From assembly GCA_021817945.1 (NCBI GenBank), contig JAKAFL010000016.1, positions 429-64,428 of the forward strand: a DNA stretch of 64,000 bases, written 5' to 3'. The stretch comes from a bacterium (lineage in GTDB: Bacteria > Verrucomicrobiota > Verrucomicrobiia > Limisphaerales > UBA11358). Below are positions 1-64,000 of the stretch, piece by piece; positions within the stretch are counted from its first letter, which is position 1; each line of letters begins with the position of its first letter. A model generated the notes under the pieces. It made no database searches, was not told where the DNA came from, and saw only the letters and a list, made by a program, of their open reading frames with translations. The position numbers were made by a program, and so were the translations under genes.

Positions 1-506
1 GCGGAGCGCGAGGAGAGGATTAAGGAGAGGGGGGATCGCAAACAGCCAGCGCGATAAATGAGCAATTTCATTTCCAAAAGCTCGGCGCCATCCATGGAGA
101 TTGATTTGGAGGGAAAGCGGAGCAGTTGGTTTGTGGAGGTTTATAAAAATTCAAACGCGGAGGCTGTGGGTGACTCTCCCAAAAACTGAGACGCGCCGAG
201 GTATTTCAGCCTTTTGAATTCCTGTTGTAAACAGCTCGGTTTTTGGATAGGGTGCCCGGCGAAAGGTCCAAGCCTTCTGACCTGGGATTTGGAAACAAGG
301 TGCGATGCCCGGGGTCAGGTGTGGGACGGCATAAACGGTTTTTGCCTGCACAAGGGCGCCCGGCGAATCACTAAATCCATCGTAGTCAGGCGCCTCGCGG
401 CATAACCCATGTCTTGAGCTTGGATCTGCGATGCTTTTGGGAACAGGTGCTTCCAATAGGGGCAAAAAAGATGCCAAACGAGATGGCAGGCGGCGGATCA
501 AACAAT

Positions 507-2948
507 ATGAACAAAAGTTTGAAGGCGGAAATAGATCATTTAACCGGCAAGCTGGATAAAATCATAGTGGAGCAGGCGGGCATGTCGGTGTTCCGCTGCC
601 TGGACACGGTTCGAAAACTTTCCAAAAACGCGCGCCATCGCGGCAGCGAGGCAAGCCGGCTGGCCAAGCTGGGCATCCTGAACCGGCTGGACATGAAAAA
701 AGCCTGCCAGGTGGCGCATGCCTTCAGCTTGTTCTTTCAACTCGTGAACCTGTGCGAGGAAAGGGCGCGTGAAAGGCAGCTCCGAACCAGAAAAATGATG
801 CCCATGTCGCTGCCTCATTTGTTTTCCGAATTGAAACTGGCCGGCGTGACCGAGCGCCAATTGCAAGCCTGCCTGGATGACATTGAAATCGAGCCGGTGC
901 TGACCGCTCACCCCACCGAGGCCAACCGGAGGGCGGTTTTGAACCAGCTCGCCCGGCTTCATTCCCACTGGGAGGATCCAGGGGAGGTTTTGGAAGCCCT
1001 TTGGCAGACGCAGGAAATCAGGGAGCAAAAAATCGGCCCGCTACAGGAGGTGGACAGCGCCTTGTACTACTTTAACCGGACGATTTTCACCACGGTGGCG
1101 GATTTTTATGAGACGTTTGACCGCGACCTGGCCAGGCATTATCCCGGGGTGAAAAGGCAGCGGGCATTCCTGACCTTTGCCAGTTGGGCGGGCGGCGACA
1201 GGGATGGCAATCCATTTGTCACGCCGGACATCAGCTTCACCACCGTCAAGCGGCATCACGATGCGGCTCTGGCTTTTTATGAACGGGAATTCGCTGCGCT
1301 GGCCCAGGAGATCACCCATGCGGATGCCAACGAATTGGTGACCGTTCCCCACAGCCAGGCACAACTTGGCAACCGTTATCAGCCTTACGAGGTGTTTCGG
1401 GAAAAAATTGGGATGGTGCGTCAGAAATTGGGCGAGAAAAAACTGGACGTGGCCGAGCTGGTGTCCGTGCTGGAGGAGGTTCGGGCCGGTTTATTGAAGC
1501 AGAAAGCCACCCGGGCTGCCAATGGGCGGGTGAAACGGCTGCTCCACCAGGCCAGCACCTTTGGGTCCCACCTGGCTGAACTGGATTTCCGGGACCATAG
1601 CGGCAAGCTCGATCAGGCGCCTGCGGAATTGATGGAGGAATTGCAAGCCATCAAGCTGATTCAAAAAAATCATGGCACGCAGGCGGCCAGCCGCTTCATC
1701 CTGAGCATGACCCGGAATGCCAGCGACATCCTGCGTGTGTTTCAGCTTTGCCAGTTGGCGGGGTTGTATGCCATTGATTTGGTGCCGCTCTTCGAGACCA
1801 TCCACGACTTGGAACACTCTGCCAGGGTTTTGGGTGAATTGTGGGCGGATGTGGAGTACCGCCGGCATCTCAAGCAGCGTGGATGGATTCAGGAGGTGAT
1901 GGTGGGATATTCGGATTCCAACAAGGATGGCGGGTACCTGGCGGCAAACTGGTACTTGTACCGCGCGCAAAAGGAAATGTCACGGGTGGCGGATGAATGC
2001 GGAATCAAGCTCCGGTTTTTTCATGGCAAAGGAGGCACCATTGACCGTGGTGGAGGCTCCAGCTACCGCAGCCTCAGGGCGCAGCCCCATGCCGCGCACG
2101 GCGGCAGAATCCGCATCACGGAGCAGGGCGAAGTCATATCCCTGAAATACTCCAATCCCGTCATCGCGCGGCGGAACCTGGAGCAGCTCGCCTCGGCGGT
2201 GATTGCCGCCCAATGCCTGCCCAAGCCTGAAAGCGCCGAATGGCCCCAATGGGAGGCCTTTGCCGACACACTGGCCCGGTTTTCTTGCAGCCATTATCAA
2301 AAGCTCGTTTATGAAACGCCTGACTTTGCGGAGTATTTCTGGCAGGCCACGCCGATTGACCTGATTGACCAAATGCGCCTGGGTTCGCGGCCCTCGCGCC
2401 GCAGCGCCAATGCGGACATCCGGCAACTGCGGGCCATACCCTGGGTCTTTTCTTGGACCCAGTCCCGGCACATGATCTCCGCATGGTATGGCGTGGGCCA
2501 CGCCTTCCAAAGATTTGCAAATGAACACACCGATGGCTTGGATTCTCTGCGGCGCATGTACCGCCGATGGCCCTTTTTTCGGAATCTTCTCGATAACGCG
2601 GAGGTTTCCCTGGCCAAGACAGACTTGGGTATTGCACGGCAGTATGCGGGTTTGGTGGAGAATCTGGAGGTTCGCAAAAGGATTTTTGGCCTGATCGAGG
2701 AGGAATACAACTTGTCGGTGCAAATGGTCCTGGCCATCAACGGACGCAAGGAGTTGCTGGAAAATCAACCCATTCTGGCCCAATCCATTCGGCTGCGGAA
2801 TCCCTACGTGGACCCGCTTAATTACATGCAGATACGGTTTTTATCAGTTTGGCGCAAGGCCGGTGAGGGTCATCGCACCGAGCAGTTGCGCCGATTGCTG
2901 GCGCTGACCATCAAGGGCGTGGCCTCCGGAATGAAAAGCACCGGTTAG
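507..2948 (+). CDS. ppc: Phosphoenolpyruvate carboxylase
   Basis: The ORF 414..2948 carries PEPC signatures: VLTAHPTEANRR, GYSDSNKDGGY, FHGKGGTIDRGGG, and a C-terminal GMKSTG. The N-terminus aligns with other PEPCs from MNKSLKAEIDHL (ATG at 507). The upstream in-frame starts at 414, 471 and 483 are less likely. Confidence 0.93.
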   Translation: MNKSLKAEIDHLTGKLDKIIVEQAGMSVFRCLDTVRKLSKNARHRGSEASRLAKLGILNRLDMKKACQVAHAFSLFFQLVNLCEERARERQLRTRKMMPMSLPHLFSELKLAGVTERQLQACLDDIEIEPVLTAHPTEANRRAVLNQLARLHSHWEDPGEVLEALWQTQEIREQKIGPLQEVDSALYYFNRTIFTTVADFYETFDRDLARHYPGVKRQRAFLTFASWAGGDRDGNPFVTPDISFTTVKRHHDAALAFYEREFAALAQEITHADANELVTVPHSQAQLGNRYQPYEVFREKIGMVRQKLGEKKLDVAELVSVLEEVRAGLLKQKATRAANGRVKRLLHQASTFGSHLAELDFRDHSGKLDQAPAELMEELQAIKLIQKNHGTQAASRFILSMTRNASDILRVFQLCQLAGLYAIDLVPLFETIHDLEHSARVLGELWADVEYRRHLKQRGWIQEVMVGYSDSNKDGGYLAANWYLYRAQKEMSRVADECGIKLRFFHGKGGTIDRGGGSSYRSLRAQPHAAHGGRIRITEQGEVISLKYSNPVIARRNLEQLASAVIAAQCLPKPESAEWPQWEAFADTLARFSCSHYQKLVYETPDFAEYFWQATPIDLIDQMRLGSRPSRRSANADIRQLRAIPWVFSWTQSRHMISAWYGVGHAFQRFANEHTDGLDSLRRMYRRWPFFRNLLDNAEVSLAKTDLGIARQYAGLVENLEVRKRIFGLIEEEYNLSVQMVLAINGRKELLENQPILAQSIRLRNPYVDPLNYMQIRFLSVWRKAGEGHRTEQLRRLLALTIKGVASGMKSTG

Positions 2949-2984
2949 GTCCTCCGGTCTCAAGCCAGTGAACGTTTCCTCTTT

Positions 2985-3157
2985 TTAACCCGAAAAACGA
3001 AATTCAAAAGGCGAATCTGCACCAATCTATCGGGCGCAAACTCTATGGAAAAATCTCACCAGACCGCTTCAGGTATGGTTTCGATTTTTCCAAGGAGTTT
3101 CCGCTCCAGGATATTGCCGAATCTTGACCTTTTCCATTCCGCTTTTCAGGTTTAATC
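2985..3157 (-). mobile_element. MITE-like repeat, copy D (inverted relative to copies B and C), about 173 bp with about 30-bp imperfect terminal inverted repeats
   Basis: The left end ttaacccgaaaaacgaaattcaaaagg is the inverted complement of the right end ccttttccattccgcttttcaggtttaa. The reverse complement of the core (ggagcggaaactccttggaaaaatcgaaaccatacctgaagcggtctggtgagatttttccatagag) closely matches the copies at 45999 and 49990. It is intergenic, downstream of ppc. Confidence 0.8.
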
Positions 3158-3284
3158 ATGTATTTCAACGCCGGATTATACCGGGATATTGCTTGCTGGT
3201 TGAATGAAAAGAGTGCCTCCGTAATGACGGGATACTAATAACAACGGCTCTTGTTATTTTCAGGCAGACTTTTATATTTCTCTC

Positions 3285-4118
3285 ATGATCAAGTACCACG
3301 TGCAAGTGGTTGTATTGTCGGTCTCGGCAATTTTTTCCAGCATCAGCGCATGGTCCCAAGGTTCCCCCGCTTCATGGGCAGACATCCGTATGGCGGCTGA
3401 ATCCGGGGACGTCGCCGCACAAATAAAACTGGCTAATCAATATATTTTGCACGGGGATTTGGTGAAGGGCGAAGCTTGGATGCGCAAAGCCGCCAAGACA
3501 GGGAGTGACACGGCCCAATTTCAATTGGGCAACCTGCTTTTGCGCCGAGCCCGGGCCTTTGGAAACCGGGATCCCGATGAAAAAGCCATGTTGGGATCCG
3601 AGGCGATTGCCTTGATTGAGATGTCCGCCAAGCAGGGCAATTCCGGGGCGGAGGTTGCCCTGGCATCGGCGTGCCTGGGAGGAGATTTTACCAAGGTTGA
3701 TGCCGAGGCCGCTTATGAGTGGGCTGATCTAGCCAGCCATGCGCCCGCCTCCGACCCTGCCCACAGCAGCGGCATCACCATTCGCGACTCGGCAGTGCTG
3801 CAAATGACCACGGACCAGATCAAGGAAGCCCGGCTCTGGGTGGCCCATTTCAAACCAGTTAAAGCAGCCAAGGGATCGCAACCGGCCATGCCTTTGCCGG
3901 CTTGGGCCCGTCATCTTCAACTTTCTGGACTGAGCGGTTCACCATCCCAACCCCTGGCCATAATCAATAATCAAACTTTTGGCGTGGGTGATTCCCTTCC
4001 CATCCAGTTAAAGGACCGGACCGTTCAGGTGCAATGCTTGAAAATCAATGCTCAATCCGTCCTGTTACAAGTTCAGGGTTTGGATAACCCGGTGGAACTC
4101 ACCCTGACCCCTCCCTGA
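3285..4118 (+). CDS. Secreted Sel1/TPR-like repeat protein with a C-terminal PilP-like beta domain
   Basis: It has an N-terminal signal-like segment (VVVLSVSAIFSSISAWS). Sel1-type repeats are visible (AAQIKLANQYILHGDLVKGEAWMRKAAKTGSDTAQFQLGNLL; AKQGNSGAEVALASACL). The C-terminus LAIINNQTFGVGDSL...VQCLKINAQSVLL resembles the C-terminus of the ORF at 22675..23103. Confidence 0.6.
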   Translation: MIKYHVQVVVLSVSAIFSSISAWSQGSPASWADIRMAAESGDVAAQIKLANQYILHGDLVKGEAWMRKAAKTGSDTAQFQLGNLLLRRARAFGNRDPDEKAMLGSEAIALIEMSAKQGNSGAEVALASACLGGDFTKVDAEAAYEWADLASHAPASDPAHSSGITIRDSAVLQMTTDQIKEARLWVAHFKPVKAAKGSQPAMPLPAWARHLQLSGLSGSPSQPLAIINNQTFGVGDSLPIQLKDRTVQVQCLKINAQSVLLQVQGLDNPVELTLTPP

Positions 4119-5466
4119 TCCGGGGAGGTGGTCCGGCGCGGTTCAGGCTGGGCACATCATTGATTTCAATGTCGTGCGGGAGGGCATGATCGGCAAGGAC
4201 AGCCTGGCCAGACCAAACTTGGCGCGAGGTCCATTCTGTTCGGGAGCCCTTCCAGAATGGATTGTCAGGTGATAGCCCGAGTGGCAGCAAGACCGTGGCG
4301 GTCAAATAGAGGCTGCCGGTGGATATGTAGGTTTCTGCCAGCGTTGGTTGATGGCCATAAAGCCCCACTTGAAGCCATCCAGCATCATTAAATGTTCCGG
4401 GCGCGTTGAAGACCCGCTTCATCACAGCGGTCAGCGCGCTTCGCACCTGCGCGGGTTGCAGCGGGGGTGGCAGGTCTCCCCGTAATGCCGTTTGGGCCAG
4501 GCAATGAAACACTCCCAGCCGGTAGGTGATGGACCGGCCAAAACATGGAAAGGTGGCGTCTGGGGCTATCAATCGTTCTTGAATCACCGCAAAACGTCGC
4601 GCCCTGTTTGTTTCCATTTCCAGTAAGGAGGAAAAACGGGCGTCTGTCCGGGTCAAATGACTCAGGATCTCCAAGAGCATGGGGTGGATGACAAAACTGT
4701 TGTAATAGTCCCAATGAAAAAGCGGGCCATCTCCGTAAACCCCGTCACCTTTGTACCATTGCAACATGTGTCGGAGGCACTCTTCCAAGCGCGGTTCAAG
4801 GGTGGGCTGGCCAAAAATCATTAACGCCGTTTCAATCATAGCTGGAAACAAAACCCAGTTGCTGGATTTGGGAATGGCAATCGTCCGGGTGGATTCCAGC
4901 GCTTGGATTATTTGTCTTTGAACTGCCTGTGGCAAAGGGTGCCACAAAGCATCAGGAGCTCGCAAAAGGCCCAAAGCCAGAAATGCCGCGTCCACTAACG
5001 GCTGAGATCCCCGGGTGAAATTCATGAAATCCGGGGATTGCGGATTTGTTGCGGAATCCAGGGATTTTTGGGCCAGGGCAAGCATGGAAAGGCGAACCTT
5101 ATCCTCGGATGGGTCCGTGCCAGTGGCTCCCAGCCAGGGAGCGATGCCGGCCAGCAGGCGGCCAAACGCCTCAAGATAAGTGTAATGAATCCGGTCCAAA
5201 GGATGGGCCGCCTCCACGGGCATGGTTTTGGCCATTTCTCCAGCGGCAAGGCGGCTTAAAACCGGGGTGGCCAGTTTGACCGCATGGTTTATCCAAACCA
5301 CCCGGTCGGATTCTTCCGTGGCTTGCCCTGGGGGTTGGTCTGGTTCTTCCGCCCTGCCAGTTTGGGCGCCAACCAGGCCGGCAGCTCCCAGCAAGGTCAG
5401 ATTTTTAAAAAAGGCGCGACGATTTTCCATATTGGGTGAAGCCAACATGGAAACCCATTGGTTCAA
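4099..5466 (-). CDS. Tat-signal exported protein, DUF2264-like (family assignment from memory)
   Basis: A twin-arginine signal is present (MENRRAFFKNLTLLGAAGLVGAQTGRA), with an alternative start at 5430. The long, uninterrupted ORF contains the HWDYYNSFVIHPML region that I associate with DUF2264. It overlaps the end of the upstream convergent gene by 20 nt. Confidence 0.5.
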   Translation of the reverse strand: MNQWVSMLASPNMENRRAFFKNLTLLGAAGLVGAQTGRAEEPDQPPGQATEESDRVVWINHAVKLATPVLSRLAAGEMAKTMPVEAAHPLDRIHYTYLEAFGRLLAGIAPWLGATGTDPSEDKVRLSMLALAQKSLDSATNPQSPDFMNFTRGSQPLVDAAFLALGLLRAPDALWHPLPQAVQRQIIQALESTRTIAIPKSSNWVLFPAMIETALMIFGQPTLEPRLEECLRHMLQWYKGDGVYGDGPLFHWDYYNSFVIHPMLLEILSHLTRTDARFSSLLEMETNRARRFAVIQERLIAPDATFPCFGRSITYRLGVFHCLAQTALRGDLPPPLQPAQVRSALTAVMKRVFNAPGTFNDAGWLQVGLYGHQPTLAETYISTGSLYLTATVLLPLGLSPDNPFWKGSRTEWTSRQVWSGQAVLADHALPHDIEINDVPSLNRAGPPPRIREGSG

Positions 5467-5487
5467 TTTGCCGGGGTGCCATGACAG

Positions 5488-6768
5488 TCAAGGAGTGTGT
5501 GGCCTGGTCCGGACACGGATCACATAGGGGCCATTGCTGACAGGTTGGTTTTGCCAGGTTCCACCGGAGGTTGAGGCGTAATTGCCCAGTGCACCAAAGC
5601 CGATCCAGGCCGGGTAGGGGCAAAAAGACCATCCCACCTTGGCATTGTCCGAGGGAGTGGTTGGGGCGAGTTCCACGTAATAGGTTCCGGGAGGGAGGGT
5701 CATGGGGGTGTTTGGAATGAACGCTGCTGTTTGCTGCCCTGTCACCAACGCGGAGCCTATGGTGCCCAATGGGTTGGAAGGGTTGCCGTTGGCTCCTGCC
5801 GTCCACAGGCTGGCTGTGATATTCCCAGGCAGGTTGGTGGCGATTAGATCGGCGTCCACTTCCAACAGGTCAAAGACTCCATTTGTATTGATGAATTCCT
5901 GCGCCAGCAAAAAATCGGAGTTGTTATTATCCGTCCCGATTGGGCCGTCCCAGCTTCCAATCGTCTGGGTGGTGTTGTCCGCAACTAATCCTTGTCTCAG
6001 GCGAAAAAATGCCTGCGAACCCGGCGTGGAAGCCGTCACGCTGTTTGTTCCGAGCTGGTCGGTTGGCAAACTTGACATAGGAACCCATGTGCCGGGAGAC
6101 AGGTTTGTGGTTTCATCCGGCACAAATCCATAAAGTAATGCAGGCCAAGCCAGTGTGATTTGCTGGTTTTGGAGTTGGACACCCAGGTTGGCAGGGATGG
6201 GCGAAGCCGTTACGCTCATTTGCTGGGGATAATTGGTGATGGAATTATTCTCCCAATAACCGGGAGAGTCGTCTGCAATGCTCCCCAACAACCCGGTTCC
6301 AGACCACAGAAGGTTGTTTGCATAGGACCAGTCCACCGCACCGCTGTCAGCCGGGGTGGCTGGTGCCGTCACCACATAATAGGCACCTGGATTCAAGACA
6401 ATGTTTGTAAACGGTGAAAAATTCACCAAGCCCGAAGTGGCCACAAAATTGGTTCCAACCATGGCCAACAGGTTGAAGGGGTTATTATTGGCATCGGTGT
6501 TCCAGATGGAAACGGTGATGTTTGCGCCCCCCGAACTGGAAATCAACAGGAGCGTGACTTCATTAAGAAGGTATGGATTCGGTCCGGGAGGAATCAGAAA
6601 TTCCTGGCCTATCCGGAAATCATTTGAGTTGGCATCGCTGCCAATGGGGCCGTAATAGTTACGGGTGGGTTGCGTTAGATTGTTCACGATCACGTCGGAG
6701 CGGGCGACTCCGGGGAGCACTAACATGAGCGTTGCCAGTATTAAACGGACCAGGACGGGGTGTTTCAT
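5488..6768 (-). CDS. Secreted protein with an internal tandem duplication of a roughly 170-aa domain
   Basis: A signal peptide MKHPVLVRLILATLMLVLPGVARS begins at 6768. Two homologous halves are visible: (a) NNLTQPTRNYYGPIGSDANSNDFRIGQEF...NITVSIWNT...LNPGAYYVVTAPATPADSGAVDWSY; (b) DNTTQTIGSWDGPIGTDNNNSDFLLAQEF...NITASLWTA...LPPGTYYVELAPTTPSDNAKVGWSF. Confidence 0.6.
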   Translation of the reverse strand: MKHPVLVRLILATLMLVLPGVARSDVIVNNLTQPTRNYYGPIGSDANSNDFRIGQEFLIPPGPNPYLLNEVTLLLISSSGGANITVSIWNTDANNNPFNLLAMVGTNFVATSGLVNFSPFTNIVLNPGAYYVVTAPATPADSGAVDWSYANNLLWSGTGLLGSIADDSPGYWENNSITNYPQQMSVTASPIPANLGVQLQNQQITLAWPALLYGFVPDETTNLSPGTWVPMSSLPTDQLGTNSVTASTPGSQAFFRLRQGLVADNTTQTIGSWDGPIGTDNNNSDFLLAQEFINTNGVFDLLEVDADLIATNLPGNITASLWTAGANGNPSNPLGTIGSALVTGQQTAAFIPNTPMTLPPGTYYVELAPTTPSDNAKVGWSFCPYPAWIGFGALGNYASTSGGTWQNQPVSNGPYVIRVRTRPHTP

Positions 6769-6985
6769 GGAATTAAAAGGAACCAAAATCTCCGCCTGGC
6801 TTGTGGGCGGAAAAAGCCTGGAATTTGTTCTGCGACAAAGGTTTCACAAGCCTGGCTGAACCGTTTCAAGAACATGGGCACATATTTAAGCATGCGCAAT
6901 ATGCCATACAGGCAGGATGAATTCAAGAATGGAGCGGGAACTGCGGGGGTTTTTGACCCCACATCCCAAGGTGGCAACGATGGAA

Positions 6986-9316
6986 TTATCGCAGGCGCAA
7001 TTTTGCAAAAAGGGCAACCTTGAAGAAATCCAGGAGGATGAAATAAGCCAGCGCCGCCAGCGCCACCCAAGCCAGGAAACGACAGGGCAGGGCGGTGACA
7101 AGCCAGCCCTGCCAGCAGATCAACGTCGTAAAGCCAAGACCCAGGATGGAACTCCAGAGCATGAACCGGCCGGGCATGGAATGCCAGCAATGCAACCTTT
7201 CCCGAAGGAGGTAAACCCCGGCTTGTGAGGTGATGATGGTGGTAAAAAAGGTGAGCGCCTGAAGGTGCAGCATGTCGAGTTTGAGCAGGTAATGGCCCCA
7301 CATGAAAATGCCTAGGGAAAAAATCAGCCTGCCCAAAGCCAGTGCCACTCCCGCTCCCAGGATTTTTCGCGAATGCCATTCATTGGGCATGGGCGAAACT
7401 TCCATGCTATCGGTGGAAATGGCCATGGTCAGAAAATCATTCAAAAAAAGAACCAGAACCATCAGCATGGGCGTGAGCGGCTTGTGGCCGGTCAGCAAAA
7501 ACCCCACCACCAACAGGGCCATCATCTCCATTTTTTTGGTCAGGGTGTTCAGGGTGTAGGTCATGATGCGTTGAAACACGCACCGGCTGGTGGTGATTGC
7601 GGCGGAAACTCCGCCAAGTCCCGGCTGGGTCAGCACCATGGCCGCCGCCGCCTTGGCCACATCCGTGGCGTTTGCCACCGCTATTCCGGCTTCCGCCTGG
7701 CGCAGGGCAGGCGCGTCGTTGACTCCGTCACCACTCATGCCCACCACCGCCCCCTTCCGCTGAAAGGCCCGGACCAGCTTGTACTTGTCCTCTGGCAAAA
7801 CCTCGGCAAAAACCTGATAGCTGCTCGCGGCTTTTTCCCAATCCAATCCAGATAATTTCGGGCAAAGGGTGGGCGGAATGCCCGTCTGGTTTGCCACGCT
7901 ACGCGCCGTCAGGGCATTGTCCCCTGTGATCATCACCACACGCACCCCGGCGTTTTGAATGGTTTCCACCACCTGCCTGGAATCTTCCCGCACCGCGTCT
8001 TCCATTCCCAAAAGGCCAAGCCATTGCCAGCGTGTTCCATCGCCCTGGGCCACCCCCAGCACGCGCTGGCCTTTGGCAATGATTCCCTCCGCAGGGCCTT
8101 TCCATGCCGCCTCAACGATCCCCGCCCGGGCAGACACCACCGCCGGCGCCCCTTTCAAATACGCGCGGGTTTCCCCGGCGGAGGTTTGATAGGCCGCCTC
8201 AGAACACTTGGTGGCCGGATCAAATGGCTTGAATTGAGTTCGCGTCAATCCCGTGCCTGATGCTGCCTCAGGAGCAGCCAGGGCCAGGATGGCGCCCTCC
8301 ACGGGATCCATGCCGGAGGGATCACTGGCCAGCGCGGCGGCACGCACCAAAGCCTTTTCTTGTCCGATCTCGGCTGGCAACACCGTTTTGACCGTGGCCT
8401 GGTTCTTGGTCAGTGTGCCGGTTTTATCCGAACACAAAACGGTCATGGATGCGATGTCATGCAACGCGCTGAGCCGGGTGATCAGCACGGCGTTTTTGGA
8501 TAGCTCCACCGAACCCAGAGCCGCCGCCAGCGTGAATGTGGCCGGCAAAGCCACTGGTATGGACGCCAAAAGAATGGTGAGCAGCAGCGGAACGATGTAG
8601 GCAATGGTCATTCCATGCCAATGCGCGTAGGCCAGCACCAGCATCACCATTCCGGCATTCACAACCAGAAGGTTTCTCACTATCCCGGTGATCTCCACCT
8701 CCTGCCGGTTGACGGTGTGTGCGGTGCGGACCAGTTCCGCGGTTTTTCCAAAAAACGTGGACGTCCCAATGGCAGTCACCCGGCCATCCGCCTCGCCTCT
8801 TCGAACCATCGCTCCCGCGAACGCTGTGCCTCCGGCTTCCACGGCCACCGTATCGGACTCCCCGGTCAGCGCAGATTGGTCCAATTGGAGAGTTCCCAAG
8901 GTCAACAGGACATCCGCAGGCACGATTGCCCCCTGCCGAAGGTGTATGACATCGCCCGGCACCAATTTTTCAGCCGGAAGGTCCATCCATCGGGAATCCC
9001 TTCGCACATGCGCCTTTACCTGTAATTGGCGTCGAAGCAGGGCAAGTGCCTTGCGCGCCTTGCCTTCCTGAACATAGCTGAGGACGGCATTCATCACCAG
9101 CAGACCTCCAATGACGCCCGCCTCCAAGCGTTCTCCCAGGCATAGCTGCAAAAAAACCGAGGCTTCAAGCAGCCAGGGAATCGGAGCCCAAAAACGCCTT
9201 AAAAATTCCCGCCAAGGCTGGTGCTTTTCCTCCTTCACGGCATTGATGCCGTGTTTGCGCCGCAACTCCTGCACTTCCGCTGCGGATAATCCGGGGTCGC
9301 CTGCTTCAGGTTTCAT
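6986..9316 (-). CDS. P-type ATPase, plasma-membrane H+-ATPase-like (type IIIA)
   Basis: P-type ATPase motifs are present: LTGESDTV, CSDKTGTLTKN (phosphorylation site), MITGDN and GDGVNDAPALRQAEAGIAV. The N-terminus (GLSAAEVQELRRKHGINAVKEEK...) and overall layout resemble fungal and plant proton pumps but lack a C-terminal regulatory tail. Confidence 0.8.
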   Translation of the reverse strand: MKPEAGDPGLSAAEVQELRRKHGINAVKEEKHQPWREFLRRFWAPIPWLLEASVFLQLCLGERLEAGVIGGLLVMNAVLSYVQEGKARKALALLRRQLQVKAHVRRDSRWMDLPAEKLVPGDVIHLRQGAIVPADVLLTLGTLQLDQSALTGESDTVAVEAGGTAFAGAMVRRGEADGRVTAIGTSTFFGKTAELVRTAHTVNRQEVEITGIVRNLLVVNAGMVMLVLAYAHWHGMTIAYIVPLLLTILLASIPVALPATFTLAAALGSVELSKNAVLITRLSALHDIASMTVLCSDKTGTLTKNQATVKTVLPAEIGQEKALVRAAALASDPSGMDPVEGAILALAAPEAASGTGLTRTQFKPFDPATKCSEAAYQTSAGETRAYLKGAPAVVSARAGIVEAAWKGPAEGIIAKGQRVLGVAQGDGTRWQWLGLLGMEDAVREDSRQVVETIQNAGVRVVMITGDNALTARSVANQTGIPPTLCPKLSGLDWEKAASSYQVFAEVLPEDKYKLVRAFQRKGAVVGMSGDGVNDAPALRQAEAGIAVANATDVAKAAAAMVLTQPGLGGVSAAITTSRCVFQRIMTYTLNTLTKKMEMMALLVVGFLLTGHKPLTPMLMVLVLFLNDFLTMAISTDSMEVSPMPNEWHSRKILGAGVALALGRLIFSLGIFMWGHYLLKLDMLHLQALTFFTTIITSQAGVYLLRERLHCWHSMPGRFMLWSSILGLGFTTLICWQGWLVTALPCRFLAWVALAALAYFILLDFFKVALFAKLRLR

Positions 9317-9334
9317 TCTGATGATTGGAGCGGT

Positions 9335-9634
9335 TCACTCGGGGGGATTCTGCCGCAAACGGATAAATTCGGCAATCACGGCCCGTTCCGCCTCGACCCA
9401 AATTTCAAGGGCTGTGTCCGCAGGCTCTCCTTTTTTAACCCATAAATCATGCGCGCTGGACTGGACGAGGCGATGAATCGCCAGATGTTCCCAGGCATTT
9501 AAGGACGGCTCCGCTTGCCGGGTGGGGCGCGGTTTTTGAATTCTTGTTTTCATGGCGCTTGATGTTTTGCATGCGTCCCCGGTCGGATGCCGGCTCAGCA
9601 AGCTTTTGGTAAATTGGTTGAATTGCTTCATCAT
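9335..9634 (-). CDS. Small DUF2934-like protein
   Basis: The C-terminal motif AHDLWVKKGEPADTALEIWVEAERAV matches the DUF2934 pattern (A..lW...G.P.g....W..AE..l). The gene lies 18 nt upstream of the ATPase on the same strand. An alternative start is at 9553 (MKTRIQKP). Confidence 0.45.
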   Translation of the reverse strand: MMKQFNQFTKSLLSRHPTGDACKTSSAMKTRIQKPRPTRQAEPSLNAWEHLAIHRLVQSSAHDLWVKKGEPADTALEIWVEAERAVIAEFIRLRQNPPE

Positions 9635-9786
9635 GTTTGTATTTCCAGTGAAACCGGTTGAGATTAGCAGCGCATGAATGCAACATTAAAAAGCGCATGA
9701 ATCTCCGGGTGTTTCAAAAACCGCAATGGAGGGTCGGTCGGGAGAGGATGATTTTCCTGCCCATTTTTTGATTTTACCCGTATTTT

Positions 9787-10776
9787 GTGCCCGTGAAGCC
9801 TGCAACCCTGCACTCGTGCTTACTAACCGGCGACCAAGCCCTGGCGCTTGAAGCCGCATTGAAAGAACGTCATTGGCAGCCGCATGTCGTGCCGCATGCC
9901 CGGTTTGCATTTCATTCGCCCAAAACCAACGTGGTTTTTTATCAATCCGGCAAGCTGGTGGTGCAGGGCAAGGGAACGGCTGAATTCGTGGAGTTCCTCC
10001 TGGAACCGGAAATCCTGCGTCGCGCCACCGTGGGCTATGAGTCCATCCTCAATCCAGAACTGCTCCTGCCGCGAATTGGCGTGGATGAAAGCGGCAAGGG
10101 CGATTTTTTTGGGCCGCTCAGCATTGCTGGTGTTTACGTCAACCAAAACGTGTTGAAGTCATGGGAAAACCTTGGGGTGAAGGATTCCAAAAATATTTCC
10201 AGCGACCGGCGGATAGCCGAGTTGGCGGCCAAAATTCGTGAAACCCCCGGCTGCGTGGTCAATGTGGTTCCCATTGGCAATCAAGCCTACAACCGCCTTT
10301 ATGAAAGCATGGGATCAGTGAACCGCATCCTGGCATGGGGCCATGCACGCGTGATCGAAAATTTGATGGAAATGCGTTACAAGATGGATCCTCCACCCGT
10401 GAAGGCCATCAGTGACCAGTTTGCGTCCAGCAAGAGCGTGGTGGAAAAAGCCCTGATGAAGGGAGGCAGGCAGATTGAATTGGTGCAAAGGCACAAGGCC
10501 GAGTCTGACATGGCCGTGGCTGCCGCCTCCATTCTGGCCCGGGACGAATTTGTCCGGGGAATCAGCCGCATCGAGGCGCAGTTTGGCATGAAATTTCCCA
10601 AGGGCGCCTCCTCCGCCGTGGACGCCGCAGCCCGGGAGTTTGTCCGGCAATTTGGGGCAGGCCAGTTGGGCATGGTGTCCAAACTCCATTTTCGCACCGC
10701 CTTCAGGGCCCAGGATCTTCCTGAACCACCCAAAAAAACCTGGAGCAGCGGGCGTAAATCCCAAGAGCCGAAATAG
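9787..10776 (+). CDS. rnhC: Ribonuclease HIII
   Basis: The catalytic-site motif GVDESGKGDFFGPL is present, as is an N-terminal RNase HIII-specific domain and the ISDQFA...AAASILAR region. The start codon is GTG at 9787. Confidence 0.85.
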   Translation: MPVKPATLHSCLLTGDQALALEAALKERHWQPHVVPHARFAFHSPKTNVVFYQSGKLVVQGKGTAEFVEFLLEPEILRRATVGYESILNPELLLPRIGVDESGKGDFFGPLSIAGVYVNQNVLKSWENLGVKDSKNISSDRRIAELAAKIRETPGCVVNVVPIGNQAYNRLYESMGSVNRILAWGHARVIENLMEMRYKMDPPPVKAISDQFASSKSVVEKALMKGGRQIELVQRHKAESDMAVAAASILARDEFVRGISRIEAQFGMKFPKGASSAVDAAAREFVRQFGAGQLGMVSKLHFRTAFRAQDLPEPPKKTWSSGRKSQEPK

Positions 10777-10790
10777 TGGGTTGGGATATC

Positions 10791-10820
10791 CCATTCCCGC
10801 ATTCCGGGCAATGGTTTTCT
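10791..10820 (+). terminator. Possible intrinsic terminator after rnhC
   Basis: An imperfect hairpin (ccattcccg / cgggcaatgg, bulged) is followed by ttttct, 15 nt after the rnhC stop. Confidence 0.35.
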
Positions 10821-10954
10821 CGGTGAAATGGTTCAAACACCGCCTTCAATTGATCCTGTTTTTCCCCTGACCATCAGTTCGATGAATGGGGAGGCCGGCG
10901 AGGAGTCCCTCGCCCGCGTAGATCCAATTTGGGCGGTTGTTCCGGCCCGGAGGT

Positions 10955-12019
10955 TTAGACTTTTTGCAGCACTTTTTCCAGGACGGATTCCACCGTTACA
11001 GATTCCATGATCCTGATGAGTTGTTCGCGGCTGCCTTTGATGGGGCCTCCATCGTATCGGTAGAAATCCAGGCCTTTGCCATTGACCATGGGGTTGGGGA
11101 TGACCGTGCAATCCGGCCCAAGAGGCCAATTGGTGACATTGAGTGTGGGTGCCTCGATCACCATTTGGTTGGAGATTTTCATGGCGGCGGCGAGGTGCAT
11201 CAGGGCGGTGTCCACGCTGAGAAAGGCATGGCAATGACGGATCAAGGCTGCGGCCAGCCTCAGGTCAGGGGTTTTGACCTCATGCGTGTTTGCGGGGTCG
11301 GCCTGTTCGAGCAGTTTGGCATGTGCGGAAGCCTCTTCAGGTCCCCCAAAAAGGAGAATTTGGAGTTCAGGCCGCAAGTGGTTCAATTTTTTGACCAATT
11401 CAATGAAATGATTCAAAGGCCATCGTTTGAGAGGCAGGTTTTTTGTGCCTCCAGATCCGACATGCATGCCAAGCAGGACCTTGCCGTTCCACTTATTTCT
11501 TGCAATGTAATCGGATGCCCACGCTTCATCGGAGGGGCTGAGGAAAACTTCCATTTCATGGCGGGCCAGCTTGGGGGAGGCACCAATCAGTGAAAGCAAA
11601 TCAAGGTTGTTATCAATGGAATGCCTGGAATAATCCTGTTTCAAATTGCGGTTGCAAAGGAAACGGTCCCAAAGGCGGATGCGGTCATAGAAGTGGCTGA
11701 CCCGCACGCGTGCGCCAATCATCCATGCTGCGGCGCGGTAAACGGCGCGGCTCTGCGGATGGGTGTTTACGGACAAGTCATATTCCTCGTCGCGAAGCTT
11801 TTCCAAAAAGGCCAGGGCCTCCCATTTTCCGCAACGCATCAGGTTTTTGTAGTGAATGTGCTGGATGTGGGGATTGTTTTTGAGCAAGTCCCTGGCTCCC
11901 GCCTCTTTGGTGAGCACATCAATCCGCGCGTTGGAAAAATTGGCGCGCAATTCATGAATCAAGGGTGTGGCCAGCAGGGTGTCGCCAATGCCAGCGAGGG
12001 AAATGACCAGAATTTTCAC
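10955..12019 (-). CDS. Glycosyltransferase family 9 (LPS heptosyltransferase-like)
   Basis: It has the typical GT9 N-terminus MKILVISLAGIGDTLLATPLIHELR, plus GMHVGSGG and SVDTALMHLAAAM segments. It overlaps the upstream heptose nucleotidyltransferase gene by 4 nt. Confidence 0.8.
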   Translation of the reverse strand: MKILVISLAGIGDTLLATPLIHELRANFSNARIDVLTKEAGARDLLKNNPHIQHIHYKNLMRCGKWEALAFLEKLRDEEYDLSVNTHPQSRAVYRAAAWMIGARVRVSHFYDRIRLWDRFLCNRNLKQDYSRHSIDNNLDLLSLIGASPKLARHEMEVFLSPSDEAWASDYIARNKWNGKVLLGMHVGSGGTKNLPLKRWPLNHFIELVKKLNHLRPELQILLFGGPEEASAHAKLLEQADPANTHEVKTPDLRLAAALIRHCHAFLSVDTALMHLAAAMKISNQMVIEAPTLNVTNWPLGPDCTVIPNPMVNGKGLDFYRYDGGPIKGSREQLIRIMESVTVESVLEKVLQKV

Positions 12020-12507
12020 AGGCCCATGATGGTCTTGAGCAATTTGGTGGTGGATTTGCCGGGCACGAAAGGGATCAGGACGATTTTTCCACCTGCGGAT
12101 TCAACGGCGCGGCGTTCTTCCTGGTTCAAAGTTTCCAATGTGTAATCACCGCCTTTCACATAGACATCGGGCTGCGCAGCGCGGAGGAAATGGGTGGCGG
12201 AAGGTTCCTCAAAGATGGCCACGGCGCCAACACTTGCCAGCGCTGCCAGCACAGAGGCGCGATCTTCCTGTGTGTTAACTGGGCGGCCCGGACCCTTGAG
12301 GGCGCCCACGGCTGCATCACCGTTTACCCCCACCAGCAGAAGATCACCCATCTGGCGCGCCTTTTCCAGATACGTGACATGCCCCAGGTGCAAAATGTCA
12401 AAACAACCGTTTGTCACCACCAATTTGAGGCCTTGTTTGCGGAGATCGTTCCGCCATGAAGCCACTTTTTCCAATGGCAGGATTTTATCCAAAAAATTCA
12501 CCCGCAC
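12016..12507 (-). CDS. rfaE2: D-glycero-beta-D-manno-heptose-1-phosphate adenylyltransferase (RfaE domain II type cytidylyltransferase)
   Basis: The motif VVTNGCFDILHLGHVTYLEKAR (the HxGH nucleotidyltransferase motif) is present, in a body of about 160 aa. The tracked ORF extends to 12813, but that extension overlaps the porin gene. A GTG at 12507 (VRVNFLDKILP) gives the expected size. Confidence 0.8.
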   Translation of the reverse strand: MRVNFLDKILPLEKVASWRNDLRKQGLKLVVTNGCFDILHLGHVTYLEKARQMGDLLLVGVNGDAAVGALKGPGRPVNTQEDRASVLAALASVGAVAIFEEPSATHFLRAAQPDVYVKGGDYTLETLNQEERRAVESAGGKIVLIPFVPGKSTTKLLKTIMGL

Positions 12508-12658
12508 AGTCTGCCGTTGCGCAGGCGCTTCGCCAACAGGAAAACGCAGGACATGCGCGTGCGGTTGCGGGTTTTGTCTGAAACCGATATAAGCGGGACA
12601 CTGGAAGATGGTGAAAAGCCTTGAACCAATGGGCACCGGGCAAGCCGCAAAAAGGCGA

Positions 12659-14017
12659 TTAAAATTCCCAGTGAATCCTCGCGGAAAATACGGAAACAGG
12701 TCCGCGCGCCCTGTTGAAGGCCGGGTTGTTGATGAATTGGTAATCCAGCATGGCGTGCAAGCTGCTCCAAATGGAGCAATCATAATAGGTTTCCATGGAC
12801 TGTTCCCATCCATAGTTCAGGGCCCCGTCACCGGCCAGAATGCCGGTGCCTCCCGCAGCCAGGAATTCCTCGTGAACATGGGAAAGGCCATTAAACGAGC
12901 CTGCCAGGCCGTAGGTGTCCTCTGGCCGCCTCCAAATGGCGCCTTTCACGCTCAAGCCAGCGGTGACGCTCCGGTCCACGTCGGAAAAAACCCAAGATTC
13001 GCTGCTTCCATCACTCCATCCCACCCTGGAAAAGACACCCACGTTAGTGCAGATTTCCTGTTCAAAGTTCAAGCCAAACCCGTATTTTAAGCGGTAAGCC
13101 CGGGTGGCGACGATGTCTGCTGGCTGACCCGAAGTCAATGCAGCCTCGGTGGCTTGCCCGTAACTGCCCATGTGGGCGCGGTTTAAAAAAGCCAGAAACC
13201 GGATGGCACCGGGGTGGTTGTTCCAGGTAAAACGACGTTCCAATTCCGTGACCATGCCCCAAGCCGCCAGGTAGTGCATATCCTCGGCCATTCCATTCGA
13301 TACCCTGGGCATTTGAAACCAGCCGTACCGAGCGGTCCATGAGGGCTGGTTCAGTTCAAAACTTGCCCCGGTGGTATATCCCAGGCTGTCCCCGGGGTAA
13401 TCCCAGGATTCATTCGCCAGGTATGCCCAACTGAGAAACTGGGTGCGTGGATCGTTGGCGTAGCTGTTGTTGTCGAAAATATCCTTCACGCTGTAGCGGC
13501 CCAGGGTGATGGTGATTCGGGAAATATCCTCGCGCCCCGCGAGGTCCAGTTGATCATCGGCCACGCTTTCCTGGTCGCCGCCCAGGCCGATGACTTGGCG
13601 ATAAAAAATCCGCGCCAGATTCACCTCGGGGGTCTGGGTTCCAGATCGAAAAGCCTCGCCGTTTGGAAACGCTTCCGCGCCCACCGTGGAACTCAGCCCG
13701 TACCCCTGCCACATCAGGCCATCCACATGCAATTCGGCGCCCTGCCATAATTTAATTCCTGCAAACAAATCCATGGAGACTGTTTCCTTGAATTCGCCAT
13801 GACTGTCCAAGCTGTTGGGGCCGGAGTATTGCGCAGGAAATGACGGATCGGTCTGACCTACGACCGTGTTCTGAAAGTGCAGGTTCCAGTCGGTGCCCTT
13901 TGACTCTTTCGCCCAATTCAAAAAGGAGGCAGGCACAGAGTTGGTGGAACCATTGTCCACCGCCCCGAACAGGGGAATCGGACCCATGCATGCGATCAAG
14001 CAGGCGATTCTTTTCAT
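12659..14017 (-). CDS. Outer-membrane porin, OprB (carbohydrate-selective porin)-like
   Basis: It has a signal peptide (MKRIACLIACMGPIPLFGA), a beta-barrel-like alternating pattern, a terminal aromatic residue (HWEF) and OprB-like segments (LWQGAELHVDG..., KDIFDNNSYANDPRTQFLSWA). It lies 55 nt downstream of mgtA. Confidence 0.6.
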   Translation of the reverse strand: MKRIACLIACMGPIPLFGAVDNGSTNSVPASFLNWAKESKGTDWNLHFQNTVVGQTDPSFPAQYSGPNSLDSHGEFKETVSMDLFAGIKLWQGAELHVDGLMWQGYGLSSTVGAEAFPNGEAFRSGTQTPEVNLARIFYRQVIGLGGDQESVADDQLDLAGREDISRITITLGRYSVKDIFDNNSYANDPRTQFLSWAYLANESWDYPGDSLGYTTGASFELNQPSWTARYGWFQMPRVSNGMAEDMHYLAAWGMVTELERRFTWNNHPGAIRFLAFLNRAHMGSYGQATEAALTSGQPADIVATRAYRLKYGFGLNFEQEICTNVGVFSRVGWSDGSSESWVFSDVDRSVTAGLSVKGAIWRRPEDTYGLAGSFNGLSHVHEEFLAAGGTGILAGDGALNYGWEQSMETYYDCSIWSSLHAMLDYQFINNPAFNRARGPVSVFSARIHWEF

Positions 14018-14072
14018 GAATGCAACTCGAGGAAGCCTTGAAAAGTCGTGAAATTGTGATGGGGCAGGGGCG

Positions 14073-16739
14073 TTAGAGCCAGTTTCTGCGGACCATCCAC
14101 ATTTTGATGAGTTGTGTCAGCCCCACATAAAGGAGAAGGGTGCCAAACAAAATGGGCCAGAACTGCCAGGCCAGCGGCACGAAGCCCAATGGCGCTGCCA
14201 GGGGTGAAAAGGGCAAAAGCGCGCCGATGACCATGATTAAAATACTTGTCATGGTGAGCTGCCAGCTTGCGCGGGATTGTAGAAACGGAATCTGGTTGGT
14301 GCGGATCACATGGATGATCAGGGTCTGGGTCATGATGGACTCCACGAACCAGCCCGTGTTGAAGAGCGCGGCAGCGTAGGAATGGTCCGGGTCGGTGACG
14401 TGGGCGAAACGCGAGGCGATCTCGGGTGGCGGTGTCGGGCCGGACTGGCTGCATTTGAAATAAAACCACATCACGCAAAATGTGGTATAATCGAAAATGG
14501 AGCTGATGGGGCCGATGAACAGGATGAATTTGGTGATTTCCCCCATGTTCCAAGGGCGCGGGCGCGCAATATACTGCGCTGCCACATTGTCCGTGGGTAT
14601 GGGGACCTGGGAACAATCGTAGAGAAGGTTGTTGGTGAGGATTTGAAGCGGTTGCATGGGCAAAAAGGGAAACCATGCGCTGGCCCCAAGAACACTGAAC
14701 ATGTTCCCAAAATTGGAACTGGCCCCCATGCGAATGTATTTCAAAATGTTGGCAAACACCTTGCGCCCCTCCAAAACACCCTCCTCCAGCACCATCAGAC
14801 TTTTTTCCAGCAGGATCATGTCGGCGGATTCCTTGGCTATGTCCACGGCGGTGTCCACCGAAATGCCCACGTCCGCAGCCCTCAGTGCGGGGGCATCATT
14901 GATGCCATCCCCCATGAAGCCCACCACGTGGCCCTTGGCTTGCAATGCCTGGACCACCCGCTTTTTGTGGACTGGAGATAGCCTGGCATAGACATCCGTG
15001 GTGTCAATGACTGCGGAAAGCTGCGCATCCGACATTTTTTCCACCTCACTGCCCAGGAGTATGTGATCGGCCTGAATGCCCACCTCGCTGCAAACCTTGC
15101 GGGTGACCAGGTCATTGTCGCCGGTCAGAACCTTTACGGTCACACCATGCTGGCGTAATGCGGCAATGGCAGTCTTGGCGGTGTCCTTGGGTGGGTCCAA
15201 AAAGGCCAGGTAGCCCGTAAGAACAAGGTTCTCCTCGTCGGCCTTGGAATACGCCGGCTTTGCCTCCACCTTTTTGCTGGCAATGGCAAGCACCCGAAAC
15301 CCGTCCTCGCTGAGGGAATTCACCTGTTCAATCAGGTTTCCCACCAGGATTGGCTCCATGGCAAAAACCTCTCCTGCGCTTTCAAAATGGGTGCATTTTT
15401 TGAAAACAGATTCCGGGGCGCCCTTGGTCAGAAGCTGCCGGCTGCCGTCTCCGTTCTCCACCACCACCGACATCATCCGGCGCGAAAAATCAAAGGGTAT
15501 TTCATCCACCTTGCTGATTTTTTCAACGGACAATTCGCGGTGAAGCTCGGTGTATTTCAGGACAGCCCGGTCCAGCACGTTTTTGAGCCCGGTCTGGAAA
15601 TGGCTGATCAGGTAGGCATCGCGAAGGACCTCCTCGCTCTCGTTTTTAAAAACATCACAGTGAATTTCCAGAATCACGTGATCAATGGTCAGGGTCCCGG
15701 TTTTGTCCGTGCAAAGGACGTTCATGGCACCGAAGTTTTGGATGGAGTTGAGTTTTTTAACGATCACCTTCTTCCGCGACATGGCCAGGGCTCCCTTGGA
15801 GAGGCACACCGAGACGATCATGGGCAGCATTTCCGGAGTTAGACCCACGGCCACGGCCAAGGCAAACAGGAAGGTGTCCTTGCCCCAACTACTTTTGAAG
15901 CAGCCATTGATTAAAAAGACTGCGGGCGACATGACCGCCATGAAGCAGATCATCAGCCAGGTGAATTTTTTGACTCCTTTGTCAAAAGCGGTTTCAACCT
16001 GCTGGCCGGTGAGGCTGCTGGCCATTTTGCCAAAATAGGTTTGCGCTCCGGTGGCCACGATCACCGCCGTGGCCGTGCCGCTCTCCACGCTCGTGCCCAA
16101 AAAACAAAGATTTTGACGTTCAATGATCGAAACGTCCCTGCGGGCGTCGCTGGCGTCGCTTTTTTCAACCGGCAGCGATTCTCCCGTCAAGGTGGCTTGA
16201 ATCACAAACAAGTCTTTGGAGGAAATCAGCCGGACATCCCCGGGTATCATGTCGCCTGCTGAAAGTTTGACAACATCACCGGGCACGAGGTCCTTGAGGG
16301 GGATTTCCGCAATCTGTCCATCCCTCCAGACGGAGGCGGTGACCTTGATCATGGCCTTGAGCTTGGCGGCGGCGTTATCCGCCTTGGTTTCCTGGACAAA
16401 CCTCAAGGTTACCCCCAGCAGGACCATGGCGACCATCACCCAGCCGCCCACCATGTCGCTGGGGCCTTGTGCCGTGGCAAACGTGATAATTGCCAGGATG
16501 GAGAGCAGGATGACCAACGGATTGCGCACCGCGACCCAAAGCCGGCCCAGCCAGTCATGCTTTTTCTCCTGAGCCACCTCGTTGAATCCGTGCAGGTCCA
16601 GTCTGCGTGCCGCCTCGGATGAAGATAGACCTGTGCCTTGGGATTCCAACCGTTTGAGCGCTTCTGCGGAATCCACCATCGCGGATTCACGCAGCAGGTC
16701 CGTGAGTTGTGATCCTGCGGCCTGGTGGGTGGAGGGCAT
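14073..16739 (-). CDS. mgtA: Magnesium-translocating P-type ATPase
   Basis: It is 888 aa with the motifs LTGESLPVEK, CTDKTGTLT, LTGDN and MGDGINDAPALRAADVGISV. The N-terminal region and C-terminal membrane domain are MgtA/MgtB-like. Confidence 0.9.
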   Translation of the reverse strand: MPSTHQAAGSQLTDLLRESAMVDSAEALKRLESQGTGLSSSEAARRLDLHGFNEVAQEKKHDWLGRLWVAVRNPLVILLSILAIITFATAQGPSDMVGGWVMVAMVLLGVTLRFVQETKADNAAAKLKAMIKVTASVWRDGQIAEIPLKDLVPGDVVKLSAGDMIPGDVRLISSKDLFVIQATLTGESLPVEKSDASDARRDVSIIERQNLCFLGTSVESGTATAVIVATGAQTYFGKMASSLTGQQVETAFDKGVKKFTWLMICFMAVMSPAVFLINGCFKSSWGKDTFLFALAVAVGLTPEMLPMIVSVCLSKGALAMSRKKVIVKKLNSIQNFGAMNVLCTDKTGTLTIDHVILEIHCDVFKNESEEVLRDAYLISHFQTGLKNVLDRAVLKYTELHRELSVEKISKVDEIPFDFSRRMMSVVVENGDGSRQLLTKGAPESVFKKCTHFESAGEVFAMEPILVGNLIEQVNSLSEDGFRVLAIASKKVEAKPAYSKADEENLVLTGYLAFLDPPKDTAKTAIAALRQHGVTVKVLTGDNDLVTRKVCSEVGIQADHILLGSEVEKMSDAQLSAVIDTTDVYARLSPVHKKRVVQALQAKGHVVGFMGDGINDAPALRAADVGISVDTAVDIAKESADMILLEKSLMVLEEGVLEGRKVFANILKYIRMGASSNFGNMFSVLGASAWFPFLPMQPLQILTNNLLYDCSQVPIPTDNVAAQYIARPRPWNMGEITKFILFIGPISSIFDYTTFCVMWFYFKCSQSGPTPPPEIASRFAHVTDPDHSYAAALFNTGWFVESIMTQTLIIHVIRTNQIPFLQSRASWQLTMTSILIMVIGALLPFSPLAAPLGFVPLAWQFWPILFGTLLLYVGLTQLIKMWMVRRNWL

Positions 16740-16748
16740 AAAAGTTGA

Positions 16749-17216
16749 CTAGGGCAGTGGATTGCGGATGGCTTGGAGCAGGGCGGGGGCGTCTGGCGCC
16801 TGGAGCAGCGTTTTGCGAAATGCTTCGCCGGAAAACATTTTGGCTATGCCGCTCACCGTGTTCAGGTGCTGCTGGAATTGTTTTTGAGGCACCAGCAGCA
16901 GCACCACCAGGCTCACCGGTTGCCCGTCGGCGGAGTCAAACTCCACTCCTTTGAGGGATCGTCCAAAGGCCCCGGTGATCTCTGTCACCAAATCCGTGGA
17001 GGCATGCGGAATGCCCACGCCATGGCCAATGCCCGTGCTCATGGAGTTTTCCCGCTTTCGGATCGCACCAATAATGCCGTCCCGGTAATCCGCCTTGATT
17101 TTACCGGTGGACTTTAGGACATCCACCAGTTCTTCAATCGCTTCCCAGCGATTGCCAGCCTTAAGCGATGGAATCACCTGGGATTCGGATAGAAGACTGC
17201 CTAAGTTTGTGCTCAT
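16749..17216 (-). CDS. ptsN: PTS EIIA type-2 domain protein (EIIA-Ntr / PtsN-like)
   Basis: The active-site region STGIGHGVGIPHAS (phosphorylatable His) is present in a protein of about 155 aa, the typical PtsN size. It ends 9 nt upstream of the mgtA start. Confidence 0.75.
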   Translation of the reverse strand: MSTNLGSLLSESQVIPSLKAGNRWEAIEELVDVLKSTGKIKADYRDGIIGAIRKRENSMSTGIGHGVGIPHASTDLVTEITGAFGRSLKGVEFDSADGQPVSLVVLLLVPQKQFQQHLNTVSGIAKMFSGEAFRKTLLQAPDAPALLQAIRNPLP

Positions 17217-17736
17217 AAATCTACGAATCTTGTAACGAATTCAAATTGGGGCTGGAAAAATCATGAATATTATCCATGAAAACAATTCCTGAAAACCCGC
17301 CGCCCGGCAGGTAACGCCAAAACATGATTCCAGCCGGTTTAAATTGGCCACAGTGAGGGCACTTTGCAACCTTTATTCCCTGCATTTCCTTTAAGCAGAA
17401 GAAATTTTACAAAAAAGACACGTGAACTTGCGACGCGGCAAATTTTGAGTTGCGTTTTTTCCGCCTGGCCTTTGCAGCAGCAGTCCCTTGGCACGCCAAA
17501 GCATGCTTTTGGTTCCGCCCCATTTTTCGCCCCATTTTTGTTGGGTGCTGGTATTTCCCGGGCGGGCGCATGGCATTTACGAATAGAATTCCCGAATTGC
17601 CTTGTCGGCTAAACCTGCTATACATGCAATCAATGGATTTCGACCGGGTGAGTGCTGTTTGAGCCTGATTGTCTTGGGTGGAAACCATCACCCAGGCCAA
17701 CAAGGTGGATGGTCGGGCGGTTCAACGAAATGTTTC

Positions 17737-19329
17737 ATGTCGGGGTGTGTGGTTCATGAGGACGAGCATTTGCTGGTGGTGAACAAACCTGCCGGATGGA
17801 ACACCCATGCCCCTGCGCCGGATGCCGGTGAGGGTATTTATGACTGGTTGCGATCCCGCGAAGAGCGCTGGGCGGACTTATCCATTCTCCACCGCTTGGA
17901 CAAGGATACCAGTGGCATCCTGGTTTTTGGCAAATCCACGCTGGCCAACCAGTCGCTGACCGCCCAGTTTGCCACCCGCCAAATCCGCAAATCCTACCTT
18001 CTTCTTACAGACCGCCAACCGCCATCGGCTGCAATTGTCATCCGTTCCCGGTTGCGCAGGGTGAGGGATGCCCGTGCCAGCCATGCCGATGGGGTGGAGG
18101 CGGAAACCTGTTTTGAGCCCCTCTCCCTATCCTCGGAGATTTCCAAGCCCGCGCGGAGTCATCTCCTCCGCGCATTGCCCCGAACGGGTCGGACTCATCA
18201 AATTCGTGTTCATGCCTCTGAAAATGGCTTTCCCATCCTGGGAGACACACTTTACGGCGGCACGCCTGCCCCCCGCCTTTATTTGCACGCAGAAGAATTG
18301 CAATTCATGCATCCAGGAACCCAAAAAGCCGTCTGTTACCGGGCCTCAGCTGATTTTTTATCGGATTCGCGTGGAGAACTTCGCAGAGCCGTGGTGGACC
18401 CTGCTGCCACGGATGCCTTCAGGCTGGTGCATGGAGCTTCCGATGGCTGGCCGGGTTGGTATGTGGACCGCCTGGGTTCTTGGCTGCTTTCGCAGTCATC
18501 TTTCGCGCCCAGCCGGGATCAAGAAACGGAACTGGCCCGACTGTCTGCGGAATTTGGCGCGCGTGGCGTTTATCATAAAATCCTCTCCCGTCAGGTTCGG
18601 CAAGCCTGCGGGTCCCAGTCATCCCCACAACTGGCCTTTGGGGAATGCGCACCCGCCCGGTGGCCGGTTCTTGAAAATAATCTCCGCTATCATATGAGTT
18701 TTCAGGAGGGTTATTCAGTGGGATTATTTTTGGATCAAAGGGACAATCGCCGCCGCATGGCAACGGGCTGGGTGGGTCACAATTTCCCATGCCTGCCCGG
18801 GATGGGCGCCCGATTGCTCAATTGCTTCGCCTATACCTGCGGTTTTTCGGTGGCTGGGGCAGCCGCAGGAATGCGTGCCACCAGCCTGGACCTGTCAAAA
18901 AAATACCTCGACTGGGGCCGGGCCAATTTTGAATTGAACCACATTGATCCCGCCTCTCATGACTTTATTTATGGCGATGTTCCGGACTGGCTGGGGCGGT
19001 TTAAAAAGAAGAACCGGCAGTTTGAGGTCATCGTGCTGGATCCGCCCACCTTCTCCCAGTCGCGGAAAAGCGGGGCCTTTCGCGTGGAAAAAGACCTGGG
19101 CAACCTCGTGGGAGAAGCGCTGCATTTGCTGAGCCGGCGGGGTTTCCTGCTTGTTTGTGCCAATGCCGCCGACTGGGCGCCCTCCGCTTTTTTGGACCTG
19201 GTCCAAGCCGCCGTGGCCAGGCGGGGACGGAAAATCCTCCACCAATACTACTTCCCACAGCCTCCAGATTTCCCCATCAGCCGCCATGAACCTTCCCATC
19301 TCAAAACAGTCTGGTTGCAGGTGGATTGA
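17737..19329 (+). CDS. Fusion protein: RluA-family pseudouridine synthase (N-terminal) plus RlmI-like class I SAM-dependent rRNA methyltransferase (C-terminal)
   Basis: The N-terminal half has VHEDEHLLVVNKPAG, HRLDKDTSGILVF (catalytic Asp) and RTHQIRVH. The C-terminal half has FRLVHGASDGWPGWYVDRLGSWLL, FLDQRDNRR, LNCFAYTCGFSVAGA (SAM motif I) and VIVLDPPTF (motif IV). The most plausible start is the ATG at 17737; the tracked ORF starts at 17602. Confidence 0.8.
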   Translation: MSGCVVHEDEHLLVVNKPAGWNTHAPAPDAGEGIYDWLRSREERWADLSILHRLDKDTSGILVFGKSTLANQSLTAQFATRQIRKSYLLLTDRQPPSAAIVIRSRLRRVRDARASHADGVEAETCFEPLSLSSEISKPARSHLLRALPRTGRTHQIRVHASENGFPILGDTLYGGTPAPRLYLHAEELQFMHPGTQKAVCYRASADFLSDSRGELRRAVVDPAATDAFRLVHGASDGWPGWYVDRLGSWLLSQSSFAPSRDQETELARLSAEFGARGVYHKILSRQVRQACGSQSSPQLAFGECAPARWPVLENNLRYHMSFQEGYSVGLFLDQRDNRRRMATGWVGHNFPCLPGMGARLLNCFAYTCGFSVAGAAAGMRATSLDLSKKYLDWGRANFELNHIDPASHDFIYGDVPDWLGRFKKKNRQFEVIVLDPPTFSQSRKSGAFRVEKDLGNLVGEALHLLSRRGFLLVCANAADWAPSAFLDLVQAAVARRGRKILHQYYFPQPPDFPISRHEPSHLKTVWLQVD

Positions 19330-19430
19330 CCATTTTTTGGCCTTCAAAAAAGGTATCTTTGTCCGACCATATCTGCCCCGCTTTATTGCTTGCATCATCC
19401 AGGGAAGATAGGCTGGTACAAGCCCTGTTT

Positions 19431-19712
19431 TTATTTTTTTTCACGCAACCGTTTTCGCATCCGGTCCCGCGCTTCCTCGGATAAACCTGGTCCTTCGCTT
19501 TCATGCCAAATTTCGGGATGTTTCAGGGCATGGTCATGGAGTTTGCGTATCTGCCGCCCATAACGCCAGCACCAGCGGCACATAAGGATATGAATCCGAA
19601 GGCCGATTCGCGTCCATGCTGACAGCTTTCCATCCAACAGCTTGGATTGCGCCTCCGCAGCAGCGCGACAGTCCATGAAAAGGGCAGCGAGGCCGGAGGC
19701 TGGTTTCTTCAT
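19431..19712 (-). CDS. Anti-sigma factor, zf-HC2 type
   Basis: The zinc-finger motif HILMCRWCWRY fits Hx3Cx2C. The gene lies immediately downstream of an ECF sigma factor gene on the same strand. Confidence 0.65.
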   Translation of the reverse strand: MKKPASGLAALFMDCRAAAEAQSKLLDGKLSAWTRIGLRIHILMCRWCWRYGRQIRKLHDHALKHPEIWHESEGPGLSEEARDRMRKRLREKK

Positions 19713-19787
19713 GTCAAGTGCGTTGTGTTTCTTAATTAAAACACCAGTTGTTTCGTCGGCTCTTGCTCTCTTTCCTTACAGTTTAAA

Positions 19788-20405
19788 TTACCGCCCTTGG
19801 AACCAGCTTTTTTCAAGACATTGCCTTAGCGCCATTCGGGCGCGGTGCAACATCACCCAAAGGTTGCCCTCGGAGATGTGGAGGTTTTCGCAGATGGACC
19901 GGGATGAAAGGTCGTCCACCTCCCGCATGTGGAAAACGGCTGCCACGTTTTTTGGAAGCCTGCCCGCACACTCACGGTAGGTTTTCCAAAAAATGGGTTC
20001 ATCGGCTTTTTCCACCTCTGCCTCCCAAGCCCCGGGTGCATGGCCTTTTTGCCAGGTCTCACCCATTAATCCCCTGGTAATGAATTGTTCCTGCTCCTCT
20101 TCGTCAAAAAATTGGAGGTCGGTGAAGGATTGTTCCCGGCTGGACCGTCGAAAATGATCGTAGATTTTATTTTTCAGGATGCCGGTGAGCCAGCTTCTTT
20201 CCCTGGCGCGCCCGGCGAACTGTTCCGCCCCCTTTAATGCCGCCAGAAAGGTTTCCTGAACCATGTCCTCCGCCAGGGTGGCATTGCGCAGCCTGCCCAG
20301 GGCGAAATGAAACAGGTAGTCACCATGCGCATCCACCCAATACTCGGGATCCACTTTTGCTGGAATGGCGGGATCGTTTTCACGGGTTGGCGGCTCTTGC
20401 GACAT
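19788..20405 (-). CDS. RNA polymerase sigma-70 factor, ECF subfamily
   Basis: Sigma-70 region 2 (DMVQETFLAALKGAEQF...SWLTGILKNKIYDHFRR) and region 4 (VFHMREVDDLSSRSICENLHISEGNLWVMLHRARMALRQCL) are both recognisable. Confidence 0.85.
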   Translation of the reverse strand: MSQEPPTRENDPAIPAKVDPEYWVDAHGDYLFHFALGRLRNATLAEDMVQETFLAALKGAEQFAGRARERSWLTGILKNKIYDHFRRSSREQSFTDLQFFDEEEQEQFITRGLMGETWQKGHAPGAWEAEVEKADEPIFWKTYRECAGRLPKNVAAVFHMREVDDLSSRSICENLHISEGNLWVMLHRARMALRQCLEKSWFQGR

Positions 20406-20699
20406 GCGAGAGGATTGATGACAGAATCATTTCATCAAAGCAAGTCCAACCCGGCATCAGTCCCGGCCTGGAAGTGGTCCTTTATTTTCAGTTCCGTGTT
20501 GCCCTGGAAATTGGCGGGCAGGGGTGGCTTCGGGAGTGTGCGCAAGTGGCTGGCGGAACGAGAGGTCCAGAGGCACCAGGTTGTTTTATGGATATGAAAA
20601 TGGTGACTGACGCTTGACGCGCAAAATTATTCAAAACCCACCTCACACCCATGGCCTTTACTCCATCCTTCTCAAATTTTTGATAAAGGGATCGCCTTG

Positions 20700-20740
20700 C
20701 GCTGAAAGCAAACGGCGCATTCCATGCTGGAATGCGCCGT
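20700..20740 (-). terminator. Intrinsic terminator downstream of pilQ
   Basis: A perfect 13-bp stem (acggcgcattcca / tggaatgcgccgt) with a 3-nt loop lies at 20712-20740. On the minus strand it is followed by ttgctttc. It sits 37 nt after the pilQ stop. Confidence 0.6.
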
Positions 20741-20776
20741 GTTCAACCCCGTGGGGCTGGAGTAATATTTTGTTTT

Positions 20777-22597
20777 TTACTGAACCGATTTTTCGTCAAT
20801 GATGGCCTGCGCCGGGTCGGTGTTTGTAGGATTGCTCCAGTTATAAGGATGGCTGCCGTCCCAAAGGTTGTTGGGATCCACCATGGTGGGCCGTTTGGTG
20901 GCGGGCGTATCGAGGAACTGGGTTTCGCTGGATTGGAAATTATCATCCTTCACGATGGTGGGGGTGATGAAAATCAAGAGGTTGTCCTTGGTGGTGGTCT
21001 TGGTTTCGCTGCGGAACAAATAACCCAGGCCAGGGAGGTCTCCCAGCATGGGGACCTTGGTGCTGGTGGAGATGGGGTTGTCCTGAACCAGGCCGCCCAT
21101 GACCAGGGTGTGGGCATTGGGAATCAAGACCTGAGTGTCAAAGGTGCGAAAATCGAACAAATCGGCCTGGTAAGTTTGGCCTGCAACGGTCTGGCTTTGA
21201 ATGCCGGCGAAGCTGGAGACCTGGGGTTGAACCCTCAGCCAGATGCGGTCGTTGGCGGAAATACGGGGAGTCACGTTAAGGACGGTACCCACGTTGGTGT
21301 AGGTGACGGTGGATCCACCGGTGGTGTTGGCGGTGCCAGCGGTGACCTGAAACACGGGATAGGTGCGGATGACGCTGATTTGAGCGCTTTGATTGTCCAA
21401 AGTAACCACTCGGGGCGTGGACATTATTTGCGCATCCTCGGAGGAATTCAAGAAGGAGAGGACCACGTTCAATCCATCGGCATTCAGGAATCCTTCGGGA
21501 CCAAACCCGCCGGTTGTTGCTCCTATCAAGCCCGGATTAGCCAGAACTCCGCTCACAATGCCGGGTTGTGCGGGTTGGGCCCCACTGATGGTTGTCACCC
21601 CATTCACGGTGGTGGCGGTGCCGGGTGTGGGCGCGGTGGGTTGGACAATATATGTGGAATTATTGCCGAATGAAACGTGCTGCGCCTGGAGGGTGCCAGT
21701 CCAGTCAATGCCCTTCTGGCTCGTCGGGTTGCTGGAAATTTCCACAAGTTTGGTCTCGATAAGCACTTGTTTGGTGACAGTGTCCAGCTTGTTCACTAAA
21801 ATTTCAGCCGCATCCTGCTCTGGCTCCGTAGCCACGATCACCAACTGGCTGGTGCGGATGTCCGGAATCACCTTGCTGCGCTTGTCAGTGAGGGTGGAGA
21901 CCACTGCCGTGACCATGTTGGAGACGCTGGCGTATTTCAACTGCACAACGCGTGTTTCCAAGGGCGGAGGGGCGCTGGGATCCTTGATGGTGATGCGGGC
22001 AATGCCTGTTTGCTGGTCATTGACCATCTGGAGCCCGTAGTTGTCCAGCAAGGCCAGGAGCGCTTTTTCTGCGGTGATGTTTTCCCAGCGAATGGAGAGC
22101 GTGGGCTCTGCTTTCACCTGACCGCTGGCATCGGGCTGTCCGTAGGCGATTTTTGGATCCAGCATGTAATTGATGTTGGCCTGGCGCGCAAGGTTTTCAA
22201 TGGCGGTGGTCAAGCTGACATCGGAGAACTGGATCAAAGGGATGTTGGCCGCCTTGGCGGTTGAAGGTTCAGCCGGGGGCGGGGAGGCCACCTGTACAGC
22301 CGGAGCTTCCACAGGTGCTGGCGAGGCATTGGTGGCGGGGGATGCCTCTGCCACGGCGTTGGTGGCCGGGGCCGGTTCAGCCATTGCGGACCCGCTGGCT
22401 GTTTGAACTGCGGCTGGGGCATTTGTAACCACTGTTGCAGGGGTGTTTTGCGCGTTTTCACCCTGCAACAAAGCTGTGCGGGCTGCCGCCTGTGCAGCAT
22501 TATCCTGCACGCTGTTGGTGGCCGTGGTGGTTTGTGCCTGGGTTGCCATGGCTCCAGCCAGGCTGGCCATGCAGAGTAGGTTTCTGAGTTTGATCAT
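20777..22597 (-). CDS. pilQ: Type IV pilus / type II secretion-family secretin (PilQ-like)
   Basis: The C-terminal secretin domain is clear (VLIPNAHTLVMGGLVQDNPISTSTKVPMLGDLPGLGYLFRSETKTTTKDNLLIFITPTIV). An N0/STN-like segment (IPLIQFSDVSLTTAIENLARQANINYMLD) is present. The signal peptide MIKLRNLLCMASLAGAMATQAQ starts at 22597. The tracked ORF extension to 23044 overlaps the upstream gene. Confidence 0.85.
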   Translation of the reverse strand: MIKLRNLLCMASLAGAMATQAQTTTATNSVQDNAAQAAARTALLQGENAQNTPATVVTNAPAAVQTASGSAMAEPAPATNAVAEASPATNASPAPVEAPAVQVASPPPAEPSTAKAANIPLIQFSDVSLTTAIENLARQANINYMLDPKIAYGQPDASGQVKAEPTLSIRWENITAEKALLALLDNYGLQMVNDQQTGIARITIKDPSAPPPLETRVVQLKYASVSNMVTAVVSTLTDKRSKVIPDIRTSQLVIVATEPEQDAAEILVNKLDTVTKQVLIETKLVEISSNPTSQKGIDWTGTLQAQHVSFGNNSTYIVQPTAPTPGTATTVNGVTTISGAQPAQPGIVSGVLANPGLIGATTGGFGPEGFLNADGLNVVLSFLNSSEDAQIMSTPRVVTLDNQSAQISVIRTYPVFQVTAGTANTTGGSTVTYTNVGTVLNVTPRISANDRIWLRVQPQVSSFAGIQSQTVAGQTYQADLFDFRTFDTQVLIPNAHTLVMGGLVQDNPISTSTKVPMLGDLPGLGYLFRSETKTTTKDNLLIFITPTIVKDDNFQSSETQFLDTPATKRPTMVDPNNLWDGSHPYNWSNPTNTDPAQAIIDEKSVQ

Positions 22598-22674
22598 AAA
22601 AGGAATGCTGTGGCGGTTTTGTTCCATACGGATGTGAACTGGCATTGAAATTGACGGGTCCTGGTTTGTTGTTT

Positions 22675-23103
22675 TCATTGGGAGCTGAAACTCAATTCGC
22701 GGCGTTGGTGGTCCGCCTCCACGATGACGCTGTTTTGGGAGATGGTCACGCAGCGGATATGCACCCGTCCAGTGGGTGTGTTGACATCGCCCTCGTCTCC
22801 CTCGGCAAAGGAATGATTGTTGATAATGACCGTCCGGTCGCCAAGGTAGCCTGAGAATCCCCTGACTGTGAGGCTGGCCATGGACCCCGCATGATGAACC
22901 TCCACCACGTTGGCGTACGGCCGGGTGGATTCGGGAAAAAATGGATCGCGCCCCTGGCTGGGGTTGGCGGGCAACAAAAAGGTGGAGACAGGCGGTGGGG
23001 CGGTTTTGTGATCGCCCTCTGGTTTGGCCGCCTGCGCCAGGCACACTGCGCCCATCAGCGAGGCGTGGACTGCAATAAGTTTATAAAAGGAATTCATGGT
23101 CAT
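22675..23103 (-). CDS. pilP: PilP-like pilus assembly protein
   Basis: It has a signal peptide, an RDPFFP motif and a C-terminal beta domain (LTVRGFSG...TVIINNHSFAEGDEG...VHIRCVTISQNSVIVE). It sits between the pilO-like and pilQ genes. Confidence 0.55.
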   Translation of the reverse strand: MTMNSFYKLIAVHASLMGAVCLAQAAKPEGDHKTAPPPVSTFLLPANPSQGRDPFFPESTRPYANVVEVHHAGSMASLTVRGFSGYLGDRTVIINNHSFAEGDEGDVNTPTGRVHIRCVTISQNSVIVEADHQRRELSFSSQ

Positions 23104-23117
23104 TCAACCGTTTTTGT

Positions 23118-23690
23118 TCAGCTTGTCGGTTTCACCAGGGCGACCACATCAAAGTGAAAACTGAGGAGTTCTGAGGAGGTTGTGCCTGAATCGCTGGAGG
23201 CTATCGCCAGGTTTTCAATCCGAATATGCGGAAAGGTGTTTTCAAAATCGGCCACGAATTTGCCTATATCATGAAAATAGCCGGAGCCATAAATAGACAA
23301 CCGAACCTGTTTGTAGGGGAAGTTTGGAAACATGTCCATTTCGCCCAAGACGGGTTGCCCGATATTGGGAATGTCCACGTGATACCCAACCTTGAAATGG
23401 TGAATGGTATCGTAAATCCATGCGTAGGCGTCGCCAGACGCGACATCCTTTTCCTGGTGTTCCAAGTCCGCTGAGACTTGCGCCAGAACATTCGAATCAT
23501 TCAGCGCTTCGCGGATGGTCTGATGGTATTTTTCCAGGCTGGCCTGTTGGTCATTCGCCTGCTGGAGGAGATGCCGGTTGTCGTTTTGCTGTGGTTGGAT
23601 CAGGCCGAAATACACGCCCGCCAACAGTATGAGCGTGCCCACGGCCACAAGAATCAACTGGTTACGCTTGGCTGCAGGAAGTTTTTTCAT
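23118..23690 (-). CDS. pilO: PilO-like pilus assembly protein
   Basis: It has a single N-terminal TM helix (LILVAVGTLILLAGVYFGLI), then a coiled-coil region and an alpha/beta domain. It overlaps pilN by 4 nt, and the operon position fits PilO. Confidence 0.55.
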   Translation of the reverse strand: MKKLPAAKRNQLILVAVGTLILLAGVYFGLIQPQQNDNRHLLQQANDQQASLEKYHQTIREALNDSNVLAQVSADLEHQEKDVASGDAYAWIYDTIHHFKVGYHVDIPNIGQPVLGEMDMFPNFPYKQVRLSIYGSGYFHDIGKFVADFENTFPHIRIENLAIASSDSGTTSSELLSFHFDVVALVKPTS

Positions 23691-24325
23691 CGGCTTAGAT
23701 CATTAAAACGGCAAGTGAGCGAAAACAAAACATAAGCCGTCCCCGCTGGCGTGGTCTGCGGCGAGGAAAGGCTGGACAGGGTCAGGCCATCCGTATCCGA
23801 GAGTTGCGACTTGAAAAATCCCAACTGGGTAATGGCATCTTTGAACTGATTAACCCTGTCGCCCGGGTTGGGACTCGAGTCACACGCATCCAAAGTCACC
23901 TGGGTGGAAGCCGTGATGCCGGTGGTTTTGCCAGCCGTTCCTGTGGGCGTATAATGTTGGGACACCTCAAGTCTCATGAGATTCACGTTGGACACGTAGA
24001 GCGTTTGCAGCGCATTCAGCAGGTTTCCCTGCAGGAACCGTGCCGAGTTCAGCTTGTCCAGCATTTTCAGGCGGTTTTGTTGGGAATGGAGGGTCTGAAG
24101 CGTGGCCAGGGCTTTTTTATAGTCATCTGCGCGGCTTTGGGCTTCAGATTGGATTTTGGATAGATTGCTTTTGGCGACAATATGACCCAAAAAAATTGAG
24201 CTGTACCAGACCAGCATCAGGGCCACCAACAAAGCCCCCACATAAATGGCGCGTTTTACCGGGTCGCGCTTGCGGAGTTCCTGCTCGGCCAGCACATCAC
24301 TCAATAAATTGATTCTTATGGGCAT
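23687..24325 (-). CDS. pilN: PilN-like fimbrial assembly protein
   Basis: The N-terminal INLL motif (MPIRINLLSDVL) is followed by a TM helix (AIYVGALLVALMLVWYSSIFLG), which is the typical PilN architecture. Confidence 0.65.
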   Translation of the reverse strand: MPIRINLLSDVLAEQELRKRDPVKRAIYVGALLVALMLVWYSSIFLGHIVAKSNLSKIQSEAQSRADDYKKALATLQTLHSQQNRLKMLDKLNSARFLQGNLLNALQTLYVSNVNLMRLEVSQHYTPTGTAGKTTGITASTQVTLDACDSSPNPGDRVNQFKDAITQLGFFKSQLSDTDGLTLSSLSSPQTTPAGTAYVLFSLTCRFNDLSR

Positions 24326-24329
24326 AACT

Positions 24330-25406
24330 TCAAATGATGGCCAAAGCGGCGCCTATGGCGGTGGTCAATTGGGTTCCGATATGATCAAATTCCACGGCTT
24401 GCTGGCCAGACAAGGCCAGTTGCAAGAATGCGCTGGAATTCCATGTCTTGCATTCCAGGAGCAGCTCGGAATGGAGCATTTCCATGATCATTTCCGAGCG
24501 TGAAGAACCGCCGCTGACATAAACTTGGGATACCGCACAGTCTTCCTGGTGCTCGAAAAAGTCGAGTGAGGCGCGGATTTCCCGCCCAAGCGGGGCCACA
24601 TGCATTTGCAGCGCCGATTCCACCTCCGGTGCCATGCCTACCTTGATTCCCTCAGCCTCTGCATGGCTGATGTTTAAGGTCTGAGCGAGACCGTCCGTGA
24701 GTTGGTCTCCTCCCAGGTTGACCATTCTGTTCAGGGCCAGTTCACCCTTGCTGAGAATATTTACGGAGGTTTTTTTAAATCCGATATCCACCAACGCCAC
24801 CGTTTCTTTCTGGTAAATTTCAGGCATGGATTGCTCGAAATGATTAATGGGACCCAACAAACCGGGAACGAGCCCCTCCGCTGTCAGCCCAGCACTGGAG
24901 GCGGCTTCCACAAAGTCAGCCACGTTTTTCTGGCGTGTGGCTGCAGCCAGGACCTTGAGTTTGGGGACCCCGTTGGCACGGGAGGGATCCGCCGGTTTGT
25001 CTGCGCGCGGAGGCATGATATAGCAGTCAAAAGTGTGTTGCGGCAGTTCCTGTTGCAGGTAGTTTTTGTGGTTTATCCGCAAAATCTGGCGCATTTCATC
25101 CAACGGAATCTGGGGTAATTCGACCTGGCGGACCACGGAATCTTCCACCCCCATTGCCAGGGTCAAATACCTCACCGGATTATCCAGGGCGGCGGCTACC
25201 GCCTTCAAATGTTCGCCCAGCAATTCGGCGGACATTCTTTTATCGAAAATGGGCGCGTCCAGAATGGCGTATTTGCTCAGGAAAAGAGTTTGGCCGCGGC
25301 GTTCCAGCAAAACAGCCTTGGTCGTCCTGCTGCCAAGATCCACGGCAATCATCTGTGATCGCCTTTTAAGCTCTCCGCGTTTTAAAAATGGCAGTTTCAA
25401 GGCCAT
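24330..25406 (-). CDS. pilM: Type IV pilus assembly ATPase-fold protein PilM
   Basis: An actin-like fold is indicated by IAVDLGSRTTKAVLLERRG, ALVDIGFKKTSVNIL and VYVSGGSSRS. The plausible start is the ATG at 25406 (MALKLPFLKRG). The tracked extension to 25655 has a non-protein-like composition. Confidence 0.8.
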   Translation of the reverse strand: MALKLPFLKRGELKRRSQMIAVDLGSRTTKAVLLERRGQTLFLSKYAILDAPIFDKRMSAELLGEHLKAVAAALDNPVRYLTLAMGVEDSVVRQVELPQIPLDEMRQILRINHKNYLQQELPQHTFDCYIMPPRADKPADPSRANGVPKLKVLAAATRQKNVADFVEAASSAGLTAEGLVPGLLGPINHFEQSMPEIYQKETVALVDIGFKKTSVNILSKGELALNRMVNLGGDQLTDGLAQTLNISHAEAEGIKVGMAPEVESALQMHVAPLGREIRASLDFFEHQEDCAVSQVYVSGGSSRSEMIMEMLHSELLLECKTWNSSAFLQLALSGQQAVEFDHIGTQLTTAIGAALAII

Positions 25407-25952
25407 GCTGTTGTATTGTTGTTGTTGTCTGATCCAGTCCAATTTAAGACTGGCAACCTCGCTAAAGCAGGTGCTGCGCCAAAATCCAGCGAAACAACCT
25501 CCTCTACCTGGGAATCTTATTCCGTGTCTGAACTCCAGTCTTCCATGTCCCGAAAATGTGCGCCTGCCCGGCCAACAGGGGCTATGCTGATTTTTGCCTG
25601 TCCCAAAATGCGTACGGGCCGGGTGTTTTTTTGCCATGCAAAAACCAGGTCGCAAAGGTTTCGAGGCCTTGCGCCAAGTTGTTTTGGCACTGAACGGCCA
25701 TCTTGGCGGGCATTAACCCAGAATAGAATTGCTGGCATTATTAAACCGTTTGAGGAAGTCGGAAGTTGGCGGTTTTCTCCAGCAACACTCTGCGCAGAGG
25801 ATGTGCGCCAGTCCAAAAGCGGCACGTGGATTCTGTTTTTGAATAAAAGGCCGGATGGCCGGGAGCGGCGAAGGGGGAAAATTTATTGACTCTATGGAAT
25901 TACCAAGGCAGGGCAGGGGCGCGGTCCCGTGACCTCCTCTTGGAAGAAGGTT

Positions 25953-26348
25953 TCATGCCTTTGAGGCTTCGGTAAGAACCTCGCGAATTGCCCCAAGCAT
26001 GTCATCTGGAGTGCATAATCCCTTGATCAAGCGCCGATGTGCGGTTTCCAATATGGGTTCGCCATCTGAGTCAATGATGGAGTTGCTGGAGAGGACGATG
26101 ACTGGTTTGTCTTTTAGTTTGGGATTGCTTCGAATGAACCCCATGATCTCCACGCCATTAAACTTGGGCATGAGCAAGTCCAAAATAATGACATCTGGCG
26201 GACGCAATGCCATGCACCGCATGGCCTCCAACCCATCGGAGGCAGGTTGAACTTCATAACCTTCCTGAATCAAGCGCGTGCGGTAGGCCATGATCAATAC
26301 GGGATCGTCATCCACAAATAATATGAGCTTTGTCTCCGAGGCTGTCAT
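25953..26348 (-). CDS. Single-domain response regulator (CheY-like receiver)
   Basis: The motifs ILFVDDDP and DVIILDLLMP (phospho-acceptor Asp) and VIVLSS are present. At 131 aa there is no output domain. Confidence 0.85.
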   Translation of the reverse strand: MTASETKLILFVDDDPVLIMAYRTRLIQEGYEVQPASDGLEAMRCMALRPPDVIILDLLMPKFNGVEIMGFIRSNPKLKDKPVIVLSSNSIIDSDGEPILETAHRRLIKGLCTPDDMLGAIREVLTEASKA

Positions 26349-26492
26349 GATTCAATCATCTTATGGGACTACTCTAGCAATGAGGGTGCCAAAAGCAATC
26401 CTTTCGATGATTTCTGGCGGGTCATTTGCAGGGTTTGGGCTTCCGTTCAAATTCCGTTTCATAATTGCCTGTCCAAATGCTAGTGTCAGGCG

Positions 26493-29400
26493 ATGAGTGA
26501 ATCTGAAGCCGAGGATAAAAAGATGAGGGGCTTTTGGTTCCTCATCCTGACTCAGTTCCAGGGGGCTTTCAGTGATAATACCCTCAAATGGCTCACCACG
26601 TTTTTGATCACACGGGAAATCATCAACCCGGCGAGGCAAAACCATTTGATGACCGTGGTAACGGTTTTATTCACGCTGCCATTCTGTCTTTTTTCCATGG
26701 CAGGAGGCTACCTGGCGGATCGTTTCAGCAAGCGCCGGGTCATCCTTTCGGTCAAGCTGTTTGAGATCATGGTCATGAGCCTGGCTTGCTACGGTTTGTG
26801 GGTGCAAAAGTTGAAGGTCACCATTTTTTGCGTGCTTCTTATGGGGCTGCACAGCGCCATTTTCGGCCCATCCAAATATTCCATCCTTCCTGAATTGTTG
26901 CCTGAGAAAAAACTTTCCTGGGGGAACGGGATTCTGGAGTTTGGAACCTTCATCGCCATCATCAGCGGCACTGTGGCGGGAGGGTTGCTGTGCACGCATT
27001 TTGCGGCCAATCCCGTGTGGTCCGGGGTTCTCCTTGCGGCGCTGGCCTGCTTGGGGTTGGCCAGTGCGGCCATGATCACTCCCTTGCCGGCGGCCAATCC
27101 CAACAAGGCTTTTTGTTGGAACCCATTTGCCGACGCTTGGGCCAACCTGAAATGGATCAAGTCCGACAGGGCTTTGTGCCTGGCGCTGGTTGGATACGCC
27201 TACTTTTTTGCCATCGCCGCCCTCATTCAACTGGTCATTGTCATTTATGCGAGGGATGCCTTGGATTTGAATGACCCGATAGCCACCAGTTACTTGCAGG
27301 CTGCCACAGCGATTGGCATTGGCGTGGGCTGCCTCCTGGCAGGCTTTTTATCTGGCGGCAAAATTGAAACTGGACTAATGCCGCTGGGAGGTTTGGGTTT
27401 GACAGCCTGCGCATTTGCGCTGGGCTTAAGCCCGGGTTCCTTTGCGCTGACGGCTTTGAAGTTGTCCTTGCTGGGTTTTTTTGGCGGGTTTTACGTTGTG
27501 CCTGTCTCAGCGATGTTGCAGCACCGGCCCCATTCGGACCGCAAGGGCGGGGTCCAGGGAGTTGCCAACCTGGCTTCATGGGCTTGCATCGGTTTTTCTG
27601 CGCTGGTGTTTTCCGTTTTATCCACCGTTTTCAAGCTCACTCCACCCGAAATTTTCACGATGATTGGCTTGGCCACCTTGACCGCCACCGTGGGGCTTTT
27701 AATCCTGGCGCCAGAAACCGCTTTGCGAATGGTCCTCTGGTTCGTGACTCATTCCCTGTGCCGGGTCACGGTCATGGGTCGGGATCAAATCCCGGAAACT
27801 GGCGGCGCGCTTTTTGTGTCCAATCGTCTCTCAATGGCAGGCGTCCTGGCTCTATCGGCTTCGACGGACCGGGCCATCCGTTTTTTAATGGCAGAGCCTT
27901 CGGGCCAGTCGGTCTGCCATCGTTTTCTAAACCGCATCTTGAAGGTCATACAGATTCCGCCCGGCGCTGGCACGACGGCGAGATGCCTTTGCACCGCAAA
28001 AGAGGCGGTGGAAAATGGAGAGGTGGTTTGCATTTTTGCAGAGGGAATTGTGCTGGAATCAGGTGGGGTGATCTCTTTACAAGCCGGGCTTGTGCAAATC
28101 ATGTCCGGCTTGCAAGCCCCCATTGTGCCGGTGGCTTTGGATGGATTGCTGCCAGGAGCCGGTCATTCGGGGCGTCAGGGAATCCTGGGGGGGGTTCCAA
28201 GGCGCTTGCCTGTGCGGCTGAGGATTCTGTTTGGACCCTCAATGCCTTCGAACAGCTCCGCGGCAATGATTCGGAAGGCAAACCAGGAACTTTTGGAGAA
28301 AGCCTGGCCCCTGCGCCGTGGATTCATGAGGCCCTTGCCTCATGAATTCATTCGCATGGCACGGCGTCATCCGCGCCGGTTTTGCATGGCCGATTCCATG
28401 AGTGGCAGCATGGGATTTTTTCAGGCACTGTTGAAAACGGTTTTTTTAGCCAAAAGGCTGAAGGAACCTTGGAAGGGGCAGAGGTTTGTGGGTATCTGCC
28501 TGCCTCCATCCATTCCAGCGGCCCTGGCCAACCACGCCGCCCACCTCTGCGGCAAAGTTCCGGTGAATTTAAACTATACCCTCTCGCCCGTTGCACTTCA
28601 GGCATGCGCGCACAAAGGCGGTATTCAAACCATTCTTACTTCGAAACGGTTTTTAGAGAAAATCGGAATGGTTTTGCCCGGGCGTTTGTTGTTCATCGAG
28701 GACATCGCCCGGGATCCACGCGTTTTGGAGAAAGGACTGGCGTTCCTCATGGCCGCCTTCGCCCCACAGAGGTGCCTGGGTTGGTATGTCGGTGTTCGTC
28801 ATCCGGCGGGTTTGGACGATGCGGCCACCGTGATTTTTTCCAGTGGAAGCACCGGAGACCCCAAGGGTGTGCCGCTATCCCACTACAACCTCCTTTCCAA
28901 CATCTCCCAGATGGAACAGGTCCTGGACGTGTCTGATGTCACACGGTTCCTGGGAATTCTGCCGTTATTTCATTCTTTTGGCTTTACGGTCACTTTGTGC
29001 CTGCCATCAGTTTGTGGCGTGGGTGTGGCGTTTCACCCCAATCCATTGGATGCTCGATCCATCGGCTGCCTGGTGCTGCGGCAAAAAGTGAACATCATTC
29101 TGGCGACTCCCGGGTTTCTGCAGATTTATTTGCGCCAACTTCCTGCCTCGGATTTTGCAGCGGTCCGACAGGTGATTGCCGGTGGCGAAAAACTTCCTGA
29201 AACATTGGCCGAGGCTTTTGAAAAACATTTTGGAATCAGGCCCCAGGAGGGTTATGGAGCCACGGAATGCGGCCCCGCTGTGGCGGTGAACATGATGAAT
29301 CCCCACGATCCTGCATGGATCCAGGTCAATGGGAAACGGGGCAAAGTAGGGCGCATCCTGCCGGGAATGGCGGCCAGACTTGCAGATCCGGATAATCCAT

Positions 29401-29918
29401 GGTCAGAGGACGACAAGCCTCCGGGCACTGAGGGGTTGTTGCTTTTGAAAGGCCCGAATGTCATGGCTGGTTACCTGGGGGAACCGGAAAAAACCCGCGC
29501 CGTGCTCCGGAATGGCTGGTACGCCTCGGGCGACATGGCCACCATGGACGAGGATGGGTTTTTACAAATCACCGGGCGCCTCAGCCGCTACAGCAAAATC
29601 AGCGGGGAAATGGTTCCTCACCTCATGGTGGAAGAAGCGTTGCACGCCGCCGCAGACGCCAAGGAACTTTGTTTCGTGGTCACCAGTCTCCCGGATGAAA
29701 ACCGTGGGGAGCGGTTGGTGGTTTTGCACCGGTTAAATTCCGAGGGGTTTTCGAATTTGATGGACAAACGCAGTCAATGGAACCTGCCCAACCTTTGGAA
29801 GCCCAAACCCATGGATTTTTATTTTGTGGAGCAATTTCCAGTCCTGGGCACGCAAAAGCTCGACCTTCGCGGAATTCGTGTCCTGGCAGAACAGATCAGC
29901 GCCATGGCCAATTCCTGA
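26493..29918 (+). CDS. aas: Triple-fusion protein: MFS lysophospholipid transporter (LplT-like), PlsC-type acyltransferase domain, and acyl-ACP synthetase (Aas-like adenylation domain)
   Basis: The N-terminal roughly 400 aa are multi-TM and MFS-like (FSMAGGYLADRFSKRRV). The middle resembles the Aas acyltransferase (FAEG, IVPVALDG). The C-terminus has AMP-binding motifs: IFSSGSTGDPKGVPLSHYN, GYGATECGP, GDMATMDEDGFLQITGRLSRYSKISGEMV. Confidence 0.8.
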   Translation: MSESEAEDKKMRGFWFLILTQFQGAFSDNTLKWLTTFLITREIINPARQNHLMTVVTVLFTLPFCLFSMAGGYLADRFSKRRVILSVKLFEIMVMSLACYGLWVQKLKVTIFCVLLMGLHSAIFGPSKYSILPELLPEKKLSWGNGILEFGTFIAIISGTVAGGLLCTHFAANPVWSGVLLAALACLGLASAAMITPLPAANPNKAFCWNPFADAWANLKWIKSDRALCLALVGYAYFFAIAALIQLVIVIYARDALDLNDPIATSYLQAATAIGIGVGCLLAGFLSGGKIETGLMPLGGLGLTACAFALGLSPGSFALTALKLSLLGFFGGFYVVPVSAMLQHRPHSDRKGGVQGVANLASWACIGFSALVFSVLSTVFKLTPPEIFTMIGLATLTATVGLLILAPETALRMVLWFVTHSLCRVTVMGRDQIPETGGALFVSNRLSMAGVLALSASTDRAIRFLMAEPSGQSVCHRFLNRILKVIQIPPGAGTTARCLCTAKEAVENGEVVCIFAEGIVLESGGVISLQAGLVQIMSGLQAPIVPVALDGLLPGAGHSGRQGILGGVPRRLPVRLRILFGPSMPSNSSAAMIRKANQELLEKAWPLRRGFMRPLPHEFIRMARRHPRRFCMADSMSGSMGFFQALLKTVFLAKRLKEPWKGQRFVGICLPPSIPAALANHAAHLCGKVPVNLNYTLSPVALQACAHKGGIQTILTSKRFLEKIGMVLPGRLLFIEDIARDPRVLEKGLAFLMAAFAPQRCLGWYVGVRHPAGLDDAATVIFSSGSTGDPKGVPLSHYNLLSNISQMEQVLDVSDVTRFLGILPLFHSFGFTVTLCLPSVCGVGVAFHPNPLDARSIGCLVLRQKVNIILATPGFLQIYLRQLPASDFAAVRQVIAGGEKLPETLAEAFEKHFGIRPQEGYGATECGPAVAVNMMNPHDPAWIQVNGKRGKVGRILPGMAARLADPDNPWSEDDKPPGTEGLLLLKGPNVMAGYLGEPEKTRAVLRNGWYASGDMATMDEDGFLQITGRLSRYSKISGEMVPHLMVEEALHAAADAKELCFVVTSLPDENRGERLVVLHRLNSEGFSNLMDKRSQWNLPNLWKPKPMDFYFVEQFPVLGTQKLDLRGIRVLAEQISAMANS

Positions 29919-30370
29919 TCGAAAGTTTTTTCAAAACCTTGATCCACTTGTCATTCATGGTTTCGTGATGTTTGGAGTGTCTTGGTTTTCCGATTGTTTT
30001 TGGAAACCAAATCGAAGGCGGTGGATTTTCCATCAAAACAGGGTGGCTATCACCGAAAGGGGCCAATAATCCGGCTTGCTATCTGATGGATTTTCGGCTG
30101 ATGGCGCGGAAGGGGGGACACTTTTGGCTTTAATACTGATGAACAGGCTTGATTGGCTCGGTCAGCGCAGATGGGGATTTTTGCGAAAAACAAGGGGTAA
30201 TACGCAGTTTAGTGCGTGGCTTGTCCAAATAAGTGAAATTTTTCACAAACTTTTCTTGCGGGGTGTCCGCCAATGTATTAAATGTTTTCCGCGACAGGGA
30301 TTCGGAGCATTAGTCCTTGTGATTGTTTTAGCGATTTGCCGTGGTTTTTGCCGATTTATCGGCGTTTGAA

Positions 30371-31039
30371 ATGTCAGCAATTTTTCCAAAGTGGACAAAC
30401 TGGCTTCCGTTGGTGTTGGCCTTGGTCGCCGCACTGGCGGGGGGTGCCGTGACCGCGGGAGTGGCCGTTTACGTTACGCCCAAATATTATCGCGTGGGTT
30501 ACCAACCGGTCCAGCCGGTTCCTTTTTCCCACAAGGTGCATGCCGGCCAGTTGGGTCTGGATTGCCGCTATTGCCATAGCAACGTGGATAAATCCTGGGT
30601 GGCAAACATTCCCTCCGCCAGCACCTGCATGAATTGCCACAACCAGGTGCTCAAGGACGACCCACGGCTTGCCATAGTCCGCGAGAGCGCCACCAATAAC
30701 ACCCCAATCCCCTGGGTTCAGATTCACATCGTTCCTGATTACGTTTATTTCAATCATTCCGTCCACGTCAACCGCGGCATCAGTTGCGTGGAATGCCATG
30801 GCCGCGTGGATCAAATGGACACAGTCCGGCAGGCGAAATCCTTGAGCATGAGTTTCTGCCTGGATTGCCATCGCGACCCCGCTGCCCACATTCGTCCAGT
30901 GGACAAGGTCACCGACCTGGGTTGGCAATGGGATTCAGATCCCGCGAAGGCCGCCAAGATGCAGGAAATCAACGGGACAAAGTTTGTTCATGACTGGAAA
31001 GTGGAATCGCTTCAAAGTTGCTCAGCCTGCCATAGATGA
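30371..31039 (+). CDS. actA: Alternative complex III subunit ActA (pentahaem cytochrome c)
   Basis: Five CxxCH motifs are present (CRYCH, CMNCH, CVECH, CLDCH, CSACH) after an N-terminal TM anchor. The ATG is at 30371; the tracked GTG is at 30341. Confidence 0.85.
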   Translation: MSAIFPKWTNWLPLVLALVAALAGGAVTAGVAVYVTPKYYRVGYQPVQPVPFSHKVHAGQLGLDCRYCHSNVDKSWVANIPSASTCMNCHNQVLKDDPRLAIVRESATNNTPIPWVQIHIVPDYVYFNHSVHVNRGISCVECHGRVDQMDTVRQAKSLSMSFCLDCHRDPAAHIRPVDKVTDLGWQWDSDPAKAAKMQEINGTKFVHDWKVESLQSCSACHR

Positions 31040-34000
31040 AAACAATTCGCAAACCTGTCCCCGCTCCCACCACGGGCCGTCGCCATTGGCGAAGCCTTGA
31101 GGAATTGGCCGACACGAAGGAGTTCAAGGAGTGGCTGCATCGCGAATTCCCCTCTGGTGCCAGTGAAATGGCTGAGGGCCAGTCCCGCAGGCATTTTCTG
31201 CAGATCATGTCGGCCTCGTTTGCCCTGGCAGGCATCGCCACCTTGGGGGCTGGGTGCAGGCGTCCCGTCGAGAATCTTGAGCCTTTTGGAAAACAGCCGT
31301 CTGATTATGTGTTTGGCGCCTCCCAGTACTTCGCCACAGCCATGCCACTTCGGTGCGGGGCACAGCCCCTGGTGGTGAAATCGTACGAAGGCAGGCCCAT
31401 CAAGATTGAAGGAAACAACCTTTTTCCTGGCGGAATCGGCGCTACGGATCGCTACGCTCAGGCGTCCATCCTGGACTTGTACGACCCGGACCGGGCCAGG
31501 TTTTATCGCAAGCAAGGGCAGAAAATTTCCAAAGACGAGGCGTTGAGCAGTCTTTCCGCGTTGTCCAGCCGCTTCGCAGGCAATCAGGGGCAGGGACTGG
31601 CCTTCGTGATGGAACAGACAGCATCCCCGTCACGCGATCGTCTTCAGGCGATCCTCGCCAGCCGTTATCCCCAAGCTGAATGGTATGCGGCGGACGCCAT
31701 CCATTCCGTCATTCATCAGGAAGCTGCTTCCAAGGCTTTTGGCCAGCCAGTCCGCCCTGAATTTCATTTTGAAAAAGCCCGCGTCATTCTTTCTCTCGAT
31801 GCCGATTTCCTGGGAGGTGAGGATGACTCAGTGAACCATATTCGCCGGTTTACCTCAGGCCGTAAGCCCGGGGAAACCATGAACCGGCTTTATGTGGTGG
31901 AATCGCTATTCACCCTCACGGGTGCGGCGGCAGACCATCGTCTGCGTCTTGGCGCCAGCCAGGTTTTGGGGGTTGCATCCCAGATTTTGGATCAAATCAA
32001 TGGAAAAGGAACTGCTTCGACTCCATGGGTTGCCGAATGCGCACGTGATTTGGCCGCTAATCCAGGCGCAGCGCTGGTCATGGCCGGCCAAGGTCAACCC
32101 TTGGCGGTTCATCTTTTGGCAAATGCCATCAATTCAGCCTTGGGTGCCGTGGGTAATACCCTTTTGCTCCTATCCGCCCCTGCGCCTTCAGTGCATTTGA
32201 AATCGTTCCGGGATTTGAAACCTTCCGCAGTGGATACCTTGGTCATAGTTGGGGCCAATCCGGCGTATCATTTTAATTGGACCCAAAAGCCCCAAAACGT
32301 GGTACGGCTGGGTTTTTACGAGGATGAAACCTCGGAATTAAGCGATCTTCACATTCCCTCCGCCCACTATCTTGAATCGTGGGGCGATGCCTTGGCGTCC
32401 AACGGTTGCAAGCTGGCTATTCAGCCGCTCATTCAACCTTTATTTGACGGCATGACCGAGCTCGAGTTTTTGGCGAGAATCGCTGGCGAAACCGTCACCA
32501 ACCCCTATTCCATTGTGATGTCCACCTTTGGCGATGATGGGGATTCGTGGAAGCAATTTCTTTTCAACGGATTCGTGGCGGATGCCGCCCCAATGCCCGG
32601 CAATTTGTCACTGGCATTGGGAGTGGATGAATTACAATCTTTGGCCGCCGGGGGCGGCACCCAGGTGCCATCTGCAGACAAGCTGGAAGTGGTTTTCTAC
32701 CGCGATGCCAAGTTGGATGATGGGCGATTTGCCAACAACGGCTGGATGCAGGAGCTGCCGGATCCCATCACTAAAATGACGTGGGACAACGCCGTGCTGA
32801 TGAGCCGTAAAACCGCGCGCGCCTTGGGCGTCGAAAACGGCGATCTTGTGGAAATTTCCTTGAATGGAAGCGCGGTGACCGGACCGGTTTGGACCCAGCC
32901 AGGAATGGCGGATTTTTCGCTGGGGCTGGCTTTGGGTTATGGTCGCAGTCGCGCTGGACGTGTCGGGTCAGGGGTTGGATTCAATGCTTTCACCCTGTTC
33001 AGGGGTCGGTATGTCGAGTCTGGCGCCACCATCCGTAAGACGGGATCATCCTATGTGCTTGCCTGCACTCAGGACCACTGGAGCATGGAAGGTCGTCCCG
33101 CCGTTCGCGAGGCTAATTTGGATGAGTTCAGCCGGAATCCACAATTTGCCAGCGAGGATTTCCATGGCGTGGAGCCGCCAATTGTCCAGTCCTTGTATCC
33201 CAACCCGTTGGACGAGGCCAAAAAAACCGCCCTCCAGCAATGGGGCATGGCGGTGGATTTGAATGCCTGCGTGGGATGCGGCACCTGCGTGGTGGCATGC
33301 CAAAGCGAAAATAACATTCCGATCGTGGGCAAGGATCAGGTCAAACGCGGGCGTGAAATGCACTGGATGCGCATTGACCGTTATTACACCTCGGACCCCG
33401 GGCGCAAGCATAATCCGAGCCTGTTTGATTTTAATGCGGATGAAAACCAGTCAGATCCCAACCAGCAGTTTGCCGAGTGGATTGACGATGTCCAAGCCGT
33501 AAACCAGCCGATGTTGTGCCAACAGTGCGAATCGGCCCCTTGCGAGAGCGTTTGTCCGGTCAATGCCACCGTCCATGATGAGGAAGGTTTGAATGTGATG
33601 GCTTACAACCGTTGCATTGGCACCCGCTATTGCTCGAACAATTGCCCGTACAAAGTCCGGCACTTCAATTTCCTGGATTACAACAAACGCCCCCTGAGCG
33701 AGCTCAAGGGACCGATGTATTCCACCACTCTCACGCATAAAACGAATGGTGAATGGGACCTTCTGCGTTGGTTGAAGGATCCAGACATTGGAATGCGCAC
33801 GGAGGCTGAATGGGACCTCATCAAGCTTTCCAAGAATCCGGATGTGACGGTGCGGATGCGTGGCGTGATGGAAAAATGCACTTATTGCACCCAGCGCATT
33901 GAGCAGGCCAAGATCGCCCAAAAATCCAAGGCGGGAGGGAGCGGGAATGTCCGGCTTACCGAGGCTGATGGCACCATTCCAAAGACCGCGTGCCAGCAGG

Positions 34001-34233
34001 TTTGTCCGGCGGGGGCGATTGTGTTTGGAGACGTGAGCGATCCAGAAAGCACGGTCTCCCGCCAAAAATTATCCCCGCTCAACTACTCGGTTTTGGGGGA
34101 CCTGCTGACCAAGCCGCGGACCACTTACTTGGCCCGGGTGCGCAACCCCAATCCGGCCATGCCTGATTACCATGCGCCTTACAGCACTGAAGAATACGAA
34201 AACGGTCTCTTGACCAGGAAAGGAACCAGCTAA
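31036..34233 (+). CDS. actB: Alternative complex III subunit ActB (molybdopterin-oxidoreductase-like plus 4Fe-4S ferredoxin module)
   Basis: A Tat signal is present (SRRHFLQIMSASFALAGIA). The large N-terminal domain belongs to the Mo-bisPGD family. The C-terminal Fe-S motifs are CVGCGTCVVACQSEN, CQQCESAPCESVCP, CIGTRYCSNNCPYKVRHFN and CQQVCPAGAIVFGD. Confidence 0.9.
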   Translation: MKTIRKPVPAPTTGRRHWRSLEELADTKEFKEWLHREFPSGASEMAEGQSRRHFLQIMSASFALAGIATLGAGCRRPVENLEPFGKQPSDYVFGASQYFATAMPLRCGAQPLVVKSYEGRPIKIEGNNLFPGGIGATDRYAQASILDLYDPDRARFYRKQGQKISKDEALSSLSALSSRFAGNQGQGLAFVMEQTASPSRDRLQAILASRYPQAEWYAADAIHSVIHQEAASKAFGQPVRPEFHFEKARVILSLDADFLGGEDDSVNHIRRFTSGRKPGETMNRLYVVESLFTLTGAAADHRLRLGASQVLGVASQILDQINGKGTASTPWVAECARDLAANPGAALVMAGQGQPLAVHLLANAINSALGAVGNTLLLLSAPAPSVHLKSFRDLKPSAVDTLVIVGANPAYHFNWTQKPQNVVRLGFYEDETSELSDLHIPSAHYLESWGDALASNGCKLAIQPLIQPLFDGMTELEFLARIAGETVTNPYSIVMSTFGDDGDSWKQFLFNGFVADAAPMPGNLSLALGVDELQSLAAGGGTQVPSADKLEVVFYRDAKLDDGRFANNGWMQELPDPITKMTWDNAVLMSRKTARALGVENGDLVEISLNGSAVTGPVWTQPGMADFSLGLALGYGRSRAGRVGSGVGFNAFTLFRGRYVESGATIRKTGSSYVLACTQDHWSMEGRPAVREANLDEFSRNPQFASEDFHGVEPPIVQSLYPNPLDEAKKTALQQWGMAVDLNACVGCGTCVVACQSENNIPIVGKDQVKRGREMHWMRIDRYYTSDPGRKHNPSLFDFNADENQSDPNQQFAEWIDDVQAVNQPMLCQQCESAPCESVCPVNATVHDEEGLNVMAYNRCIGTRYCSNNCPYKVRHFNFLDYNKRPLSELKGPMYSTTLTHKTNGEWDLLRWLKDPDIGMRTEAEWDLIKLSKNPDVTVRMRGVMEKCTYCTQRIEQAKIAQKSKAGGSGNVRLTEADGTIPKTACQQVCPAGAIVFGDVSDPESTVSRQKLSPLNYSVLGDLLTKPRTTYLARVRNPNPAMPDYHAPYSTEEYENGLLTRKGTS

Positions 34234-35672
34234 TGGCCGGCCCAGTTATTTCAGCGGAAGAAATCAAGCGATTGGCCCCCCCGGAGGAATTTAGAGCTTC
34301 CCCGATTGTGGAGGGGTCCAAGGGTTTGGGTTGGCTCACGGACCGGTTGTCTGCCTTTGCCGAGGCCAAGACCCCGATCTGGTGGTGGGTTGCCTTCCTT
34401 CCTGCAGTGTTCTGCGCCGCCGTGGTCTTCCCCATCTGCCTGTTCTATCAGGTTTTCACCGGGGTGGGGGTCTGGGGTAACAACCATCCCGTGATGTGGG
34501 GGCTGGACATTGTCAACTTCATCTGGTGGGTGGGCGTGGCGCATGCCGGCACCTTGATTTCAGCCCTGCTTTTCCTGACCAAGCAAGGCTGGAGAACCAC
34601 AATCGGTCGCATGGCCGAGGCGATGACTGTCTTTTCAGTGGCCATGGCCGGATTGTATCCCGCCATTCACGTGGGTCGCGCCTGGTTTGATTGGTTCATG
34701 TTTCCCATCCCCAATTCCAACGGCCTTTGGCCCCAGTTCCGTTCACCGCTCATGTGGGATGTCTTCGCCGTCAACACCTATCTGGTGGTTTCCACTCTTT
34801 TTTGGTTCATGGGCATGATTCCGGATTTTGCCGTTCTTCGCGACCGTTCGAAGACCCGGTTGCGCAAGGCCATCTTCAGCGCGCTGGCCATGGGTTGGAC
34901 TGGTTCAGCGCGGCATTGGCATAACTACGAAAAAGCCTACACCGTTTTCGCTGGATTGTGCACGCTGCTGGTTTTCACCGTTAGTTCCATCGTCGGTTTG
35001 GATTTCTGCACAGCCCAAATCGCGGGGTGGCATGCCACCATTTTCCCGCTTTATTTTGTGATTGGCGCCGTTTTCTGCGGCTTCGGCATGATGCTCGTTC
35101 TGCTGATTTCCCTTCGCAAATTGTGCCATCTCGAGGATATCATCACCAAAAGCCACATTGACAAGGTGGCCAAGCTGACACTCGTCAGCGGTCTGGTTAT
35201 TGCCTACATCTATTTGATGGAGTTTTTCATTGCCTGGTATAGTGGCGACCCCTATGAACGCTGGGTCTTTGGGCACCGGCTGTTTGGCCATACTTACTGT
35301 GTCATGGGCTGGATTCTCATTGGCGTGAACGTGGTCATGACCCAGTTGTTATGGATAAAAAAGGTTCGTTCCAACCTGGTCCTTTTGTTTATCATCGGCG
35401 TCCTGATCAATATCGGAATGTGGACGGAACGGTTTGTAATCGTAGTGGGATCCTTGTACCAGGATTTCCTGCCGGCCAATTGGGGCAAATATCTTCCCAC
35501 GCGCTGGGATATTGGTTTGTACATAGGCACGCTGGGTGCATTCTTCACGTTGTACCTGCTTTTCGTAAAGTTCCTGCCCATGATAGCAATTTCCGAGGTC
35601 AAAGGTGCCATGCCAGAGGCTGACCCACACCACCCCAGTGGCGGCGCCTTGAAGGAGGCCCATCATGAATGA
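34233..35672 (+). CDS. actC: Alternative complex III subunit ActC (NrfD/PsrC-like quinol-interacting membrane subunit)
   Basis: It is a polytopic membrane protein of NrfD type (WGLDIVNFIWWVGVAHAGTLISA...). Its start overlaps the actB stop by 1 nt. Confidence 0.85.
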   Translation: MAGPVISAEEIKRLAPPEEFRASPIVEGSKGLGWLTDRLSAFAEAKTPIWWWVAFLPAVFCAAVVFPICLFYQVFTGVGVWGNNHPVMWGLDIVNFIWWVGVAHAGTLISALLFLTKQGWRTTIGRMAEAMTVFSVAMAGLYPAIHVGRAWFDWFMFPIPNSNGLWPQFRSPLMWDVFAVNTYLVVSTLFWFMGMIPDFAVLRDRSKTRLRKAIFSALAMGWTGSARHWHNYEKAYTVFAGLCTLLVFTVSSIVGLDFCTAQIAGWHATIFPLYFVIGAVFCGFGMMLVLLISLRKLCHLEDIITKSHIDKVAKLTLVSGLVIAYIYLMEFFIAWYSGDPYERWVFGHRLFGHTYCVMGWILIGVNVVMTQLLWIKKVRSNLVLLFIIGVLINIGMWTERFVIVVGSLYQDFLPANWGKYLPTRWDIGLYIGTLGAFFTLYLLFVKFLPMIAISEVKGAMPEADPHHPSGGALKEAHHE

Positions 35673-36204
35673 TAAACTCTACGGCATCATGGCCGAATTC
35701 GATTCGCCCGCTGCGGTTCTGCGCGCGGCCAAGGCGGTCCGGGACGCTGGCTACCGCCGGTGGGATGTTTTTTCGCCCTTTCCTGTTCATGGCATGGACA
35801 AGGTGATGGGCTTGGGGAATTCTTTGGTGGGTTGGGTGTCTCTTCTCCTTGGCGCAGGCGCTTTCATGTCGGTGGTGGGGCTGATCTGGTACGCGAATGC
35901 CTTTGATTATCCATTGATTGTCGGCGGCAAACCCATGTTCAGCGAACCCATGACCTTTGTTCCTTCCTATATCATGTTGATCATGGGAGGCGCGGTGGGT
36001 TCATTGGTGGGGATGCTGGCATTTAACCAACTCCCGCGCTTGAATCATCCATTGCTCAGCAAACCACGTTTTGAGCTGGCATCGCGTGATAAGTTTGTGC
36101 TCGTGATTGGGGTGAAGGATGACAAGTTCTGCCTCACCAAAACCCGGCAATTGCTTGAAAAAATTGGCGGAAACGCCGTGACTGTTGTGGAGGACGAGGA
36201 CTGA
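35665..36204 (+). CDS. actD: Alternative complex III subunit ActD (DUF3341)
   Basis: The N-terminus LYGIMAEFDSPAAVLRAAKAVRDAGYRRWDVFSPFPVHGMD is followed by two TM helices, which is the typical ActD layout. Confidence 0.8.
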   Translation: MNDKLYGIMAEFDSPAAVLRAAKAVRDAGYRRWDVFSPFPVHGMDKVMGLGNSLVGWVSLLLGAGAFMSVVGLIWYANAFDYPLIVGGKPMFSEPMTFVPSYIMLIMGGAVGSLVGMLAFNQLPRLNHPLLSKPRFELASRDKFVLVIGVKDDKFCLTKTRQLLEKIGGNAVTVVEDED

Positions 36205-36881
36205 TGCGCTACGCCATTTCCATCCTTTTGATAGGGGCCTTCATCGGCGGGGCTGTTGTGGGCATGCTGGGTTTGCCGGGCCGCATTTCCAGCCAGCCGC
36301 CGGTGGAGATTTATTCAGACCGTTACTTCCCAGGCATGGACCGCCAGCCCAAATTGCGGCCCCAAAAGCCCTTCGAGTTTTTCGCCAACGGCGTGAGTTC
36401 GCAGTTGCCCCCGCCGGGCACAGTGGCCCGTTCACCCGGAGTCGCCACCCTCAGCGGGGTAGTTCACCGTTTTGAGGATAATCCTTTCAACACCGGAATG
36501 GTCACCGGCTCGACCAATTTTATTGATGTGAACCCCATGCCAATGACTCAAGCGTTGCTGGAACGCGGACGGCAACGGTTTGATATTTACTGCGCCCCCT
36601 GCCATGGCAGGCTCGGCGATGGCAATGGCATCACCAAGGCCATAGGCGACATGCCAGCGGTGGCCAACCTGCACGATGCCCGGATCATTTCCATGCCCGA
36701 CGGGGAAATCTTCAATACTGTCACCCACGGCAAGGGTCTGATGGGCGCCTATGGTCCCATTGTCCCCGCCGAGGACCGATGGGCTGTGATTGCCTATTTG
36801 CGGGCCCTGCAATTGAGCGATCTTGGGACGACGAACGACCTTGATGCCAGCCAGCAGGCCCTCCTGAACCACACGCCATGA
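36204..36881 (+). CDS. actE: Alternative complex III subunit ActE (monohaem cytochrome c)
   Basis: It has an N-terminal anchor and a single CAPCHGRLGDG haem motif, with a distal Met region (GKGLMGAYG). Confidence 0.8.
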   Translation: MRYAISILLIGAFIGGAVVGMLGLPGRISSQPPVEIYSDRYFPGMDRQPKLRPQKPFEFFANGVSSQLPPPGTVARSPGVATLSGVVHRFEDNPFNTGMVTGSTNFIDVNPMPMTQALLERGRQRFDIYCAPCHGRLGDGNGITKAIGDMPAVANLHDARIISMPDGEIFNTVTHGKGLMGAYGPIVPAEDRWAVIAYLRALQLSDLGTTNDLDASQQALLNHTP

Positions 36882-38137
36882 GTCATTCCCACCATCATCA
36901 TTCCGCCACGCCGCGATTGGATTTGTCCGGCTGGGGTTTTCTTCCGTCATTCCTCATGACGGCGGGAGGTTTGCTTTCCGTGCTGGGCCTGCTTGTCTCG
37001 TGGAAGCATGGTGTTTTGTTTGAATTCGGTTGCTCATGGCTGCTGGCATTCATGTTTTTTTACAGCCTTGCCATTGGTGCCCTTTTCCTGGTGATGATTC
37101 ACCATCTTTCCGGCGCTGCATGGTCCCTGGGACCCCGCCGGTTTTGTGAACACATTGCCTCGCTTCTTGGGTGGCCGCTTGTGCTCATGTTTATTCCCGT
37201 GGGCTTGTTTGGTCATCAGATTTACCAGTGGATGAACTTGGACCCCGCCACCAACAATCTGGTTGCAGCCAAGGCGCCGGTTTTCACCATTCCCGGTTTT
37301 TGGATCACCTCCGGCATCTTTTTTGCATTGCTGTGGTTCCTTTCATCGAGGCTATCATCGCTTTCCATCGAGCAGGATCAGACTGGCGCTCCCTCCTGCA
37401 CCCGGAAAATGAATTTTCATTCGGGCTGGGGCATTGTCGCTCTTTCTCTTCTGCTCACCTTTTCCAGTGTGCTGTGGATGAAAGCGGTTCAATACCAGTT
37501 TTTCTCCTGTATTTATGGCGTGTATTTCTTCTCCGATTGCGCATGGATCGCCCTGGCAACGGTCTATGTGGTTTCCGTGATTCTCTATCGGCAGGGCGCC
37601 TTGTCCCGGGTTTTGCACGAGCACTGTTTCCAAAACATTGCGCTTTTGTTGTTTGGATTCACCTTGTTCTCGGCTTATACGGAGTTTGCGCAGTATTTCG
37701 TGGTCTGGAATGCCAACATGCCTGAGGAAACATTTTGGTACCTGATTCGTGAGCATGGCAATTGGTGGACGCTGGGGTTGGTTCTTATTTTCGGCCATTT
37801 CTTTGTTCCCTTTTTTGTCCTGCTTCCCCTGAAAATCAAAACTAATTTCAAGGTCATTGTTCCGGTGTGCATATTGGTGGCTTTCATGCATGCGCTGGAC
37901 CTCGCCTTCAATATATTCCCTGCTCATCGTTCTGAGGGTTATCATTTGCGCTGGATCTGGCTGCCTGTTGGGGTTTTCATGTTCATGGGCGGTTTTCTGG
38001 CCAATGTTTTCCTGATGCGGTTTCACTCTCACGCGGCCTATCCCCAAAGGGATCCACGCCTGCTGGAGGCCATGGGCATGAACCCGAATTCAATCAATGA
38101 CCTGGCTCCCAACACTCTCGCCAACTCTCAGCCATGA
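36878..38137 (+). CDS. actF: Alternative complex III subunit ActF (second NrfD-like membrane subunit)
   Basis: It is a polytopic membrane protein in the position of ActF, in the canonical actABCDEF order, with a 4-nt overlap on each neighbour. Confidence 0.75.
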   Translation: MSHSHHHHSATPRLDLSGWGFLPSFLMTAGGLLSVLGLLVSWKHGVLFEFGCSWLLAFMFFYSLAIGALFLVMIHHLSGAAWSLGPRRFCEHIASLLGWPLVLMFIPVGLFGHQIYQWMNLDPATNNLVAAKAPVFTIPGFWITSGIFFALLWFLSSRLSSLSIEQDQTGAPSCTRKMNFHSGWGIVALSLLLTFSSVLWMKAVQYQFFSCIYGVYFFSDCAWIALATVYVVSVILYRQGALSRVLHEHCFQNIALLLFGFTLFSAYTEFAQYFVVWNANMPEETFWYLIREHGNWWTLGLVLIFGHFFVPFFVLLPLKIKTNFKVIVPVCILVAFMHALDLAFNIFPAHRSEGYHLRWIWLPVGVFMFMGGFLANVFLMRFHSHAAYPQRDPRLLEAMGMNPNSINDLAPNTLANSQP

Positions 38138-38493
38138 ATCCTGATAATATCAATCGCGCTTCGGGTGCTGTCATCGGTTTGATCGCAGGAAGCGGCTTGT
38201 TTTTGCTGGCTGCTGTGGCCCTTCACGCCTTGGCGCCTGCTCCGGATGTTGATTCCCTCTACGCTGCCAAACGATCGGCATCGCTCGAAAAAATCAGGTC
38301 CACAGAAAATGCCGGCTTAAATTCTCCCGCTTGGATTGATCCCACACGGGGAATTGTTCGTTTGCCTATTCAAACCGCGATGCAGATTCTGGTTTCGGAA
38401 GGCCAGGACGGCGCGGCGGCACGGCAGGACCTCCTGGGCCGGGAGAAAAAAGCTACGGCCCCGGTGGCCGCCCAACCCAATGCTTTCGAATGA
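38134..38493 (+). CDS. Small single-pass membrane protein, operon-internal (function unknown)
   Basis: It has one TM helix (AVIGLIAGSGLFLLAAVALHAL). It is translationally coupled on both sides by 4-nt ATGA overlaps with actF and the CcoN-like gene. Confidence 0.55.
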   Translation: MNPDNINRASGAVIGLIAGSGLFLLAAVALHALAPAPDVDSLYAAKRSASLEKIRSTENAGLNSPAWIDPTRGIVRLPIQTAMQILVSEGQDGAAARQDLLGREKKATAPVAAQPNAFE

Positions 38494-39899
38494 ACTCAAA
38501 CGATATTAAGCCAGTGCCAACCAGCCAGGTTGATGCCTCCTGCCGATTGCCTTTGCTGGCGCTTTTCGGGGGTTCAGCCCTTTGGCTTGTTTTGGGGTTG
38601 TTGCTGGAGTTGACCGCCTCACTCCAGTTTCATGCTCCGGGTATTTTTTCCTGCTGCCCTTGGATGACTTACGGCCGGGTTTTGCCTGCGGCAAATGACT
38701 TGCTGATTTATGGTTTTGCCATTCCCACCGGCCTGGGTGTCATGCTCTGGGTGGTTGCTAGGCTGGGCCAGGTGGAACTCGTTCTGCCGCTGGTTTCCTT
38801 TGCCGGGGCTAATGTCTGGCATTTGGGCGTGTTGGTGGGCACACTGGGCGTTTTATCCGGCCATTCCACAGGTTATGCGTGGTTTGAATATCCCAGGGTG
38901 GCGGCAGCCCTGCTTTTGCCCGCTTTCATGTTGGTGGCCGTCTCCGCCGTGGCCGCCATCGGCCAGCGCCGGATCAGGGATTTGTACCCATCGCATTGGT
39001 TTTTTCTCGCTTCCTTGCTCTGGTTTCCTTGGATTTATTCCACAGCGTTTGTTTTCCTTCTGGTCTGGCCCGTTCGCGGTGTTGCCCAAGCGGTGATTGA
39101 TTGGTGGTTTGCCTCCAATTTAATCGTGGTCTGGCTCTCCTTGGTGGGCTTGGGGATCTCTTTCTACCTCCTGCCCAAGTTCTCAGGTCGTCCGCTGGAA
39201 GGCCGGTTCACTGCCTTGTTTGCTTTCGTCACTCTCTTGTTGTTCGGTTCCTGGCTGGGGATCCCCCAAGGCGCTCCAGTGCCTTTCTGGCTTCCCGCCA
39301 GCAGCATATTGGCGGGACTGCTCTTCAGTGTTCCTGTCTTGGTGGTGGCCATGGTTTGTGCTCGCACGGTTTGCGGAGCCCCCGCTGGTTGCAAAGGCGG
39401 CCCTTTTTGCCAGGTCAAATTCGGCACCGCAGCTTTTGTCCTTTCCGGTATTTGGACCGTGGCCCAAGCCTGCCCGCAATTTGCCCACTCCACCTTGCTT
39501 ACAACGTTTGATCTTGGAAGAATTCACTGGCAGATTTTCGGCTTCTTTGCCATCACGGTGATGGGTGGTTTTTATGAGCTGTTCCCCCGTGTGATGGCCT
39601 CTCCGCTGCCCCTTCCTGGGTTGCCGCGGTTTCAACACTGGCTTTTTATTTCCGGCGCCTTGGTTTTGGCGGCGTCCCTGGCGGTGGCAGGGTTGCAGCA
39701 GCAGTCCGCCGATTTTATCCTGGCCAGGATACTCCCCGCCTTTCGAGCCAGTTCCCTGGGTTGGACCTTGCTGTTTATTGGCAGCCTCATTTTTGCGCTT
39801 AATGTATTCATTATGACCATCGTTTGGGTGGTGGGAATTATTAAAACGGTCATTGGCGCCATCAAGGCGCCATTGGCCGTCGCGGAGGTTAAACCATGA
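38490..39899 (+). CDS. cbb3-type cytochrome oxidase subunit I (CcoN)-like membrane protein, apparently lacking the canonical haem/CuB His ligands
   Basis: It is 469 aa with about 12 TM helices and is collinear with CcoN. PWMTYGRVLPAANDLLIYGF corresponds to canonical PW..FGRLRPLHTNAVIF. DWWFASNLI corresponds to canonical WWYGHNAV. LLPKFSGRPL corresponds to canonical FVPK...RP. Confidence 0.7.
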   Translation: MNSNDIKPVPTSQVDASCRLPLLALFGGSALWLVLGLLLELTASLQFHAPGIFSCCPWMTYGRVLPAANDLLIYGFAIPTGLGVMLWVVARLGQVELVLPLVSFAGANVWHLGVLVGTLGVLSGHSTGYAWFEYPRVAAALLLPAFMLVAVSAVAAIGQRRIRDLYPSHWFFLASLLWFPWIYSTAFVFLLVWPVRGVAQAVIDWWFASNLIVVWLSLVGLGISFYLLPKFSGRPLEGRFTALFAFVTLLLFGSWLGIPQGAPVPFWLPASSILAGLLFSVPVLVVAMVCARTVCGAPAGCKGGPFCQVKFGTAAFVLSGIWTVAQACPQFAHSTLLTTFDLGRIHWQIFGFFAITVMGGFYELFPRVMASPLPLPGLPRFQHWLFISGALVLAASLAVAGLQQQSADFILARILPAFRASSLGWTLLFIGSLIFALNVFIMTIVWVVGIIKTVIGAIKAPLAVAEVKP

Positions 39900-40696
39900 A
39901 GAACGGTTTCTCAGTTTTTTGCGTGGCATTGGCGGCGCTCGGCTTGTCATGGATTGGGTTGGTCCTGGGACCGGTCCTCCAATTGGGCCATGAATCGCTC
40001 ACCACGGTCCTGAATTCCACGGACCCTTACCCCATCCAGCCTGCGGGCGCGGCAACCTTGGGCTTGCAGGTTTACAAAGCCAACGGTTGCGCCGCCTGCC
40101 ACACTGAACAGGTGCAACAGGATGGTGTGGTTTGCAACGTGGTTTTGTCCGCGCCGGGCCTGCACCCGGATGATGTTTCCAATCTCCTCTCCCAGCTTGA
40201 CTTGAATGGTTTGACCGACCAGGAGGCATCCATCGCAGCGGCAAAGATCGCCGCCGTGGGCGGTAAAACGGAAATACGCGTGGCTTCCACGGGTGGTGAC
40301 ATGAATCGTGGGTGGGGCTTGCGCCGCAGCGTCTCCGCTGATTACCTTTACGACCAGCCGGTTCAGTTGGGATCTGTACGCATTGGGCCTGATTTGGCCG
40401 ATATCGGAACCCGCCAGACCGATGCAAAAGCCATTCTGGCCCATTTGTATGCGCCTCAGTCCTGCACTGCGGGTTCGTTGATGCCTTCCTTTAAATTCCT
40501 CTTCGTAACCCGTAAGGTTCAAGGATCACCTTCTCCCGATGCTTTGGCATTGCCGCAGGCATTTGCCCCGCCGGATGGCTTTGAGATTGTACCAACCCAG
40601 GATGCGAAGAATTTAGTGGCATACCTCATGAATCTGCACGTTAATGTGCCCCTTTACGAGGCGCCCTTCACACCCTCTGTCGCCGCAAACAAATGA
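39896..40696 (+). CDS. cbb3-type oxidase subunit II (CcoO)-like monohaem cytochrome c with an internal insertion
   Basis: It has an N-terminal TM helix, the haem motif GCAACHTEQV, and CcoO-like RIGPDLADIGTR and HLYAPQS...GSLMPSF. About 55-60 extra residues lie between the haem motif and the conserved core. Confidence 0.65.
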   Translation: MKNGFSVFCVALAALGLSWIGLVLGPVLQLGHESLTTVLNSTDPYPIQPAGAATLGLQVYKANGCAACHTEQVQQDGVVCNVVLSAPGLHPDDVSNLLSQLDLNGLTDQEASIAAAKIAAVGGKTEIRVASTGGDMNRGWGLRRSVSADYLYDQPVQLGSVRIGPDLADIGTRQTDAKAILAHLYAPQSCTAGSLMPSFKFLFVTRKVQGSPSPDALALPQAFAPPDGFEIVPTQDAKNLVAYLMNLHVNVPLYEAPFTPSVAANK

Positions 40697-41298
40697 AGGA
40701 TCCAGCCCAGTCATCAACTGATCACCAGGAAAACCCACCCTCGGCTTCGGTTTCCACCGTGCCGCTCTGGATATTTGCCCTGACGCTGCTCCTCATTTTT
40801 CTGGGCACCGTTTATTTTGACCACCACAGCGGATGGTTCAATCCGCAGATTTACTCCCCATTTGAAAATGAAGCCCAGTTGGAGGCATACCAGCCCAAGT
40901 CAGGCTCGGCGGCGATGATCGCCCGGGGCAAGCAGGTTTACGAGCAAATCTGCGGCATTTGCCACGGCGTGGATGGCATGGGTAAGCCGGGTCAGGCTCC
41001 GCCCTTGGCTGGCTCGGAGTGGGTGAATGCTTCCAGCTACAACCGGCTGGCTCATATTCCTTTGATGGGCGTCAATGGCGATATCACGGTTGAAGGAAAA
41101 GATTGGAACATGGCCATGGCTGCCATGGGCGCATCTCTCAGCGATGCCGACCTGGCGGCGGTTCTGAGTTATATTCGGAATTCCTGGGGCAATAAAAGCG
41201 CCATGGTCACCCCGGAAGATGTGGCTGGGGTGCGTGCGGCAATTGGGAAAAACCCAGTTCCGATGTCTGCGCAACAGTTGGAGAAAATGCCCCAATAA
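40693..41298 (+). CDS. Membrane-anchored class I monohaem cytochrome c (CcoP-like or electron donor)
   Basis: It has a TM anchor (VPLWIFALTLLLIFLGTVYF) and a single CGICHGVDGMG motif, with a LSYIRNSWGN tail typical of class I c-type domains. Confidence 0.75.
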   Translation: MKDPAQSSTDHQENPPSASVSTVPLWIFALTLLLIFLGTVYFDHHSGWFNPQIYSPFENEAQLEAYQPKSGSAAMIARGKQVYEQICGICHGVDGMGKPGQAPPLAGSEWVNASSYNRLAHIPLMGVNGDITVEGKDWNMAMAAMGASLSDADLAAVLSYIRNSWGNKSAMVTPEDVAGVRAAIGKNPVPMSAQQLEKMPQ

Positions 41299-41313
41299 AC
41301 TGGGCCGGTACGG

Positions 41314-42342
41314 CTAATTCGTGCGGCTTTCGATTTCTTGAATGGCCCAGCGCGCGTGCTCGGCCACAAGCGGTTCGGAATCTGTGGCCGCTTTCTCCAG
41401 GTGGGGCAGGGCGTCTCTCCCGCCAACATTTCCCAAAGCCACGCAGACGTTTCTTAGGAACCCCCTTCGTTTGGTCCTCAGAATGGGGCTGTCTGCAAAC
41501 TGTTTTTTAAAGTCGGCGTCGTTCAGCGCCAGCAATTCCAGCAGGTTGGGTTCACCAAGGTCCGCTCTCAAATGCGGCTTCATTAGTTTCCCAGCCCGGG
41601 CAAACCGGTTCCAGGGGCAGGCGGCCAGGCAATCGTCACAGCCATAGATCCGGTTGCCGATGGCTCGTCGCCATTCCAAAGGAATGGATTCCTTTAATTC
41701 AATCGTTAGGTAGGAAATGCAGCGTCGCGCATCCAATTGAAACGGGCCGGTGATTGCACCAGTGGGGCAGGACGTGAGGCACCGGCTGCAATGGCCACAG
41801 TGGTTTTTTTCCGGCACATCCGGTTCCAGTTCCAGGGTGGTCAGTATTTCCCCCAGAAAAAACCAGTTGCCCAAACGCCGGCTGATCAGGTTGGTGTGCT
41901 TTCCCACGAACCCCAGTCCAGCGCGTTGCGCCAGGTCCCGTTCCAATATCGGCCCGGTGTCCACATACCAAATGGAGCGTGTCCCGACGCCCGCCAATTG
42001 GTTCACGTACAAGGTCAGTTGCCTAAGTTTTTCGCCGATGATCCCATGGTAATCCGCATGCCGGGCATACCGGGCAATGACCCCGGCGCCCCGGATTGTT
42101 GAATCCACTTGTGTTTCCACCGCATGACTGGCCGCCACCACAATGAAGGATTTTACTCCTGGCAAGACAAGGTCAGGGTTCAACCGCTTGTCTGCGTTGC
42201 GCTGCAACCAGGCCATGTTTCCATGTCTCCCTTCCTTCAGCCATTCCTCCAGACGCCGACCGCTCCCCGGCGGTTGGGCCGTGGTAAACCTGCACTGGTC
42301 AAATCCCAAATGCAAAGCTTGCTGCCGGATGATCTCCTTCAT
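41314..42342 (-). CDS. queG: tRNA epoxyqueuosine(34) reductase
   Basis: The Fe-S motifs CGHCSRCLTSCPTGAI and GCDDCLAACPWNRF are present. A C-terminal HEAT-like segment and the conserved GLGFVGKHTNLI are also visible. Confidence 0.85.
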   Translation of the reverse strand: MKEIIRQQALHLGFDQCRFTTAQPPGSGRRLEEWLKEGRHGNMAWLQRNADKRLNPDLVLPGVKSFIVVAASHAVETQVDSTIRGAGVIARYARHADYHGIIGEKLRQLTLYVNQLAGVGTRSIWYVDTGPILERDLAQRAGLGFVGKHTNLISRRLGNWFFLGEILTTLELEPDVPEKNHCGHCSRCLTSCPTGAITGPFQLDARRCISYLTIELKESIPLEWRRAIGNRIYGCDDCLAACPWNRFARAGKLMKPHLRADLGEPNLLELLALNDADFKKQFADSPILRTKRRGFLRNVCVALGNVGGRDALPHLEKAATDSEPLVAEHARWAIQEIESRTN

Positions 42343-42878
42343 TTTTGCTCGCTGGCCGCAAGTCGGAACTGGAGCACCACTTGCTGGGCCACCTCGCGGA
42401 TGGTGCGCAGTTCGGTGTTCATCAATATGTCCGCGCGCTTGTAAAACGGCTCCCGCTGCGCCAGCAATTGACGAATGCGTGCTTTGGGGTCGGAATCATT
42501 TAGCAGCGGACGGTGAGATTGGGATTTCACCCTGTCCCATATCTTTTCTGGCGAGGCCCATAGGCACACCACCAATGAATGTTTTTTCAAATTCTCAAGG
42601 TTGTCCCCCTGCGCTGATAGTCCGCCCCCGGTGGCAATCACCGTTTTTGTCAATCCTTCCAAGTGTCTTACCGCTTCGCGCTCCATCTCCCGAAATGCCG
42701 CCTCTCCCCGGTGTTGGAAAATATCGGAAACCGAGCAGCCTGCATGAGCTTGAATCCAGTCATCCGTGTCCAGAAAGCTGAATTGAAGGAGTTCGGATGC
42801 CAGCCGGGCCACGGATGTTTTTCCCGTGCCCATGAAGCCTATCAGGCACAGGTTTGAGATCCGTCGGTTTTCTTGCAT
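42339..42878 (-). CDS. aroK: Shikimate kinase
   Basis: The Walker A motif LIGFMGTGKTSV is followed by D-T-D (FLDTDDWI) and GGG (ATGGG) motifs. The protein is about 179 aa. Confidence 0.85.
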   Translation of the reverse strand: MQENRRISNLCLIGFMGTGKTSVARLASELLQFSFLDTDDWIQAHAGCSVSDIFQHRGEAAFREMEREAVRHLEGLTKTVIATGGGLSAQGDNLENLKKHSLVVCLWASPEKIWDRVKSQSHRPLLNDSDPKARIRQLLAQREPFYKRADILMNTELRTIREVAQQVVLQFRLAASEQK

Positions 42879-43152
42879 GCAGGCAGGATGGCATGAATCA
42901 TTTGATGATGAAATCTCAATTCCACGCCGATGGATCGGGTTGCTTTCAATTCCTGGGGCCTTTCCTTTTGCAAATCCTCGCCGGACTTCGCTGTGAAAGT
43001 TCCCCGGCTTCTCATGTTTCCATCACCCTCGGATTCCTCCTTTACCGCCTCCTGCCTGAATATTTTTAGCCGCCGAAATGAGAAAAGGAAAAGCACGTAA
43101 AATTAAAAATATTAGTTTGTCAAATATTTTACTTGATTAAATTAAAAAATGG

Positions 43153-43623
43153 GTGGATAAACTATATACACCTATGAAAATAAATCACCCCATCAGTTCC
43201 ATCCTGTACCGAAAAAATCCCCAGGTCTGGTCCGTTTCGCCGGAGGCCAGGGTGTTTGATGCCATCAAATTAATGGCCGAGAAAAATATTGGCGCGCTTC
43301 CAGTGATGTCCGGTTCGAGGTTGGTGGGAATTTTTACAGAAAGAGACTACACCCGTAAAATTGCCCTTGCTGGCAAAAACTCGCGTGACACCTCGGTTTT
43401 TGAGGTTGCCACCGCGCAATGCCATTCCGTAAGCCAGCACGAAACCGTTGAGGAATGCATGAGGCTGATGACGGAAAACCGGGTCAGGCACCTGCCTGTC
43501 ATGGATGGAAATCAATTAATAGGTATCGTCTCGATTGGCGATCTCGTGGATTGGACCATCTCCATGCAGAATGTGGCTATTGAGCAATTGGAGCAATATA
43601 TCTCGGGCGGTGTCCAAGCCTGA
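43153..43623 (+). CDS. CBS domain pair protein
   Basis: Two CBS motifs are present (NIGALPVMSGSRLVGIFTERD; VRHLPVMDGNQLIGIVSIGDL). An alternative ATG start is at 43186. Confidence 0.8.
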   Translation: MDKLYTPMKINHPISSILYRKNPQVWSVSPEARVFDAIKLMAEKNIGALPVMSGSRLVGIFTERDYTRKIALAGKNSRDTSVFEVATAQCHSVSQHETVEECMRLMTENRVRHLPVMDGNQLIGIVSIGDLVDWTISMQNVAIEQLEQYISGGVQA

Positions 43624-43695
43624 ATAGGCATTCATGAATGCATCCAGTTGAGCCTCTCGCGAGGTGGATGGCTTATCTGGATGAGTCGGGGCGGT

Positions 43696-43968
43696 TTATT
43701 TCGTGAGCGTCTCGTTGACTTCGCGTTCGTGGGAAAAAGCGGCCATTTTCAGGTCCGAATTTTCCTGCCAATGTTCCAGCGTGGGGCCTACCTCGGTGTA
43801 AATCCAGTCTTGAAAGGCTCTATGGTCGGAGTAGGTAAAGACCAACACAGCCAAACCGAACAAAAACGCAAATGTTCGGCGCACATGTCTGCGGCGCTCA
43901 TCCTTCAATTCACGCCGCCTCTCCGCACGGGCCCAAGCGGCCACTTTTATCCCCTTAGGATAATTCAC
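43696..43968 (-). CDS. Hypothetical small membrane protein
   Basis: This 90-aa ORF has an Arg-rich N-terminus and one TM helix (TFAFLFGLAVLVFTY). I recognise no homology, so the call rests on ORF and composition only. Confidence 0.35.
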   Translation of the reverse strand: MNYPKGIKVAAWARAERRRELKDERRRHVRRTFAFLFGLAVLVFTYSDHRAFQDWIYTEVGPTLEHWQENSDLKMAAFSHEREVNETLTK

Positions 43969-44029
43969 AATACCAAACTATAAGCAAGTGCCGTGCCACG
44001 GTTTTACCCTGGTTTAATTTCTGGCTCCA

Positions 44030-44097
44030 TTCAACCCCAAAAGCAAAATGGAAACGGTCAAGATGCGGAGCGAAATCTCTTTGGAAAAATCGAAATT
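44030..44097 (+). repeat. Truncated copy (A) of the MITE-like repeat family
   Basis: ttcaaccccaaaagcaaaatggaaacggtcaagatgcgg-agcgaaatctctttggaaaaatcgaaa matches the left TIR and left core of the copies at 45999 and 49990, with an 11-nt deletion. Similarity is lost after about 70 nt. Confidence 0.6.
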
Positions 44098-44165
44098 TCA
44101 AAGGGCTTCATTTCAACTCCCATCCTCAAATCCATTCCTGAAATCTTTCCGGGGTTCACGAAAGT

Positions 44166-45878
44166 TTACAATTCCAGATTGTCATCGGTCACCGCCCCGA
44201 GCGAGGCTGAAGTCACCGTGTGGGCGTACTTGGCCAGCACCCCTCGGACATGCCGTGGTGTTGGTTTTTTCCAGGCCGCTTTGCGCCTTTTCCATTCTTT
44301 GGCGGTGATGTCCAGCCTGATTTCTTTTTTTTCAGCATCCAGAATAATGGGGTCGCCATTTTTAATCAGCGCAATGGGGCCGCCAACGCTGGCCTCGGGT
44401 GTGATATGGCCCACCACGAAACCGTGGCTGCCTCCGCTGAAACGACCGTCCGTGATCAAGGCCACTTCCTTGCCCAAGCCCTTGCCCATGATGGCGCTGG
44501 TGGGGGATAACATCTCGCGCATTCCGGGTCCGCCCTTGGGGCCTTCATAGCGAATCACGATGACATGACCCGCCTTGACCTGGCCCTGCAAAATGGCCTT
44601 GAGCGCTGTTTCCTCGGATTCAAAAACAATGGCCTTGCCCGAAAATTGCAGGCCTTCTTTGCCGGAAATTTTGGCCACAGCGCCTTCCGGCGCCAAGTTG
44701 CCCCGCAATATCACCAAGTGGCTGTCCCGTTTGATCGGTTTATCAAAGTCCATGATGATGGTCTGGCCCTGCGGATAAGGTGCCACTCCCTTGAGGGTTT
44801 CCTCCATGGTCTCACCGGTCACAGTCAGCGTTTCTCCATGCAACAGTTTTTTATCCAACAAAGTCTTCATCAGCGGACGAATACCGCCGATGGCCACCAG
44901 TTCAGACATCAGGTGCCGTCCGCTGGGTTTGAGATCCGCCAGCACTGGCACGCGTTTGCCTATGCGGGTGAAATCGTCCAGGCTGAGTTTCACCCTGGCG
45001 GCATGGGCGATGGCCAGAAGGTGGAGCACCGCATTGGTGGATCCACCCAGCGCAATCACGACCGTGATGGCGTTTTCAAAGGCTTTTTTGGTGAGGATAT
45101 CCCTCGGGCGAATGCCTCTTCTTAACATTTCCACCACGCAGGCTCCGGCCTGCCTGCAATCCTCAAGTTTGGCGGGGGATGTTGCGTTTTGTGCCGAACT
45201 GTTCGGCAGGCTCATTCCAAGAGCCTCTATCGCAGAGGCCATGGTGTTGGCCGTGTACATGCCGCCGCATGACCCAGGTCCTGGAATGGCGCAACGCTCC
45301 ACCGCCTCAAATTCTTGATCGTTGATTTTTTGGTTGGCATGGGCCCCAATGGCTTCAAAAACAGATACCACATCCAACTTTCGCGCGTCCCCGGTGATGC
45401 ATCCGGGCAATATCGTGCCCCCGTACACAAACACGGAGGCCCGGTTCATCCTGGCCATCGCGATCAATGCGCCAGGCATGTTCTTGTCGCACCCGCCTAT
45501 CGCCACGTAGCCATCCATTCCCGCGCAGCCCACAACGGTTTCTATGGAATCTGCGATGACTTCCCGCGACACCAGTGAATATTTCATCCCCTCACTCCCC
45601 ATCGAGATGCCGTCGGATATGGTGATGGTATTGAAGATCATGGCCTTGCCCCCCGCCTGGTTGGCGCCTTTTTCAGCCTCCAATGCCAGCTTGTCTATGT
45701 GCATGTTGCACGGAGTCACCTGGCTCCACGTGGATGCCACGCCTATCAATGGCTTGGAAAAATCCTCCGGCTTGAATCCCAGGGGGTACATCATGGCTCG
45801 CGCGGCAGCCCGCTCATCTCCATCCACTATCACGCTGGAGTAGGGCCGCAAAGGATCGGTCGTGTTGCGTTTCTTCAT
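44166..45878 (-). CDS. ilvD: Dihydroxy-acid dehydratase
   Basis: It is 570 aa with the IlvD motifs AIGGCDKNMPGALIAMARMN, SCGGMYTANTM and LITDGRFSGGSHGFVVGHITPEA. Confidence 0.93.
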   Translation of the reverse strand: MKKRNTTDPLRPYSSVIVDGDERAAARAMMYPLGFKPEDFSKPLIGVASTWSQVTPCNMHIDKLALEAEKGANQAGGKAMIFNTITISDGISMGSEGMKYSLVSREVIADSIETVVGCAGMDGYVAIGGCDKNMPGALIAMARMNRASVFVYGGTILPGCITGDARKLDVVSVFEAIGAHANQKINDQEFEAVERCAIPGPGSCGGMYTANTMASAIEALGMSLPNSSAQNATSPAKLEDCRQAGACVVEMLRRGIRPRDILTKKAFENAITVVIALGGSTNAVLHLLAIAHAARVKLSLDDFTRIGKRVPVLADLKPSGRHLMSELVAIGGIRPLMKTLLDKKLLHGETLTVTGETMEETLKGVAPYPQGQTIIMDFDKPIKRDSHLVILRGNLAPEGAVAKISGKEGLQFSGKAIVFESEETALKAILQGQVKAGHVIVIRYEGPKGGPGMREMLSPTSAIMGKGLGKEVALITDGRFSGGSHGFVVGHITPEASVGGPIALIKNGDPIILDAEKKEIRLDITAKEWKRRKAAWKKPTPRHVRGVLAKYAHTVTSASLGAVTDDNLEL

Positions 45879-45998
45879 TTGTCAAAAAGAGTGTCAAAAT
45901 CCCCGCCCTTTCGCAAGCAACTCACAATCCAAAAATATCCGCTCCCATGGACGCAGCTTGCGGCGGATAAAGCTCAAATCTTGCCTGCCCCTGATCGG

Positions 45999-46181
45999 TT
46001 GAACCCGAAAAGCGAAATGGAAAAGGTCAAGATAAGGCAAGATACGGCAAGATGATGAAGCGGAAATCCTTTTGAAAAATCGAAACCATACCCGAAGCGG
46101 TCTGGTGAAACTTTTCCAACGAGTTTGCGCCCAGTGGATTGGCGCAGACTGTCCCTTGGAATTCGTTTTTCGGGCTTTAAC
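45999..46181 (+). mobile_element. MITE-like repeat, copy B (about 183 bp)
   Basis: The left TIR is ttgaacccgaaaagcgaaatggaaaagg. The right end ccttggaattcgtttttcgggctttaac is its imperfect inverted complement. The core cgaaaccatacccgaagcggtctggtga is shared with copies C and D. A roughly 10-nt internal duplication (aaggcaagat) is present. Confidence 0.8.
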
Positions 46182-46581
46182 GGATGCAGAACCGCAATTT
46201 GATTTCCTGATTGTTGACGATGGGTCTGGCGGTGAGTTTGTTCAGTCGTTTCACCAGACTGCGAGCTTTGGATTGGAGCAGGGAACCGTCGGCCCTTGTG
46301 GGTTGGGTTTCCCTGAGAAAGACGTTGGTCACTGAACGGTCCGCTTCTGTGATCAGCCAAAAACGCACCCCTGCCTGGTTGTGGTAAACAGACAACACCC
46401 GGCGCCCCATGGCCACGCCCTTGTCATTTTCTTCCCGGTCTTCAGGCCCGAGGTCTCCCCAATCACCCTGGCAATGCGCATCCAATGCCAGCTGGATATC
46501 CCTTGCCGTGAGAAGTTTCAGGGCTGCCGGAGCAATGACGATCCGGCCTGGTGCAAATTTGGCTTGCAGGGTGGTTGACAT
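46177..46581 (-). CDS. Small conserved hypothetical protein (GDWG...ITEADRS family, often plasmid/ICE-borne) with an apparent C-terminal extension
   Basis: The region GRIVIAPAALKLL...HCQGDWGDLGPEDREENDKGVAMGRRVLSVYHNQAGVRFWLITEADRSVTNVFL matches a small-protein family that, as I recall it, ends shortly after ...TTxLLPEEY. Here the frame continues for about 41 more codons, and the stop codon lies inside the MITE TIR. Confidence 0.5.
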   Translation of the reverse strand: MSTTLQAKFAPGRIVIAPAALKLLTARDIQLALDAHCQGDWGDLGPEDREENDKGVAMGRRVLSVYHNQAGVRFWLITEADRSVTNVFLRETQPTRADGSLLQSKARSLVKRLNKLTARPIVNNQEIKLRFCIR

Positions 46582-46945
46582 GGATTCTCAATCTTTAGTG
46601 CGGAACCTCCATGATGCGCTGCCGGAGAAGGCTAGCCTGTTCAACGCGTATTGGGAATGGAATGGTTTCATGTTTCTAGTTTTTAAAATTATTTGAAACT
46701 TGTGTCCATCATCGTCTTTATTGGCTTCTTCCCTGCGACCTGCCAGATGAAAAAACCAAGCCGCTTTGAAACCATATCTCAACGAACCAATAAATATGCT
46801 TTAGACAAATCCTCTGTAATCATAATGTTGGCAGGACTTTAGGATTGCAAGCAAAAAAAATTAAAAATTCATGGATGCCGCTCCAGGTTCTGATAATTTG
46901 GAATATGCTTGTTATCAATGCATTGCCGCCCTTTGGGGCGGTTGA

Positions 46946-49216
46946 GTGGTTTTGGTGATGTCTGTTGTTGTCATGAAAAACTGGATTTTGAGAATCGTTG
47001 GGGTCCGGGCGTCCGCAAGGTGCATGTGGGCTGGACTTTGTATGGCATTGGTTCTGGCCACCTCTGCAAGCGCAGCGCATACAAGGGTTGAATTAAAATT
47101 GTCCGCCAATTCGGTCCCACCTGGCCAGGTTCAAACGGTTGGATTTCTGATGACGATGGATCCAGGTTGGCATACCTATTGGAAAAATTCAGGGGATTCA
47201 GGCATACCCACTCAAATTCAATGGAACCTGCCTCCCGGTTTTTCCGCTGGTCCAATTGAGTGGCCATTGCCTCTGAAGTTGCCACCTGCATCGGTCACCA
47301 CTTACGCCTACGAGGGAACGACTCTGTTGGAGGTTCCCATCACGGTCGCTTCAAATGTGGCCTCGGGCGTTTACTCTGTTTCTGCCGCAGTTTCCTGGCT
47401 TGAGTGCAAAGACCAATGCATTCCGGGCAGCACGAATATTTCCTTTGACCTGGTTGTGACCAATGAGTTTGTGCCCTCGACACAATTCGATTTGATCCAA
47501 TCCTGGCAAAGCAGGATGCCTGAGACCAGTTCCAACTGGTTGGTTGAGGCGTCATGGCAAACCACCACTAATGCGGACCAACGCTGGCTGGTTCTTCGCG
47601 GTCAGTATCGTGGCCCTGCCGATACCCAGCCCAGAATTGTGGATTTTTATCCCTATCCCGGCGACATTTATGAGGTCGAGACCGCCACCGAAGTGAAAGA
47701 AGGACCTGGATCTGATTTTACCTTGCGCAAAATGGTCACCAGGTTTCAATCGGATTGGCCTGTGCATGTGCCGGGCATTTTGGTTGAAAAAGGCATTGAT
47801 CATGGTTGGTTCCTGAATCCGCAACCCTTGGGGCCGTCTGCCTTGGTGGATGACTCAAATCAAGTCTCTTCCGGTTCCATCCAGTCTGGGAACCTTGCCA
47901 ATATCTCCGCGCCTCCTTTAAGGTTTTCTCCCTGGCGAATGATTCTTTATGCCTTGATTGGAGGCTTGATCTTGAATGTGATGCCATGCGTGTTGCCGGT
48001 GATTGCGCTCAAGATTCTGGGATTTGTGCGCGAAGGAGGAAGCGACCGGCGTCACATCCGGCTTTTGGGATTGGCCTATGTTGCCGGTGTGCTCGTCTCT
48101 TTTCTCGCTCTGGCCTCCATGGTGGTGGGTGTGAAGGCGGCCGGGCATCAAGCTGGTTGGGGAATGCAATTTGGAAGTCCCGTTTTTGTGGTGGCGCTGG
48201 CTACCTTGGTCACCTTGGTGGCCCTGAATTTATTTGGTGTTTTTGAAGTAAGCTTGGGCGGACATGCCATGGATGCGGCAGGCGCCCTGTCTGCGCGCCG
48301 CGGTTTTGCCGGCGCTTTTTTTAACGGGGTCCTTGCCACCACACTCGCCACGCCTTGCACGGCCCCGTTCCTCGCGCCAGCCCTGGGGTTTGCCTTCGCT
48401 CAAGGTTCAGGAATCATTTTTCTGGCTTTCTTCTCCACAGGCCTGGGCCTGGCTTTGCCTTACTTCCTGCTTTCCTGGCAGCCAGCCTGGATCTCTTTCC
48501 TGCCTAAACCCGGGGCATGGATGGAAAAATTCAAAATCGCCATGGGCTTTCCCATGCTGGCCACGGTTATCTGGCTGCTCTATATCGCCTCAGCCGCTTA
48601 TGGCAGGGGCGTGGCGTGGGTGGGCTGCTTTTTGGTTGTCGTGTCTTTTGCCGCCTGGATCTTTGGCGCGTTTTTCCAGCATGGATCCAAGGCCCGCACT
48701 CTTTCACTGCTTTTGGCTTTCGCGGTCCTGATCCTGGGTTATTTCGGCATTCTGGAGAATGCTTTGCACTGGCGCTCGGGTGCTGGTGATGTAAATCCAG
48801 CCACCACCAATATCAATAGTCCTTTGGATTGGAAACCGTGGTCTCCGGAGGCTGTCACCCAAGCCCAGGCCTCTGGACGGCCTGTTCTGGTGGATTTTAC
48901 TGCCGATTGGTGTCTGACTTGTCAGGTGAATAAAAAAACCAGCATCGAGATTCCATTGGTAATCAATGAAATGAAACAGGTGCAGGGCGTGGCCTTGGTG
49001 GCTGATGACACGGCTTTCCCGGTCCGCATCACCGAGGAATTACAGAGATTTGGCCGCGCCGGTGTGCCGCTGGTTCTAGTGTACCCCGGTCACCCTGGCG
49101 CCAACCCCCTGATCCTTCCCGAAATCCTGACGCCATCCCTGGTTTTGGATGCGCTCAAAAAGGCCACCCAATTCGGAAATGACTTGAACAAATCCACCCC
49201 GGCCGCTGTCGAATGA
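46946..49216 (+). CDS. dsbD: Thiol:disulfide interchange protein DsbD family
   Basis: An N-terminal DsbD-alpha-like domain (WLECKDQCIPG) is present. The CcdA-like membrane core has NVMPCVLPVIALK and TPCTAPFLAPALG. The C-terminal thioredoxin domain carries DFTADWCLTCQ. The start is uncertain (46946, 46973 or later). Confidence 0.85.
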   Translation: MVLVMSVVVMKNWILRIVGVRASARCMWAGLCMALVLATSASAAHTRVELKLSANSVPPGQVQTVGFLMTMDPGWHTYWKNSGDSGIPTQIQWNLPPGFSAGPIEWPLPLKLPPASVTTYAYEGTTLLEVPITVASNVASGVYSVSAAVSWLECKDQCIPGSTNISFDLVVTNEFVPSTQFDLIQSWQSRMPETSSNWLVEASWQTTTNADQRWLVLRGQYRGPADTQPRIVDFYPYPGDIYEVETATEVKEGPGSDFTLRKMVTRFQSDWPVHVPGILVEKGIDHGWFLNPQPLGPSALVDDSNQVSSGSIQSGNLANISAPPLRFSPWRMILYALIGGLILNVMPCVLPVIALKILGFVREGGSDRRHIRLLGLAYVAGVLVSFLALASMVVGVKAAGHQAGWGMQFGSPVFVVALATLVTLVALNLFGVFEVSLGGHAMDAAGALSARRGFAGAFFNGVLATTLATPCTAPFLAPALGFAFAQGSGIIFLAFFSTGLGLALPYFLLSWQPAWISFLPKPGAWMEKFKIAMGFPMLATVIWLLYIASAAYGRGVAWVGCFLVVVSFAAWIFGAFFQHGSKARTLSLLLAFAVLILGYFGILENALHWRSGAGDVNPATTNINSPLDWKPWSPEAVTQAQASGRPVLVDFTADWCLTCQVNKKTSIEIPLVINEMKQVQGVALVADDTAFPVRITEELQRFGRAGVPLVLVYPGHPGANPLILPEILTPSLVLDALKKATQFGNDLNKSTPAAVE

Positions 49217-49275
49217 GGCACAGATGGGTTTTCATTTTTATTGAGAGATACACAGCAAACAAACCATATACAGTT

Positions 49276-49872
49276 ATGACAAAGATCATCACCTTAGCCT
49301 CCCTCCTTGGTTTTACCCTGCCGGCCCTCGCGCTGGAAATCGGACAGCCTGCCCCTGATTTTTCCGGCACGGATATTCACGGCAAAACCGTAAATCTAAG
49401 CGATTTCAAGGGGAAAATTGTCGTGGTTGAATCCTATAACTCCGATTGCCCGTTTTGTCACAACCAATATGCCAGCGGGGCGGTTCCTGAATTGCAAAGA
49501 GATCTGGCCGCCAAAGGCGTGGTCTGGTTGTTGGTGGATTCTGTAAATCCCAACAACCCCAGCTTCCGCTCCGCAGGTCAAGCCCAGGAAGAATGGAAAA
49601 AATTAAAAATCAATGCCACGGATTGGATTCAGGATCCAAGTGGCGCCATTGGCCATCTTTATTCCATGAAAACCACCCCCGATGTTTACGTCATCGGCAA
49701 GGATGGAGTGCTGGATTATCAAGGCGCCATGGATGACCGCCCCAAACCATTCGGCGATCCGCGTAAGGCTCATAATTATGTCCGCGCCGCCGTGGATGCG
49801 CTCCTCCAAGGAAAACCGGTGGCTGTCACCCAGACCAAGCCGTATGGATGTGGTGTTCATTACGCGGATTAA
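49276..49872 (+). CDS. Periplasmic thioredoxin-fold redoxin (AhpC/TSA-ResA-like thiol-disulfide oxidoreductase)
   Basis: A signal peptide MTKIITLASLLGFTLPALA starts at 49276. A CPFC active site is present (SYNSDCPFCHNQ). The tracked ORF starts at 49213 and overlaps the dsbD stop by 4 nt, so either start is possible. Confidence 0.75.
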   Translation: MTKIITLASLLGFTLPALALEIGQPAPDFSGTDIHGKTVNLSDFKGKIVVVESYNSDCPFCHNQYASGAVPELQRDLAAKGVVWLLVDSVNPNNPSFRSAGQAQEEWKKLKINATDWIQDPSGAIGHLYSMKTTPDVYVIGKDGVLDYQGAMDDRPKPFGDPRKAHNYVRAAVDALLQGKPVAVTQTKPYGCGVHYAD

Positions 49873-49989
49873 CCTGCCTGAATCAACGCCGCCGCCAACT
49901 TGACCTATTCGGGATGCTGAATTCGCGCCCGTGCTTGGGTCTTTCACTATCACCAACTTCTCTGGTGGAGTTCAAGACCCCACCTTCGC

Positions 49990-50438
49990 TTGAACCCGAA
50001 ATGCGAAATGGAAAGGGTCAATGTGCGGCAAGATGCTGGAGCGGAAACTCTTTGGGAAGATCGAAACCATACCCGAAGCGATCTGGTGAGATTTTTCCAT
50101 AGAGCCTGTTTTAAAATTCGGAAGGATGCTGGTTTCGTGCCCAAGCCAGTCTGGCTAGGCGCGCTGAGGGAGCATACACCACGTGGGTCTGGGACCGAGG
50201 AGCAACAACGCCAGACCGGCTTGGGCGCGAAAACCCTCCGGGCAACGGCGCTTTTTCCATTGGGTTTTGTTGTCGCCGTCGTTACAGCCCGCCACGGGGA
50301 TGCGCCGCCAGCTCCGCCTCGCCCAAGACCAAAATCTCCAGTCGCAGCATCCTTCCCAATTTTAAGACGGGATCTCAGTGTTTGAGCTCGCTAGATTGGG
50401 GCAGATTGCCCTTTTCTATTTCGTTTTTCGGGTTTAAC
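49990..50438 (+). mobile_element. MITE-like repeat, copy C, interrupted by a nested insertion (about 449 bp in total)
   Basis: The left TIR is ttgaacccgaaatgcgaaatggaaaggg. The right end cccttttctatttcgtttttcgggtttaac is inverted. Both flanking halves are collinear with copies B and D. The two halves are separated by about 270 extra bp at 50105-50371. Confidence 0.8.
50105..50371. mobile_element. Second, nested inverted-repeat element inside MITE copy C
   Basis: Its termini are cctgttttaaaattcggaagg (50105-50125) and ccttcccaattttaagacggg (50351-50371). These are inverted complements with 3 mismatches over 21 nt. The segment is absent from the otherwise collinear copies B and D. Confidence 0.6.
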
Positions 50439-50521
50439 AGGGAGCAGCGGAGTATTTGAATTCCACTGTAAAAATCCAAGCCCGAGTTAAAAAATGGATG
50501 AAGGGCGGATATTCTCGGTCC

Positions 50522-50560
50522 ACGAAATAAACAAGGCGCGAAACATGGAGTTCGCGCCTT
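50522..50560 (-). terminator. Intrinsic terminator after the thrC-like / sulfur-carrier / NIL operon
   Basis: A perfect 10-bp stem (aaggcgcgaa / ttcgcgcctt) with an 8-nt loop is followed on the minus strand by gtttatttcg. It lies 29 nt after the NIL gene stop. Confidence 0.6.
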
Positions 50561-50588
50561 GGAGCGTTTGATTTTTGCTGGAAAAATT

Positions 50589-50885
50589 TCAGCCGGCAAT
50601 GACGCCGATTTCGACGGGTTCGACGTTGACTTTGTTTTTTTCGAGCCAGCGGATGGCCGCATCCACTTCAGCGCGCACGCCGGAGAGTTCGAGGCAGACA
50701 ATGCCGATCTCATCGGTGACGGTGGCTTGGCGGATGTTGGTGATGACTTTGAATTGATGCCCCACTTCCCAGATGAAGGGTTTTTTAATGAGCCTGGGAG
50801 GATACATCAACCACAGCCTTTGCCGGATTTCGGCTGTTGCGGACGTGTTTTTGCTCCTCACTTTGGATTTTTTGACGGCAGCCAT
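50589..50885 (-). CDS. NIL domain protein
   Basis: At 98 aa, the C-terminal roughly 75 aa (PFIWEVGHQFKVITNIRQATVTDEIGIVCLELSGVRAEVDAAIRWLEKNKVNVEPVE) fit the NIL (MetN C-terminal-like) domain pattern. It lies 5 nt downstream of the sulfur-carrier gene. Confidence 0.6.
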   Translation of the reverse strand: MAAVKKSKVRSKNTSATAEIRQRLWLMYPPRLIKKPFIWEVGHQFKVITNIRQATVTDEIGIVCLELSGVRAEVDAAIRWLEKNKVNVEPVEIGVIAG

Positions 50886-50890
50886 GGTGT

Positions 50891-51166
50891 TTAGCCTCCT
50901 GCAATAGCGGGAATGATGCTGATTTCATCGCCCTCTTTGAGGGCAGTTTCGCGGTTTTCCTTGAAACGGATGTCCTCTTCGTTCACGTAGATGTTCACGA
51001 AGCGCCGGACTTCACCTTTTTCATCCAGGAGCCTTTCCTGGATTCCTGGAAAGCGTGTTTGCAATTCCAGGATGGCCTGGCCCACGGTGAGGGCGTTGAC
51101 TTCAATTAATTCCTCATTGTTGGTCAATTTGCGCAAGGGCGTGGGTATTCTTACTTTTTTTGGCAT
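50891..51166 (-). CDS. MoaD/ThiS-family sulfur carrier protein (CysO/MetO-like)
   Basis: It is 91 aa with a beta-grasp-like pattern and ends exactly in ...IIPAIAGG. The free C-terminal Gly-Gly is the site needed for thiocarboxylation. Confidence 0.75.
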   Translation of the reverse strand: MPKKVRIPTPLRKLTNNEELIEVNALTVGQAILELQTRFPGIQERLLDEKGEVRRFVNIYVNEEDIRFKENRETALKEGDEISIIPAIAGG

Positions 51167-51230
51167 ATCAATCCTTATAGTGTCGTGATGTTTCGTGGGA
51201 ATCGAGTTTTTTTGATTTTGTTGAGGTCAT

Positions 51231-52487
51231 TCAAGCCCGGGCGGATTCCTCCTGGGTGAGGAGGGCTTCAAATTCACGCAGGCTGGGTTTGATTTCACGG
51301 GGTTTTCCGCAATGGCCGGACACGGCATCAAGTGTCTTAAGCCCATTGCCGGTAATGCAGATCACGGCGGAATCCTCTTTGGGAATCTTGCCGCACTCAA
51401 TCAACTTTTTGGCCGCGCCCAGGGTTACGCCTCCGGCTGTTTCGGCAAAAATGCCCTCGGTTTCGGCCAGCAGCCGTATGGCATCGCGAATTTCATCGTC
51501 ATTCACGTCCTCGGCGGCGGCATTGGTTTCGCGCATGACCTTCAACGCATAAAAGCCATCGGCGGGAGTTCCGATCGCCAGTGATTTGGCGATGGTGTCC
51601 GGCTTGACGGGTTTGAAGAAATCAAGGCCGGCTTTTTGGGCGGTCGAGATGGGGGAACAACCGGTTGCCTGTGCTCCGTAAACCTTGGGATGGGATTCCG
51701 GTATCAGTCCCACTTTGACCAGTTCCTGGTAGCCCTTGTGGATTTTGGTGAGCAGGGAGCCGGAGGCCATGGGTATGATGGTGTGCTGTGGCGCTTTCCA
51801 GCCCAGTTGCTCTGCGATTTCGTAAGCCATGCTCTTGCTGCCCTCCGCATAGTAGGGCCTCATGTTGACGTTCACAAATGCCCAGCCAAACTTGCCAGCA
51901 ATCTCCGCGCACAGACGGTTGACTTCGTCATAATGGCCCCTGATGCCAATCACGCTGGCACCGTAGATAAGGGAGTTTAGAATTTTACCCTGTTCCAGGT
52001 CGGATGGGATGAATACATATGACTTCAGACCTGCACTGGCGGCGTTGGCAGCCACGGAATTGGCCAGGTTGCCGGTGGAGGCGCAGGCCACGGTTTCAAA
52101 ACCCAGTTCCTTGGCGCGGCTCAAGGCAACGCTGACGACCCGGTCCTTGAAAGAAAGCGTGGGGTAATTTACCGCGTCATTCTTGATCCACAATTCACGG
52201 ATTCCGAGCCGCCGTGCAAGACGGTCTGCCTTGATCAGGGGCGTGAAACCCACCTGCCTGCCCACGGTGGGTTCTTTTTCGATGGGCAGGAGTTCTCGGT
52301 AACGCCACATGGAGGCGGGCCGCGATTCGATGGCCGCGCGGGTCAGGGATTTTTTAATGCGGTCATAATCGTAGGCCACCTCAAGGGGGCCAAAATCAAA
52401 TTCACACACATGAGTGGCCGCCAACGGATATTCCCGCCCGCATTCGCGGCACTTGAGTGCCTTCATGTACCGGTGTTGTTCGCTCAT
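51231..52487 (-). CDS. thrC: Threonine synthase family PLP enzyme (ThrC-like; candidate O-phosphohomoserine-dependent homocysteine synthase, MetM-like)
   Basis: An N-terminal zinc-ribbon-like CRECGREY...HVC is present. The PLP-lysine region is YPTLSFKDR, and the body belongs to the ThrC family (GNLANSVAA, ASGSLLTK). It is preceded by a SAM-I riboswitch. Confidence 0.8.
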   Translation of the reverse strand: MSEQHRYMKALKCRECGREYPLAATHVCEFDFGPLEVAYDYDRIKKSLTRAAIESRPASMWRYRELLPIEKEPTVGRQVGFTPLIKADRLARRLGIRELWIKNDAVNYPTLSFKDRVVSVALSRAKELGFETVACASTGNLANSVAANAASAGLKSYVFIPSDLEQGKILNSLIYGASVIGIRGHYDEVNRLCAEIAGKFGWAFVNVNMRPYYAEGSKSMAYEIAEQLGWKAPQHTIIPMASGSLLTKIHKGYQELVKVGLIPESHPKVYGAQATGCSPISTAQKAGLDFFKPVKPDTIAKSLAIGTPADGFYALKVMRETNAAAEDVNDDEIRDAIRLLAETEGIFAETAGGVTLGAAKKLIECGKIPKEDSAVICITGNGLKTLDAVSGHCGKPREIKPSLREFEALLTQEESARA

Positions 52488-52573
52488 AATCTGTCAGTCA
52501 TTGCATTCAGGTCGTTTTCGATCTCTATTTTCTGCAATCATTTTTTCGATTGTTTTTGCCGGTTCGAACCAAC

Positions 52574-52603
52574 AAAAAAACCCCTCCCATGGCGGAGAAG
52601 GGT
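52574..52603 (-). terminator. Riboswitch expression-platform terminator
   Basis: On the minus strand the sequence CCCTTCTCC-GCCAT-GGGAGGGG is followed by TTTTTTTG. The 5' arm CCTTCTC is complementary to GAGAAGG/GAGAAG, which overlaps the 3' strand of the aptamer P1 helix (ATGAGAAG). That complementarity would allow an antiterminator alternative. Confidence 0.75.
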
Positions 52604-52624
52604 CAGAATAGCTGACAGTGTGTC

Positions 52625-52745
52625 TTCTCATTTTTCCCGGGCTAATGGCGCCCAAGCTGGATTTGGCACCTGACATTGATACCTGAAATCAATCGGTTGC
52701 CGTGGCGTCACAGGGCCAGTCCCTCGACCACTCGTCATGAGTCCG
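52625..52745 (-). promoter_or_regulatory. SAM-I (S-box) riboswitch aptamer
   Basis: The minus strand reads CTCATGACGAGTGGTCGAGGGACTGGCCCTGTGACGCCACGGCAACC...CAGGTGCCAAATCCAGC...GGGAAAAATGAG. It contains the hallmark S-box blocks GAGGGA-TGGCCC, GCAACC and GGTGC-AAATCC, and the P1 pairing CTCAT/ATGAG. Confidence 0.85.
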
Positions 52746-53081
52746 CCTCTCAGCGGATGCCAACAAAGTGAGGCTAACTGATCTCCCTGTCAAATGCTTT
52801 TTGCCAGTCCACCAAAAGCGAAGTCAAAGCGCATGAGGGGAAAGGCTCAAACCAAGCATGACTTTTACAATTTGTCATAGCCGTATGAAAACAATTGAGA
52901 AAGTCACTACTGCAATGGTATGCGTTTGCAATTGATATTATCGTTAAAGCTTTGAGATTTTGATTTTTTGGAATCCGTCAAAATTTCTATTAGTAGAGCT
53001 ATTAAAAATAATATGCACAATATGTAGTGGTTTTTCCTTTACATTTGGCCATGAGTTTGGTTAAGTGGGTTTAACACGATT

Positions 53082-56000
53082 ATGTACCTTAAAAACCTAA
53101 CCGTTTTCGGTTTTAAGTCATTTGCAGACAAGACAGCGTTGAATTTTCAGCCGGGGGTGACGGCCATAGTGGGGCCAAACGGCTGTGGTAAATCAAATGT
53201 TTCGGACGCCATACGCTGGGTGTTGGGCGAGCAATCTGCAAAGGCTCTGCGCGGCGGGGAAATGGCGGATGTTATTTTTAATGGCACGGACGGACGCAAA
53301 CCCATGGGCATGGGAGAAGTTTCGCTGACGCTGGGCGGGGTTGGAGAGGAGAACCTGAAAGCGGCTGGGGTGGAAATGGCCTATGACGAGGTCACACTCA
53401 CACGCAGAATCTATCGGGACGGGGGGAGCGAATATTTTCTGAACCGGACACCGTGTCGGCTGAGGGATATCCAGCAACTGTTTATGGGGACAGGAGTTGG
53501 GCGAACGAGTTACAGCATCCTTGCGCAGGGCCACATCACGCAAATTCTGTCGAGCAAGCCCGAGGATCGGCGCATGATATTTGAAGAGGCGGCTGGCATC
53601 ACCCGGTTTAAAGCACAGAAAAAAGAATCGCTGCGCAAACTGGAGCATACCGACCAGAATTTGTTGCGGGTGGCGGATTTGATCAAGGAGGTGAAGCGCC
53701 AGATTGGGTCGTTGCAGCGGCAGGCGGGCAAGGCGAAACGCTACAAGCAACTGGCTGTGGAATTGCAGCATTTGGAGACGCAGCATGCGCGGCATCAGTT
53801 TGATGTGTTGCAGGGAGAGATCAGCTCGCGGAAAGAGGCCCTTGAACGCTTGCGGGATGAAATACAGCAGATAGGGGAGGATGTTTTGCGCTATGAGAGC
53901 GAGCTGGGCGGGCTGCGGGCGCAGCTCTCCGAGCTGGACCATGAGGTGGCGGCCCATCAGCAGAGGGGGCTGGAGATCAAGTCGGAAATGGATCGGCACG
54001 AAAGCCGGGTTCAGTTCAACGAGGAACGGCTTCAAGAAATGGAGGTCCGTAATGCGAAGGCCCTTGGGGAAATTAACGAGGGCAGCCAGAGGCTTGATTC
54101 AGCGCAGGCTGAATTGGGCGGGGTGCTGGACCGTTTGCAGGCGGCGGAGTCTGAGTTGAAGGCGCACCGCGAAAGCCACCAGCAACGCCAGAATGATTTG
54201 GGTGAGTTGGAAAAGGCCATGCGAGAGCGCCAGGAGGCCCTTCGCCAGGCTCAGGCCGCAGCCTTTTCTGCAGCGCAGGATTTATCCAGGGTTCGCAATG
54301 AAATCACCGCCCTGGAGCTTCAAAAGCAAAACAATACCGCCCGCCTTGAAAAGCTTTCCGCGGAAAAAATCCAGTTAGAGGCCGAACGGGTGGCCTTGGA
54401 AAGCCGGTTGCAGGAATTCACAGCAAGCGTGGAGGCCCAAAAATTGCACGCCGCCACCACCCGCGGATCCGTCGAGCAACGGCAACAGCGGCTTCGGGAA
54501 TTGCAGGGTGAATTGCAGCAGGCATCCTCGGAGCAGGACAAACTGCTGCATCAGCAATCGGAAAAACGGTCCAGATTGACAGTTTTGGAGCAGTTGGAAG
54601 TATCCCATGAGGGATTTGATCCTGGCGCGGTGGCTGCATTGCGCCAATCCCGGTCAGTGCTTGGATCCCTGGCCGACCGAATCCGTGTACCTGCGCCGTA
54701 CGTAACCGCCGTCGAAAACGCCCTGGGTCATTATTTGCAGATTGTGCTGACAGAGCAACCCTCCTCGGCGCAGGAAATCCTGTCTGAATTGCAAACCAGC
54801 AAATCAGGCCGGGCCAGCATCGCCGCCTTGTCGCTGCCGTTGTACGTGGACGACCGTCAACTGGCTTTTGACGGGGAGATGAGCCCATCCGGCCAATCCC
54901 ATGAAGACAGTTCAGCTTTGCCATCGGGGCAGGTGGTTCATGCCGTCAGTGTCATCCAGGCGGATCCCAAGGTTGAGCCTCTGCTAAAATCGCTGCTTGG
55001 CCGCACCTACATTGCGGCGGACCTGACCACTGCCACCGCGCAAATCCAGAACGGGCATGCGGGGTGTGATTTTGTCACGCTCCAGGGCGAGTTGTTGAAC
55101 AGGCACGGAATCTATACCGGCGGATATTTGAACAAAGCCCAGGGCAAGGCTCCCAGCAGCATTTTGGGGCGCAAAAACCAGATTGCCGAGCTTCAGGCCG
55201 AGCTTGCCTCCATCCAGGAACAGGTGGAGTTGGCGAGCCGTCGGCGCGGTATTCTCCTTGGAGAACAGTCCGAGCTTCAGGCCAGCTTGCAACAGGCCCA
55301 AAATGACCTGCGCGAACAGGAGGTCGCCGTTGCCACGCGTGAAGGGGAATTTAAAGCCCTTCAAAGCTCCAATCGTCTGCTGAACCAGAAGATTGAAACC
55401 GTTATTTTTGAAATCCAGAGCCTTGCATCCCAGCAGGAGGAGGGAGCCCGCAAAGTGGAGGTCCTATCATCTCGCCAGGCAGACATGGTTGGTGCTGAAA
55501 AGGCGGCCCAGGACCAGGTCACGTCGTTGACCGCAGAAATGGAGTCGTTGCGCCAGGGCCGGGATGCGGCCACGACGGCGCTTACCGAGTGCAAGGTTGC
55601 CCTGGCCTCGGGGGAGCAGTTTGTCAGCTCTGCCCGGCAGCAAAAGCAGGCCTTGGAATCTCGCATGCGGGAACTGGCGCAGGCGCTGGAACAGCGGCGC
55701 AATGAATGCGAGGGGATACTGGCCCGCCAGGAACAAGCCCGGTCTGAAATTCAGGATTCCCAGTCCCATTGCCAGCGCCTGGGCCATGACCGGGCCCAGG
55801 TCAGCGAACAAACCGCCCGGCTTCTATCGCAAAAAACCGACCAGGAATCCGCGATCGGTCTTCATGAGGAGACCCTGCGGGAAAGACGCAACCAACTGGC
55901 CGGGTTTCAAAACCAGCGCGGCATTGTGGAGGTGGAGTTGGCCCAGAAGGATCTGCATGTGCAAAACCTCCTCGAAAAAGTCCGTCAAAAATACCACATC

Positions 56001-56825
56001 AATCTCGAGGACATCCGCAGCGAATGCATCACCATCACCCTTGCTGATGAGGGCCCGGCCAGGGTGGAAACGCTGACCCCCGGGCAGATGGAAGCCAGCG
56101 GCGCTGCCACGGACTGGGCTGCGGTCTCGCAGCAGGTCGAGGCCCTGCAAAAACGCCTGGATGAAATGGGCCCGGTCAACCTTGTGGCCATTGATGAATA
56201 CGAGGAGACCGAGCAGCGCCATCAGTTCCTGACGCAGCAGCACGATGACTTGGTTTCCGCCAAGACGCAGCTTCTGGACGTGATCAACCGCATTAATTCG
56301 CAGACCCGCCAGATGTTCATGGAAACGTTCGAGAAAATTCGCGACAATTTCCGGCTCATGTTCACCGAGGTGTTCGGCGGCGGCAAGGCGGACCTGGTGT
56401 TGTCCGATGAAAACGATGTGTTGGAAAGCGGCATTGACATTGTGGCCCGCCCCCCTGGAAAACAGCTTCAGAGCATTTCACTCCTCTCCGGCGGGGAGCA
56501 GACCATGACTGCCGTCTCGCTGCTGTTTTCCATTTACCAGGTCAAGCCCAGCCCGTTCTGCGTTCTGGACGAATTGGATGCGCCCCTGGATGAATCCAAT
56601 GTTGTCCGCTTCGTCAAAATCCTTCAGCGTTTTCTGGCCCATTCGCAGTTCGTCATCATCACCCACAACAAACGAACCATTGCCATGGCGGATGTCCTGT
56701 ACGGGGTGACCATGCAGGAACACGGGGTGAGCAAAATTGTCAGTGTCAAATTTCACCGGGCGGAGGAGACCGCCGTACCCACTCCAGACCTGCCACCAAC
56801 CCCGGAACCGGCGTCGGTGGCTTGA
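53082..56825 (+). CDS. smc: Chromosome segregation protein SMC
   Basis: It is 1247 aa. Walker A is GPNGCGKSN, with long coiled coils and a hinge. The signature motif is LSGGEQTMTAVSLLFS and Walker B is FCVLDELDAPLDE. Confidence 0.93.
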   Translation: MYLKNLTVFGFKSFADKTALNFQPGVTAIVGPNGCGKSNVSDAIRWVLGEQSAKALRGGEMADVIFNGTDGRKPMGMGEVSLTLGGVGEENLKAAGVEMAYDEVTLTRRIYRDGGSEYFLNRTPCRLRDIQQLFMGTGVGRTSYSILAQGHITQILSSKPEDRRMIFEEAAGITRFKAQKKESLRKLEHTDQNLLRVADLIKEVKRQIGSLQRQAGKAKRYKQLAVELQHLETQHARHQFDVLQGEISSRKEALERLRDEIQQIGEDVLRYESELGGLRAQLSELDHEVAAHQQRGLEIKSEMDRHESRVQFNEERLQEMEVRNAKALGEINEGSQRLDSAQAELGGVLDRLQAAESELKAHRESHQQRQNDLGELEKAMRERQEALRQAQAAAFSAAQDLSRVRNEITALELQKQNNTARLEKLSAEKIQLEAERVALESRLQEFTASVEAQKLHAATTRGSVEQRQQRLRELQGELQQASSEQDKLLHQQSEKRSRLTVLEQLEVSHEGFDPGAVAALRQSRSVLGSLADRIRVPAPYVTAVENALGHYLQIVLTEQPSSAQEILSELQTSKSGRASIAALSLPLYVDDRQLAFDGEMSPSGQSHEDSSALPSGQVVHAVSVIQADPKVEPLLKSLLGRTYIAADLTTATAQIQNGHAGCDFVTLQGELLNRHGIYTGGYLNKAQGKAPSSILGRKNQIAELQAELASIQEQVELASRRRGILLGEQSELQASLQQAQNDLREQEVAVATREGEFKALQSSNRLLNQKIETVIFEIQSLASQQEEGARKVEVLSSRQADMVGAEKAAQDQVTSLTAEMESLRQGRDAATTALTECKVALASGEQFVSSARQQKQALESRMRELAQALEQRRNECEGILARQEQARSEIQDSQSHCQRLGHDRAQVSEQTARLLSQKTDQESAIGLHEETLRERRNQLAGFQNQRGIVEVELAQKDLHVQNLLEKVRQKYHINLEDIRSECITITLADEGPARVETLTPGQMEASGAATDWAAVSQQVEALQKRLDEMGPVNLVAIDEYEETEQRHQFLTQQHDDLVSAKTQLLDVINRINSQTRQMFMETFEKIRDNFRLMFTEVFGGGKADLVLSDENDVLESGIDIVARPPGKQLQSISLLSGGEQTMTAVSLLFSIYQVKPSPFCVLDELDAPLDESNVVRFVKILQRFLAHSQFVIITHNKRTIAMADVLYGVTMQEHGVSKIVSVKFHRAEETAVPTPDLPPTPEPASVA

Positions 56826-56894
56826 GGTGATTTGAAATTCTGCAAAAATTAAAACATGAGTCTTGGTCCATGGAGCCCTTGAGGGGGAGCCAGA

Positions 56895-59800
56895 CTAAGG
56901 CGAAACCGTACGGTAAAACTGCTGCTGGGAGTGTGATTGGGGGAACGAAATGGTCACCGTGGCATCGGCCGCATTGGTGATGCTTCCCGGGAGAATCTCC
57001 CAGGCATTCCCAGCCAGGTTGGAACTGGATTCCACGTGATAAGGAAATCCAGGCGTGGTGGCATAGGTGAGAAAGACCATGCCATTGAGCAAATCCACCT
57101 TGGGGATCAACTGGCTGGGAGGAGGGGGGCTGGAAAGAACACTGAAAGCCTGGCTGAGGACTGGTTTCAAGGCAATTCCCGTGGCATTGGTGGTGAAGGC
57201 GAGGAGTTGGTTTCCAAACCCGGCCAAATTGACGGCCAAATTATGAAAAGCCGCCACGCCATTGCCTGCATTGGTGCCGATATCTTGCGCGTTTGATCCC
57301 AAAAGCAAGCCGCTGGAATTGGTCAGGGCTAATTGCACCACCAGATTTCCCGGCAAATTCAGGGATGTGGCATGACCCAGGGCGTCCACGGCTTGCACCA
57401 CAGGTTGGTGGGTCATGGCGAGACCCGCCACGGCACCTGCGGGTTGAGCGGCGAATGCCAGCGCGGTGGCGGGGCCCAGCACGATAAATGGCAGGCTTTG
57501 AGCCGAAACGCTGCTCCCCACAGTATCCATGGCATCCAGAACGTGAGCGCCCGGGACACTTATGGTCAGATCATTGAAATGCGCCAAACCTGCCTGGTCC
57601 GTCACCCGCGAGAGCGTGCCGGACAGTCCCCCAAGGGAATCCCCTAAAACCACGTTGATTTCTGCATTCGAGACAGGAAGGCTGTTTGCATCCAGGGCTT
57701 CCACCAGGATTTCCGGGCTGATAACCATCCCCTGCGCGGTTGTGGATGGCTGTTGAATGAATGCCAGGGATTGAACCGGTGTCCATGGCAAAAAATAAGC
57801 AGTTTCACTGATTGGACTGTTCATGGCAACCTGTGCGGGGTTGTTGGTGCCGGAATAGGAACCGGAACCAGCGCCAATCCAGTTCTCAAAATTGTATCCA
57901 TTGGAAGCCACGGCACTCAAGTAGAGCACTGTTCCAGGATTGGTCCATTGGCTTTGTGGAAAAACCTGTCCCCCTATTGACGGATTCATGGTCAGAAGGT
58001 ACTGGGTGGCGTAGGCCGCTGTGTCAGTGAACGACATGGATGGCGTCAGCAGATGCGATTGTCCGCCGCCATCACTCCATCCATTCCAGAGGTACTGGGT
58101 GCCGGAATTTTGCTGGGGTGATGATGCCAGAAGCCAATGACTGGTCCCGGCGGGCCATAAAAATGTCCGGGGTGATGAACCATTTGTTCCATCCACGTTC
58201 AAGGCCAGGTTCGGCGGGCTGGATTGGAACGTGACGGCCACGGAATTGGATTGGAACAGGAGGGAAAACTGTGAGGATGCATTCAAGTATTCAGCCAGGG
58301 CGTTGTTCATGAGAGATAATCCGCCTGTTGCATCGTTGCGTACCCACAGTCCATTGCGCCCGCTTGCACCAATACCATAATTTGGAATGGAGACGTTGGC
58401 AGCCACTGCATTGGACAAAACACCGTTGCCGCCAATGATGCTCATGCCATCAGAAATGCTATTGGTGATCAAAACATCCCCGAGAACCAGGCCGTGAATG
58501 CCGCCTGCATAGGAATCCATGCAGAGCTGCAAGGCAGCCCTCCATTGGTAACCGGGGTCATAGCCGCCGCAGCGGACCAGATTGCAACGTAATATGGAAG
58601 TGATGCCGGAAAATGTGTTGGCGCCAACGGGAAAGGTGGTGCTGGCCAGGATGCCGCAGCCGTAGGGAATATCCTGAAACAGGCAGTCCTGAATCGAATT
58701 GCTGATTCCACCGTAAATGGCGCCACCGTTGGCCAGGAAAGGAAGCATTCCAGTACAATGAGTCACCAGGTTGAATCCCGGCACATAGGTCTGCTGTGTG
58801 TAGGTTGCCGGCCAGATGGGAAAGCAATCATCCCCGGTGCCTCGAGCCGTGCAGTTTGTCACGATGGTGGATTCCATTCCCACCGCCAGGTTGCAACCAT
58901 CCGCAATGGTGTCCCTGAAACGGCAGCCATCCACGATCAATCCCTTTGAATTGGTGAGCCATGCGCCTGTTTTGGTGTGTTCCACCCAGATGCGTGAGAG
59001 GGTGGAACCGGTGCCATAAGAGCCCCCCAGGCCATCATTGGGTTCACTGTCATTGCGATAATTCAGAAAGCCTTGAATGGAAAAATCAGCGAGGTGGATA
59101 TTGCTGCCGTTTCCATGAACAAAAACCCGCGCTGAGGGATTGGAGTTGTACACTGAAGCATTGCCCACAAGGCGGGTAAACCACATTCCCGCTCCCTGAA
59201 CGATGGCGCCCGTGGGCAGGTTTAGGGTGCCACTAACAAGGTACTGGCCCGGCGGAAGCCATGCAGCCACGCCCTTTGAAACCGCCGCATTAATGCAATT
59301 TTGCACGGAAGCCGTTGCATCGGATGCCCCGTTGGTGGAAGCCCCATAAGCCAGAACGGACAGGGATCCTGCCGGTTGCGGGAGGGGCGTTCCAGCGATC
59401 TCGAGGTCCACCAGATCTATGTCATACCAGGCAGCGTTGTCTCCGGCATCCATTTGCAGCCGGATCAAATCCCCGGTCTTGATGGAAAATCCGGTGGCCC
59501 GGACCTCATCAAAAAAATTCCTGGGACTGCCCGCCGAGGGTTCGTTGGTAAATGGATAATTCCCGTAGAGCCAGCTATAGCGCGAGGTCATGGGTAAAAC
59601 AGCCGCTAAAACGCCGTTGGTATAGAGGCTCAAGTTGTAATCCGCACCACTGCCATTCGCGGTGTCTGGCACGCTGTAACGCACCACCATGGAATCAGCG
59701 GCTGCCTGGGCGGTGAATTCCACGTATTGACCGGTGCCATTGAGTTCCATGCATTTCCTGCCTGACGCTTCGGACGCAACCAGGTTGGGGCCGTATTGCG

Positions 59801-60026
59801 GACCCAGGAGCGTGGCTCCGCCGGAAGTCATGTTTTCTGCTTCATAGGTGATCCACGGAACGGCTGCGCCCGGGATAATGTTGCCCATGGCCGTGCCAAC
59901 CCAATGGGTACAAGCCAAAATCAGCACGATCCATACTTTATCGGGCCAAAACACAGCCAATGCGATTCCCGGTGCTCTAATACGAACGCCGGAACTGGCA
60001 TGGGTTTGGGAAAAAAACCAAGACAT
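56895..60026 (-). CDS. Large secreted right-handed beta-helix (pectate-lyase-superfamily / glycoside-hydrolase-like) protein with InlB-B-type and Ig-like repeats
   Basis: An N-terminal hydrophobic signal is followed by a carbohydrate-binding-like module (ITYEAENMTSGGATLLGPQYG...VVRYSVPD). Repeated beta-helix turns are visible (IVDGCRFRDTIADGCNL...TNCTARGTGDDCF). InlB-B-like repeats (GYNFENWIGAGSGSYSG) and several Ig-like repeats follow. The C-terminus is ...QQFYRTVSP. Confidence 0.6.
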   Translation of the reverse strand: MSWFFSQTHASSGVRIRAPGIALAVFWPDKVWIVLILACTHWVGTAMGNIIPGAAVPWITYEAENMTSGGATLLGPQYGPNLVASEASGRKCMELNGTGQYVEFTAQAAADSMVVRYSVPDTANGSGADYNLSLYTNGVLAAVLPMTSRYSWLYGNYPFTNEPSAGSPRNFFDEVRATGFSIKTGDLIRLQMDAGDNAAWYDIDLVDLEIAGTPLPQPAGSLSVLAYGASTNGASDATASVQNCINAAVSKGVAAWLPPGQYLVSGTLNLPTGAIVQGAGMWFTRLVGNASVYNSNPSARVFVHGNGSNIHLADFSIQGFLNYRNDSEPNDGLGGSYGTGSTLSRIWVEHTKTGAWLTNSKGLIVDGCRFRDTIADGCNLAVGMESTIVTNCTARGTGDDCFPIWPATYTQQTYVPGFNLVTHCTGMLPFLANGGAIYGGISNSIQDCLFQDIPYGCGILASTTFPVGANTFSGITSILRCNLVRCGGYDPGYQWRAALQLCMDSYAGGIHGLVLGDVLITNSISDGMSIIGGNGVLSNAVAANVSIPNYGIGASGRNGLWVRNDATGGLSLMNNALAEYLNASSQFSLLFQSNSVAVTFQSSPPNLALNVDGTNGSSPRTFLWPAGTSHWLLASSPQQNSGTQYLWNGWSDGGGQSHLLTPSMSFTDTAAYATQYLLTMNPSIGGQVFPQSQWTNPGTVLYLSAVASNGYNFENWIGAGSGSYSGTNNPAQVAMNSPISETAYFLPWTPVQSLAFIQQPSTTAQGMVISPEILVEALDANSLPVSNAEINVVLGDSLGGLSGTLSRVTDQAGLAHFNDLTISVPGAHVLDAMDTVGSSVSAQSLPFIVLGPATALAFAAQPAGAVAGLAMTHQPVVQAVDALGHATSLNLPGNLVVQLALTNSSGLLLGSNAQDIGTNAGNGVAAFHNLAVNLAGFGNQLLAFTTNATGIALKPVLSQAFSVLSSPPPPSQLIPKVDLLNGMVFLTYATTPGFPYHVESSSNLAGNAWEILPGSITNAADATVTISFPQSHSQQQFYRTVSP

Positions 60027-60345
60027 TCAACTCAAAGGGTAATGCCTACGACTACTGTGAAGCCAGTCGCATGAAGTGTGGACAGGTATTTTTGGTCAAA
60101 AAGTCATAACCTACTGATTTTGTATTGGTTAAACAAAAAATTGGCCTTGTTGTCATTGAGGGTGCCAAACCTGTTTTGCAGCCCCGGTAATTTGGCAAGG
60201 GGCGGGGCTCAAGATCATCAAAGTCTAAACGTTGTGGAATGCCATCCAGGGATTGGAACCTGCCTGGTTGTTGTTCAGCCATTATCTCAATCGGTCACAT
60301 TTTTGTTTCGTCGGATTGGTCGGTTTCCACTAAGCTTTGCCCCCC

Positions 60346-62097
60346 ATGAAGTGGACGAATACATTGGTGCCAACCCTGCGCGAAGCCCCGGCTGACGCGG
60401 AGATTGTCTCCCACAAATTATTATTGAGGGCTGGTTTGATCCGCAAGCTGGCTGGCGGCGTTTACACCTTTTTGCCGATGGGGTTACGAGTGCTGAGGAA
60501 GGTGGAGGAAATCATCCGCGAGGAATTGGATGACGCCGGAGCCGTGGAGGTTTTGATGCCAGCCTTGCAGCCGCGCGAGCTTTGGGAGCAGAGTGGAAGA
60601 GCTGAAACAGCGCGTGACGTGCTTTTCAGGGTCAAAGACGGGGCATCCCGCGAATGGTTTTTAAGTCCCACAGCCGAGGAGGTGATCACCTCAATCGCGG
60701 CGAACGAAATCAATTCCTACCGGCAATTGCCCAAAAATTTTTACCAGATCAGCACCAAATTCCGTGATGAAATCCGGCCCCGATTTGGTTTGATGCGTGC
60801 CAAGGAGTTCATCATGAAGGATGCCTATTCCTTTGATGCCAGCGACGAAGGCGCCATGGCGAGCTATCGCAAAATGTATGACGCCTACCAGCGAATTTTT
60901 GCCCGGTGCGGTCTCAAATCCTTTCCGGTGGAGGCGGATACCGGGGTGATTGGGGGCAATTATTCCCACGAATTCATGGTGCCGGCCGAGACTGGAGAAA
61001 ATGAGGTGGCGTTTTGCGAGGGTTGCGGCTATGCGGCCAACCTTGAAAAGGCAACCAGCAACCTGCCGGCCACGGCGTCCGATGACACCGGGGCCGAGGT
61101 GGAGGAATTTGCCACGCCTGGCGTGGTGACCATTGAAGCCCTTACCAAGGCTCCGCATCAAATTCGCGCCAACCGCCAGGTCAAGACCCTCGTTTACATT
61201 GCCGATTCCAAACCTGTCCTGATTTTGATTCGAGGTGACGACCAATTGAATGAAACCAAGTTCATGGCCCGGACGGGTGCAACCGCCGTGCGGCCTGCCA
61301 CTTCCGAGGAAATTGTTTCCCTGCTGGGTGCCCGAGCCGGATCGTTGGGCGCGGTTCGGTCGGTGCCCCCGCACGTGGCCATCCATGCAGACCTGCGCCT
61401 AAAGGGTGCTCGTGGAATGGTCACCGGGGCGAACAAGGATGGTTTTCATCTTCGCCACGTTTCCATGGACCGGGATGTGCAGGTGGCGCATTGGAACGAT
61501 TTGCGGACTGTCCGTGCGGGTGAACCGTGCCCCAAGTGCGGGCTTTCATTGAAGCTCCGTCGCGCCATTGAGGTGGGGCATGTCTTCAAGCTGGGAACCA
61601 AGTACAGCGAAAAGTTGAATGCTCAGTTTTTGGATGAAACCGGAAACCTCAAACCTGCGGTGATGGGTTGTTATGGGATAGGAGTGACTCGGACTTTGCA
61701 GGCCATCATTGAACAGGGGAACGATGCGGATGGGATCATCTGGCCGGTGACCGTGGCGCCCTACCAGGTTTGTCTCACACCCCTGAATGTGGCGCCTGAA
61801 GGCGAAGTAATGCAATGGGCGGCCCGCATTTATGAGGAACTGCGCTCCTCGGGGGTGGATGTGATTCTGGACGACCGGGATGAGCGTCCGGGTGTAAAAT
61901 TCAAGGATGCCGACCTGGTGGGATTCCCGCTGCGTGTGGCCCTTGGGGAAAAAGGGCTGGCCAAAGGCGATGTGGAATTGAAACCTCGCGGAGGCGCGGT
62001 GCAATTTGTAAAAGCCGCCGAGGCGGTTGAAAGCATCAAGACATGGCTTAAAAAGGCGATGGAAGCCACATCACCCATTCACCGTGGCAAAGAGTAA
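60346..62097 (+). CDS. proS: Proline--tRNA ligase (bacterial type with INS editing domain)
   Basis: Class II motifs are present (FRDEIRPRFGLMRAKEFIMKDAYSF; GCYGIGVTR), along with an inserted editing domain and a C-terminal anticodon-binding domain. The ATG at 60346 (MKWTNTLVPTLREAP) matches the usual ProS N-terminus. The tracked TTG is at 60337. Confidence 0.92.
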   Translation: MKWTNTLVPTLREAPADAEIVSHKLLLRAGLIRKLAGGVYTFLPMGLRVLRKVEEIIREELDDAGAVEVLMPALQPRELWEQSGRAETARDVLFRVKDGASREWFLSPTAEEVITSIAANEINSYRQLPKNFYQISTKFRDEIRPRFGLMRAKEFIMKDAYSFDASDEGAMASYRKMYDAYQRIFARCGLKSFPVEADTGVIGGNYSHEFMVPAETGENEVAFCEGCGYAANLEKATSNLPATASDDTGAEVEEFATPGVVTIEALTKAPHQIRANRQVKTLVYIADSKPVLILIRGDDQLNETKFMARTGATAVRPATSEEIVSLLGARAGSLGAVRSVPPHVAIHADLRLKGARGMVTGANKDGFHLRHVSMDRDVQVAHWNDLRTVRAGEPCPKCGLSLKLRRAIEVGHVFKLGTKYSEKLNAQFLDETGNLKPAVMGCYGIGVTRTLQAIIEQGNDADGIIWPVTVAPYQVCLTPLNVAPEGEVMQWAARIYEELRSSGVDVILDDRDERPGVKFKDADLVGFPLRVALGEKGLAKGDVELKPRGGAVQFVKAAEAVESIKTWLKKAMEATSPIHRGKE

Positions 62098-63044
62098 AAT
62101 TCAAACCGGACAGGCCAGCGGCCCAATGGATCCAAGTTCGCCATAAAGTAGCCCCCATCATTCAAAAGCTCGATGCCGGCCAGGGCGGGGCATAATCGCA
62201 CCTTGAAAGGTGCCCATTCCCGGGCCTGATGAAGCGCGGCGGTCATTTTTGCCACGGATGGCCCCAATCCACGCAGGACAGGCATCCCCGCCAGAAACCG
62301 GCTTTTCCATAGGATTAAGTCGGAATGAAGGTGCCCGATGACGGTTTGCTCCACTTGACCCAGCCGATCGCGAATTTCCTTCTCTGCCGCCAGGAAAGGC
62401 AGGGCAGTGGGATCGTGGCAAAACAGTAGCACCCTTTGGTCCGGTTCCAGGCTGGAAAAGGCTTTGCGAATCTGGTCGAGGTGATTGACCCGGAGCTTTT
62501 GCCATTCCATTTGGTCATCAGGCAGAACGTCAGCCGAATGTGCGGGCAGGGTGATCAGTGAGGACGTCACGCCCATCAAAACATAGCGCCCTTCGTTGAT
62601 CTGCCAAAATGAGGGGATGCGCAGGCGCTCAGTGGCCAGTTTCCAGCTTTCCAGGCTCATGTTCCCCCGGTTGGAAAACAAGGTGCGCTTTCCCAGTTCA
62701 TGATCCCCCAAGACCAGCCTCAGGCGGTCACCAAACTTTTGAGCCAATGCCTCCAGGCAAATGCGCGCGCTTTCAAGGCAAGCCGGATCCGCTACACCAA
62801 TGAAACCCGAATCCATGGCGAAATCCCCGTTTACGATCACATGGTCCGCCTCAATCGGTTGTCTGAGAAAAGCGTGAAATTGGGGTGTCCGGTCCAGTGG
62901 ATTTCGCATCCAGAACCAATGCCGGTAGGCCCGGGCCAGAAAGCGCGTCCTGGCATTAGGGATGGCTTCCATCTCGTAATCACCACCGCGGGCGGTTTCC
63001 GCCGGGCCTGCATAATGAATGTCACTGAGCAGGAGCAGGTTCAT
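62079..63044 (-). CDS. Metallophosphoesterase family protein
   Basis: The motifs LLLSDIHYAG, VNGDF, LGDHELG and GHLH are present. The start is either 63044 (MNLLLLSD) or 63065; both overlap the recO 3' end. Confidence 0.7.
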   Translation of the reverse strand: MNLLLLSDIHYAGPAETARGGDYEMEAIPNARTRFLARAYRHWFWMRNPLDRTPQFHAFLRQPIEADHVIVNGDFAMDSGFIGVADPACLESARICLEALAQKFGDRLRLVLGDHELGKRTLFSNRGNMSLESWKLATERLRIPSFWQINEGRYVLMGVTSSLITLPAHSADVLPDDQMEWQKLRVNHLDQIRKAFSSLEPDQRVLLFCHDPTALPFLAAEKEIRDRLGQVEQTVIGHLHSDLILWKSRFLAGMPVLRGLGPSVAKMTAALHQAREWAPFKVRLCPALAGIELLNDGGYFMANLDPLGRWPVRFEFYSLPR

Positions 63045-63699
63045 GGGTTGAGAGTGGGCAAGCACGTATGGCGTTGGACCGGCCGCGTGGCAATCGTTCC
63101 AAATGATAGATCAAATAGCCATGAAGCCATTGGCCCAAAAGGGCGAGGGTCGCGGCATTCGATTTTAAATTTTGCAGGTCCGGCCAGGGGAATTCCAAAA
63201 GGGTTTGCATCAGGTCCATGACATGGGGAGGCAGGCGCAGCCCGGATAAATCCGGCCCCAATCCCAATTCACGAAGGAGCTTTAATTCAAAGGCAAAAAC
63301 AGTTGCGGACTGGACCGGCATGGTTTCCACCGAGTGCAAAAATTCCCTGGTCAGGAGGTATAGTTCCGGGAGGGGGGTTTCCCTCTCTGTAACCTGTTCC
63401 AGGCAGGTGGTGGCGTAGGCGGCCTGCTGAAGGCGTCCGAGATCCAGCCGGAAAGCGTTGGGCGCCCGCACCACGCGCACCTCGCGCAATGGGTGAAGTG
63501 AGCCGGGGCGCCCGCGATGAAAGGAAAAATCCGCTTCAAAAAACAAATCCAGCCTGCCGGCGAAGGGGGATTTGGGTTTGCGGGCGCCCTTGGCCACTGT
63601 GCTGAGGCGTCCGGTGGATGGGCTGATCCACTCCACAATGAGGCTAGATTCGGTCAATGGGCGCGTGCGCAGGATGATGCCGGTGGCGTTTTCGATCAT
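63022..63699 (-). CDS. recO: DNA repair protein RecO
   Basis: An N-terminal OB-fold pattern is present (GIILRTRPLTESSLIVEWISPSTGRLSTVAKGARKPKSPFAGRLDLF). The protein is 225 aa with RecO-like C-terminal helices. Confidence 0.8.
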   Translation of the reverse strand: MIENATGIILRTRPLTESSLIVEWISPSTGRLSTVAKGARKPKSPFAGRLDLFFEADFSFHRGRPGSLHPLREVRVVRAPNAFRLDLGRLQQAAYATTCLEQVTERETPLPELYLLTREFLHSVETMPVQSATVFAFELKLLRELGLGPDLSGLRLPPHVMDLMQTLLEFPWPDLQNLKSNAATLALLGQWLHGYLIYHLERLPRGRSNAIRACPLSTHEPAPAQ

Positions 63700-63738
63700 G
63701 GCTGAGGACCAAGGCGGGAGGGTCGGTCTTAATGGCTC

Positions 63739-64000
63739 TTAGTTTAGGCCTAAAACTTTCTTGGTTAAGCACTTGCGCCGCACCACTCCGGGAACACTTT
63801 CAAAAAGTATTTTGCGGGAGAGCTTTTGCATTTGATCCATGATACGGCTGAGTTTGGGTTGGTTGGATTCGGCTTGCTTGAGCCAGTGATATTGCTCTTC
63901 GGACAGCGCCACCATCGCGGTTTTGGTCTTTATTTTTCGCGTCCAGACGCAACGACTGCCTATCTGCCCGGGCGCGCGCTCGAAATCACTGGTTTGGCTG
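63739..64000 (-). CDS. Partial ORF running off the window end (3' part only), function unknown
   Basis: An open frame on the minus strand ends with TAA at 63739-63741 (...MVALSEEQYHWLKQAESNQPKLSRIMDQMQKLSRKILFESVPGVVRRKCLTKKVLGLN). It is not in the supplied track because its start lies outside the window. I recognise no family. Confidence 0.3.
   Translation of the reverse strand, partial: SQTSDFERAPGQIGSRCVWTRKIKTKTAMVALSEEQYHWLKQAESNQPKLSRIMDQMQKLSRKILFESVPGVVRRKCLTKKVLGLN

Follow-up and report, generated by a model that had tools for sequence, protein, structure and literature searches.

A CcoN-like protein without most haem and copper ligands in the Alternative Complex III operons of Verrucomicrobiota

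Introduction

The active-site histidines of haem-copper oxidase subunit I are held to be completely conserved, with gNOR alone replacing one of them (PMC11214002). The 'deranged' COX1-like protein of Acetobacter, described together with the deranged bc1 complexes of the Acetobacteraceae (Degli Esposti et al. 2023, PMC10715153), no longer has any of the conserved metal ligands, yet its gene cluster is conserved and a structural role has been proposed for it. On the side of Alternative Complex III (ACIII), Flavobacterium johnsoniae is known to possess a supercomplex of ACIII with cytochrome aa3/caa3 (Sun et al. 2018, as summarized in PMC8498564 and PMC8552683). In Verrucomicrobia, the cbb3 oxidase encoded next to ACIII has been treated as a working high-affinity oxidase (PMC8498564; for Limisphaera, PMC13608581).

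Here, we analyze a CcoN-like protein encoded in a 64-kb stretch of DNA from the Limisphaerales, referred to as the window. Such proteins carry the label 'cbb3-type cytochrome c oxidase subunit I' at NCBI and JGI, and ccoN is a common marker for microaerobic respiration.

Fold and metal-ligand positions

The CcoN-like protein (469 aa; 38490..39899, + strand) has the complete 12-transmembrane-helix fold of haem-copper oxidase subunit I, as indicated by its match to Pfam COX1 (92 bits; cutoff 34.8), an AlphaFold model (pLDDT 87, pTM 0.89) and the Foldseek superposition of this model on Pseudomonas stutzeri CcoN (3mk7_A; TM-score 0.86, rmsd 2.4 Å, 456 columns). The superposition bears out the collinearity with CcoN proposed in the first-pass annotation, which had been made by eye from the sequence. 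Against the CcoN equivalog TIGR00780, the protein scores 67.7 bits, far below the cutoff of 583, and fails the equivalog test.

Ligand positions were read from a phmmer alignment to P. stutzeri CcoN (3mk7_A, E=4e-14), in which five of the six metal-binding histidines are substituted, as is the cross-linked tyrosine. The haem b ligand H60 is replaced by A68 (38691..38693, + strand), and Ala occupies this column in 121 of 121 family members; the CuB ligand H207 is replaced by S209 (39114..39116, + strand), the family having N or D. Further downstream, the segment from G253 through P259 (39246..39266, + strand) stands in for the cross-linked Y251 and the CuB ligand pair H257/H258: Y251 corresponds to G253 (Gly in 111/121 relatives), and H257/H258 correspond to P259 plus a gap with phmmer or to P259-Q260 with hhalign, P plus a gap being the family pattern. 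Finally, R344-I345-H346 (39519..39527, + strand) replaces H345-V-H347, with R344 in the place of the proximal haem b3 ligand H345 (Gln in 118/121 relatives) and H346, the only ligand retained, in that of the second haem b ligand H347. Since the H347 column holds Gln in 112 of 121 sequences, this position is not a conserved ligand in the wider family. The three-His set of CuB (H207, H257 and H258) is absent, and the axial His pair of haem b (H60 and H347) is incomplete, its columns holding Ala and mostly Gln, respectively. The whole protein contains seven His and no HH dipeptide.

Most of what the first-pass annotation had read from the letters agrees with these alignments. The changes of His to Ala at the low-spin haem b ligand in helix 2 and of His to Ser at a CuB ligand in helix 6 recur with both phmmer and hhalign, the residue count and the alignments confirm a total of seven His and the loss of the HH pair from helix 7, and the helix 10 motif GRIHWQ does keep at most one of two His, with R344 opposite H345 and H346 opposite H347. 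Its heading, which had all canonical ligands lost, stands for five of the six His and is wrong in the word 'all', as H346 stays.

The ligand columns are identical in MAFFT alignments with 120 and with 130 homologues. A comparison by hhalign with a profile of ligand-complete relatives (probability 100, E=1.6e-84, 439 columns) pairs A68 with H82, S209 with H223, G253 with Y267, P259-Q260 with H273-H274, R344 with H361 and H346 with H363. An error in the by-eye register was considered and is ruled out by the agreement of phmmer, MAFFT, hhalign and Foldseek; the profile and structural alignments against COX1 and 3MK7, which the annotation had proposed as a check on itself, restore no His to the lost columns.

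Residues outside the cofactor pockets have changed as well. In P. stutzeri CcoN, Y223, S240, H243, Y317 and others form what we take to be the polar proton-input pathway (Buschmann et al. 2010). The proton-pathway columns of the family read Y223F, S240A, H243A, Y317I/L/V and E323M, and the column of the Ca-site residue E122 is usually Ala.

Operon context and partner cytochromes

Upstream of the CcoN-like gene and on the same + strand, the window encodes a complete ActABCDEF set in the standard order common to all related loci. It comprises the membrane-anchored pentahaem cytochrome c ActA (30341..31039; five CxxCH motifs, Pfam Cytochrome_C7/c3), the molybdopterin-like and Fe-S protein ActB with a TAT-variant signal (31036..34233; Fer4 and Molydop_binding, TIGR04519 above cutoff), the NrfD-like quinol-interacting membrane subunit ActC (34233..35672; PF03916 NrfD, 60.7 bits), ActD (35665..36204; PF11821 ActD, 177.8 bits), the monohaem cytochrome c ActE (36204..36881; CAPCH at residue 130, PF13442) and the second polytopic ACIII membrane subunit ActF (36878..38137), which has no match in Pfam and whose position and size are as in all related operons. 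Between ActF and the CcoN-like gene lies orf119 (38134..38493, + strand), encoding a small single-helix membrane protein. A search of Pfam, NCBIfam and the PDB returned no match for orf119, whose only homologues are the small ORFs that take its place in ligand-complete operons, as exemplified by a 111-aa protein at the equivalent position in the Opitutaceae TAV1 operon (E=1e-10).

Two cytochrome genes follow on the same strand, so that the CcoN-like gene has cbb3-type neighbours, namely a monohaem CcoO subunit and a CcoP-type cytochrome c. The CcoO-like monohaem cytochrome c (266 aa; 39896..40696, + strand; PF02433 FixO, 63 bits) has an N-terminal helix, CAACH at residue 65, an insertion after this haem motif and the Met motif 'GSLMP'; all 73 complete orthologues carry one or two CxxCH motifs. 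The second is a membrane-anchored monohaem cytochrome c (201 aa; 40693..41298, + strand; PF00034, PF13442) with CGICH at residue 87 that resembles one CcoP domain and has CxxCH in 62/62 complete orthologues. Canonical CcoP is dihaem. The Met motifs of both partner cytochromes are invariant alongside CxxCH, and the earlier observation that the partner genes retain their CxxCH sites thus extends from CAACH and CGICH in the window to the orthologues.

The order ActABCDEF, small membrane protein, CcoN-like protein, CcoO-like protein and cytochrome c recurs in 80/80 loci as far as the contigs extend, with orf119 found in each of the 80 and ActA kept upstream in the 48 loci with contigs long enough to include it. 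The same synteny is seen in relatives at ~30% identity. In the window, adjacent genes mostly overlap by 4 nt, including the ATGA in which the stop of orf119 overlaps the start of the CcoN-like gene, an overlap repeated in most related loci. The first-pass description of the module as hard-wired to ACIII fits the 80/80 loci, the relatives at ~30% identity and the 4-nt overlaps, and gene order supports a CcoN-like gene that is tied to ACIII.

Conservation and selection across the family

The ligand loss is a property of the family. All 120 of the closest homologues (at least 54% identity) are without all or nearly all ligand residues, and the same is true of ~125 of 130 full-length representatives of 50%-identity clusters, only three of which have the full HHYHHHH set. 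In Verrucomicrobiota, the ligand-less clade is deep, comprising well over 100 clusters at 50% identity, and its divergence reaches ~30% identity with the operon still kept. The substitutes at the ligand columns differ among clade members, and the alignments revealed no clade-wide conserved replacement His, Cys or Met that might act as an alternative haem ligand. Residues that are conserved clade-wide are mostly structural ones (W, G, P, R) common to real CcoN. The survey of orthologues that the annotation had suggested accordingly finds the same losses near and far, and no intact close orthologues.

With regard to selection, dN/dS of the CcoN-like gene is 0.10 between the window and one close relative (L001) and 0.05-0.14 in eight other close pairs, meaning that the gene is under purifying selection. 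Its product changes non-synonymously at ~2-3 times the rate of the ACIII subunits, which fits relaxed constraint and is silent about function. Of the 80 loci with complete ends, 77 contain a full-length and intact CcoN-like ORF, and such ORFs are also represented by hundreds of protein clusters. A strain-specific pseudogene, another alternative that was considered, is ruled out by the family-wide losses and the low dN/dS.

In the broad clade, periplasmic loops (entropy 2.16) are conserved like the helices (2.21) and better than the cytoplasmic loops (2.84). The close subclade, moreover, has invariant C18, C56, C301, C307, C328, H48, H111 and H169, all of which are either specific to the subclade or older than the ligand loss.

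Ancestry, maturation genes and other oxidases

The closest relatives with a full ligand set are genuine cbb3 oxidases, and most of those examined sit in the same type of ACIII operon, as in Telmatocola and Opitutaceae TAV1. Both of these operons contain a CcoS/FixS-like maturation gene. A P-type ATPase gene is found in the Telmatocola operon and in a stand-alone ligand-complete cbb3 operon from Verrucomicrobia subdivision 3, the broad group to which the window also belongs. In tblastn searches with the Telmatocola and TAV1 queries, neither the window nor the ligand-less loci examined contained FixS-like genes, which the genomes may carry elsewhere; likewise, the ligand-less operons have no adjacent P-type ATPase, and ccoI/fixI could be located elsewhere in the genome. 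Both P-type ATPases that the window encodes belong to the type II cation pumps rather than to the heavy-metal pumps.

A rough neighbour-joining tree of the representatives, drawn without bootstrapping and to be read as a guide, places the ligand-complete sequences near the base. In a MAG of the Opitutales, CcoN shows an independent, partial decay with the pattern HHAQYHH.

Within the 64-kb window, no other terminal oxidase or copper-handling gene was found, nor does the sequenced surrounding of most ligand-less loci contain a terminal oxidase. Two loci (L087 and L021) have an aa3-type oxidase cluster directly after the module and on the same strand; the COX1 and CuA motifs of L087 were checked in the sequences, and COX2 is without a cytochrome c domain in both.

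Discussion

The CcoN-like protein is strongly supported as one that would not reduce O2, because five of the six His and the Tyr, the proton-pathway residues, the Ca-site Glu and the CcoS/FixS-like gene have all been lost; the first-pass annotation had come to the same view from the ligand positions. Given the lost haem and copper ligands and the ACIII operon context, the annotated 'cbb3 oxidase' of these Verrucomicrobia is very probably unable to reduce oxygen. With its residues lost, its fold kept, purifying selection acting on it and active homologues identifiable, the protein can be regarded as a pseudoenzyme on the sequence evidence. The reading that we favour, and consider probable, is that a catalytically dead CcoN from an ACIII-linked cbb3 oxidase has been kept as a membrane platform for two c-type cytochromes; descent of the gene from the CcoN of such an oxidase is part of this reading and probable along with it.

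A scaffold role is suggested by purifying selection, the intact partner cytochromes, the conserved periplasmic face and the gene order. In such an arrangement, the CcoN-like protein would no longer carry redox cofactors, and the CcoO-like cytochrome would dock on it as a platform, with the 201-aa cytochrome c alongside. Together with orf119, these proteins may form a cytochrome-c 'exit module' attached to ACIII: menaquinol would deliver electrons to ActC, and these would travel via ActB to ActA and ActE and on to the two haems c. The acceptor that takes them over from there would be a separate one, an aa3-type oxidase without its own cytochrome c domain being the most plausible. Electron exit would hence replace the transfer into a binuclear centre inside the same complex. 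C56, C301, C307, C328, H111 and H169, invariant in the subclade, are left unaccounted for by the scaffold idea.

These residues belong to the eight around which another explanation can be built, namely that the subunit has been neofunctionalized and now has a new Cys/His metal or redox site, holds a lipid or quinone in the former haem pockets, or conducts ions or regulates in a way that is coupled to the turnover of ACIII. Purifying selection is indeed strong for a mere spacer, and C18, C56, C301, C307, C328, H48, H111 and H169 are all invariant in the subclade. With CcoN topology and the helix limits of the model, C18, H169, C301 and C307 would be cytoplasmic, and H48, C56 and C328 periplasmic. 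However, the wider ligand-less clade does without these residues: 116/131 sequences have Asn in the place of H111, the column of H169 mostly holds Gln, C301, C307 and C328 are nearly confined to the subclade, and the Telmatocola protein, which is ligand-complete, already has C18 and H48. Outside the subclade, the pattern of co-occurring cysteines is not seen, and cysteine co-occurrence gives no signal of a Cys3His metal site or a disulfide there. The canonical proton-pathway residues have also turned hydrophobic, and we regard neofunctionalization as unlikely.

Could the protein still be a haem-copper enzyme, reducing O2 or NO with cofactors bound via unconventional ligands? Its fold is intact, this particular protein still has the haem b ligand H346, and the superfamily tolerates some variation at the active site, such as an Asp for one His in gNOR (PMC11214002). 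Yet, five of six His and the Tyr have given way to residues that are mostly small or do not act as ligands (A, S/N/D, G, P, Q/R) and that vary among relatives, and H346 itself falls in a column that is Gln in 112/121 close relatives. Add to this the loss of the proton pathway and the Ca site, the lack of both a FixS/CcoS gene and a copper ATPase in the loci examined and a TIGR00780 score of 68 bits against a cutoff of 583, and an active enzyme becomes very improbable. At the other extreme, the gene might be a functionless decaying relic on its way to becoming a pseudogene, or might owe its appearance to faulty assembly or annotation. That it is among the faster-evolving genes of the operon would agree with decay, for which the HHAQYHH protein of the Opitutales MAG offers an independent, partial example. 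What contradicts it are the intact full-length ORFs in 77/80 loci and hundreds of clusters, a dN/dS of 0.05-0.14, conserved translational coupling, a confident AlphaFold model and a divergence as deep as ~30% identity with the operon retained; as far as sequence data go, this reading is refuted, and we give it next to no credence.

Beyond the platform reading, a bolder proposal would be that ACIII and the cofactor-less cbb3 constitute a distinct and so far unrecognized respiratory complex of Verrucomicrobiota. The former oxidase subunit would then be obligatory for docking and coupling and might contain a new Cys/His metal site or bind ligands in its old haem pockets; by way of two tethered cytochromes c, it would route ACIII electrons to aa3 oxidases or to further reductases of the periplasm. 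We consider this doubtful, but were it true, the 'high-affinity cbb3 oxidase' inferred from ccoN in many abundant soil and freshwater Verrucomicrobia would not exist.

Irrespective of its exact role, a deep and widespread clade that is without essentially all ligand His and still under selection breaks the rule that had been drawn up for the superfamily. Should the clade prove inactive, predictions of oxygen physiology will need revision for many genomes from the Limisphaerales, 'subdivision 3' and the Verrucomicrobiia. The module would also represent a natural experiment, in which a supercomplex partner was kept for its structure after its chemistry had been lost, and it is a tractable target for understanding how ACIII hands electrons on.

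Comparison with known systems

Full-text literature searches turned up neither a ligand-less CcoN nor a pseudo-cbb3 joined to ACIII, and an earlier mention is possible. The nearest points of reference are the cbb3 oxidases themselves. With P. stutzeri CcoN (3MK7/5DJQ), the protein shares the 12-helix fold (TM-score 0.86), and with the ACIII-linked cbb3 of Planctomycetota and Opitutales it shares ~440 collinear residues, at 30% identity to the ligand-complete family, as well as the operon of ActABCDEF, small protein, ccoN, ccoO and cytochrome c with its CcoO-type and CcoP-like partners. It differs from CcoN of cbb3 oxidases in having lost five of six His, the Tyr, the proton-pathway residues and the Ca-site Glu, and its operons differ from those of cbb3 by the lack of a CcoS/FixS-like gene and an adjacent P-type ATPase. 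Moreover, the third subunit is monohaem here and CcoO carries an insertion.

As far as the F. johnsoniae supercomplex is portrayed in PMC8498564 and PMC8552683, the two systems are alike in that ACIII genes are followed by oxidase-type genes and the ACIII haems are thought to feed the neighbour directly, and L087 and L021, with an A-family oxidase cluster within the same gene string, come to resemble that case. In contrast to F. johnsoniae, the neighbour of ACIII here would be a cofactor-less C-family subunit I plus two cytochromes c rather than a working oxidase. Further parallels are provided by non-catalytic paralogues (pseudoenzymes) in general and by the NrfD-like proteins ActC and ActF (PMC8076601), polytopic membrane proteins without redox cofactors that anchor periplasmic electron-transfer subunits; unlike the CcoN-like protein, which comes explicitly from a haem-copper enzyme, NrfD-like proteins have no cofactor-binding enzyme as their ancestor. 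The ligand-less COX1-like protein of Acetobacter (PMC10715153) may be seen as a partial precedent from the A family, as it is likewise a respiratory subunit without ligands that is retained in a conserved gene cluster. That protein, however, is a COX1 homologue encoded beside ctaB in one alphaproteobacterial family, whereas the protein described here is a C-family CcoN that is tied to ACIII and has intact cytochrome c partners.

Metal ligands and fold of the CcoN-like protein

The CcoN-like ORF at 38490–39899 (+ strand, 469 aa) matches the Pfam COX1 family at 92 bits and scores 67.7 bits against the CcoN equivalog model TIGR00780, for which the cutoff is 583. When the protein is aligned by phmmer with the crystal-structure sequence of P. 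stutzeri CcoN (3mk7_A, E=4e-14), the haem b ligand H60 falls opposite A68, the CuB ligand H207 opposite S209, the cross-linked Y251 opposite G253, the CuB ligands H257 and H258 opposite P259 and a gap, and the haem b3 ligand H345 opposite R344, while the second haem b ligand, H347, is kept as H346. The protein has 7 His in total and no HH dipeptide. The first-pass annotation, which had read substituted metal ligands at the CcoN positions by eye (His to Ala in helix 2, His to Ser at a CuB ligand in helix 6, no HH pair in helix 7 and at most one His in helix 10), is borne out in each of these details, its register included; its wider statement that all canonical ligands are lost holds for H60, H207, H257, H258 and H345, and fails for H347.

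The same ligand columns were recovered from MAFFT alignments with 120 close and with 130 distant homologues. Likewise, a profile–profile alignment against ligand-complete relatives (probability 100, E=1.6e-84, 439 aligned columns) pairs A68, S209, G253, P259–Q260, R344 and H346 with the invariant H82, H223, Y267, H273–H274, H361 and H363 of that family, and the AlphaFold prediction, for which 44 family members were used (pLDDT 87, pTM 0.89), superposes on 3mk7_A with a TM-score of 0.86 and an rmsd of 2.4 Å over 456 columns. The register therefore rests on more than a single pairwise alignment, and the fold is that of a complete CcoN. Compared with C-family CcoN proteins, the fold and partner features are present and every cofactor-related feature is missing; the protein is shown to lack the means of binding haem b, haem b3 and CuB in the known way.

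Other functional residues have gone as well. Positions Y223, S240, H243, Y317 and E323, which we take to be the cbb3 proton-input pathway attributed to Buschmann et al. 2010, are replaced in the family by Phe, Ala, Ala, Ile/Leu/Val and Met, respectively. The Ca-site residue E122 is also usually Ala, and R57 and R437 are replaced too. Taken together, these losses make it unlikely that the protein still acts as a canonical proton channel.

Ligand loss across the family

The 120 best database matches (54–97% identity), nearly all from Verrucomicrobiota where a taxon is assigned, are labelled ‘cbb3-type cytochrome c oxidase subunit I’ by NCBI and JGI. Across this family of 121, the H60 column holds Ala in 121/121 and the H207 column N, D, S or G; Gly replaces Y251 in 111 and Pro replaces H257 in 116, the H258 column is a gap, and Gln stands at H345 in 118 and at H347 in 112. 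An exhaustive search over 1.84 billion cluster representatives returned 255 clusters at E<=1e-30, and among the 150 best of these, 130 have a full-length representative (29–49% identity) and extend the picture: only 3/130 carry the complete HHYHHHH pattern (H60, H207, Y251, H257, H258, H345, H347), and His occupies none of the six ligand positions in 75/130 and one of the six in 41/130. The replacing residues vary widely between lineages, which fits sites that ceased to matter rather than sites switched to a new ligand. Where a residue is conserved throughout the ligand-less clade, it is mostly Trp, Gly, Pro or Arg, and real CcoN has many of these as well. Close and distant relatives share the losses, and a strain-specific pseudogene is not what is seen; judged from these alignments, ligand loss is a family trait and not a damaged copy.

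Operon context

The CcoN-like gene belongs to a tightly packed string of ten genes at 30341–41298, in the order ActA (five CxxCH), ActB, ActC (NrfD), ActD, ActE (one CxxCH), ActF, orf119 (a small membrane protein gene), CcoN-like, CcoO-like (one CxxCH plus a Met motif) and a monohaem cytochrome c of 201 aa. Neighbouring genes overlap throughout, with 4 nt shared at six junctions, 1 nt at two and 8 nt at one; the ATGA joining the orf119 stop to the CcoN-like start can be read directly at 38490–38493. When each GTDB species was represented by one genome, the synteny scan found a relative in 162 species, and the 80 best loci all show identical order on the same strand as far as the contig extends, with orf119 in 80/80, ActF in 79 and CcoO-like in 77. 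Even relatives at about 30% identity (loci L082 and L086) sit in the same operon, and the proposed hard-wired link to Alternative Complex III (ACIII) is therefore upheld. So is the claim of intact partners: CxxCH is present in both window genes, in 73/73 complete CcoO-like orthologues and in 62/62 complete cytochrome c orthologues, and in none of the CcoN-like proteins. The CcoN-like protein is thereby shown to be conserved and inseparable from ACIII and two intact c-type cytochromes.

The window is otherwise a typical stretch of verrucomicrobial chromosome (PEP carboxylase, SMC, ProRS, secretin etc.), and no other terminal oxidase or heavy-metal ATPase was found within its 64 kb. Directly upstream of the operon, 26493–29918 encodes a 1141-aa fusion of MFS transporter, acyltransferase and AMP-binding (acyl-activating) domains, resembling a fused lysophospholipid transporter and acyltransferase/acyl-ACP synthetase. 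About 5.6 kb downstream, at 46946–49872, two genes may bear on cytochrome c maturation: one encodes a 756-aa DsbD-like thiol:disulfide transporter with domains DsbD_N, DsbD_TM and thioredoxin-like, the other a member of the AhpC/TSA-redoxin family. The CcoO-like proteins of the window's subclade carry a poorly conserved insertion of about 50–90 aa after the CxxCH (window 40100–40300, about residues 70–135); these proteins are about 240–330 aa long (266 aa in the window), as against 206–255 aa in ligand-complete operons and the distant ligand-less operons L086 and L087. The MAG CAIMLG01 apparently holds two ligand-less operons on separate contigs (L041 and L061), with a P-type ATPase about 6 kb downstream in L061. 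This clearly verrucomicrobial operon also occurs in several ‘binchicken’ MAG records titled ‘uncultured Bifidobacteriaceae’ and in single MAGs titled Methylomirabilota, Pseudomonadales and Rhodospirillales (together L005, L010, L012, L038, L043, L044, L054 and L076), titles that are probably taxonomic mislabels or binning errors.

Probable origin from ACIII–cbb3 operons

The closest ligand-complete CcoN sequences are ACIII-linked as well. Telmatocola sphagniphila (Planctomycetota) encodes ActA-F, a 153-aa protein, FixS, CcoN, CcoO, cytochrome c and a P-type ATPase, and Opitutaceae TAV1 encodes ActA-F, proteins of 111 and 81 aa, CcoN, CcoO and cytochrome c. Homology links the TAV1 111-aa protein to orf119 (E=1e-10) and the 81-aa protein to the Telmatocola FixS-like protein (E=2e-14). 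Most ligand-less loci have the stop of orf119 overlapping the start of the CcoN-like gene, so that these operons leave no space for a FixS gene, and tblastn found no FixS-like sequence in any of them. Among relatives of an Opitutales CcoN, 118/125 aligned sequences have the full ligand set. One Opitutales MAG protein, P0189 (L083:5791-7251; pattern HHAQYHH), represents an intermediate state, having kept one CuB His along with the ligands of haems b and b3, with the CuB His pair and cross-linked Tyr replaced and the FixS-like gene absent; since its Opitutales neighbours are otherwise ligand-complete, its loss suggests an independent event.

In a rough neighbour-joining tree without support values, ligand-complete sequences stand near the base of the ligand-less radiation. 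The ligand-less clade can be regarded as derived from genuine ACIII–cbb3 operons, and the simplest history is an ancestral operon of this kind in the Planctomycetota–Verrucomicrobiota group, followed, in a single large lineage of Verrucomicrobiota, by loss of the oxidase subunit's chemistry. MAGs of ‘Verrucomicrobia subdivision 3’, the window's broad group, hold a separate, stand-alone ligand-complete cbb3 operon (CcoN, CcoO, cytochrome c, P-type ATPase; L088:10001-15654 and L089:1209-6862), which is not ACIII-linked and adjoins catalase, ferritin and an ECF sigma factor.

Selection and possible function

Between the window and a 95%-identical Limisphaerales MAG contig (L001), the CcoN-like gene shows 61 synonymous and 20 non-synonymous differences (dN/dS 0.10), against 0.03–0.05 for the ACIII genes and 0.07 for the CcoO-like gene; in eight more close pairs, taken from other lineages, the ratio is 0.05–0.14. 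These values indicate a real, somewhat relaxed constraint and therefore exclude a pseudogene. A functionless relic is contradicted by this selection, by the conserved orf119/CcoN-like coupling and by the depth of the clade. That the protein is still an active enzyme with unconventional ligands is very unlikely, given that the replacing residues are variable, the proton pathway is lost and the maturation genes are missing. A new function built on the old oxidase scaffold strikes us as less likely than the reading preferred below: C18, C56, C301, C307, C328, H48, H111 and H169 are invariant in the window's subclade and by CcoN topology form a cytoplasmic and a periplasmic group, but C18 and H48 are older than the ligand loss and the set is not conserved in the wider ligand-less clade. 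Encoded within 38541–39473, these residues vary little or not at all among the 120 closest homologues and are mostly missing from the wider clade; they might form a metal site or disulfide.

Instead, we infer a cytochrome c exit module on ACIII, in which the CcoN-like protein would carry the CcoO-like cytochrome as its platform in the membrane and the 201-aa cytochrome c would lie beside it. In real cbb3 oxidases CcoN serves as such a platform, CcoO sitting at its periplasmic loops. Two features argue for this reading. In the broad clade, periplasmic loops are conserved equally to the helices and clearly more than the cytoplasmic loops, and aa3-type clusters follow the module on its strand in two distinct lineages. 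In L087, a ligand-less locus with the pattern HNANRFI, these are COX1, COX3, COX4, COX2, CtaA, CtaB and SCO1 (L087:4697-12769), COX1 having canonical WFLAHPEVY, WAHHMY and GHFHYV motifs and COX2 a CuA motif without a cytochrome c domain; in L021, a 54%-identical locus of the window's own subclade, they are CtaA, CtaB, COX1 (444 bits), COX3 and COX2 (L021:13897-20328), COX2 again with no haem c domain. The module's tethered cytochromes are obvious candidates for the cytochrome c donor that an aa3 oxidase requires when it has no haem c of its own. In the window and most loci, the acceptor gene is not adjacent to the module. Of the earlier proposal of a pseudo-oxidase scaffold on ACIII, the lost ligands and the ACIII link stand, and the scaffold role itself is suggested by the purifying selection, the intact partner cytochromes and the conserved periplasmic face.

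Comparison with known systems

The finding is real and robust and reaches further than the first-pass annotation could know: cofactor-less CcoN proteins make up a large and old clade that is under selection and fixed in verrucomicrobial ACIII operons. It has practical consequences for annotation, and the module offers a clear experimental route to the putative scaffold and electron-relay role. A recent Limisphaera genome paper counts a cbb3 oxidase, which may be of either kind, among aerobic enzymes (PMC13608581). Verrucomicrobial methanotrophs and Opitutaceae are known to have ACIII followed by a ‘C-type oxidase’, and a supercomplex has been suggested for them (PMC8498564); for the Opitutaceae sequences, this is compatible with our data because their ligands are intact. 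The full-text literature searched, largely from outside subscription journals, holds no description of the ligand-less clade or its ACIII link, so that the module seems new as first supposed, with an earlier mention possible and a conceptual precedent at hand.

A current survey of the HCO superfamily describes the active-site histidines as fully conserved, with a single family as the exception (PMC11214002). C-family CcoN is the ancestor of the CcoN-like protein, which works unlike it and is best classed, on its sequence, as a putative pseudoenzyme derivative of a haem-copper oxidase subunit. Ligand-less bc1 complexes are known from Acetobacteraceae, and the case nearest in concept comes from Acetobacter, whose ‘deranged’ COX1-like protein lacks all metal ligands, is kept beside ctaB and is thought to be structural (PMC10715153).

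Follow-up and report, generated by a model that had tools for sequence, protein, structure and literature searches.

The sequence analysed here, referred to throughout as the window, is a 64,000-nt stretch (C77:429-64428) of G000, a Limisphaerales MAG of 3.755 Mb in 99 contigs with a G+C content of 54.9%. Four loci in this window had been predicted, from the letters alone, to be copies of one MITE-like repeat, and alignment of the four makes their homology clear. The repeat family is termed MITE-1 in what follows, and its members in the window, together with a second element nested in one of them, are located as follows:

2984..3155, reverse strand: copy D, with a core at 2989-3150 (162 bp)
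44030..44097, forward strand: copy A, TTCAA at 44030-44034 followed by a truncated core at 44035-~44097
45999..46179, forward strand: copy C, TTGAA at 45999-46003 followed by a core at 46004-46174 (171 bp)
49990..50101, forward strand: left part of copy B, TTGAA (49990-49994) plus model positions 1-~120
50102..50374, forward strand: second MITE nested in copy B, ~273 bp, with ends GAGCCTGTTTTAAAATTCGGAAGGATGCTG / CAGCATCCTTCCCAATTTTAAGACGGGATC
50375..50437, forward strand: right part of copy B, model positions ~117-180, ending in ...TTTTTCGGG at 50432

Copy D, which lies in the opposite orientation as predicted, is situated between the gene for PEP carboxylase and the ORF that follows it and is bounded by a perfect TTTAA/TTTAA duplication (2984-2988 and 3151-3155). 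The truncation ascribed to copy A is likewise borne out, this decayed copy being reduced to a fragment of the left arm that covers model positions 3-82 and has lost 11 bp internally. The core of copy C holds an internal 10-bp tandem duplication, CAAGATNNGG, and its right flank, CTTTA, is unlike the TTGAA on its left, so that the target duplication has been lost. A 134-aa ORF without a Pfam match (46177-46581, reverse strand) runs into this copy, the stop codon falling in the right end of the element. Copy B is not truncated: the repeat finder places its right end at 50377-50440, and the copy extends from 49995 to 50432, split by the nested second element, with TTTAA (50433-50437) as its right flank. 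Beyond copy B, and all on the reverse strand, lie a gene for a ThiS-family sulfur carrier (50891-51166), preceded by one for a PLP-dependent enzyme (51231-52487), which carries a short NinF-like motif at its N terminus, and, upstream of the enzyme gene, a SAM riboswitch (Rfam RF00162, 72.7 bits, 52625-52743); this riboswitch-led gene pair looks like a SAM-regulated, sulfur-carrier-dependent route of Cys/Met biosynthesis. The window contains no transposase that we could find, in agreement with the original prediction.

A census of G000, conducted with BLAST and then with an nhmmer profile built from the near-full-length matches, returned 417 strand-specific hits, which reduce to 265 non-overlapping loci once both-strand duplicates are removed. 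These ~265 loci, 106 of them full length, make up 0.78% of G000, a number far beyond chance, and are dispersed over many of its 99 contigs in otherwise unrelated flanks. A genome-wide search could have left only the local copies, and it has instead revealed a dispersed family that also shows insertion polymorphism. The MITE-1 core is 162 bp long, to which 5-bp duplications are added, rather than the unit of about 175 bp first proposed; it is a non-coding, imperfect palindrome with ends CCCGAAAAGCGAAAT / ATTTCGTTTTTCGGG, and the consensus, taken in one orientation per locus, reads CCCGAAAAGCGAAATGGAAAGGGTCAAGATGCGGCAAGATGCTGGAGCGGAAACTCTTTGGAAAAATCGAAACCATACCCGAAGCGGTCTGGTGAGATTTTTCCAAAGAGTTTGCGCCCAGTAGATTGGGGCAGATTGGCCTTTTGAATTTCGTTTTTCGGG. 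Terminal inverted repeats are indeed present at both ends, but the extent of about 30 bp assigned to them does not hold, since the palindrome takes in the whole element, with 65 predicted pairs in the oriented consensus broken by regular 2-nt mismatches. Individual copies are on average 91.4% identical to the consensus (range 81-99%) and 85% identical to each other, with no identical pairs.

The 162-bp core accounts for the large majority of copies in G000, the remainder being mini forms, composites and fragments. The mini forms are of two types, measure 78-79 bp and occupy ~25 loci, with identical internal-deletion breakpoints and TTNAA flanks, whereas the ~10 composites, of ~420-480 bp, carry a second MITE nested at the same model position. 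No conserved ORF is found in MITE-1, and the indels that separate its 78-79-bp and 171-bp variants do not come in multiples of 3, as expected of the non-coding element originally described; its length also falls within the range of bacterial MITEs (under ~600 bp). A full-length copy at C34:16951-17122 corresponds, at the orthologous site of a close relative (L047; G109:C358:~1467-1561), to a mini copy of ~95 bp, a comparison which suggests that mini forms arise by internal deletion in situ. The distribution of MITE-1 over the genome is uneven. The overlap of the copies with crude ORFs is 26%, against 87% of coding sequence genome-wide, which indicates that coding sequence is avoided, and 75 of 176 copies lie between convergent genes, a location that represents ~21% of the background. 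Both the avoidance and the enrichment fit an accumulation at tolerated insertion sites.

The TTAA- or TTGA-like contexts noticed around the copies can be sharpened into a 5-bp target-site duplication, MITE-1 being flanked on both sides by T-T-N-A-A. Of 96 copies, 63 have the same central base on the left and on the right (shuffle mean 25, maximum 39), and 9 have complementary ones. The duplicated 5-mer is perfect in 32 of them, compared with a mean of 8.5 and a maximum of 19 after shuffling, and in 70 it shows no more than one mismatch. Moreover, non-palindromic pentamers occur in direct repeat (TAGAA/TAGAA, TTTTA/TTTTA, ATAAG/ATGAG, TCTGG/TCTAG), and hence all five positions belong to the duplication and not to the inverted repeat.

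Comparison with 'Limisphaerales bacterium clean1975', a close relative represented among our genomes by G097 and G109, which are the same genome, adds evidence of insertion differences. This genome aligns to G000 at ~93-97% identity and harbours the MITE-1 family, some copies being common to both. Three sites filled in clean1975 are empty in G000 (L014/C89, L037/C13 and L040/C37), where one pentamer is found at each, and the converse applies to copy D, filled in G000 and empty in G109 (C139:~2998), whose flanks abut at a single TTAAA-like pentamer. There are thus four filled/empty orthologous sites between G000 and a relative of ~95% identity, with the proviso that precise excision would look the same as insertion. 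The region of copy A is collinear with G109 at ~90% identity. At the site of copy C, the TTGAA and the CGGGCTTTAAC are both present in G109, where they enclose an unrelated sequence of ~190 bp, and at copy B synteny with contig C35 of G109 stops exactly at the TTGAA. These two copies lie at homology break points, and the elements therefore coincide also with points of rearrangement; the breaks could reflect deletion or rearrangement associated with the element.

Outside this pair of genomes, the MITE-1 family is absent from the other sampled members of the genus (~71-74% identity in the PEP carboxylase gene) except for one distant congener, which carries two copies of ~71-73% identity, one of them, at 71%, with a perfect TTTAA duplication. 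The MITE-1 terminus is more widely shared. A terminus scan over one genome per species yielded matches in Limisphaerales / Verrucomicrobia subdivision 3, and of 162 other genomes of the genus, 31 contain the terminal 15-mer CCCGAAAANCGAAAT, while a reversed-pattern control gave ~0. In these genomes the 15-mer bounds elements of 65-390 bp that have unrelated interiors and TTNAA flanks. The combination of one terminus with many unrelated interiors is characteristic of a single transposase that acts on many MITE lineages.

A candidate for such a transposase is provided by the IS1380 family, of which transposases were detected in 90 of 163 genomes of the genus. The top-scoring IS1380 clades (L080-L099) were considered as parents and set aside, as they lack the MITE-1 terminus; the MITE-type terminus appears only in a lower-scoring clade. 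In two genomes (G159 and G172) this clade is represented by elements of 1,529-1,530 bp whose ends read CCCGAACTCCGAA(A/G)T and which are flanked by TTNAA, and across sister species and metagenomes it comprises ISs of ~1.53 kb with one ORF and termini CCCGAA(CT/AA)CCGAA(A/G)T, CCCGAACTCCGAAAT... The 473-aa transposase matches NF033539 (IS1380) with 226 and 208 bits, above the cut-off of 180, and PF13701 with 102 bits. Perfect 5-bp duplications surround the IS in G017 (TTGAA/TTGAA) and G136 (TTTAA/TTTAA). A metagenome scan recovered 80 IS loci, 61 of them with both ends and an element length of 1,500-1,545 bp, and the flanks of these 61 copies conform to T71% T94% N A95% A72%, 16 of them having a perfect duplication and 41 one with no more than a single mismatch. 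The metagenomes contain, in addition, a second IS clade whose ends, CCCGAAAACCGAAGT, agree with the MITE-1 termini in 14 of 15 bases.

Over the first 15 nt, the best IS termini share 12-14 positions with MITE-1, and the length of the duplication and the TTNAA target are the same. Similarity extends further inwards in one IS copy, whose transposase-proximal end matches 35 of 45 bases of the MITE-1 left arm (on average 23 and at most 31 in shuffles); taken over all ISs, it is modest in the 25 subterminal bases (mean of 15.4 matches versus 13.8 in shuffled sequences). The search for an autonomous partner has hence yielded related IS1380 elements, but no autonomous IS with termini identical to those of MITE-1 was recovered from the genomes of the genus or the metagenomes, and neither G000 nor its close relative contains an intact transposase of the IS clade, an absence that constitutes weak evidence, all the genomes compared being MAGs. 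A profile search of G000 with PF13701 gave no match. G000 does preserve a truncated IS1380-family relic (C75:40320-40687, within the stretch 40320-40760; L141 1868-1947), in which codons 1-103 are 65% identical to the transposase gene of the IS clade and are preceded by the end CCCGAACTCAGAAGCAGAGAAAAAAGGTCAC, located 5 bp downstream of tRNA-Gly(TCC).

Several pairs of MITE-type ends were inspected as possible autonomous copies and rejected. In G000, those lying 1.5 kb (C55) and 2.6 kb (C63) apart either surround ordinary genes (MFS transporter, GNAT) or are devoid of a long ORF, and a pair 1670 bp apart in G100 (L061) encloses only a response-regulator ORF. Tyrosine recombinases encoded near a MITE terminus in this same congener (L062, G100:C81) were also discarded as mobilisers, not being linked to the end. 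They are the products of two adjacent, overlapping genes (448 and 400 aa; L062 1036-3308) that lie ~700 bp from the terminus and may constitute a recombinase-in-trio-type element.

Taken together, these results lead us to propose that MITE-1 is a non-autonomous DNA transposon most likely derived from an IS1380-family IS, a reading to which we assign a probability of roughly 0.8 and which agrees with the mobile nature initially attributed to the repeat, as supported by the dispersed loci, the duplication, the filled and empty sites and the IS1380 relatives with matching termini. The ends of MITE-1 (CCCGAAAA[G/A]CGAAAT...) would act as transposase-binding terminal inverted repeats, both of which would be bound by an IS1380-family DDE transposase supplied in trans by an autonomous IS of ~1.53 kb with near-identical termini. 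Insertion at TTNAA through a 5-bp staggered cut, followed by repair, would then generate the TTNAA...TTNAA duplication. In this manner the element was probably amplified to ~265 loci, mostly intergenic and especially between convergent genes, while shorter deletion derivatives presumably arose from it and spread too, and MITE-1 itself was hit by a second, IS5/IS1031-type MITE. Present-day copies appear to decay neutrally. Mobilisation by a transposase of the IS1380 clade is what the shared termini and target suggest, and the source IS has presumably been lost from the G000 MAG or left unassembled in it. The MITE-1 family is fairly ordinary selfish DNA.

Among the alternatives, mobilisation by a transposase of another family (IS5, IS1634 or an unknown DDE type), with a likeness to IS1380 termini that is convergent or too weak, seems to us unlikely. 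G000 does encode IS5/IS1031-like and IS1634-like transposases, no intact IS1380-clade gene was found in it and the subterminal similarity to the ends of the clade is modest; nonetheless, the IS5-like ends (CTAAGAGCCTGTCTG...) are unrelated to MITE-1 and fit the nested MITE instead, and the IS1634-like gene on C91 has neither a CCCG end nor matching ends, whereas the IS1380 clade agrees with MITE-1 in terminus (CCCGAA..CGAA.T), in target (TTNAA) and in the 5 bp that are duplicated. The same duplication speaks against a REPIN-like hairpin repeat spread on single-stranded hairpins by a Y1 transposase (RAYT or IS200-IS605 type), a reading that we consider very improbable in spite of the long hairpin into which MITE-1 folds, since the 5-bp duplication is clear and Y1 transposition leaves none. 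Five Y1_Tnp matches do exist in G000, four of them less than 5 kb from a copy, but the genes are not bracketed by MITE-1: the nearest copies, at 456-4698 bp, are found to a single side of each gene, and 36% would be expected to have a copy within 5 kb by chance. These matches, of IS200/IS605 or RAYT type, include C71:70414-70749, C27:878-1114, C2:8-250 and C51:2-163. Equally hard to credit is a repeat dispersed solely by recombination, gene conversion or segmental duplication, of which TTNAA would simply be a part. Copies B and C sit exactly where the sequence of the relative diverges, and one pair of copies (C1:938 and C65:71585) has common flanks; yet flanks are otherwise unrelated, the pentamer has a central base that differs from copy to copy but agrees within a copy, and a single pentamer is kept at empty sites.

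The hairpin also underlies the proposal that the copies are structured non-coding RNA genes or cis-regulatory hairpins kept by selection on RNA structure; a hairpin RNA had been put forward as an equal possibility in the original prediction. The folding itself is substantiated, RNA folding of copy C giving -58.7 kcal/mol (z = -3.5), and the enrichment between convergent genes might be read in the same sense, but the notion of an RNA family finds no support and is, in our estimation, extremely improbable. When 3' partners were permuted among the 106 copies, the column-shuffled alignments kept 0.9040 +/- 0.0011 of the consensus pairs, compared with 0.9041 in the real ones, and double changes are still paired in only 24 of 63 cases. 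Pairing thus equals the shuffle expectation, which implies that the two arms mutate independently and that the family is not one of structured RNAs. A gathering search of the whole window against Rfam matched only the SAM riboswitch, a permissive E-value search with copy B alone gave just weak miRNA-like matches inside the nested element, and a scan of copy C found no promoter or terminator consensus. Furthermore, copies occur in truncated and interrupted forms and differ between closely related genomes.

The classic bacterial MITE is the Correia (or NEMIS) element of Neisseria, of about 100-160 bp, with TIRs, a long hairpin, hundreds of intergenic copies and internal-deletion subtypes, which duplicates TA (2 bp) and for which we know of no resident transposase. 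MITE-1 resembles it in size class, TIRs, hairpin potential, copy number, deletion subtypes and the lack of a known resident transposase, and departs from what is described for Correia in its 5-bp TTNAA duplication, its phylum and its candidate parent IS family. The REPIN/RAYT and ERIC/BIME-type repeats are likewise dispersed, intergenic, imperfect palindromes, but they have neither target duplications nor IS-like termini, both of which are present in MITE-1. A parallel in target choice is the eukaryotic piggyBac, whose termini begin CCC...GGG and whose site is also a T/A palindrome (TTAA as opposed to TTNAA), even though MITE-1 has a duplication of 5 bp instead of 4 and a prokaryotic host. Termini that begin with CC, as those of the related ISs do, are a trait of the IS1380 family. 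Compared with members of this family such as ISEcp1, IS1247 and ISPme1, the related ISs have the expected ~1.5 kb, single ORF and NF033539/PF13701 matches, and a 5-bp duplication as in ISEcp1 (PMC2887853), whereas MITE-1 is a 162-bp non-coding derivative and the IS clade found here has a strict TTNAA target.

The IS1380 family is the prokaryotic counterpart of piggyBac (PMC5718144), the target of which is TTAA, and the clade described here could therefore preserve an ancestral, piggyBac-like target recognition. With the piggyBac profile PF13843, the IS-clade transposase gives no match at E<=0.01, nor does G000 as a whole, the control genomes being equally without a match. The clade with a TTNAA target occurs widely in Limisphaerales as well as in metagenomes from peat, soil and lakes. 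One may tentatively go further and envisage a first recognised superfamily of IS1380-derived MITEs, in which one TTNAA-strict clade with CCCG...CGGG termini would have repeatedly spawned MITEs of unrelated interior across the genus, although we hold this to be doubtful on present data. Neither a 2024 review of prokaryotic MITEs (PMC10969869) nor non-exhaustive full-text literature searches yielded an IS1380-derived MITE.

That one IS1380 clade has a sequence-specific target, TTNAA, bears on the proposed relationship between IS1380 and piggyBac; if the wider reading is true, the clade could also provide a compact bacterial transposase specific for TTNAA. In more immediate terms, the results connect the IS1380 family with a Verrucomicrobial MITE of high copy number. 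For annotation, MITE-1 explains ~0.8% of G000 and many contig breaks, and the intergenic DNA that it marks should be taken neither for genes nor for regulatory RNAs. Since its insertions differ between genomes of ~95% identity, it can serve to tell strains of these uncultured bacteria apart.

The second MITE that splits copy B has its own 31-nt inverted repeats and is found at ~45 loci in G000, with many independent occurrences in G109; its position of insertion in copy B is shared with ~8 other MITE-1 copies. Its ends (GAGCCTGT...) resemble the TIR of an IS5/IS1031-group IS of G000, which measures ~0.93 kb, has 22-nt TIRs CTAAGAGCCTGTCTGAAAAATC and is present in two copies with PF01609 transposases:

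G000:C14:9348-9812 (L008): IS5/IS1031-group IS, PF01609 transposase
G000:C3:1974-2351 (L009): IS5/IS1031-group IS, PF01609 transposase

On the resemblance of these ends, this IS is likely to be the parent type of the nested MITE. A further transposase in G000, on contig C91 (52677-53543; L010 1255-3039), is a single protein of 594 aa with a DDE_Tnp_1 (PF01609) match, judged to be IS1634-like by its N-terminal sequence; no inverted termini were recognised at this gene, and a motif, GGTCTGCACTACA, recurs near both ends in direct orientation.

Follow-up and report, generated by a model that had tools for sequence, protein, structure and literature searches.

The CysM/CysO/Mec system of Mycobacterium tuberculosis follows the logic that we consider here, in which a phosphorylated hydroxy-amino acid, a protein thiocarboxylate, and a fold-type-II PLP enzyme are combined. 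The closest described relative of the present locus is the MetM/MetO pathway of Streptomyces, which was reported together with its SAM riboswitch (Hasebe et al. 2024, as cited in PMC12172450 and GapMind 2026). In the outline given by these citing sources, the S. albulus system consists of a SAM riboswitch, a ThrC-homologous PLP enzyme, and then a carrier of ~91 residues ending in Gly-Gly, and the gene for the E1 (MoeZ in Streptomyces) lies at another site. The component list of GapMind 2026 for this pathway comprises MetO, Mec, MoeZ, and MetM, with no NIL component.

According to PMC12068725, the NIL domain regulates activity and has methionine as its ligand; it is found as the C2 domain of MetN. 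A NIL domain is also attached to another homocysteine-forming system, the L-aspartate-semialdehyde sulfurtransferase (DUF39 pathway), whose NIL-ferredoxin subunit MA1822 was hypothesised by its authors to have a role in methionine feedback (PMC12068725; PMC5764234). In addition, a structural genomics entry for a “MoaD related protein” of Thermus thermophilus (1v8c) contains an N-terminal CysO/MoaD-like domain that ends in ...PPVAGG and is followed by a second domain.

The locus analysed here has the riboswitch, the enzyme, and the carrier of the S. albulus arrangement, and we propose that its E1 is likewise encoded elsewhere. Comparison with the described systems revealed that (i) our locus has a NIL gene in third position, the actinomycete Nonomuraea locus and the GapMind 2026 list being without it; (ii) the fourth cysteine of the zinc-ribbon motif at the N-terminus of the enzyme is an aspartate in the Verrucomicrobiota proteins; (iii) compared with CysM/CysO/Mec, the enzyme is of the ThrC rather than the CysK/CysM type, its presumed substrate is O-phosphohomoserine, and the operon has a SAM riboswitch and a NIL protein but no Mec/JAMM gene; (iv) unlike that of MetN, the NIL domain is free-standing, without an ABC ATPase, and its partner is a sulfur-carrier system rather than a transporter; and (v) compared with MA1822, it lacks the 4Fe-4S ferredoxin domain and conserved cysteines, and the proposed logic employs O-phosphohomoserine and a protein thiocarboxylate instead of aspartate semialdehyde.

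The operon and its SAM-I riboswitch

The locus lies in a 64-kb stretch of DNA, which is referred to as the window. Its features, in the order of transcription, are as follows:

52625..52743, minus strand: SAM-I (S-box) aptamer, RF00162 covariance-model match
52572..52604, minus strand: intrinsic terminator of the expression platform, with a hairpin then a T-run at 52604..52579, directly 3' of the aptamer
51231..52487, minus strand: MetM-like ThrC-family PLP enzyme, 418 aa (PALP and TIGR00260)
50891..51166, minus strand: MetO/CysO-type sulfur-carrier protein, 91 aa (ThiS PF02597, C-terminal Gly-Gly)
50589..50885, minus strand: stand-alone NIL-domain protein, 98 aa (PF09383)
50532..50561, minus strand: intrinsic terminator at the operon end, an 11-bp stem (7 G-C pairs) then TTTATTT

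A preliminary description of this DNA had read it as an S-box with a terminator/antiterminator pair upstream of a ThrC-family PLP enzyme, a 91-aa MoaD/ThiS-fold protein ending in Gly-Gly, and a NIL-domain protein, with no E1 in the operon. The open reading frames were found in this order at the coordinates listed above, and the results described below bear out each of these assignments. Neither tblastn across the 64-kb window nor Pfam scans of 30 of its long ORFs revealed an E1, JAMM, ThiI, TusA, homoserine dehydrogenase, or second ThrC homologue, and no DUF39/COG1900 partner was present among the 30 ORFs scanned. The ATG of the NIL gene, as read from the sequence, is located 5 nt past the stop codon of the carrier gene, and the final codons of the carrier (GCA GGA GGC) contain a Shine-Dalgarno-like AGGAGG 8 nt upstream of this ATG. 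A sigma-70 scan revealed no promoter upstream of the riboswitch; a TTGACA without a good -10 element is located at 52793..52788.

A scan with the Rfam covariance model RF00162 (SAM-I), which the preliminary description had proposed as a check, matched positions 52743..52625 over the full model (1-108) with a score of 72.7 bits (gathering score 44.4, E 4.2e-15), and this aptamer was the sole Rfam match within the window. The 3' strand of P1, GAGAAG (~52626-52631), exactly complements the 5' arm of the terminator, CUUCUC, and the antiterminator helix formed by these 2 strands has a free energy of -9.0 kcal/mol when folded without the 3' arm of the terminator. An S-box is located 80-200 nt upstream of the orthologous enzyme gene in all 63 testable Verrucomicrobiota loci, and was Rfam-confirmed in 3 of the relatives (L001-L003). 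The hairpin GCCCCUUCUC...GGGGC with its U-run passed an automated hairpin and U-run test in 59 of 64 related leaders, and 4 of the 5 failing leaders show a hairpin and a U-run when the sequence is read directly. The pairing of the expression platform is also accompanied by compensatory changes, to GAGACA/UGUCUC in L007 and to GAGAUG/CGUCUC in L035 and L079. The minimum-free-energy fold of the whole leader was no more stable than those of shuffled sequences (z = -0.32), so that thermodynamic folding alone is uninformative and the evidence consists of the covariance model and conservation. From these features we infer an “off” switch in which the 3' strand of P1 competes with the terminator; SAM binding and SAM-dependent termination are predicted.

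The ThrC-like enzyme and the carrier protein

The enzyme scored 241 bits against PALP and 285 bits, above the cutoff, against the NCBIfam thrC model TIGR00260, and has a zinc-ribbon-like N-terminal extension. Its SFKDR (the catalytic lysine motif) and ASTGN align with those of the solved ThrCs. The enzyme is 52-68% identical to carrier-linked homologues of other phyla, compared with 36-39% for the crystallised bacterial ThrCs and 30% for the plant enzyme. Across Verrucomicrobiota, Chloroflexota, Thermodesulfobacteriota, and Actinomycetota, the carrier-linked homologues share 49-74% identity with each other, compared with 34-39% with the solved bacterial ThrCs and 27-31% with the plant enzyme. 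A neighbour-joining tree, in which MetM was represented by a Nonomuraea proxy, separated the carrier-linked homologues and the crystallised threonine synthases into 2 clean clades. The carrier-linked clade has variants of its own at conserved ThrC motifs: PTLSFKDRV in place of PTGSFKDRG, MRPYYAEG in place of NPYRIEG, and ASGSL in place of GNAGN.

The proxy locus of Nonomuraea gerenzanensis consists of an S-box, an enzyme 57% identical to ours, and a 91-aa carrier 48% identical to ours, with no NIL gene; elsewhere, this organism has a separate canonical ThrC that is 65% identical to M. tuberculosis ThrC. In 3 further loci (L084, L085, and L090), taken jointly, the enzyme is located beside genes for CysK-like enzymes, ThiF/MoeB-type E1s, TusA, DsrE, and JAMM, and in L084 a homoserine dehydrogenase is also nearby. 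The MetM/MetO reading made in the preliminary description thus gains support by proxy, from the grouping of the enzyme with carrier-linked ThrC homologues and from the co-occurrence in Nonomuraea of an S-box-metM-metO locus with a canonical ThrC. On this evidence, the ThrC homologue appears to belong to a separate, always carrier-linked clade that fits the published MetM/MetO homocysteine route, and we propose that it is an O-phosphohomoserine-dependent homocysteine synthase, its putative orthology with MetM resting on the Nonomuraea proxy and gene context.

The carrier matched ThiS (PF02597) with 63.8 bits and moaD_arch with 51.9 bits (cutoff 49.5), and shares 44% identity with CysO of M. tuberculosis. 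When the corresponding domain of a homologous fusion protein is superposed on CysO, the TM-score is 0.93. The C-terminus reads ...IPAIAGG, with the stop codon directly after Gly-Gly; the carrier therefore should mature without a protease. Judged from its sequence, it is a MetO/CysO-type β-grasp sulfur carrier with a putative C-terminal adenylation and thiocarboxylation site. In some loci, the enzyme and carrier genes are separated by gaps, which might have hidden an E1 or a JAMM gene; inspection of their sequences revealed toxin-antitoxin-like cassettes and one unrelated 223-aa ORF instead.

The NIL protein and its gene contexts

The third protein has a Lys/Ser-rich N-terminal tail followed by a NIL domain of β-α-β-β-α-β topology (PF09383, 36.5 bits; cutoff 24). 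The profile of its family matches the MetN C2 domain (3dhx) with an E-value of 6e-11, and a Foldseek search with a homologous fusion model returned MetN C2 domains (3tui, 3dhw, and 3dhx) at 29-30% identity. The conserved Asn50 of the NIL protein aligns with MetN N295, a position that is occupied by alanine in the PDB entry 6cvl. We take N295 to be required for the inhibition of MetN by methionine, and N295A, as in 6cvl, to be a mutant without this inhibition. There is no conserved cysteine in the family alignment, and a role of the protein as a persulfide carrier was ruled out because its lone Cys64 is not conserved. The formation of a carrier-NIL fusion by stop-codon read-through was likewise ruled out in the window, since an 8-nt offset puts the NIL ORF out of frame with the carrier. 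Neither the NIL protein nor its 150 closest representative clusters contain a Fer4 or ABC_tran domain, and tblastn of the NIL protein against a plasmid collection gave no match.

In all Verrucomicrobiota loci that leave room to tell, the gene directly behind the carrier gene is that of the NIL protein. This arrangement was found in about 80 Verrucomicrobiota species. The best 80 loci of a genome scan with a narrow NIL alignment were all from Verrucomicrobiota, and other phyla were reached through protein look-ups. In 6 Verrucomicrobiota species, the carrier-NIL pair occurs without an enzyme gene within 8 kb. NIL is also present in carrier clusters of Chloroflexota, Thermodesulfobacteriota, and Nitrospinota. 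The gene order enzyme-NIL-carrier occurs in a different lineage (L087 and L088), and the enzyme and NIL genes are adjacent in L089. One Nitrospinota carrier cluster encodes a tandem NIL-NIL protein; such tandem relatives fit a dimer as the working unit, as in MetN C2. A tandem NIL protein also shows weak Pfam similarity to the small subunit of acetolactate synthase. A cysteine-type cluster contains genes for a CysK-like enzyme, PAPS reductase, a carrier, and a JAMM-NIL protein, without a MetM-like gene.

In many lineages, the NIL domain is fused behind the retained Gly-Gly of the carrier; such fusions occur in at least 120 protein clusters. In these the AGG is invariant, and the basic linker behind it varies. 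JAMM-NIL fusions adjoining a carrier gene exist as well. These 2 types of fusion are classic evidence of a functional link. A JAMM gene is located after the carrier-NIL fusion gene in L084, and no JAMM gene is near the fusion genes of L083 and L085. Two apparent PALP-NIL fusions (P0261 and P0146) are probably artefacts of assembly or gene calling: in one case the contig has 2x coverage and the translated spacer is rich in Arg, and the other sequence is chimeric. In the AlphaFold model of a carrier-NIL fusion, there was no confident contact between carrier and NIL (pTM 0.53), and the AGG linker had pLDDT values below 50, which predicts a flexible and exposed segment. The fusion profile matches the T. 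thermophilus protein 1v8c with an E-value of 1.6e-13, and Foldseek aligned 1v8c with the fusion model over ~170 columns (E 6e-9) with an overall rmsd of 14 Å, which indicates that the 2 domains are arranged differently. The C-terminal domain of 1v8c gave no NIL sequence-profile match, even at E-values up to 10.

The strongest link of the NIL protein is with the carrier, and with CysO-type carrier systems generally, not with MetM specifically. The preliminary description had regarded it as an unreported addition to MetM/MetO. Within the literature searched (NIL domain, PF09383, and sulfur carriers), the novelty stands, in that no paper connecting the NIL domain to sulfur-carrier proteins was found and the GapMind 2026 list is without it; the refinement is that the attachment is to the carrier rather than to MetM in particular. 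As a partner of carrier systems, the NIL protein is widespread and, it appears, has not been described before.

Proposed function and alternative explanations

We propose, with a probability of roughly three in four, that the operon serves SAM-repressed homocysteine synthesis by the MetM/MetO route, with the NIL protein assisting the carrier in an accessory role, probably as a methionine sensor. As suggested by the conserved structure of the leader, abundant SAM would keep P1 closed in the aptamer, so that the terminator forms and transcription ends ahead of the genes; at low SAM levels, the 3' strand of P1 would pair with the 5' arm of the terminator and allow read-through. Homology to the published system suggests that an E1-type enzyme, with its gene at another place in the genome, would adenylate the 91-aa carrier at its Gly-Gly and turn it into a thiocarboxylate, and that the sulfur of the thiocarboxylate would then replace the phosphate of O-phosphohomoserine on the ThrC-like PLP enzyme to give homocysteine. 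The NIL protein may act as an accessory partner of the carrier rather than as a catalyst. Its most likely ligand is methionine or a related sulfur amino acid, as for the homologous MetN C2 domain, a suggestion based on the single conserved asparagine aligned with N295; the ligand may not be methionine, because NIL also occurs in the cysteine-type cluster. Such binding could provide feedback on carrier use at the protein level, alongside the control by SAM at the RNA level. In lineages with fused proteins, a JAMM protease would have to remove NIL from behind Gly-Gly before the carrier could be charged. The chemistry itself probably does not require the NIL protein, since the actinomycete locus is without it and the Streptomyces MetM/MetO pair was reportedly reconstituted with no third protein.

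The tight linkage of NIL to the carrier rather than to the enzyme would also be expected if NIL were a structural partner or chaperone that binds or shields the carrier tail or thiocarboxylate, and serves as a removable C-terminal cap when fused, with no small molecule involved. The invariant AGG before a variable basic linker, the predicted exposure of this linker, the JAMM gene behind the fusion gene in L084, and the JAMM-NIL fusions all agree with such a cap, which can be likened to MoaX, a MoaD-MoaE fusion that is cut after Gly-Gly. We nevertheless regard this explanation as possible but doubtful, as the fusion model has no confident carrier/NIL interface, 2 fusion loci have no JAMM gene nearby, and a pure scaffold would not need the conserved equivalent of the methionine-site asparagine of MetN. 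NIL might instead bind MetM in trans as a regulatory subunit for methionine feedback, in the manner of ACT-type domains (IlvA) or the acetolactate synthase small subunit. Its fold resembles both ACT domains and MetN C2, the tandem protein has the weak similarity to the latter subunit noted above, and enzyme and NIL genes are neighbours in L087-L089. An enzyme subunit would, however, hardly be expected beside carriers with no enzyme gene within 8 kb or in a CysK-like cluster without a MetM-like gene, and the confirmed fusion partners of NIL are carriers or JAMM proteins, the 2 PALP cases looking artefactual; such a role is therefore unlikely.

The ThrC homologue itself could be the threonine synthase of the organism, or a paralogue with another sulfur product (e.g., cysteine from O-phosphoserine, as CysM), in which case the carrier and NIL would serve another pathway. 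Its score against the thrC model, the retained SFKDR and ASTGN motifs common to ThrC, and the lack of another thrC in the 64-kb window are compatible with this assignment, and threonine synthase and deaminase activities have been reported for a cyanobacterial homologue (PMC12172450). The S-box of all 63 relatives points to methionine/SAM metabolism instead; the clade is distinct from the solved ThrCs, Nonomuraea has both enzyme types, and the separate CysK-like enzymes of L084, L085, and L090 argue against a cysteine synthase. We therefore consider a threonine or cysteine synthase highly improbable and retain the MetM/MetO route as the preferred reading. A broader extension of it, which we put forward tentatively and hold to be rather doubtful, is that NIL could be a general, previously unrecognised ligand-sensing module of CysO/MetO-type pathways, reporting methionine (or cysteine/homocysteine) to the carrier as a free partner, as a JAMM-removed C-terminal cap after Gly-Gly, or, attached to the protease, as a targeting domain.

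The first description of the MetM/MetO route is as recent as 2024, and genome annotations still routinely label MetM a threonine synthase. Our reading would make the route a riboswitch-controlled homocysteine pathway of Verrucomicrobiota subdivision 3, a large and mostly uncultured clade of soil and freshwater bacteria, with related clusters in Chloroflexota, Thermodesulfobacteriota, and Nitrospinota and with a third conserved component in many lineages. These gene contexts offer practical rules for genome annotation and for the prediction of methionine auxotrophy. The carrier-NIL and JAMM-NIL fusions lead to a directly testable proposal on the NIL domain, the role of which is still a matter of conjecture except in MetN. 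If NIL senses methionine, the operon would join control by SAM at the RNA level with control by methionine at the protein level, and the fused forms would represent a bacterial ubiquitin-like protein activated by proteolysis under metabolic control. Should the sensing module prove general, the processing of carriers resembling ubiquitin precursors would be coupled to amino-acid sensing, in parallel to the SAM riboswitch.

Riboswitch and gene order of the operon

The operon is read from the minus strand of the window and comprises the following features.

52743..52625, minus strand: full-length SAM-I (S-box) aptamer
52604..52579, minus strand: G+C-rich hairpin followed by a T-run, immediately 3′ of the aptamer
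52487..51231, minus strand: enzyme ORF, 418 aa (PALP; thrC model TIGR00260, 285 bits)
51166..50891, minus strand: carrier ORF, 91 aa (ThiS/MoaD family; ends with ...IPAIAGG and then a stop codon)
50885..50589, minus strand: NIL ORF, 98 aa (NIL domain PF09383, 36.5 bits against a cutoff of 24)
50561..50532, minus strand: second terminator-like hairpin at the end of the operon

The S-box aptamer of the preliminary description was confirmed by a scan with Rfam RF00162, whose gathering score of 44.4 bits it clears at 72.7 bits (E 4.2e-15); no other Rfam family was found in the whole 64-kb window. The 3′ strand of P1 ends with GAGAAG, the exact complement of the terminator 5′ arm CUUCUC, and folding without the terminator 3′ arm gave this alternative structure −9 kcal/mol. 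The terminator hairpin and the competing GAGAAG/CUUCUC pairing form the usual arrangement of a transcriptional "off" switch. All 63 related loci whose enzyme gene is complete and whose upstream sequence is long enough have an S-box approximately 80–200 nt 5′ of that gene (74–77 bits in Rfam for L001–L003). Of 64 leaders, 59 contained the terminator (GCCCCUUCUC...GGGGC, then a U-run) by an automated test for a hairpin with a U-run, and in 4 of the 5 leaders failing the test it was visible on reading the sequence. Compensatory changes preserve the pairing of P1 with the terminator arm, with GAGACA/UGUCUC in the Verrucomicrobiota locus L007 and GAGAUG/CGUCUC in L035 and L079.

The 3 ORFs are closely spaced on the riboswitch strand, and their positions and domain scores bear out the proposed succession of a ThrC-family enzyme, a Gly-Gly-ending carrier and a NIL protein downstream of the S-box. 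Only 5 nt separate the carrier stop codon from the NIL start codon, and the codons of the terminal Ala-Gly-Gly of the carrier (GCA GGA GGC, 50891–50899) contain AGGAGG, 8 nt 5′ of the NIL ATG, which suggests that the 2 genes are translationally coupled. The functionally essential C-terminus of the carrier thereby doubles as a likely ribosome-binding site of the NIL gene, with a strong Shine-Dalgarno-like sequence.

Unrelated genes flank the operon: SMC, adjoined by a 1043-aa ORF (56895–60026, minus strand), on one side, and DsbD with a peroxiredoxin-like gene on the other. Searches of the window with tblastn found no E1, JAMM, ThiI-like, TusA, CysK-like, homoserine dehydrogenase or further ThrC gene, in agreement with the earlier remark that the operon lacks an E1-like activating enzyme. 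By analogy with Streptomyces, where the E1 for the carrier is MoeZ (GapMind 2026), the E1 must presumably be encoded outside the window. Pfam scans of 30 long window ORFs gave unrelated functions, and the long ORFs at 5488–6786 (minus), 36878–38137 (plus) and 3285–4118 (plus) had no Pfam match. A respiratory block at 30341–41298, composed of a multihaem cytochrome c, a large Fe-S protein, an NrfD-like membrane protein and ActD, resembles alternative complex III, and is followed downstream by cbb3-type haem-copper oxidase subunits (COX1, FixO-like and cytochrome c).

Comparison of the enzyme and the carrier with known systems

Comparison of the enzyme with threonine synthases and with carrier-adjacent ThrC homologues revealed that (i) the enzyme shares 36–39% identity with ThrCs crystallised from Aquifex, Bacillus, Thermus and Mycobacterium, whose identity to one another is 57–62%, and 30% with Arabidopsis ThrC; (ii) it is 52–68% identical to carrier-adjacent homologues in other phyla (L083, Chloroflexota; L084 and L085, Thermodesulfobacteriota/Deltaproteobacteria; L087, a marine lineage); (iii) the carrier-linked homologues and the crystallised ThrCs form 2 cleanly separate groups in a neighbour-joining tree; (iv) the carrier-linked group has an N-terminal CxxC...C zinc-ribbon-like extension of approximately 55 aa and an insertion, which is TAQKAGLDFFKPV in the window enzyme; and (v) in an alignment to the conserved ThrC motifs, the carrier-linked group has PTLSFKDRV, NVNMRPYYAEG and ASGSL where ThrC has PTGSFKDRG, NSVNPYRIEG and GNAGN. 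The score against PRK08197 is 300.7 bits, just below the cutoff of 303. Judged by its sequence, the enzyme is probably no ordinary threonine synthase. In the Verrucomicrobiota proteins, the zinc-ribbon-like motif (residues 13–24 of the window enzyme, 52416–52451) reads CRECG...HVCEFDFGPLEV, and it is CEFCFG or CQECFG in other phyla. The fourth cysteine of this motif is thus replaced by Asp in Verrucomicrobiota, which may have changed or abolished metal binding in this group.

The carrier belongs to the CysO type, with 44% identity to Mycobacterium tuberculosis CysO, and terminates exactly at Gly-Gly. The carrier domain of a homologous carrier-NIL fusion (AlphaFold model) superimposes on CysO structures with a TM-score of 0.93 at 48% identity.

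A cultured organism for comparison is Nonomuraea gerenzanensis, where an S-box (68.7 bits) is followed by an enzyme homologue (57% identical to that of the window) and a 91-aa carrier (48%). This is the arrangement reported for the Streptomyces metM-metO genes with their SAM riboswitch (Hasebe et al. 2024, as cited in PMC12172450 and GapMind 2026). Nonomuraea also has a canonical ThrC approximately 9 Mb away, which is 65% identical to M. tuberculosis ThrC. MetM is frequently misannotated as threonine synthase (GapMind 2026). The Nonomuraea record, NZ_LT559118.1 (PLSDB "Nonomuraea gerenzanensis plasmid I", 11.85 Mb, almost unannotated there), is evidently a chromosome because it carries housekeeping genes (GroEL and the canonical thrC).

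Orthology of the enzyme to the characterised MetM is probable, as judged through this Nonomuraea proxy and the gene context. The separation of the carrier-linked clade from the crystallised ThrCs, together with the Nonomuraea S-box locus and its separate canonical ThrC, favours the MetM/MetO reading put forward earlier, and we estimate a probability of about three in four that the window operon is a SAM-repressed homocysteine operon of the MetM/MetO type. The riboswitch, enzyme and carrier would represent the MetM/MetO system, the core of which is already known, in a phylum new for it. The third gene, encoding the NIL protein, sets the window system apart.

Association of the NIL domain with sulfur carriers

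A scan with a NIL alignment, using one genome per species, identified at least 535 loci, of which the best 80 are all from metagenome-assembled genomes of Verrucomicrobiota subdivision 3 (Limisphaerales). In Verrucomicrobiota, every locus with enough flanking sequence to judge has the carrier gene directly 5′ of the NIL gene, and the genes around the pair differ from locus to locus. In 6 species (L012, L024, L045, L051, L058 and L061), the pair (carrier ~7650–7990, NIL 8001–8290) has neither a MetM-like enzyme gene within 8 kb upstream nor an S-box; the gene upstream in L012 is a long ORF. In another lineage (L087 and L088), the order is enzyme, NIL, carrier. Neither the locus nor the rest of the record in Nonomuraea contains a NIL gene.

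In several Verrucomicrobiota relatives, the operon under riboswitch control contains a small two-gene cassette that separates the enzyme gene from the carrier gene. On inspection of their sequences, the cassettes look like toxin-antitoxin modules (antitoxin-like with PIN-like, or RelE/HigB-like with HTH-like).

L020, 3883–4460: cassette
L021, 2823–3497: cassette
L022, 7019–7668: cassette
L031, 6984–7606: cassette
L033, 5575–6197: cassette
L053, 7074–7639: cassette
L054, 6939–7561: cassette

A HMMER search with the NIL protein returned 483 representative clusters, the best 150 of which include 8 carrier-NIL fusions and 2 JAMM-NIL fusions and no ferredoxin or ABC ATPase domain, which sets this NIL subfamily apart from MetN and the NIL-ferredoxin of methanogens. 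A search with one fusion found at least 120 clusters with both the carrier and NIL Pfam domains. The carrier-NIL fusion is thus real and common. An alignment of 58 of these clusters shows an invariant A-G-G, which a short, basic and variable linker connects to the NIL domain; the window NIL protein has a Lys/Ser-rich N-terminal tail similar to this linker. The gene clusters around the fusions and related NIL forms are as follows.

L083 (Limnocylindrales): MetM-like enzyme, then fusion
L084: ThiF/MoeB-type E1, CysK-like, MetM-like, ThiI-like, TusA, fusion, then JAMM protease; homoserine dehydrogenase near the cluster
L085, 3117–13000: SAM-I riboswitch (92.8 bits) 5′ of ~10 same-strand genes, the first being small ThiS, CysK-like, ThiF, MetM-like, sulfite-reductase-like with Fer4, and TusA, and the later ones carrier-NIL fusion, second PALP enzyme, second ThiF and radical-SAM protein
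L090 (Nitrospinota): CysK-like, MetM-like, ThiS, ThiF, two DsrE, PALP, TusA, tandem NIL-NIL, Rrf2
L086, 5378–8714 (5.9-Mb contig): Rrf2, CysK-like, PAPS reductase, 95-aa ThiS, 237-aa JAMM-NIL fusion

The L085 cluster is a candidate for an unusually large S-box regulon and, by its predicted genes, looks like a complete carrier-based assimilation system for cysteine and homocysteine. The L086 cluster, which lacks a MetM-like gene, is a cysteine cluster of the CysO/CysM/Mec-like kind whose protease carries the NIL domain. The structural-genomics entry PDB 1v8c, the Thermus thermophilus "MoaD related protein" (168 aa), combines a CysO-like domain ending with AGG and a further domain. The protein can be aligned with the carrier-NIL fusion model over ~170 columns, the further domain gave no match with the NIL sequence profile, and this solved structure may represent a distant version of the two-domain form.

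The new result is the conserved partnership of the NIL protein with the carrier. The suggestion that it is an unreported addition to MetM/MetO held up: a link between a NIL domain and sulfur-carrier proteins was found nowhere in the literature searched, which leaves out most subscription journals, and the GapMind 2026 pathway definition has no NIL component.

Possible role of the NIL protein

The NIL protein is homologous to the MetN C2 domain, with the NIL family profile matching 3dhx (E 6e-11). Asn50 of its TNIR motif aligns with MetN N295, which is Ala in PDB chain 6cvl, and the equivalent asparagine is invariant in the close NIL family and the fusions; N295A abolishes methionine trans-inhibition of MetNI. 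The sole cysteine of the NIL protein is unconserved and the family alignment contains no invariant Cys or His, which argues that the protein is neither a catalyst nor a sulfur relay. NIL domains are stated to bind methionine and regulate activity, and a methanogen homocysteine enzyme has been hypothesized to be product-inhibited through its NIL domain (PMC12068725).

We tentatively propose, at somewhat less than even odds, that the NIL protein serves the carrier system as an accessory partner sensing a ligand, which would supply protein-level feedback on top of the RNA-level SAM control; in the fused forms, NIL may also be a cap that would need removal by the JAMM protease. The AlphaFold model of a fusion has 2 confident domains (pLDDT 90) separated by a low-confidence AGG linker, with no fixed inter-domain arrangement (pTM 0.53); this would fit an exposed cleavage site, and the model gave no evidence of a stable carrier-NIL contact. 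As NIL is also present in the cysteine-type cluster L086, the ligand may be something other than methionine. It is also possible that the NIL protein regulates the enzyme as one of its subunits, or that it is purely structural or a chaperone. As a conserved partner that also occurs fused with the carrier and with the JAMM protease, NIL provides a concrete, testable lead on the regulation of sulfur-carrier pathways.
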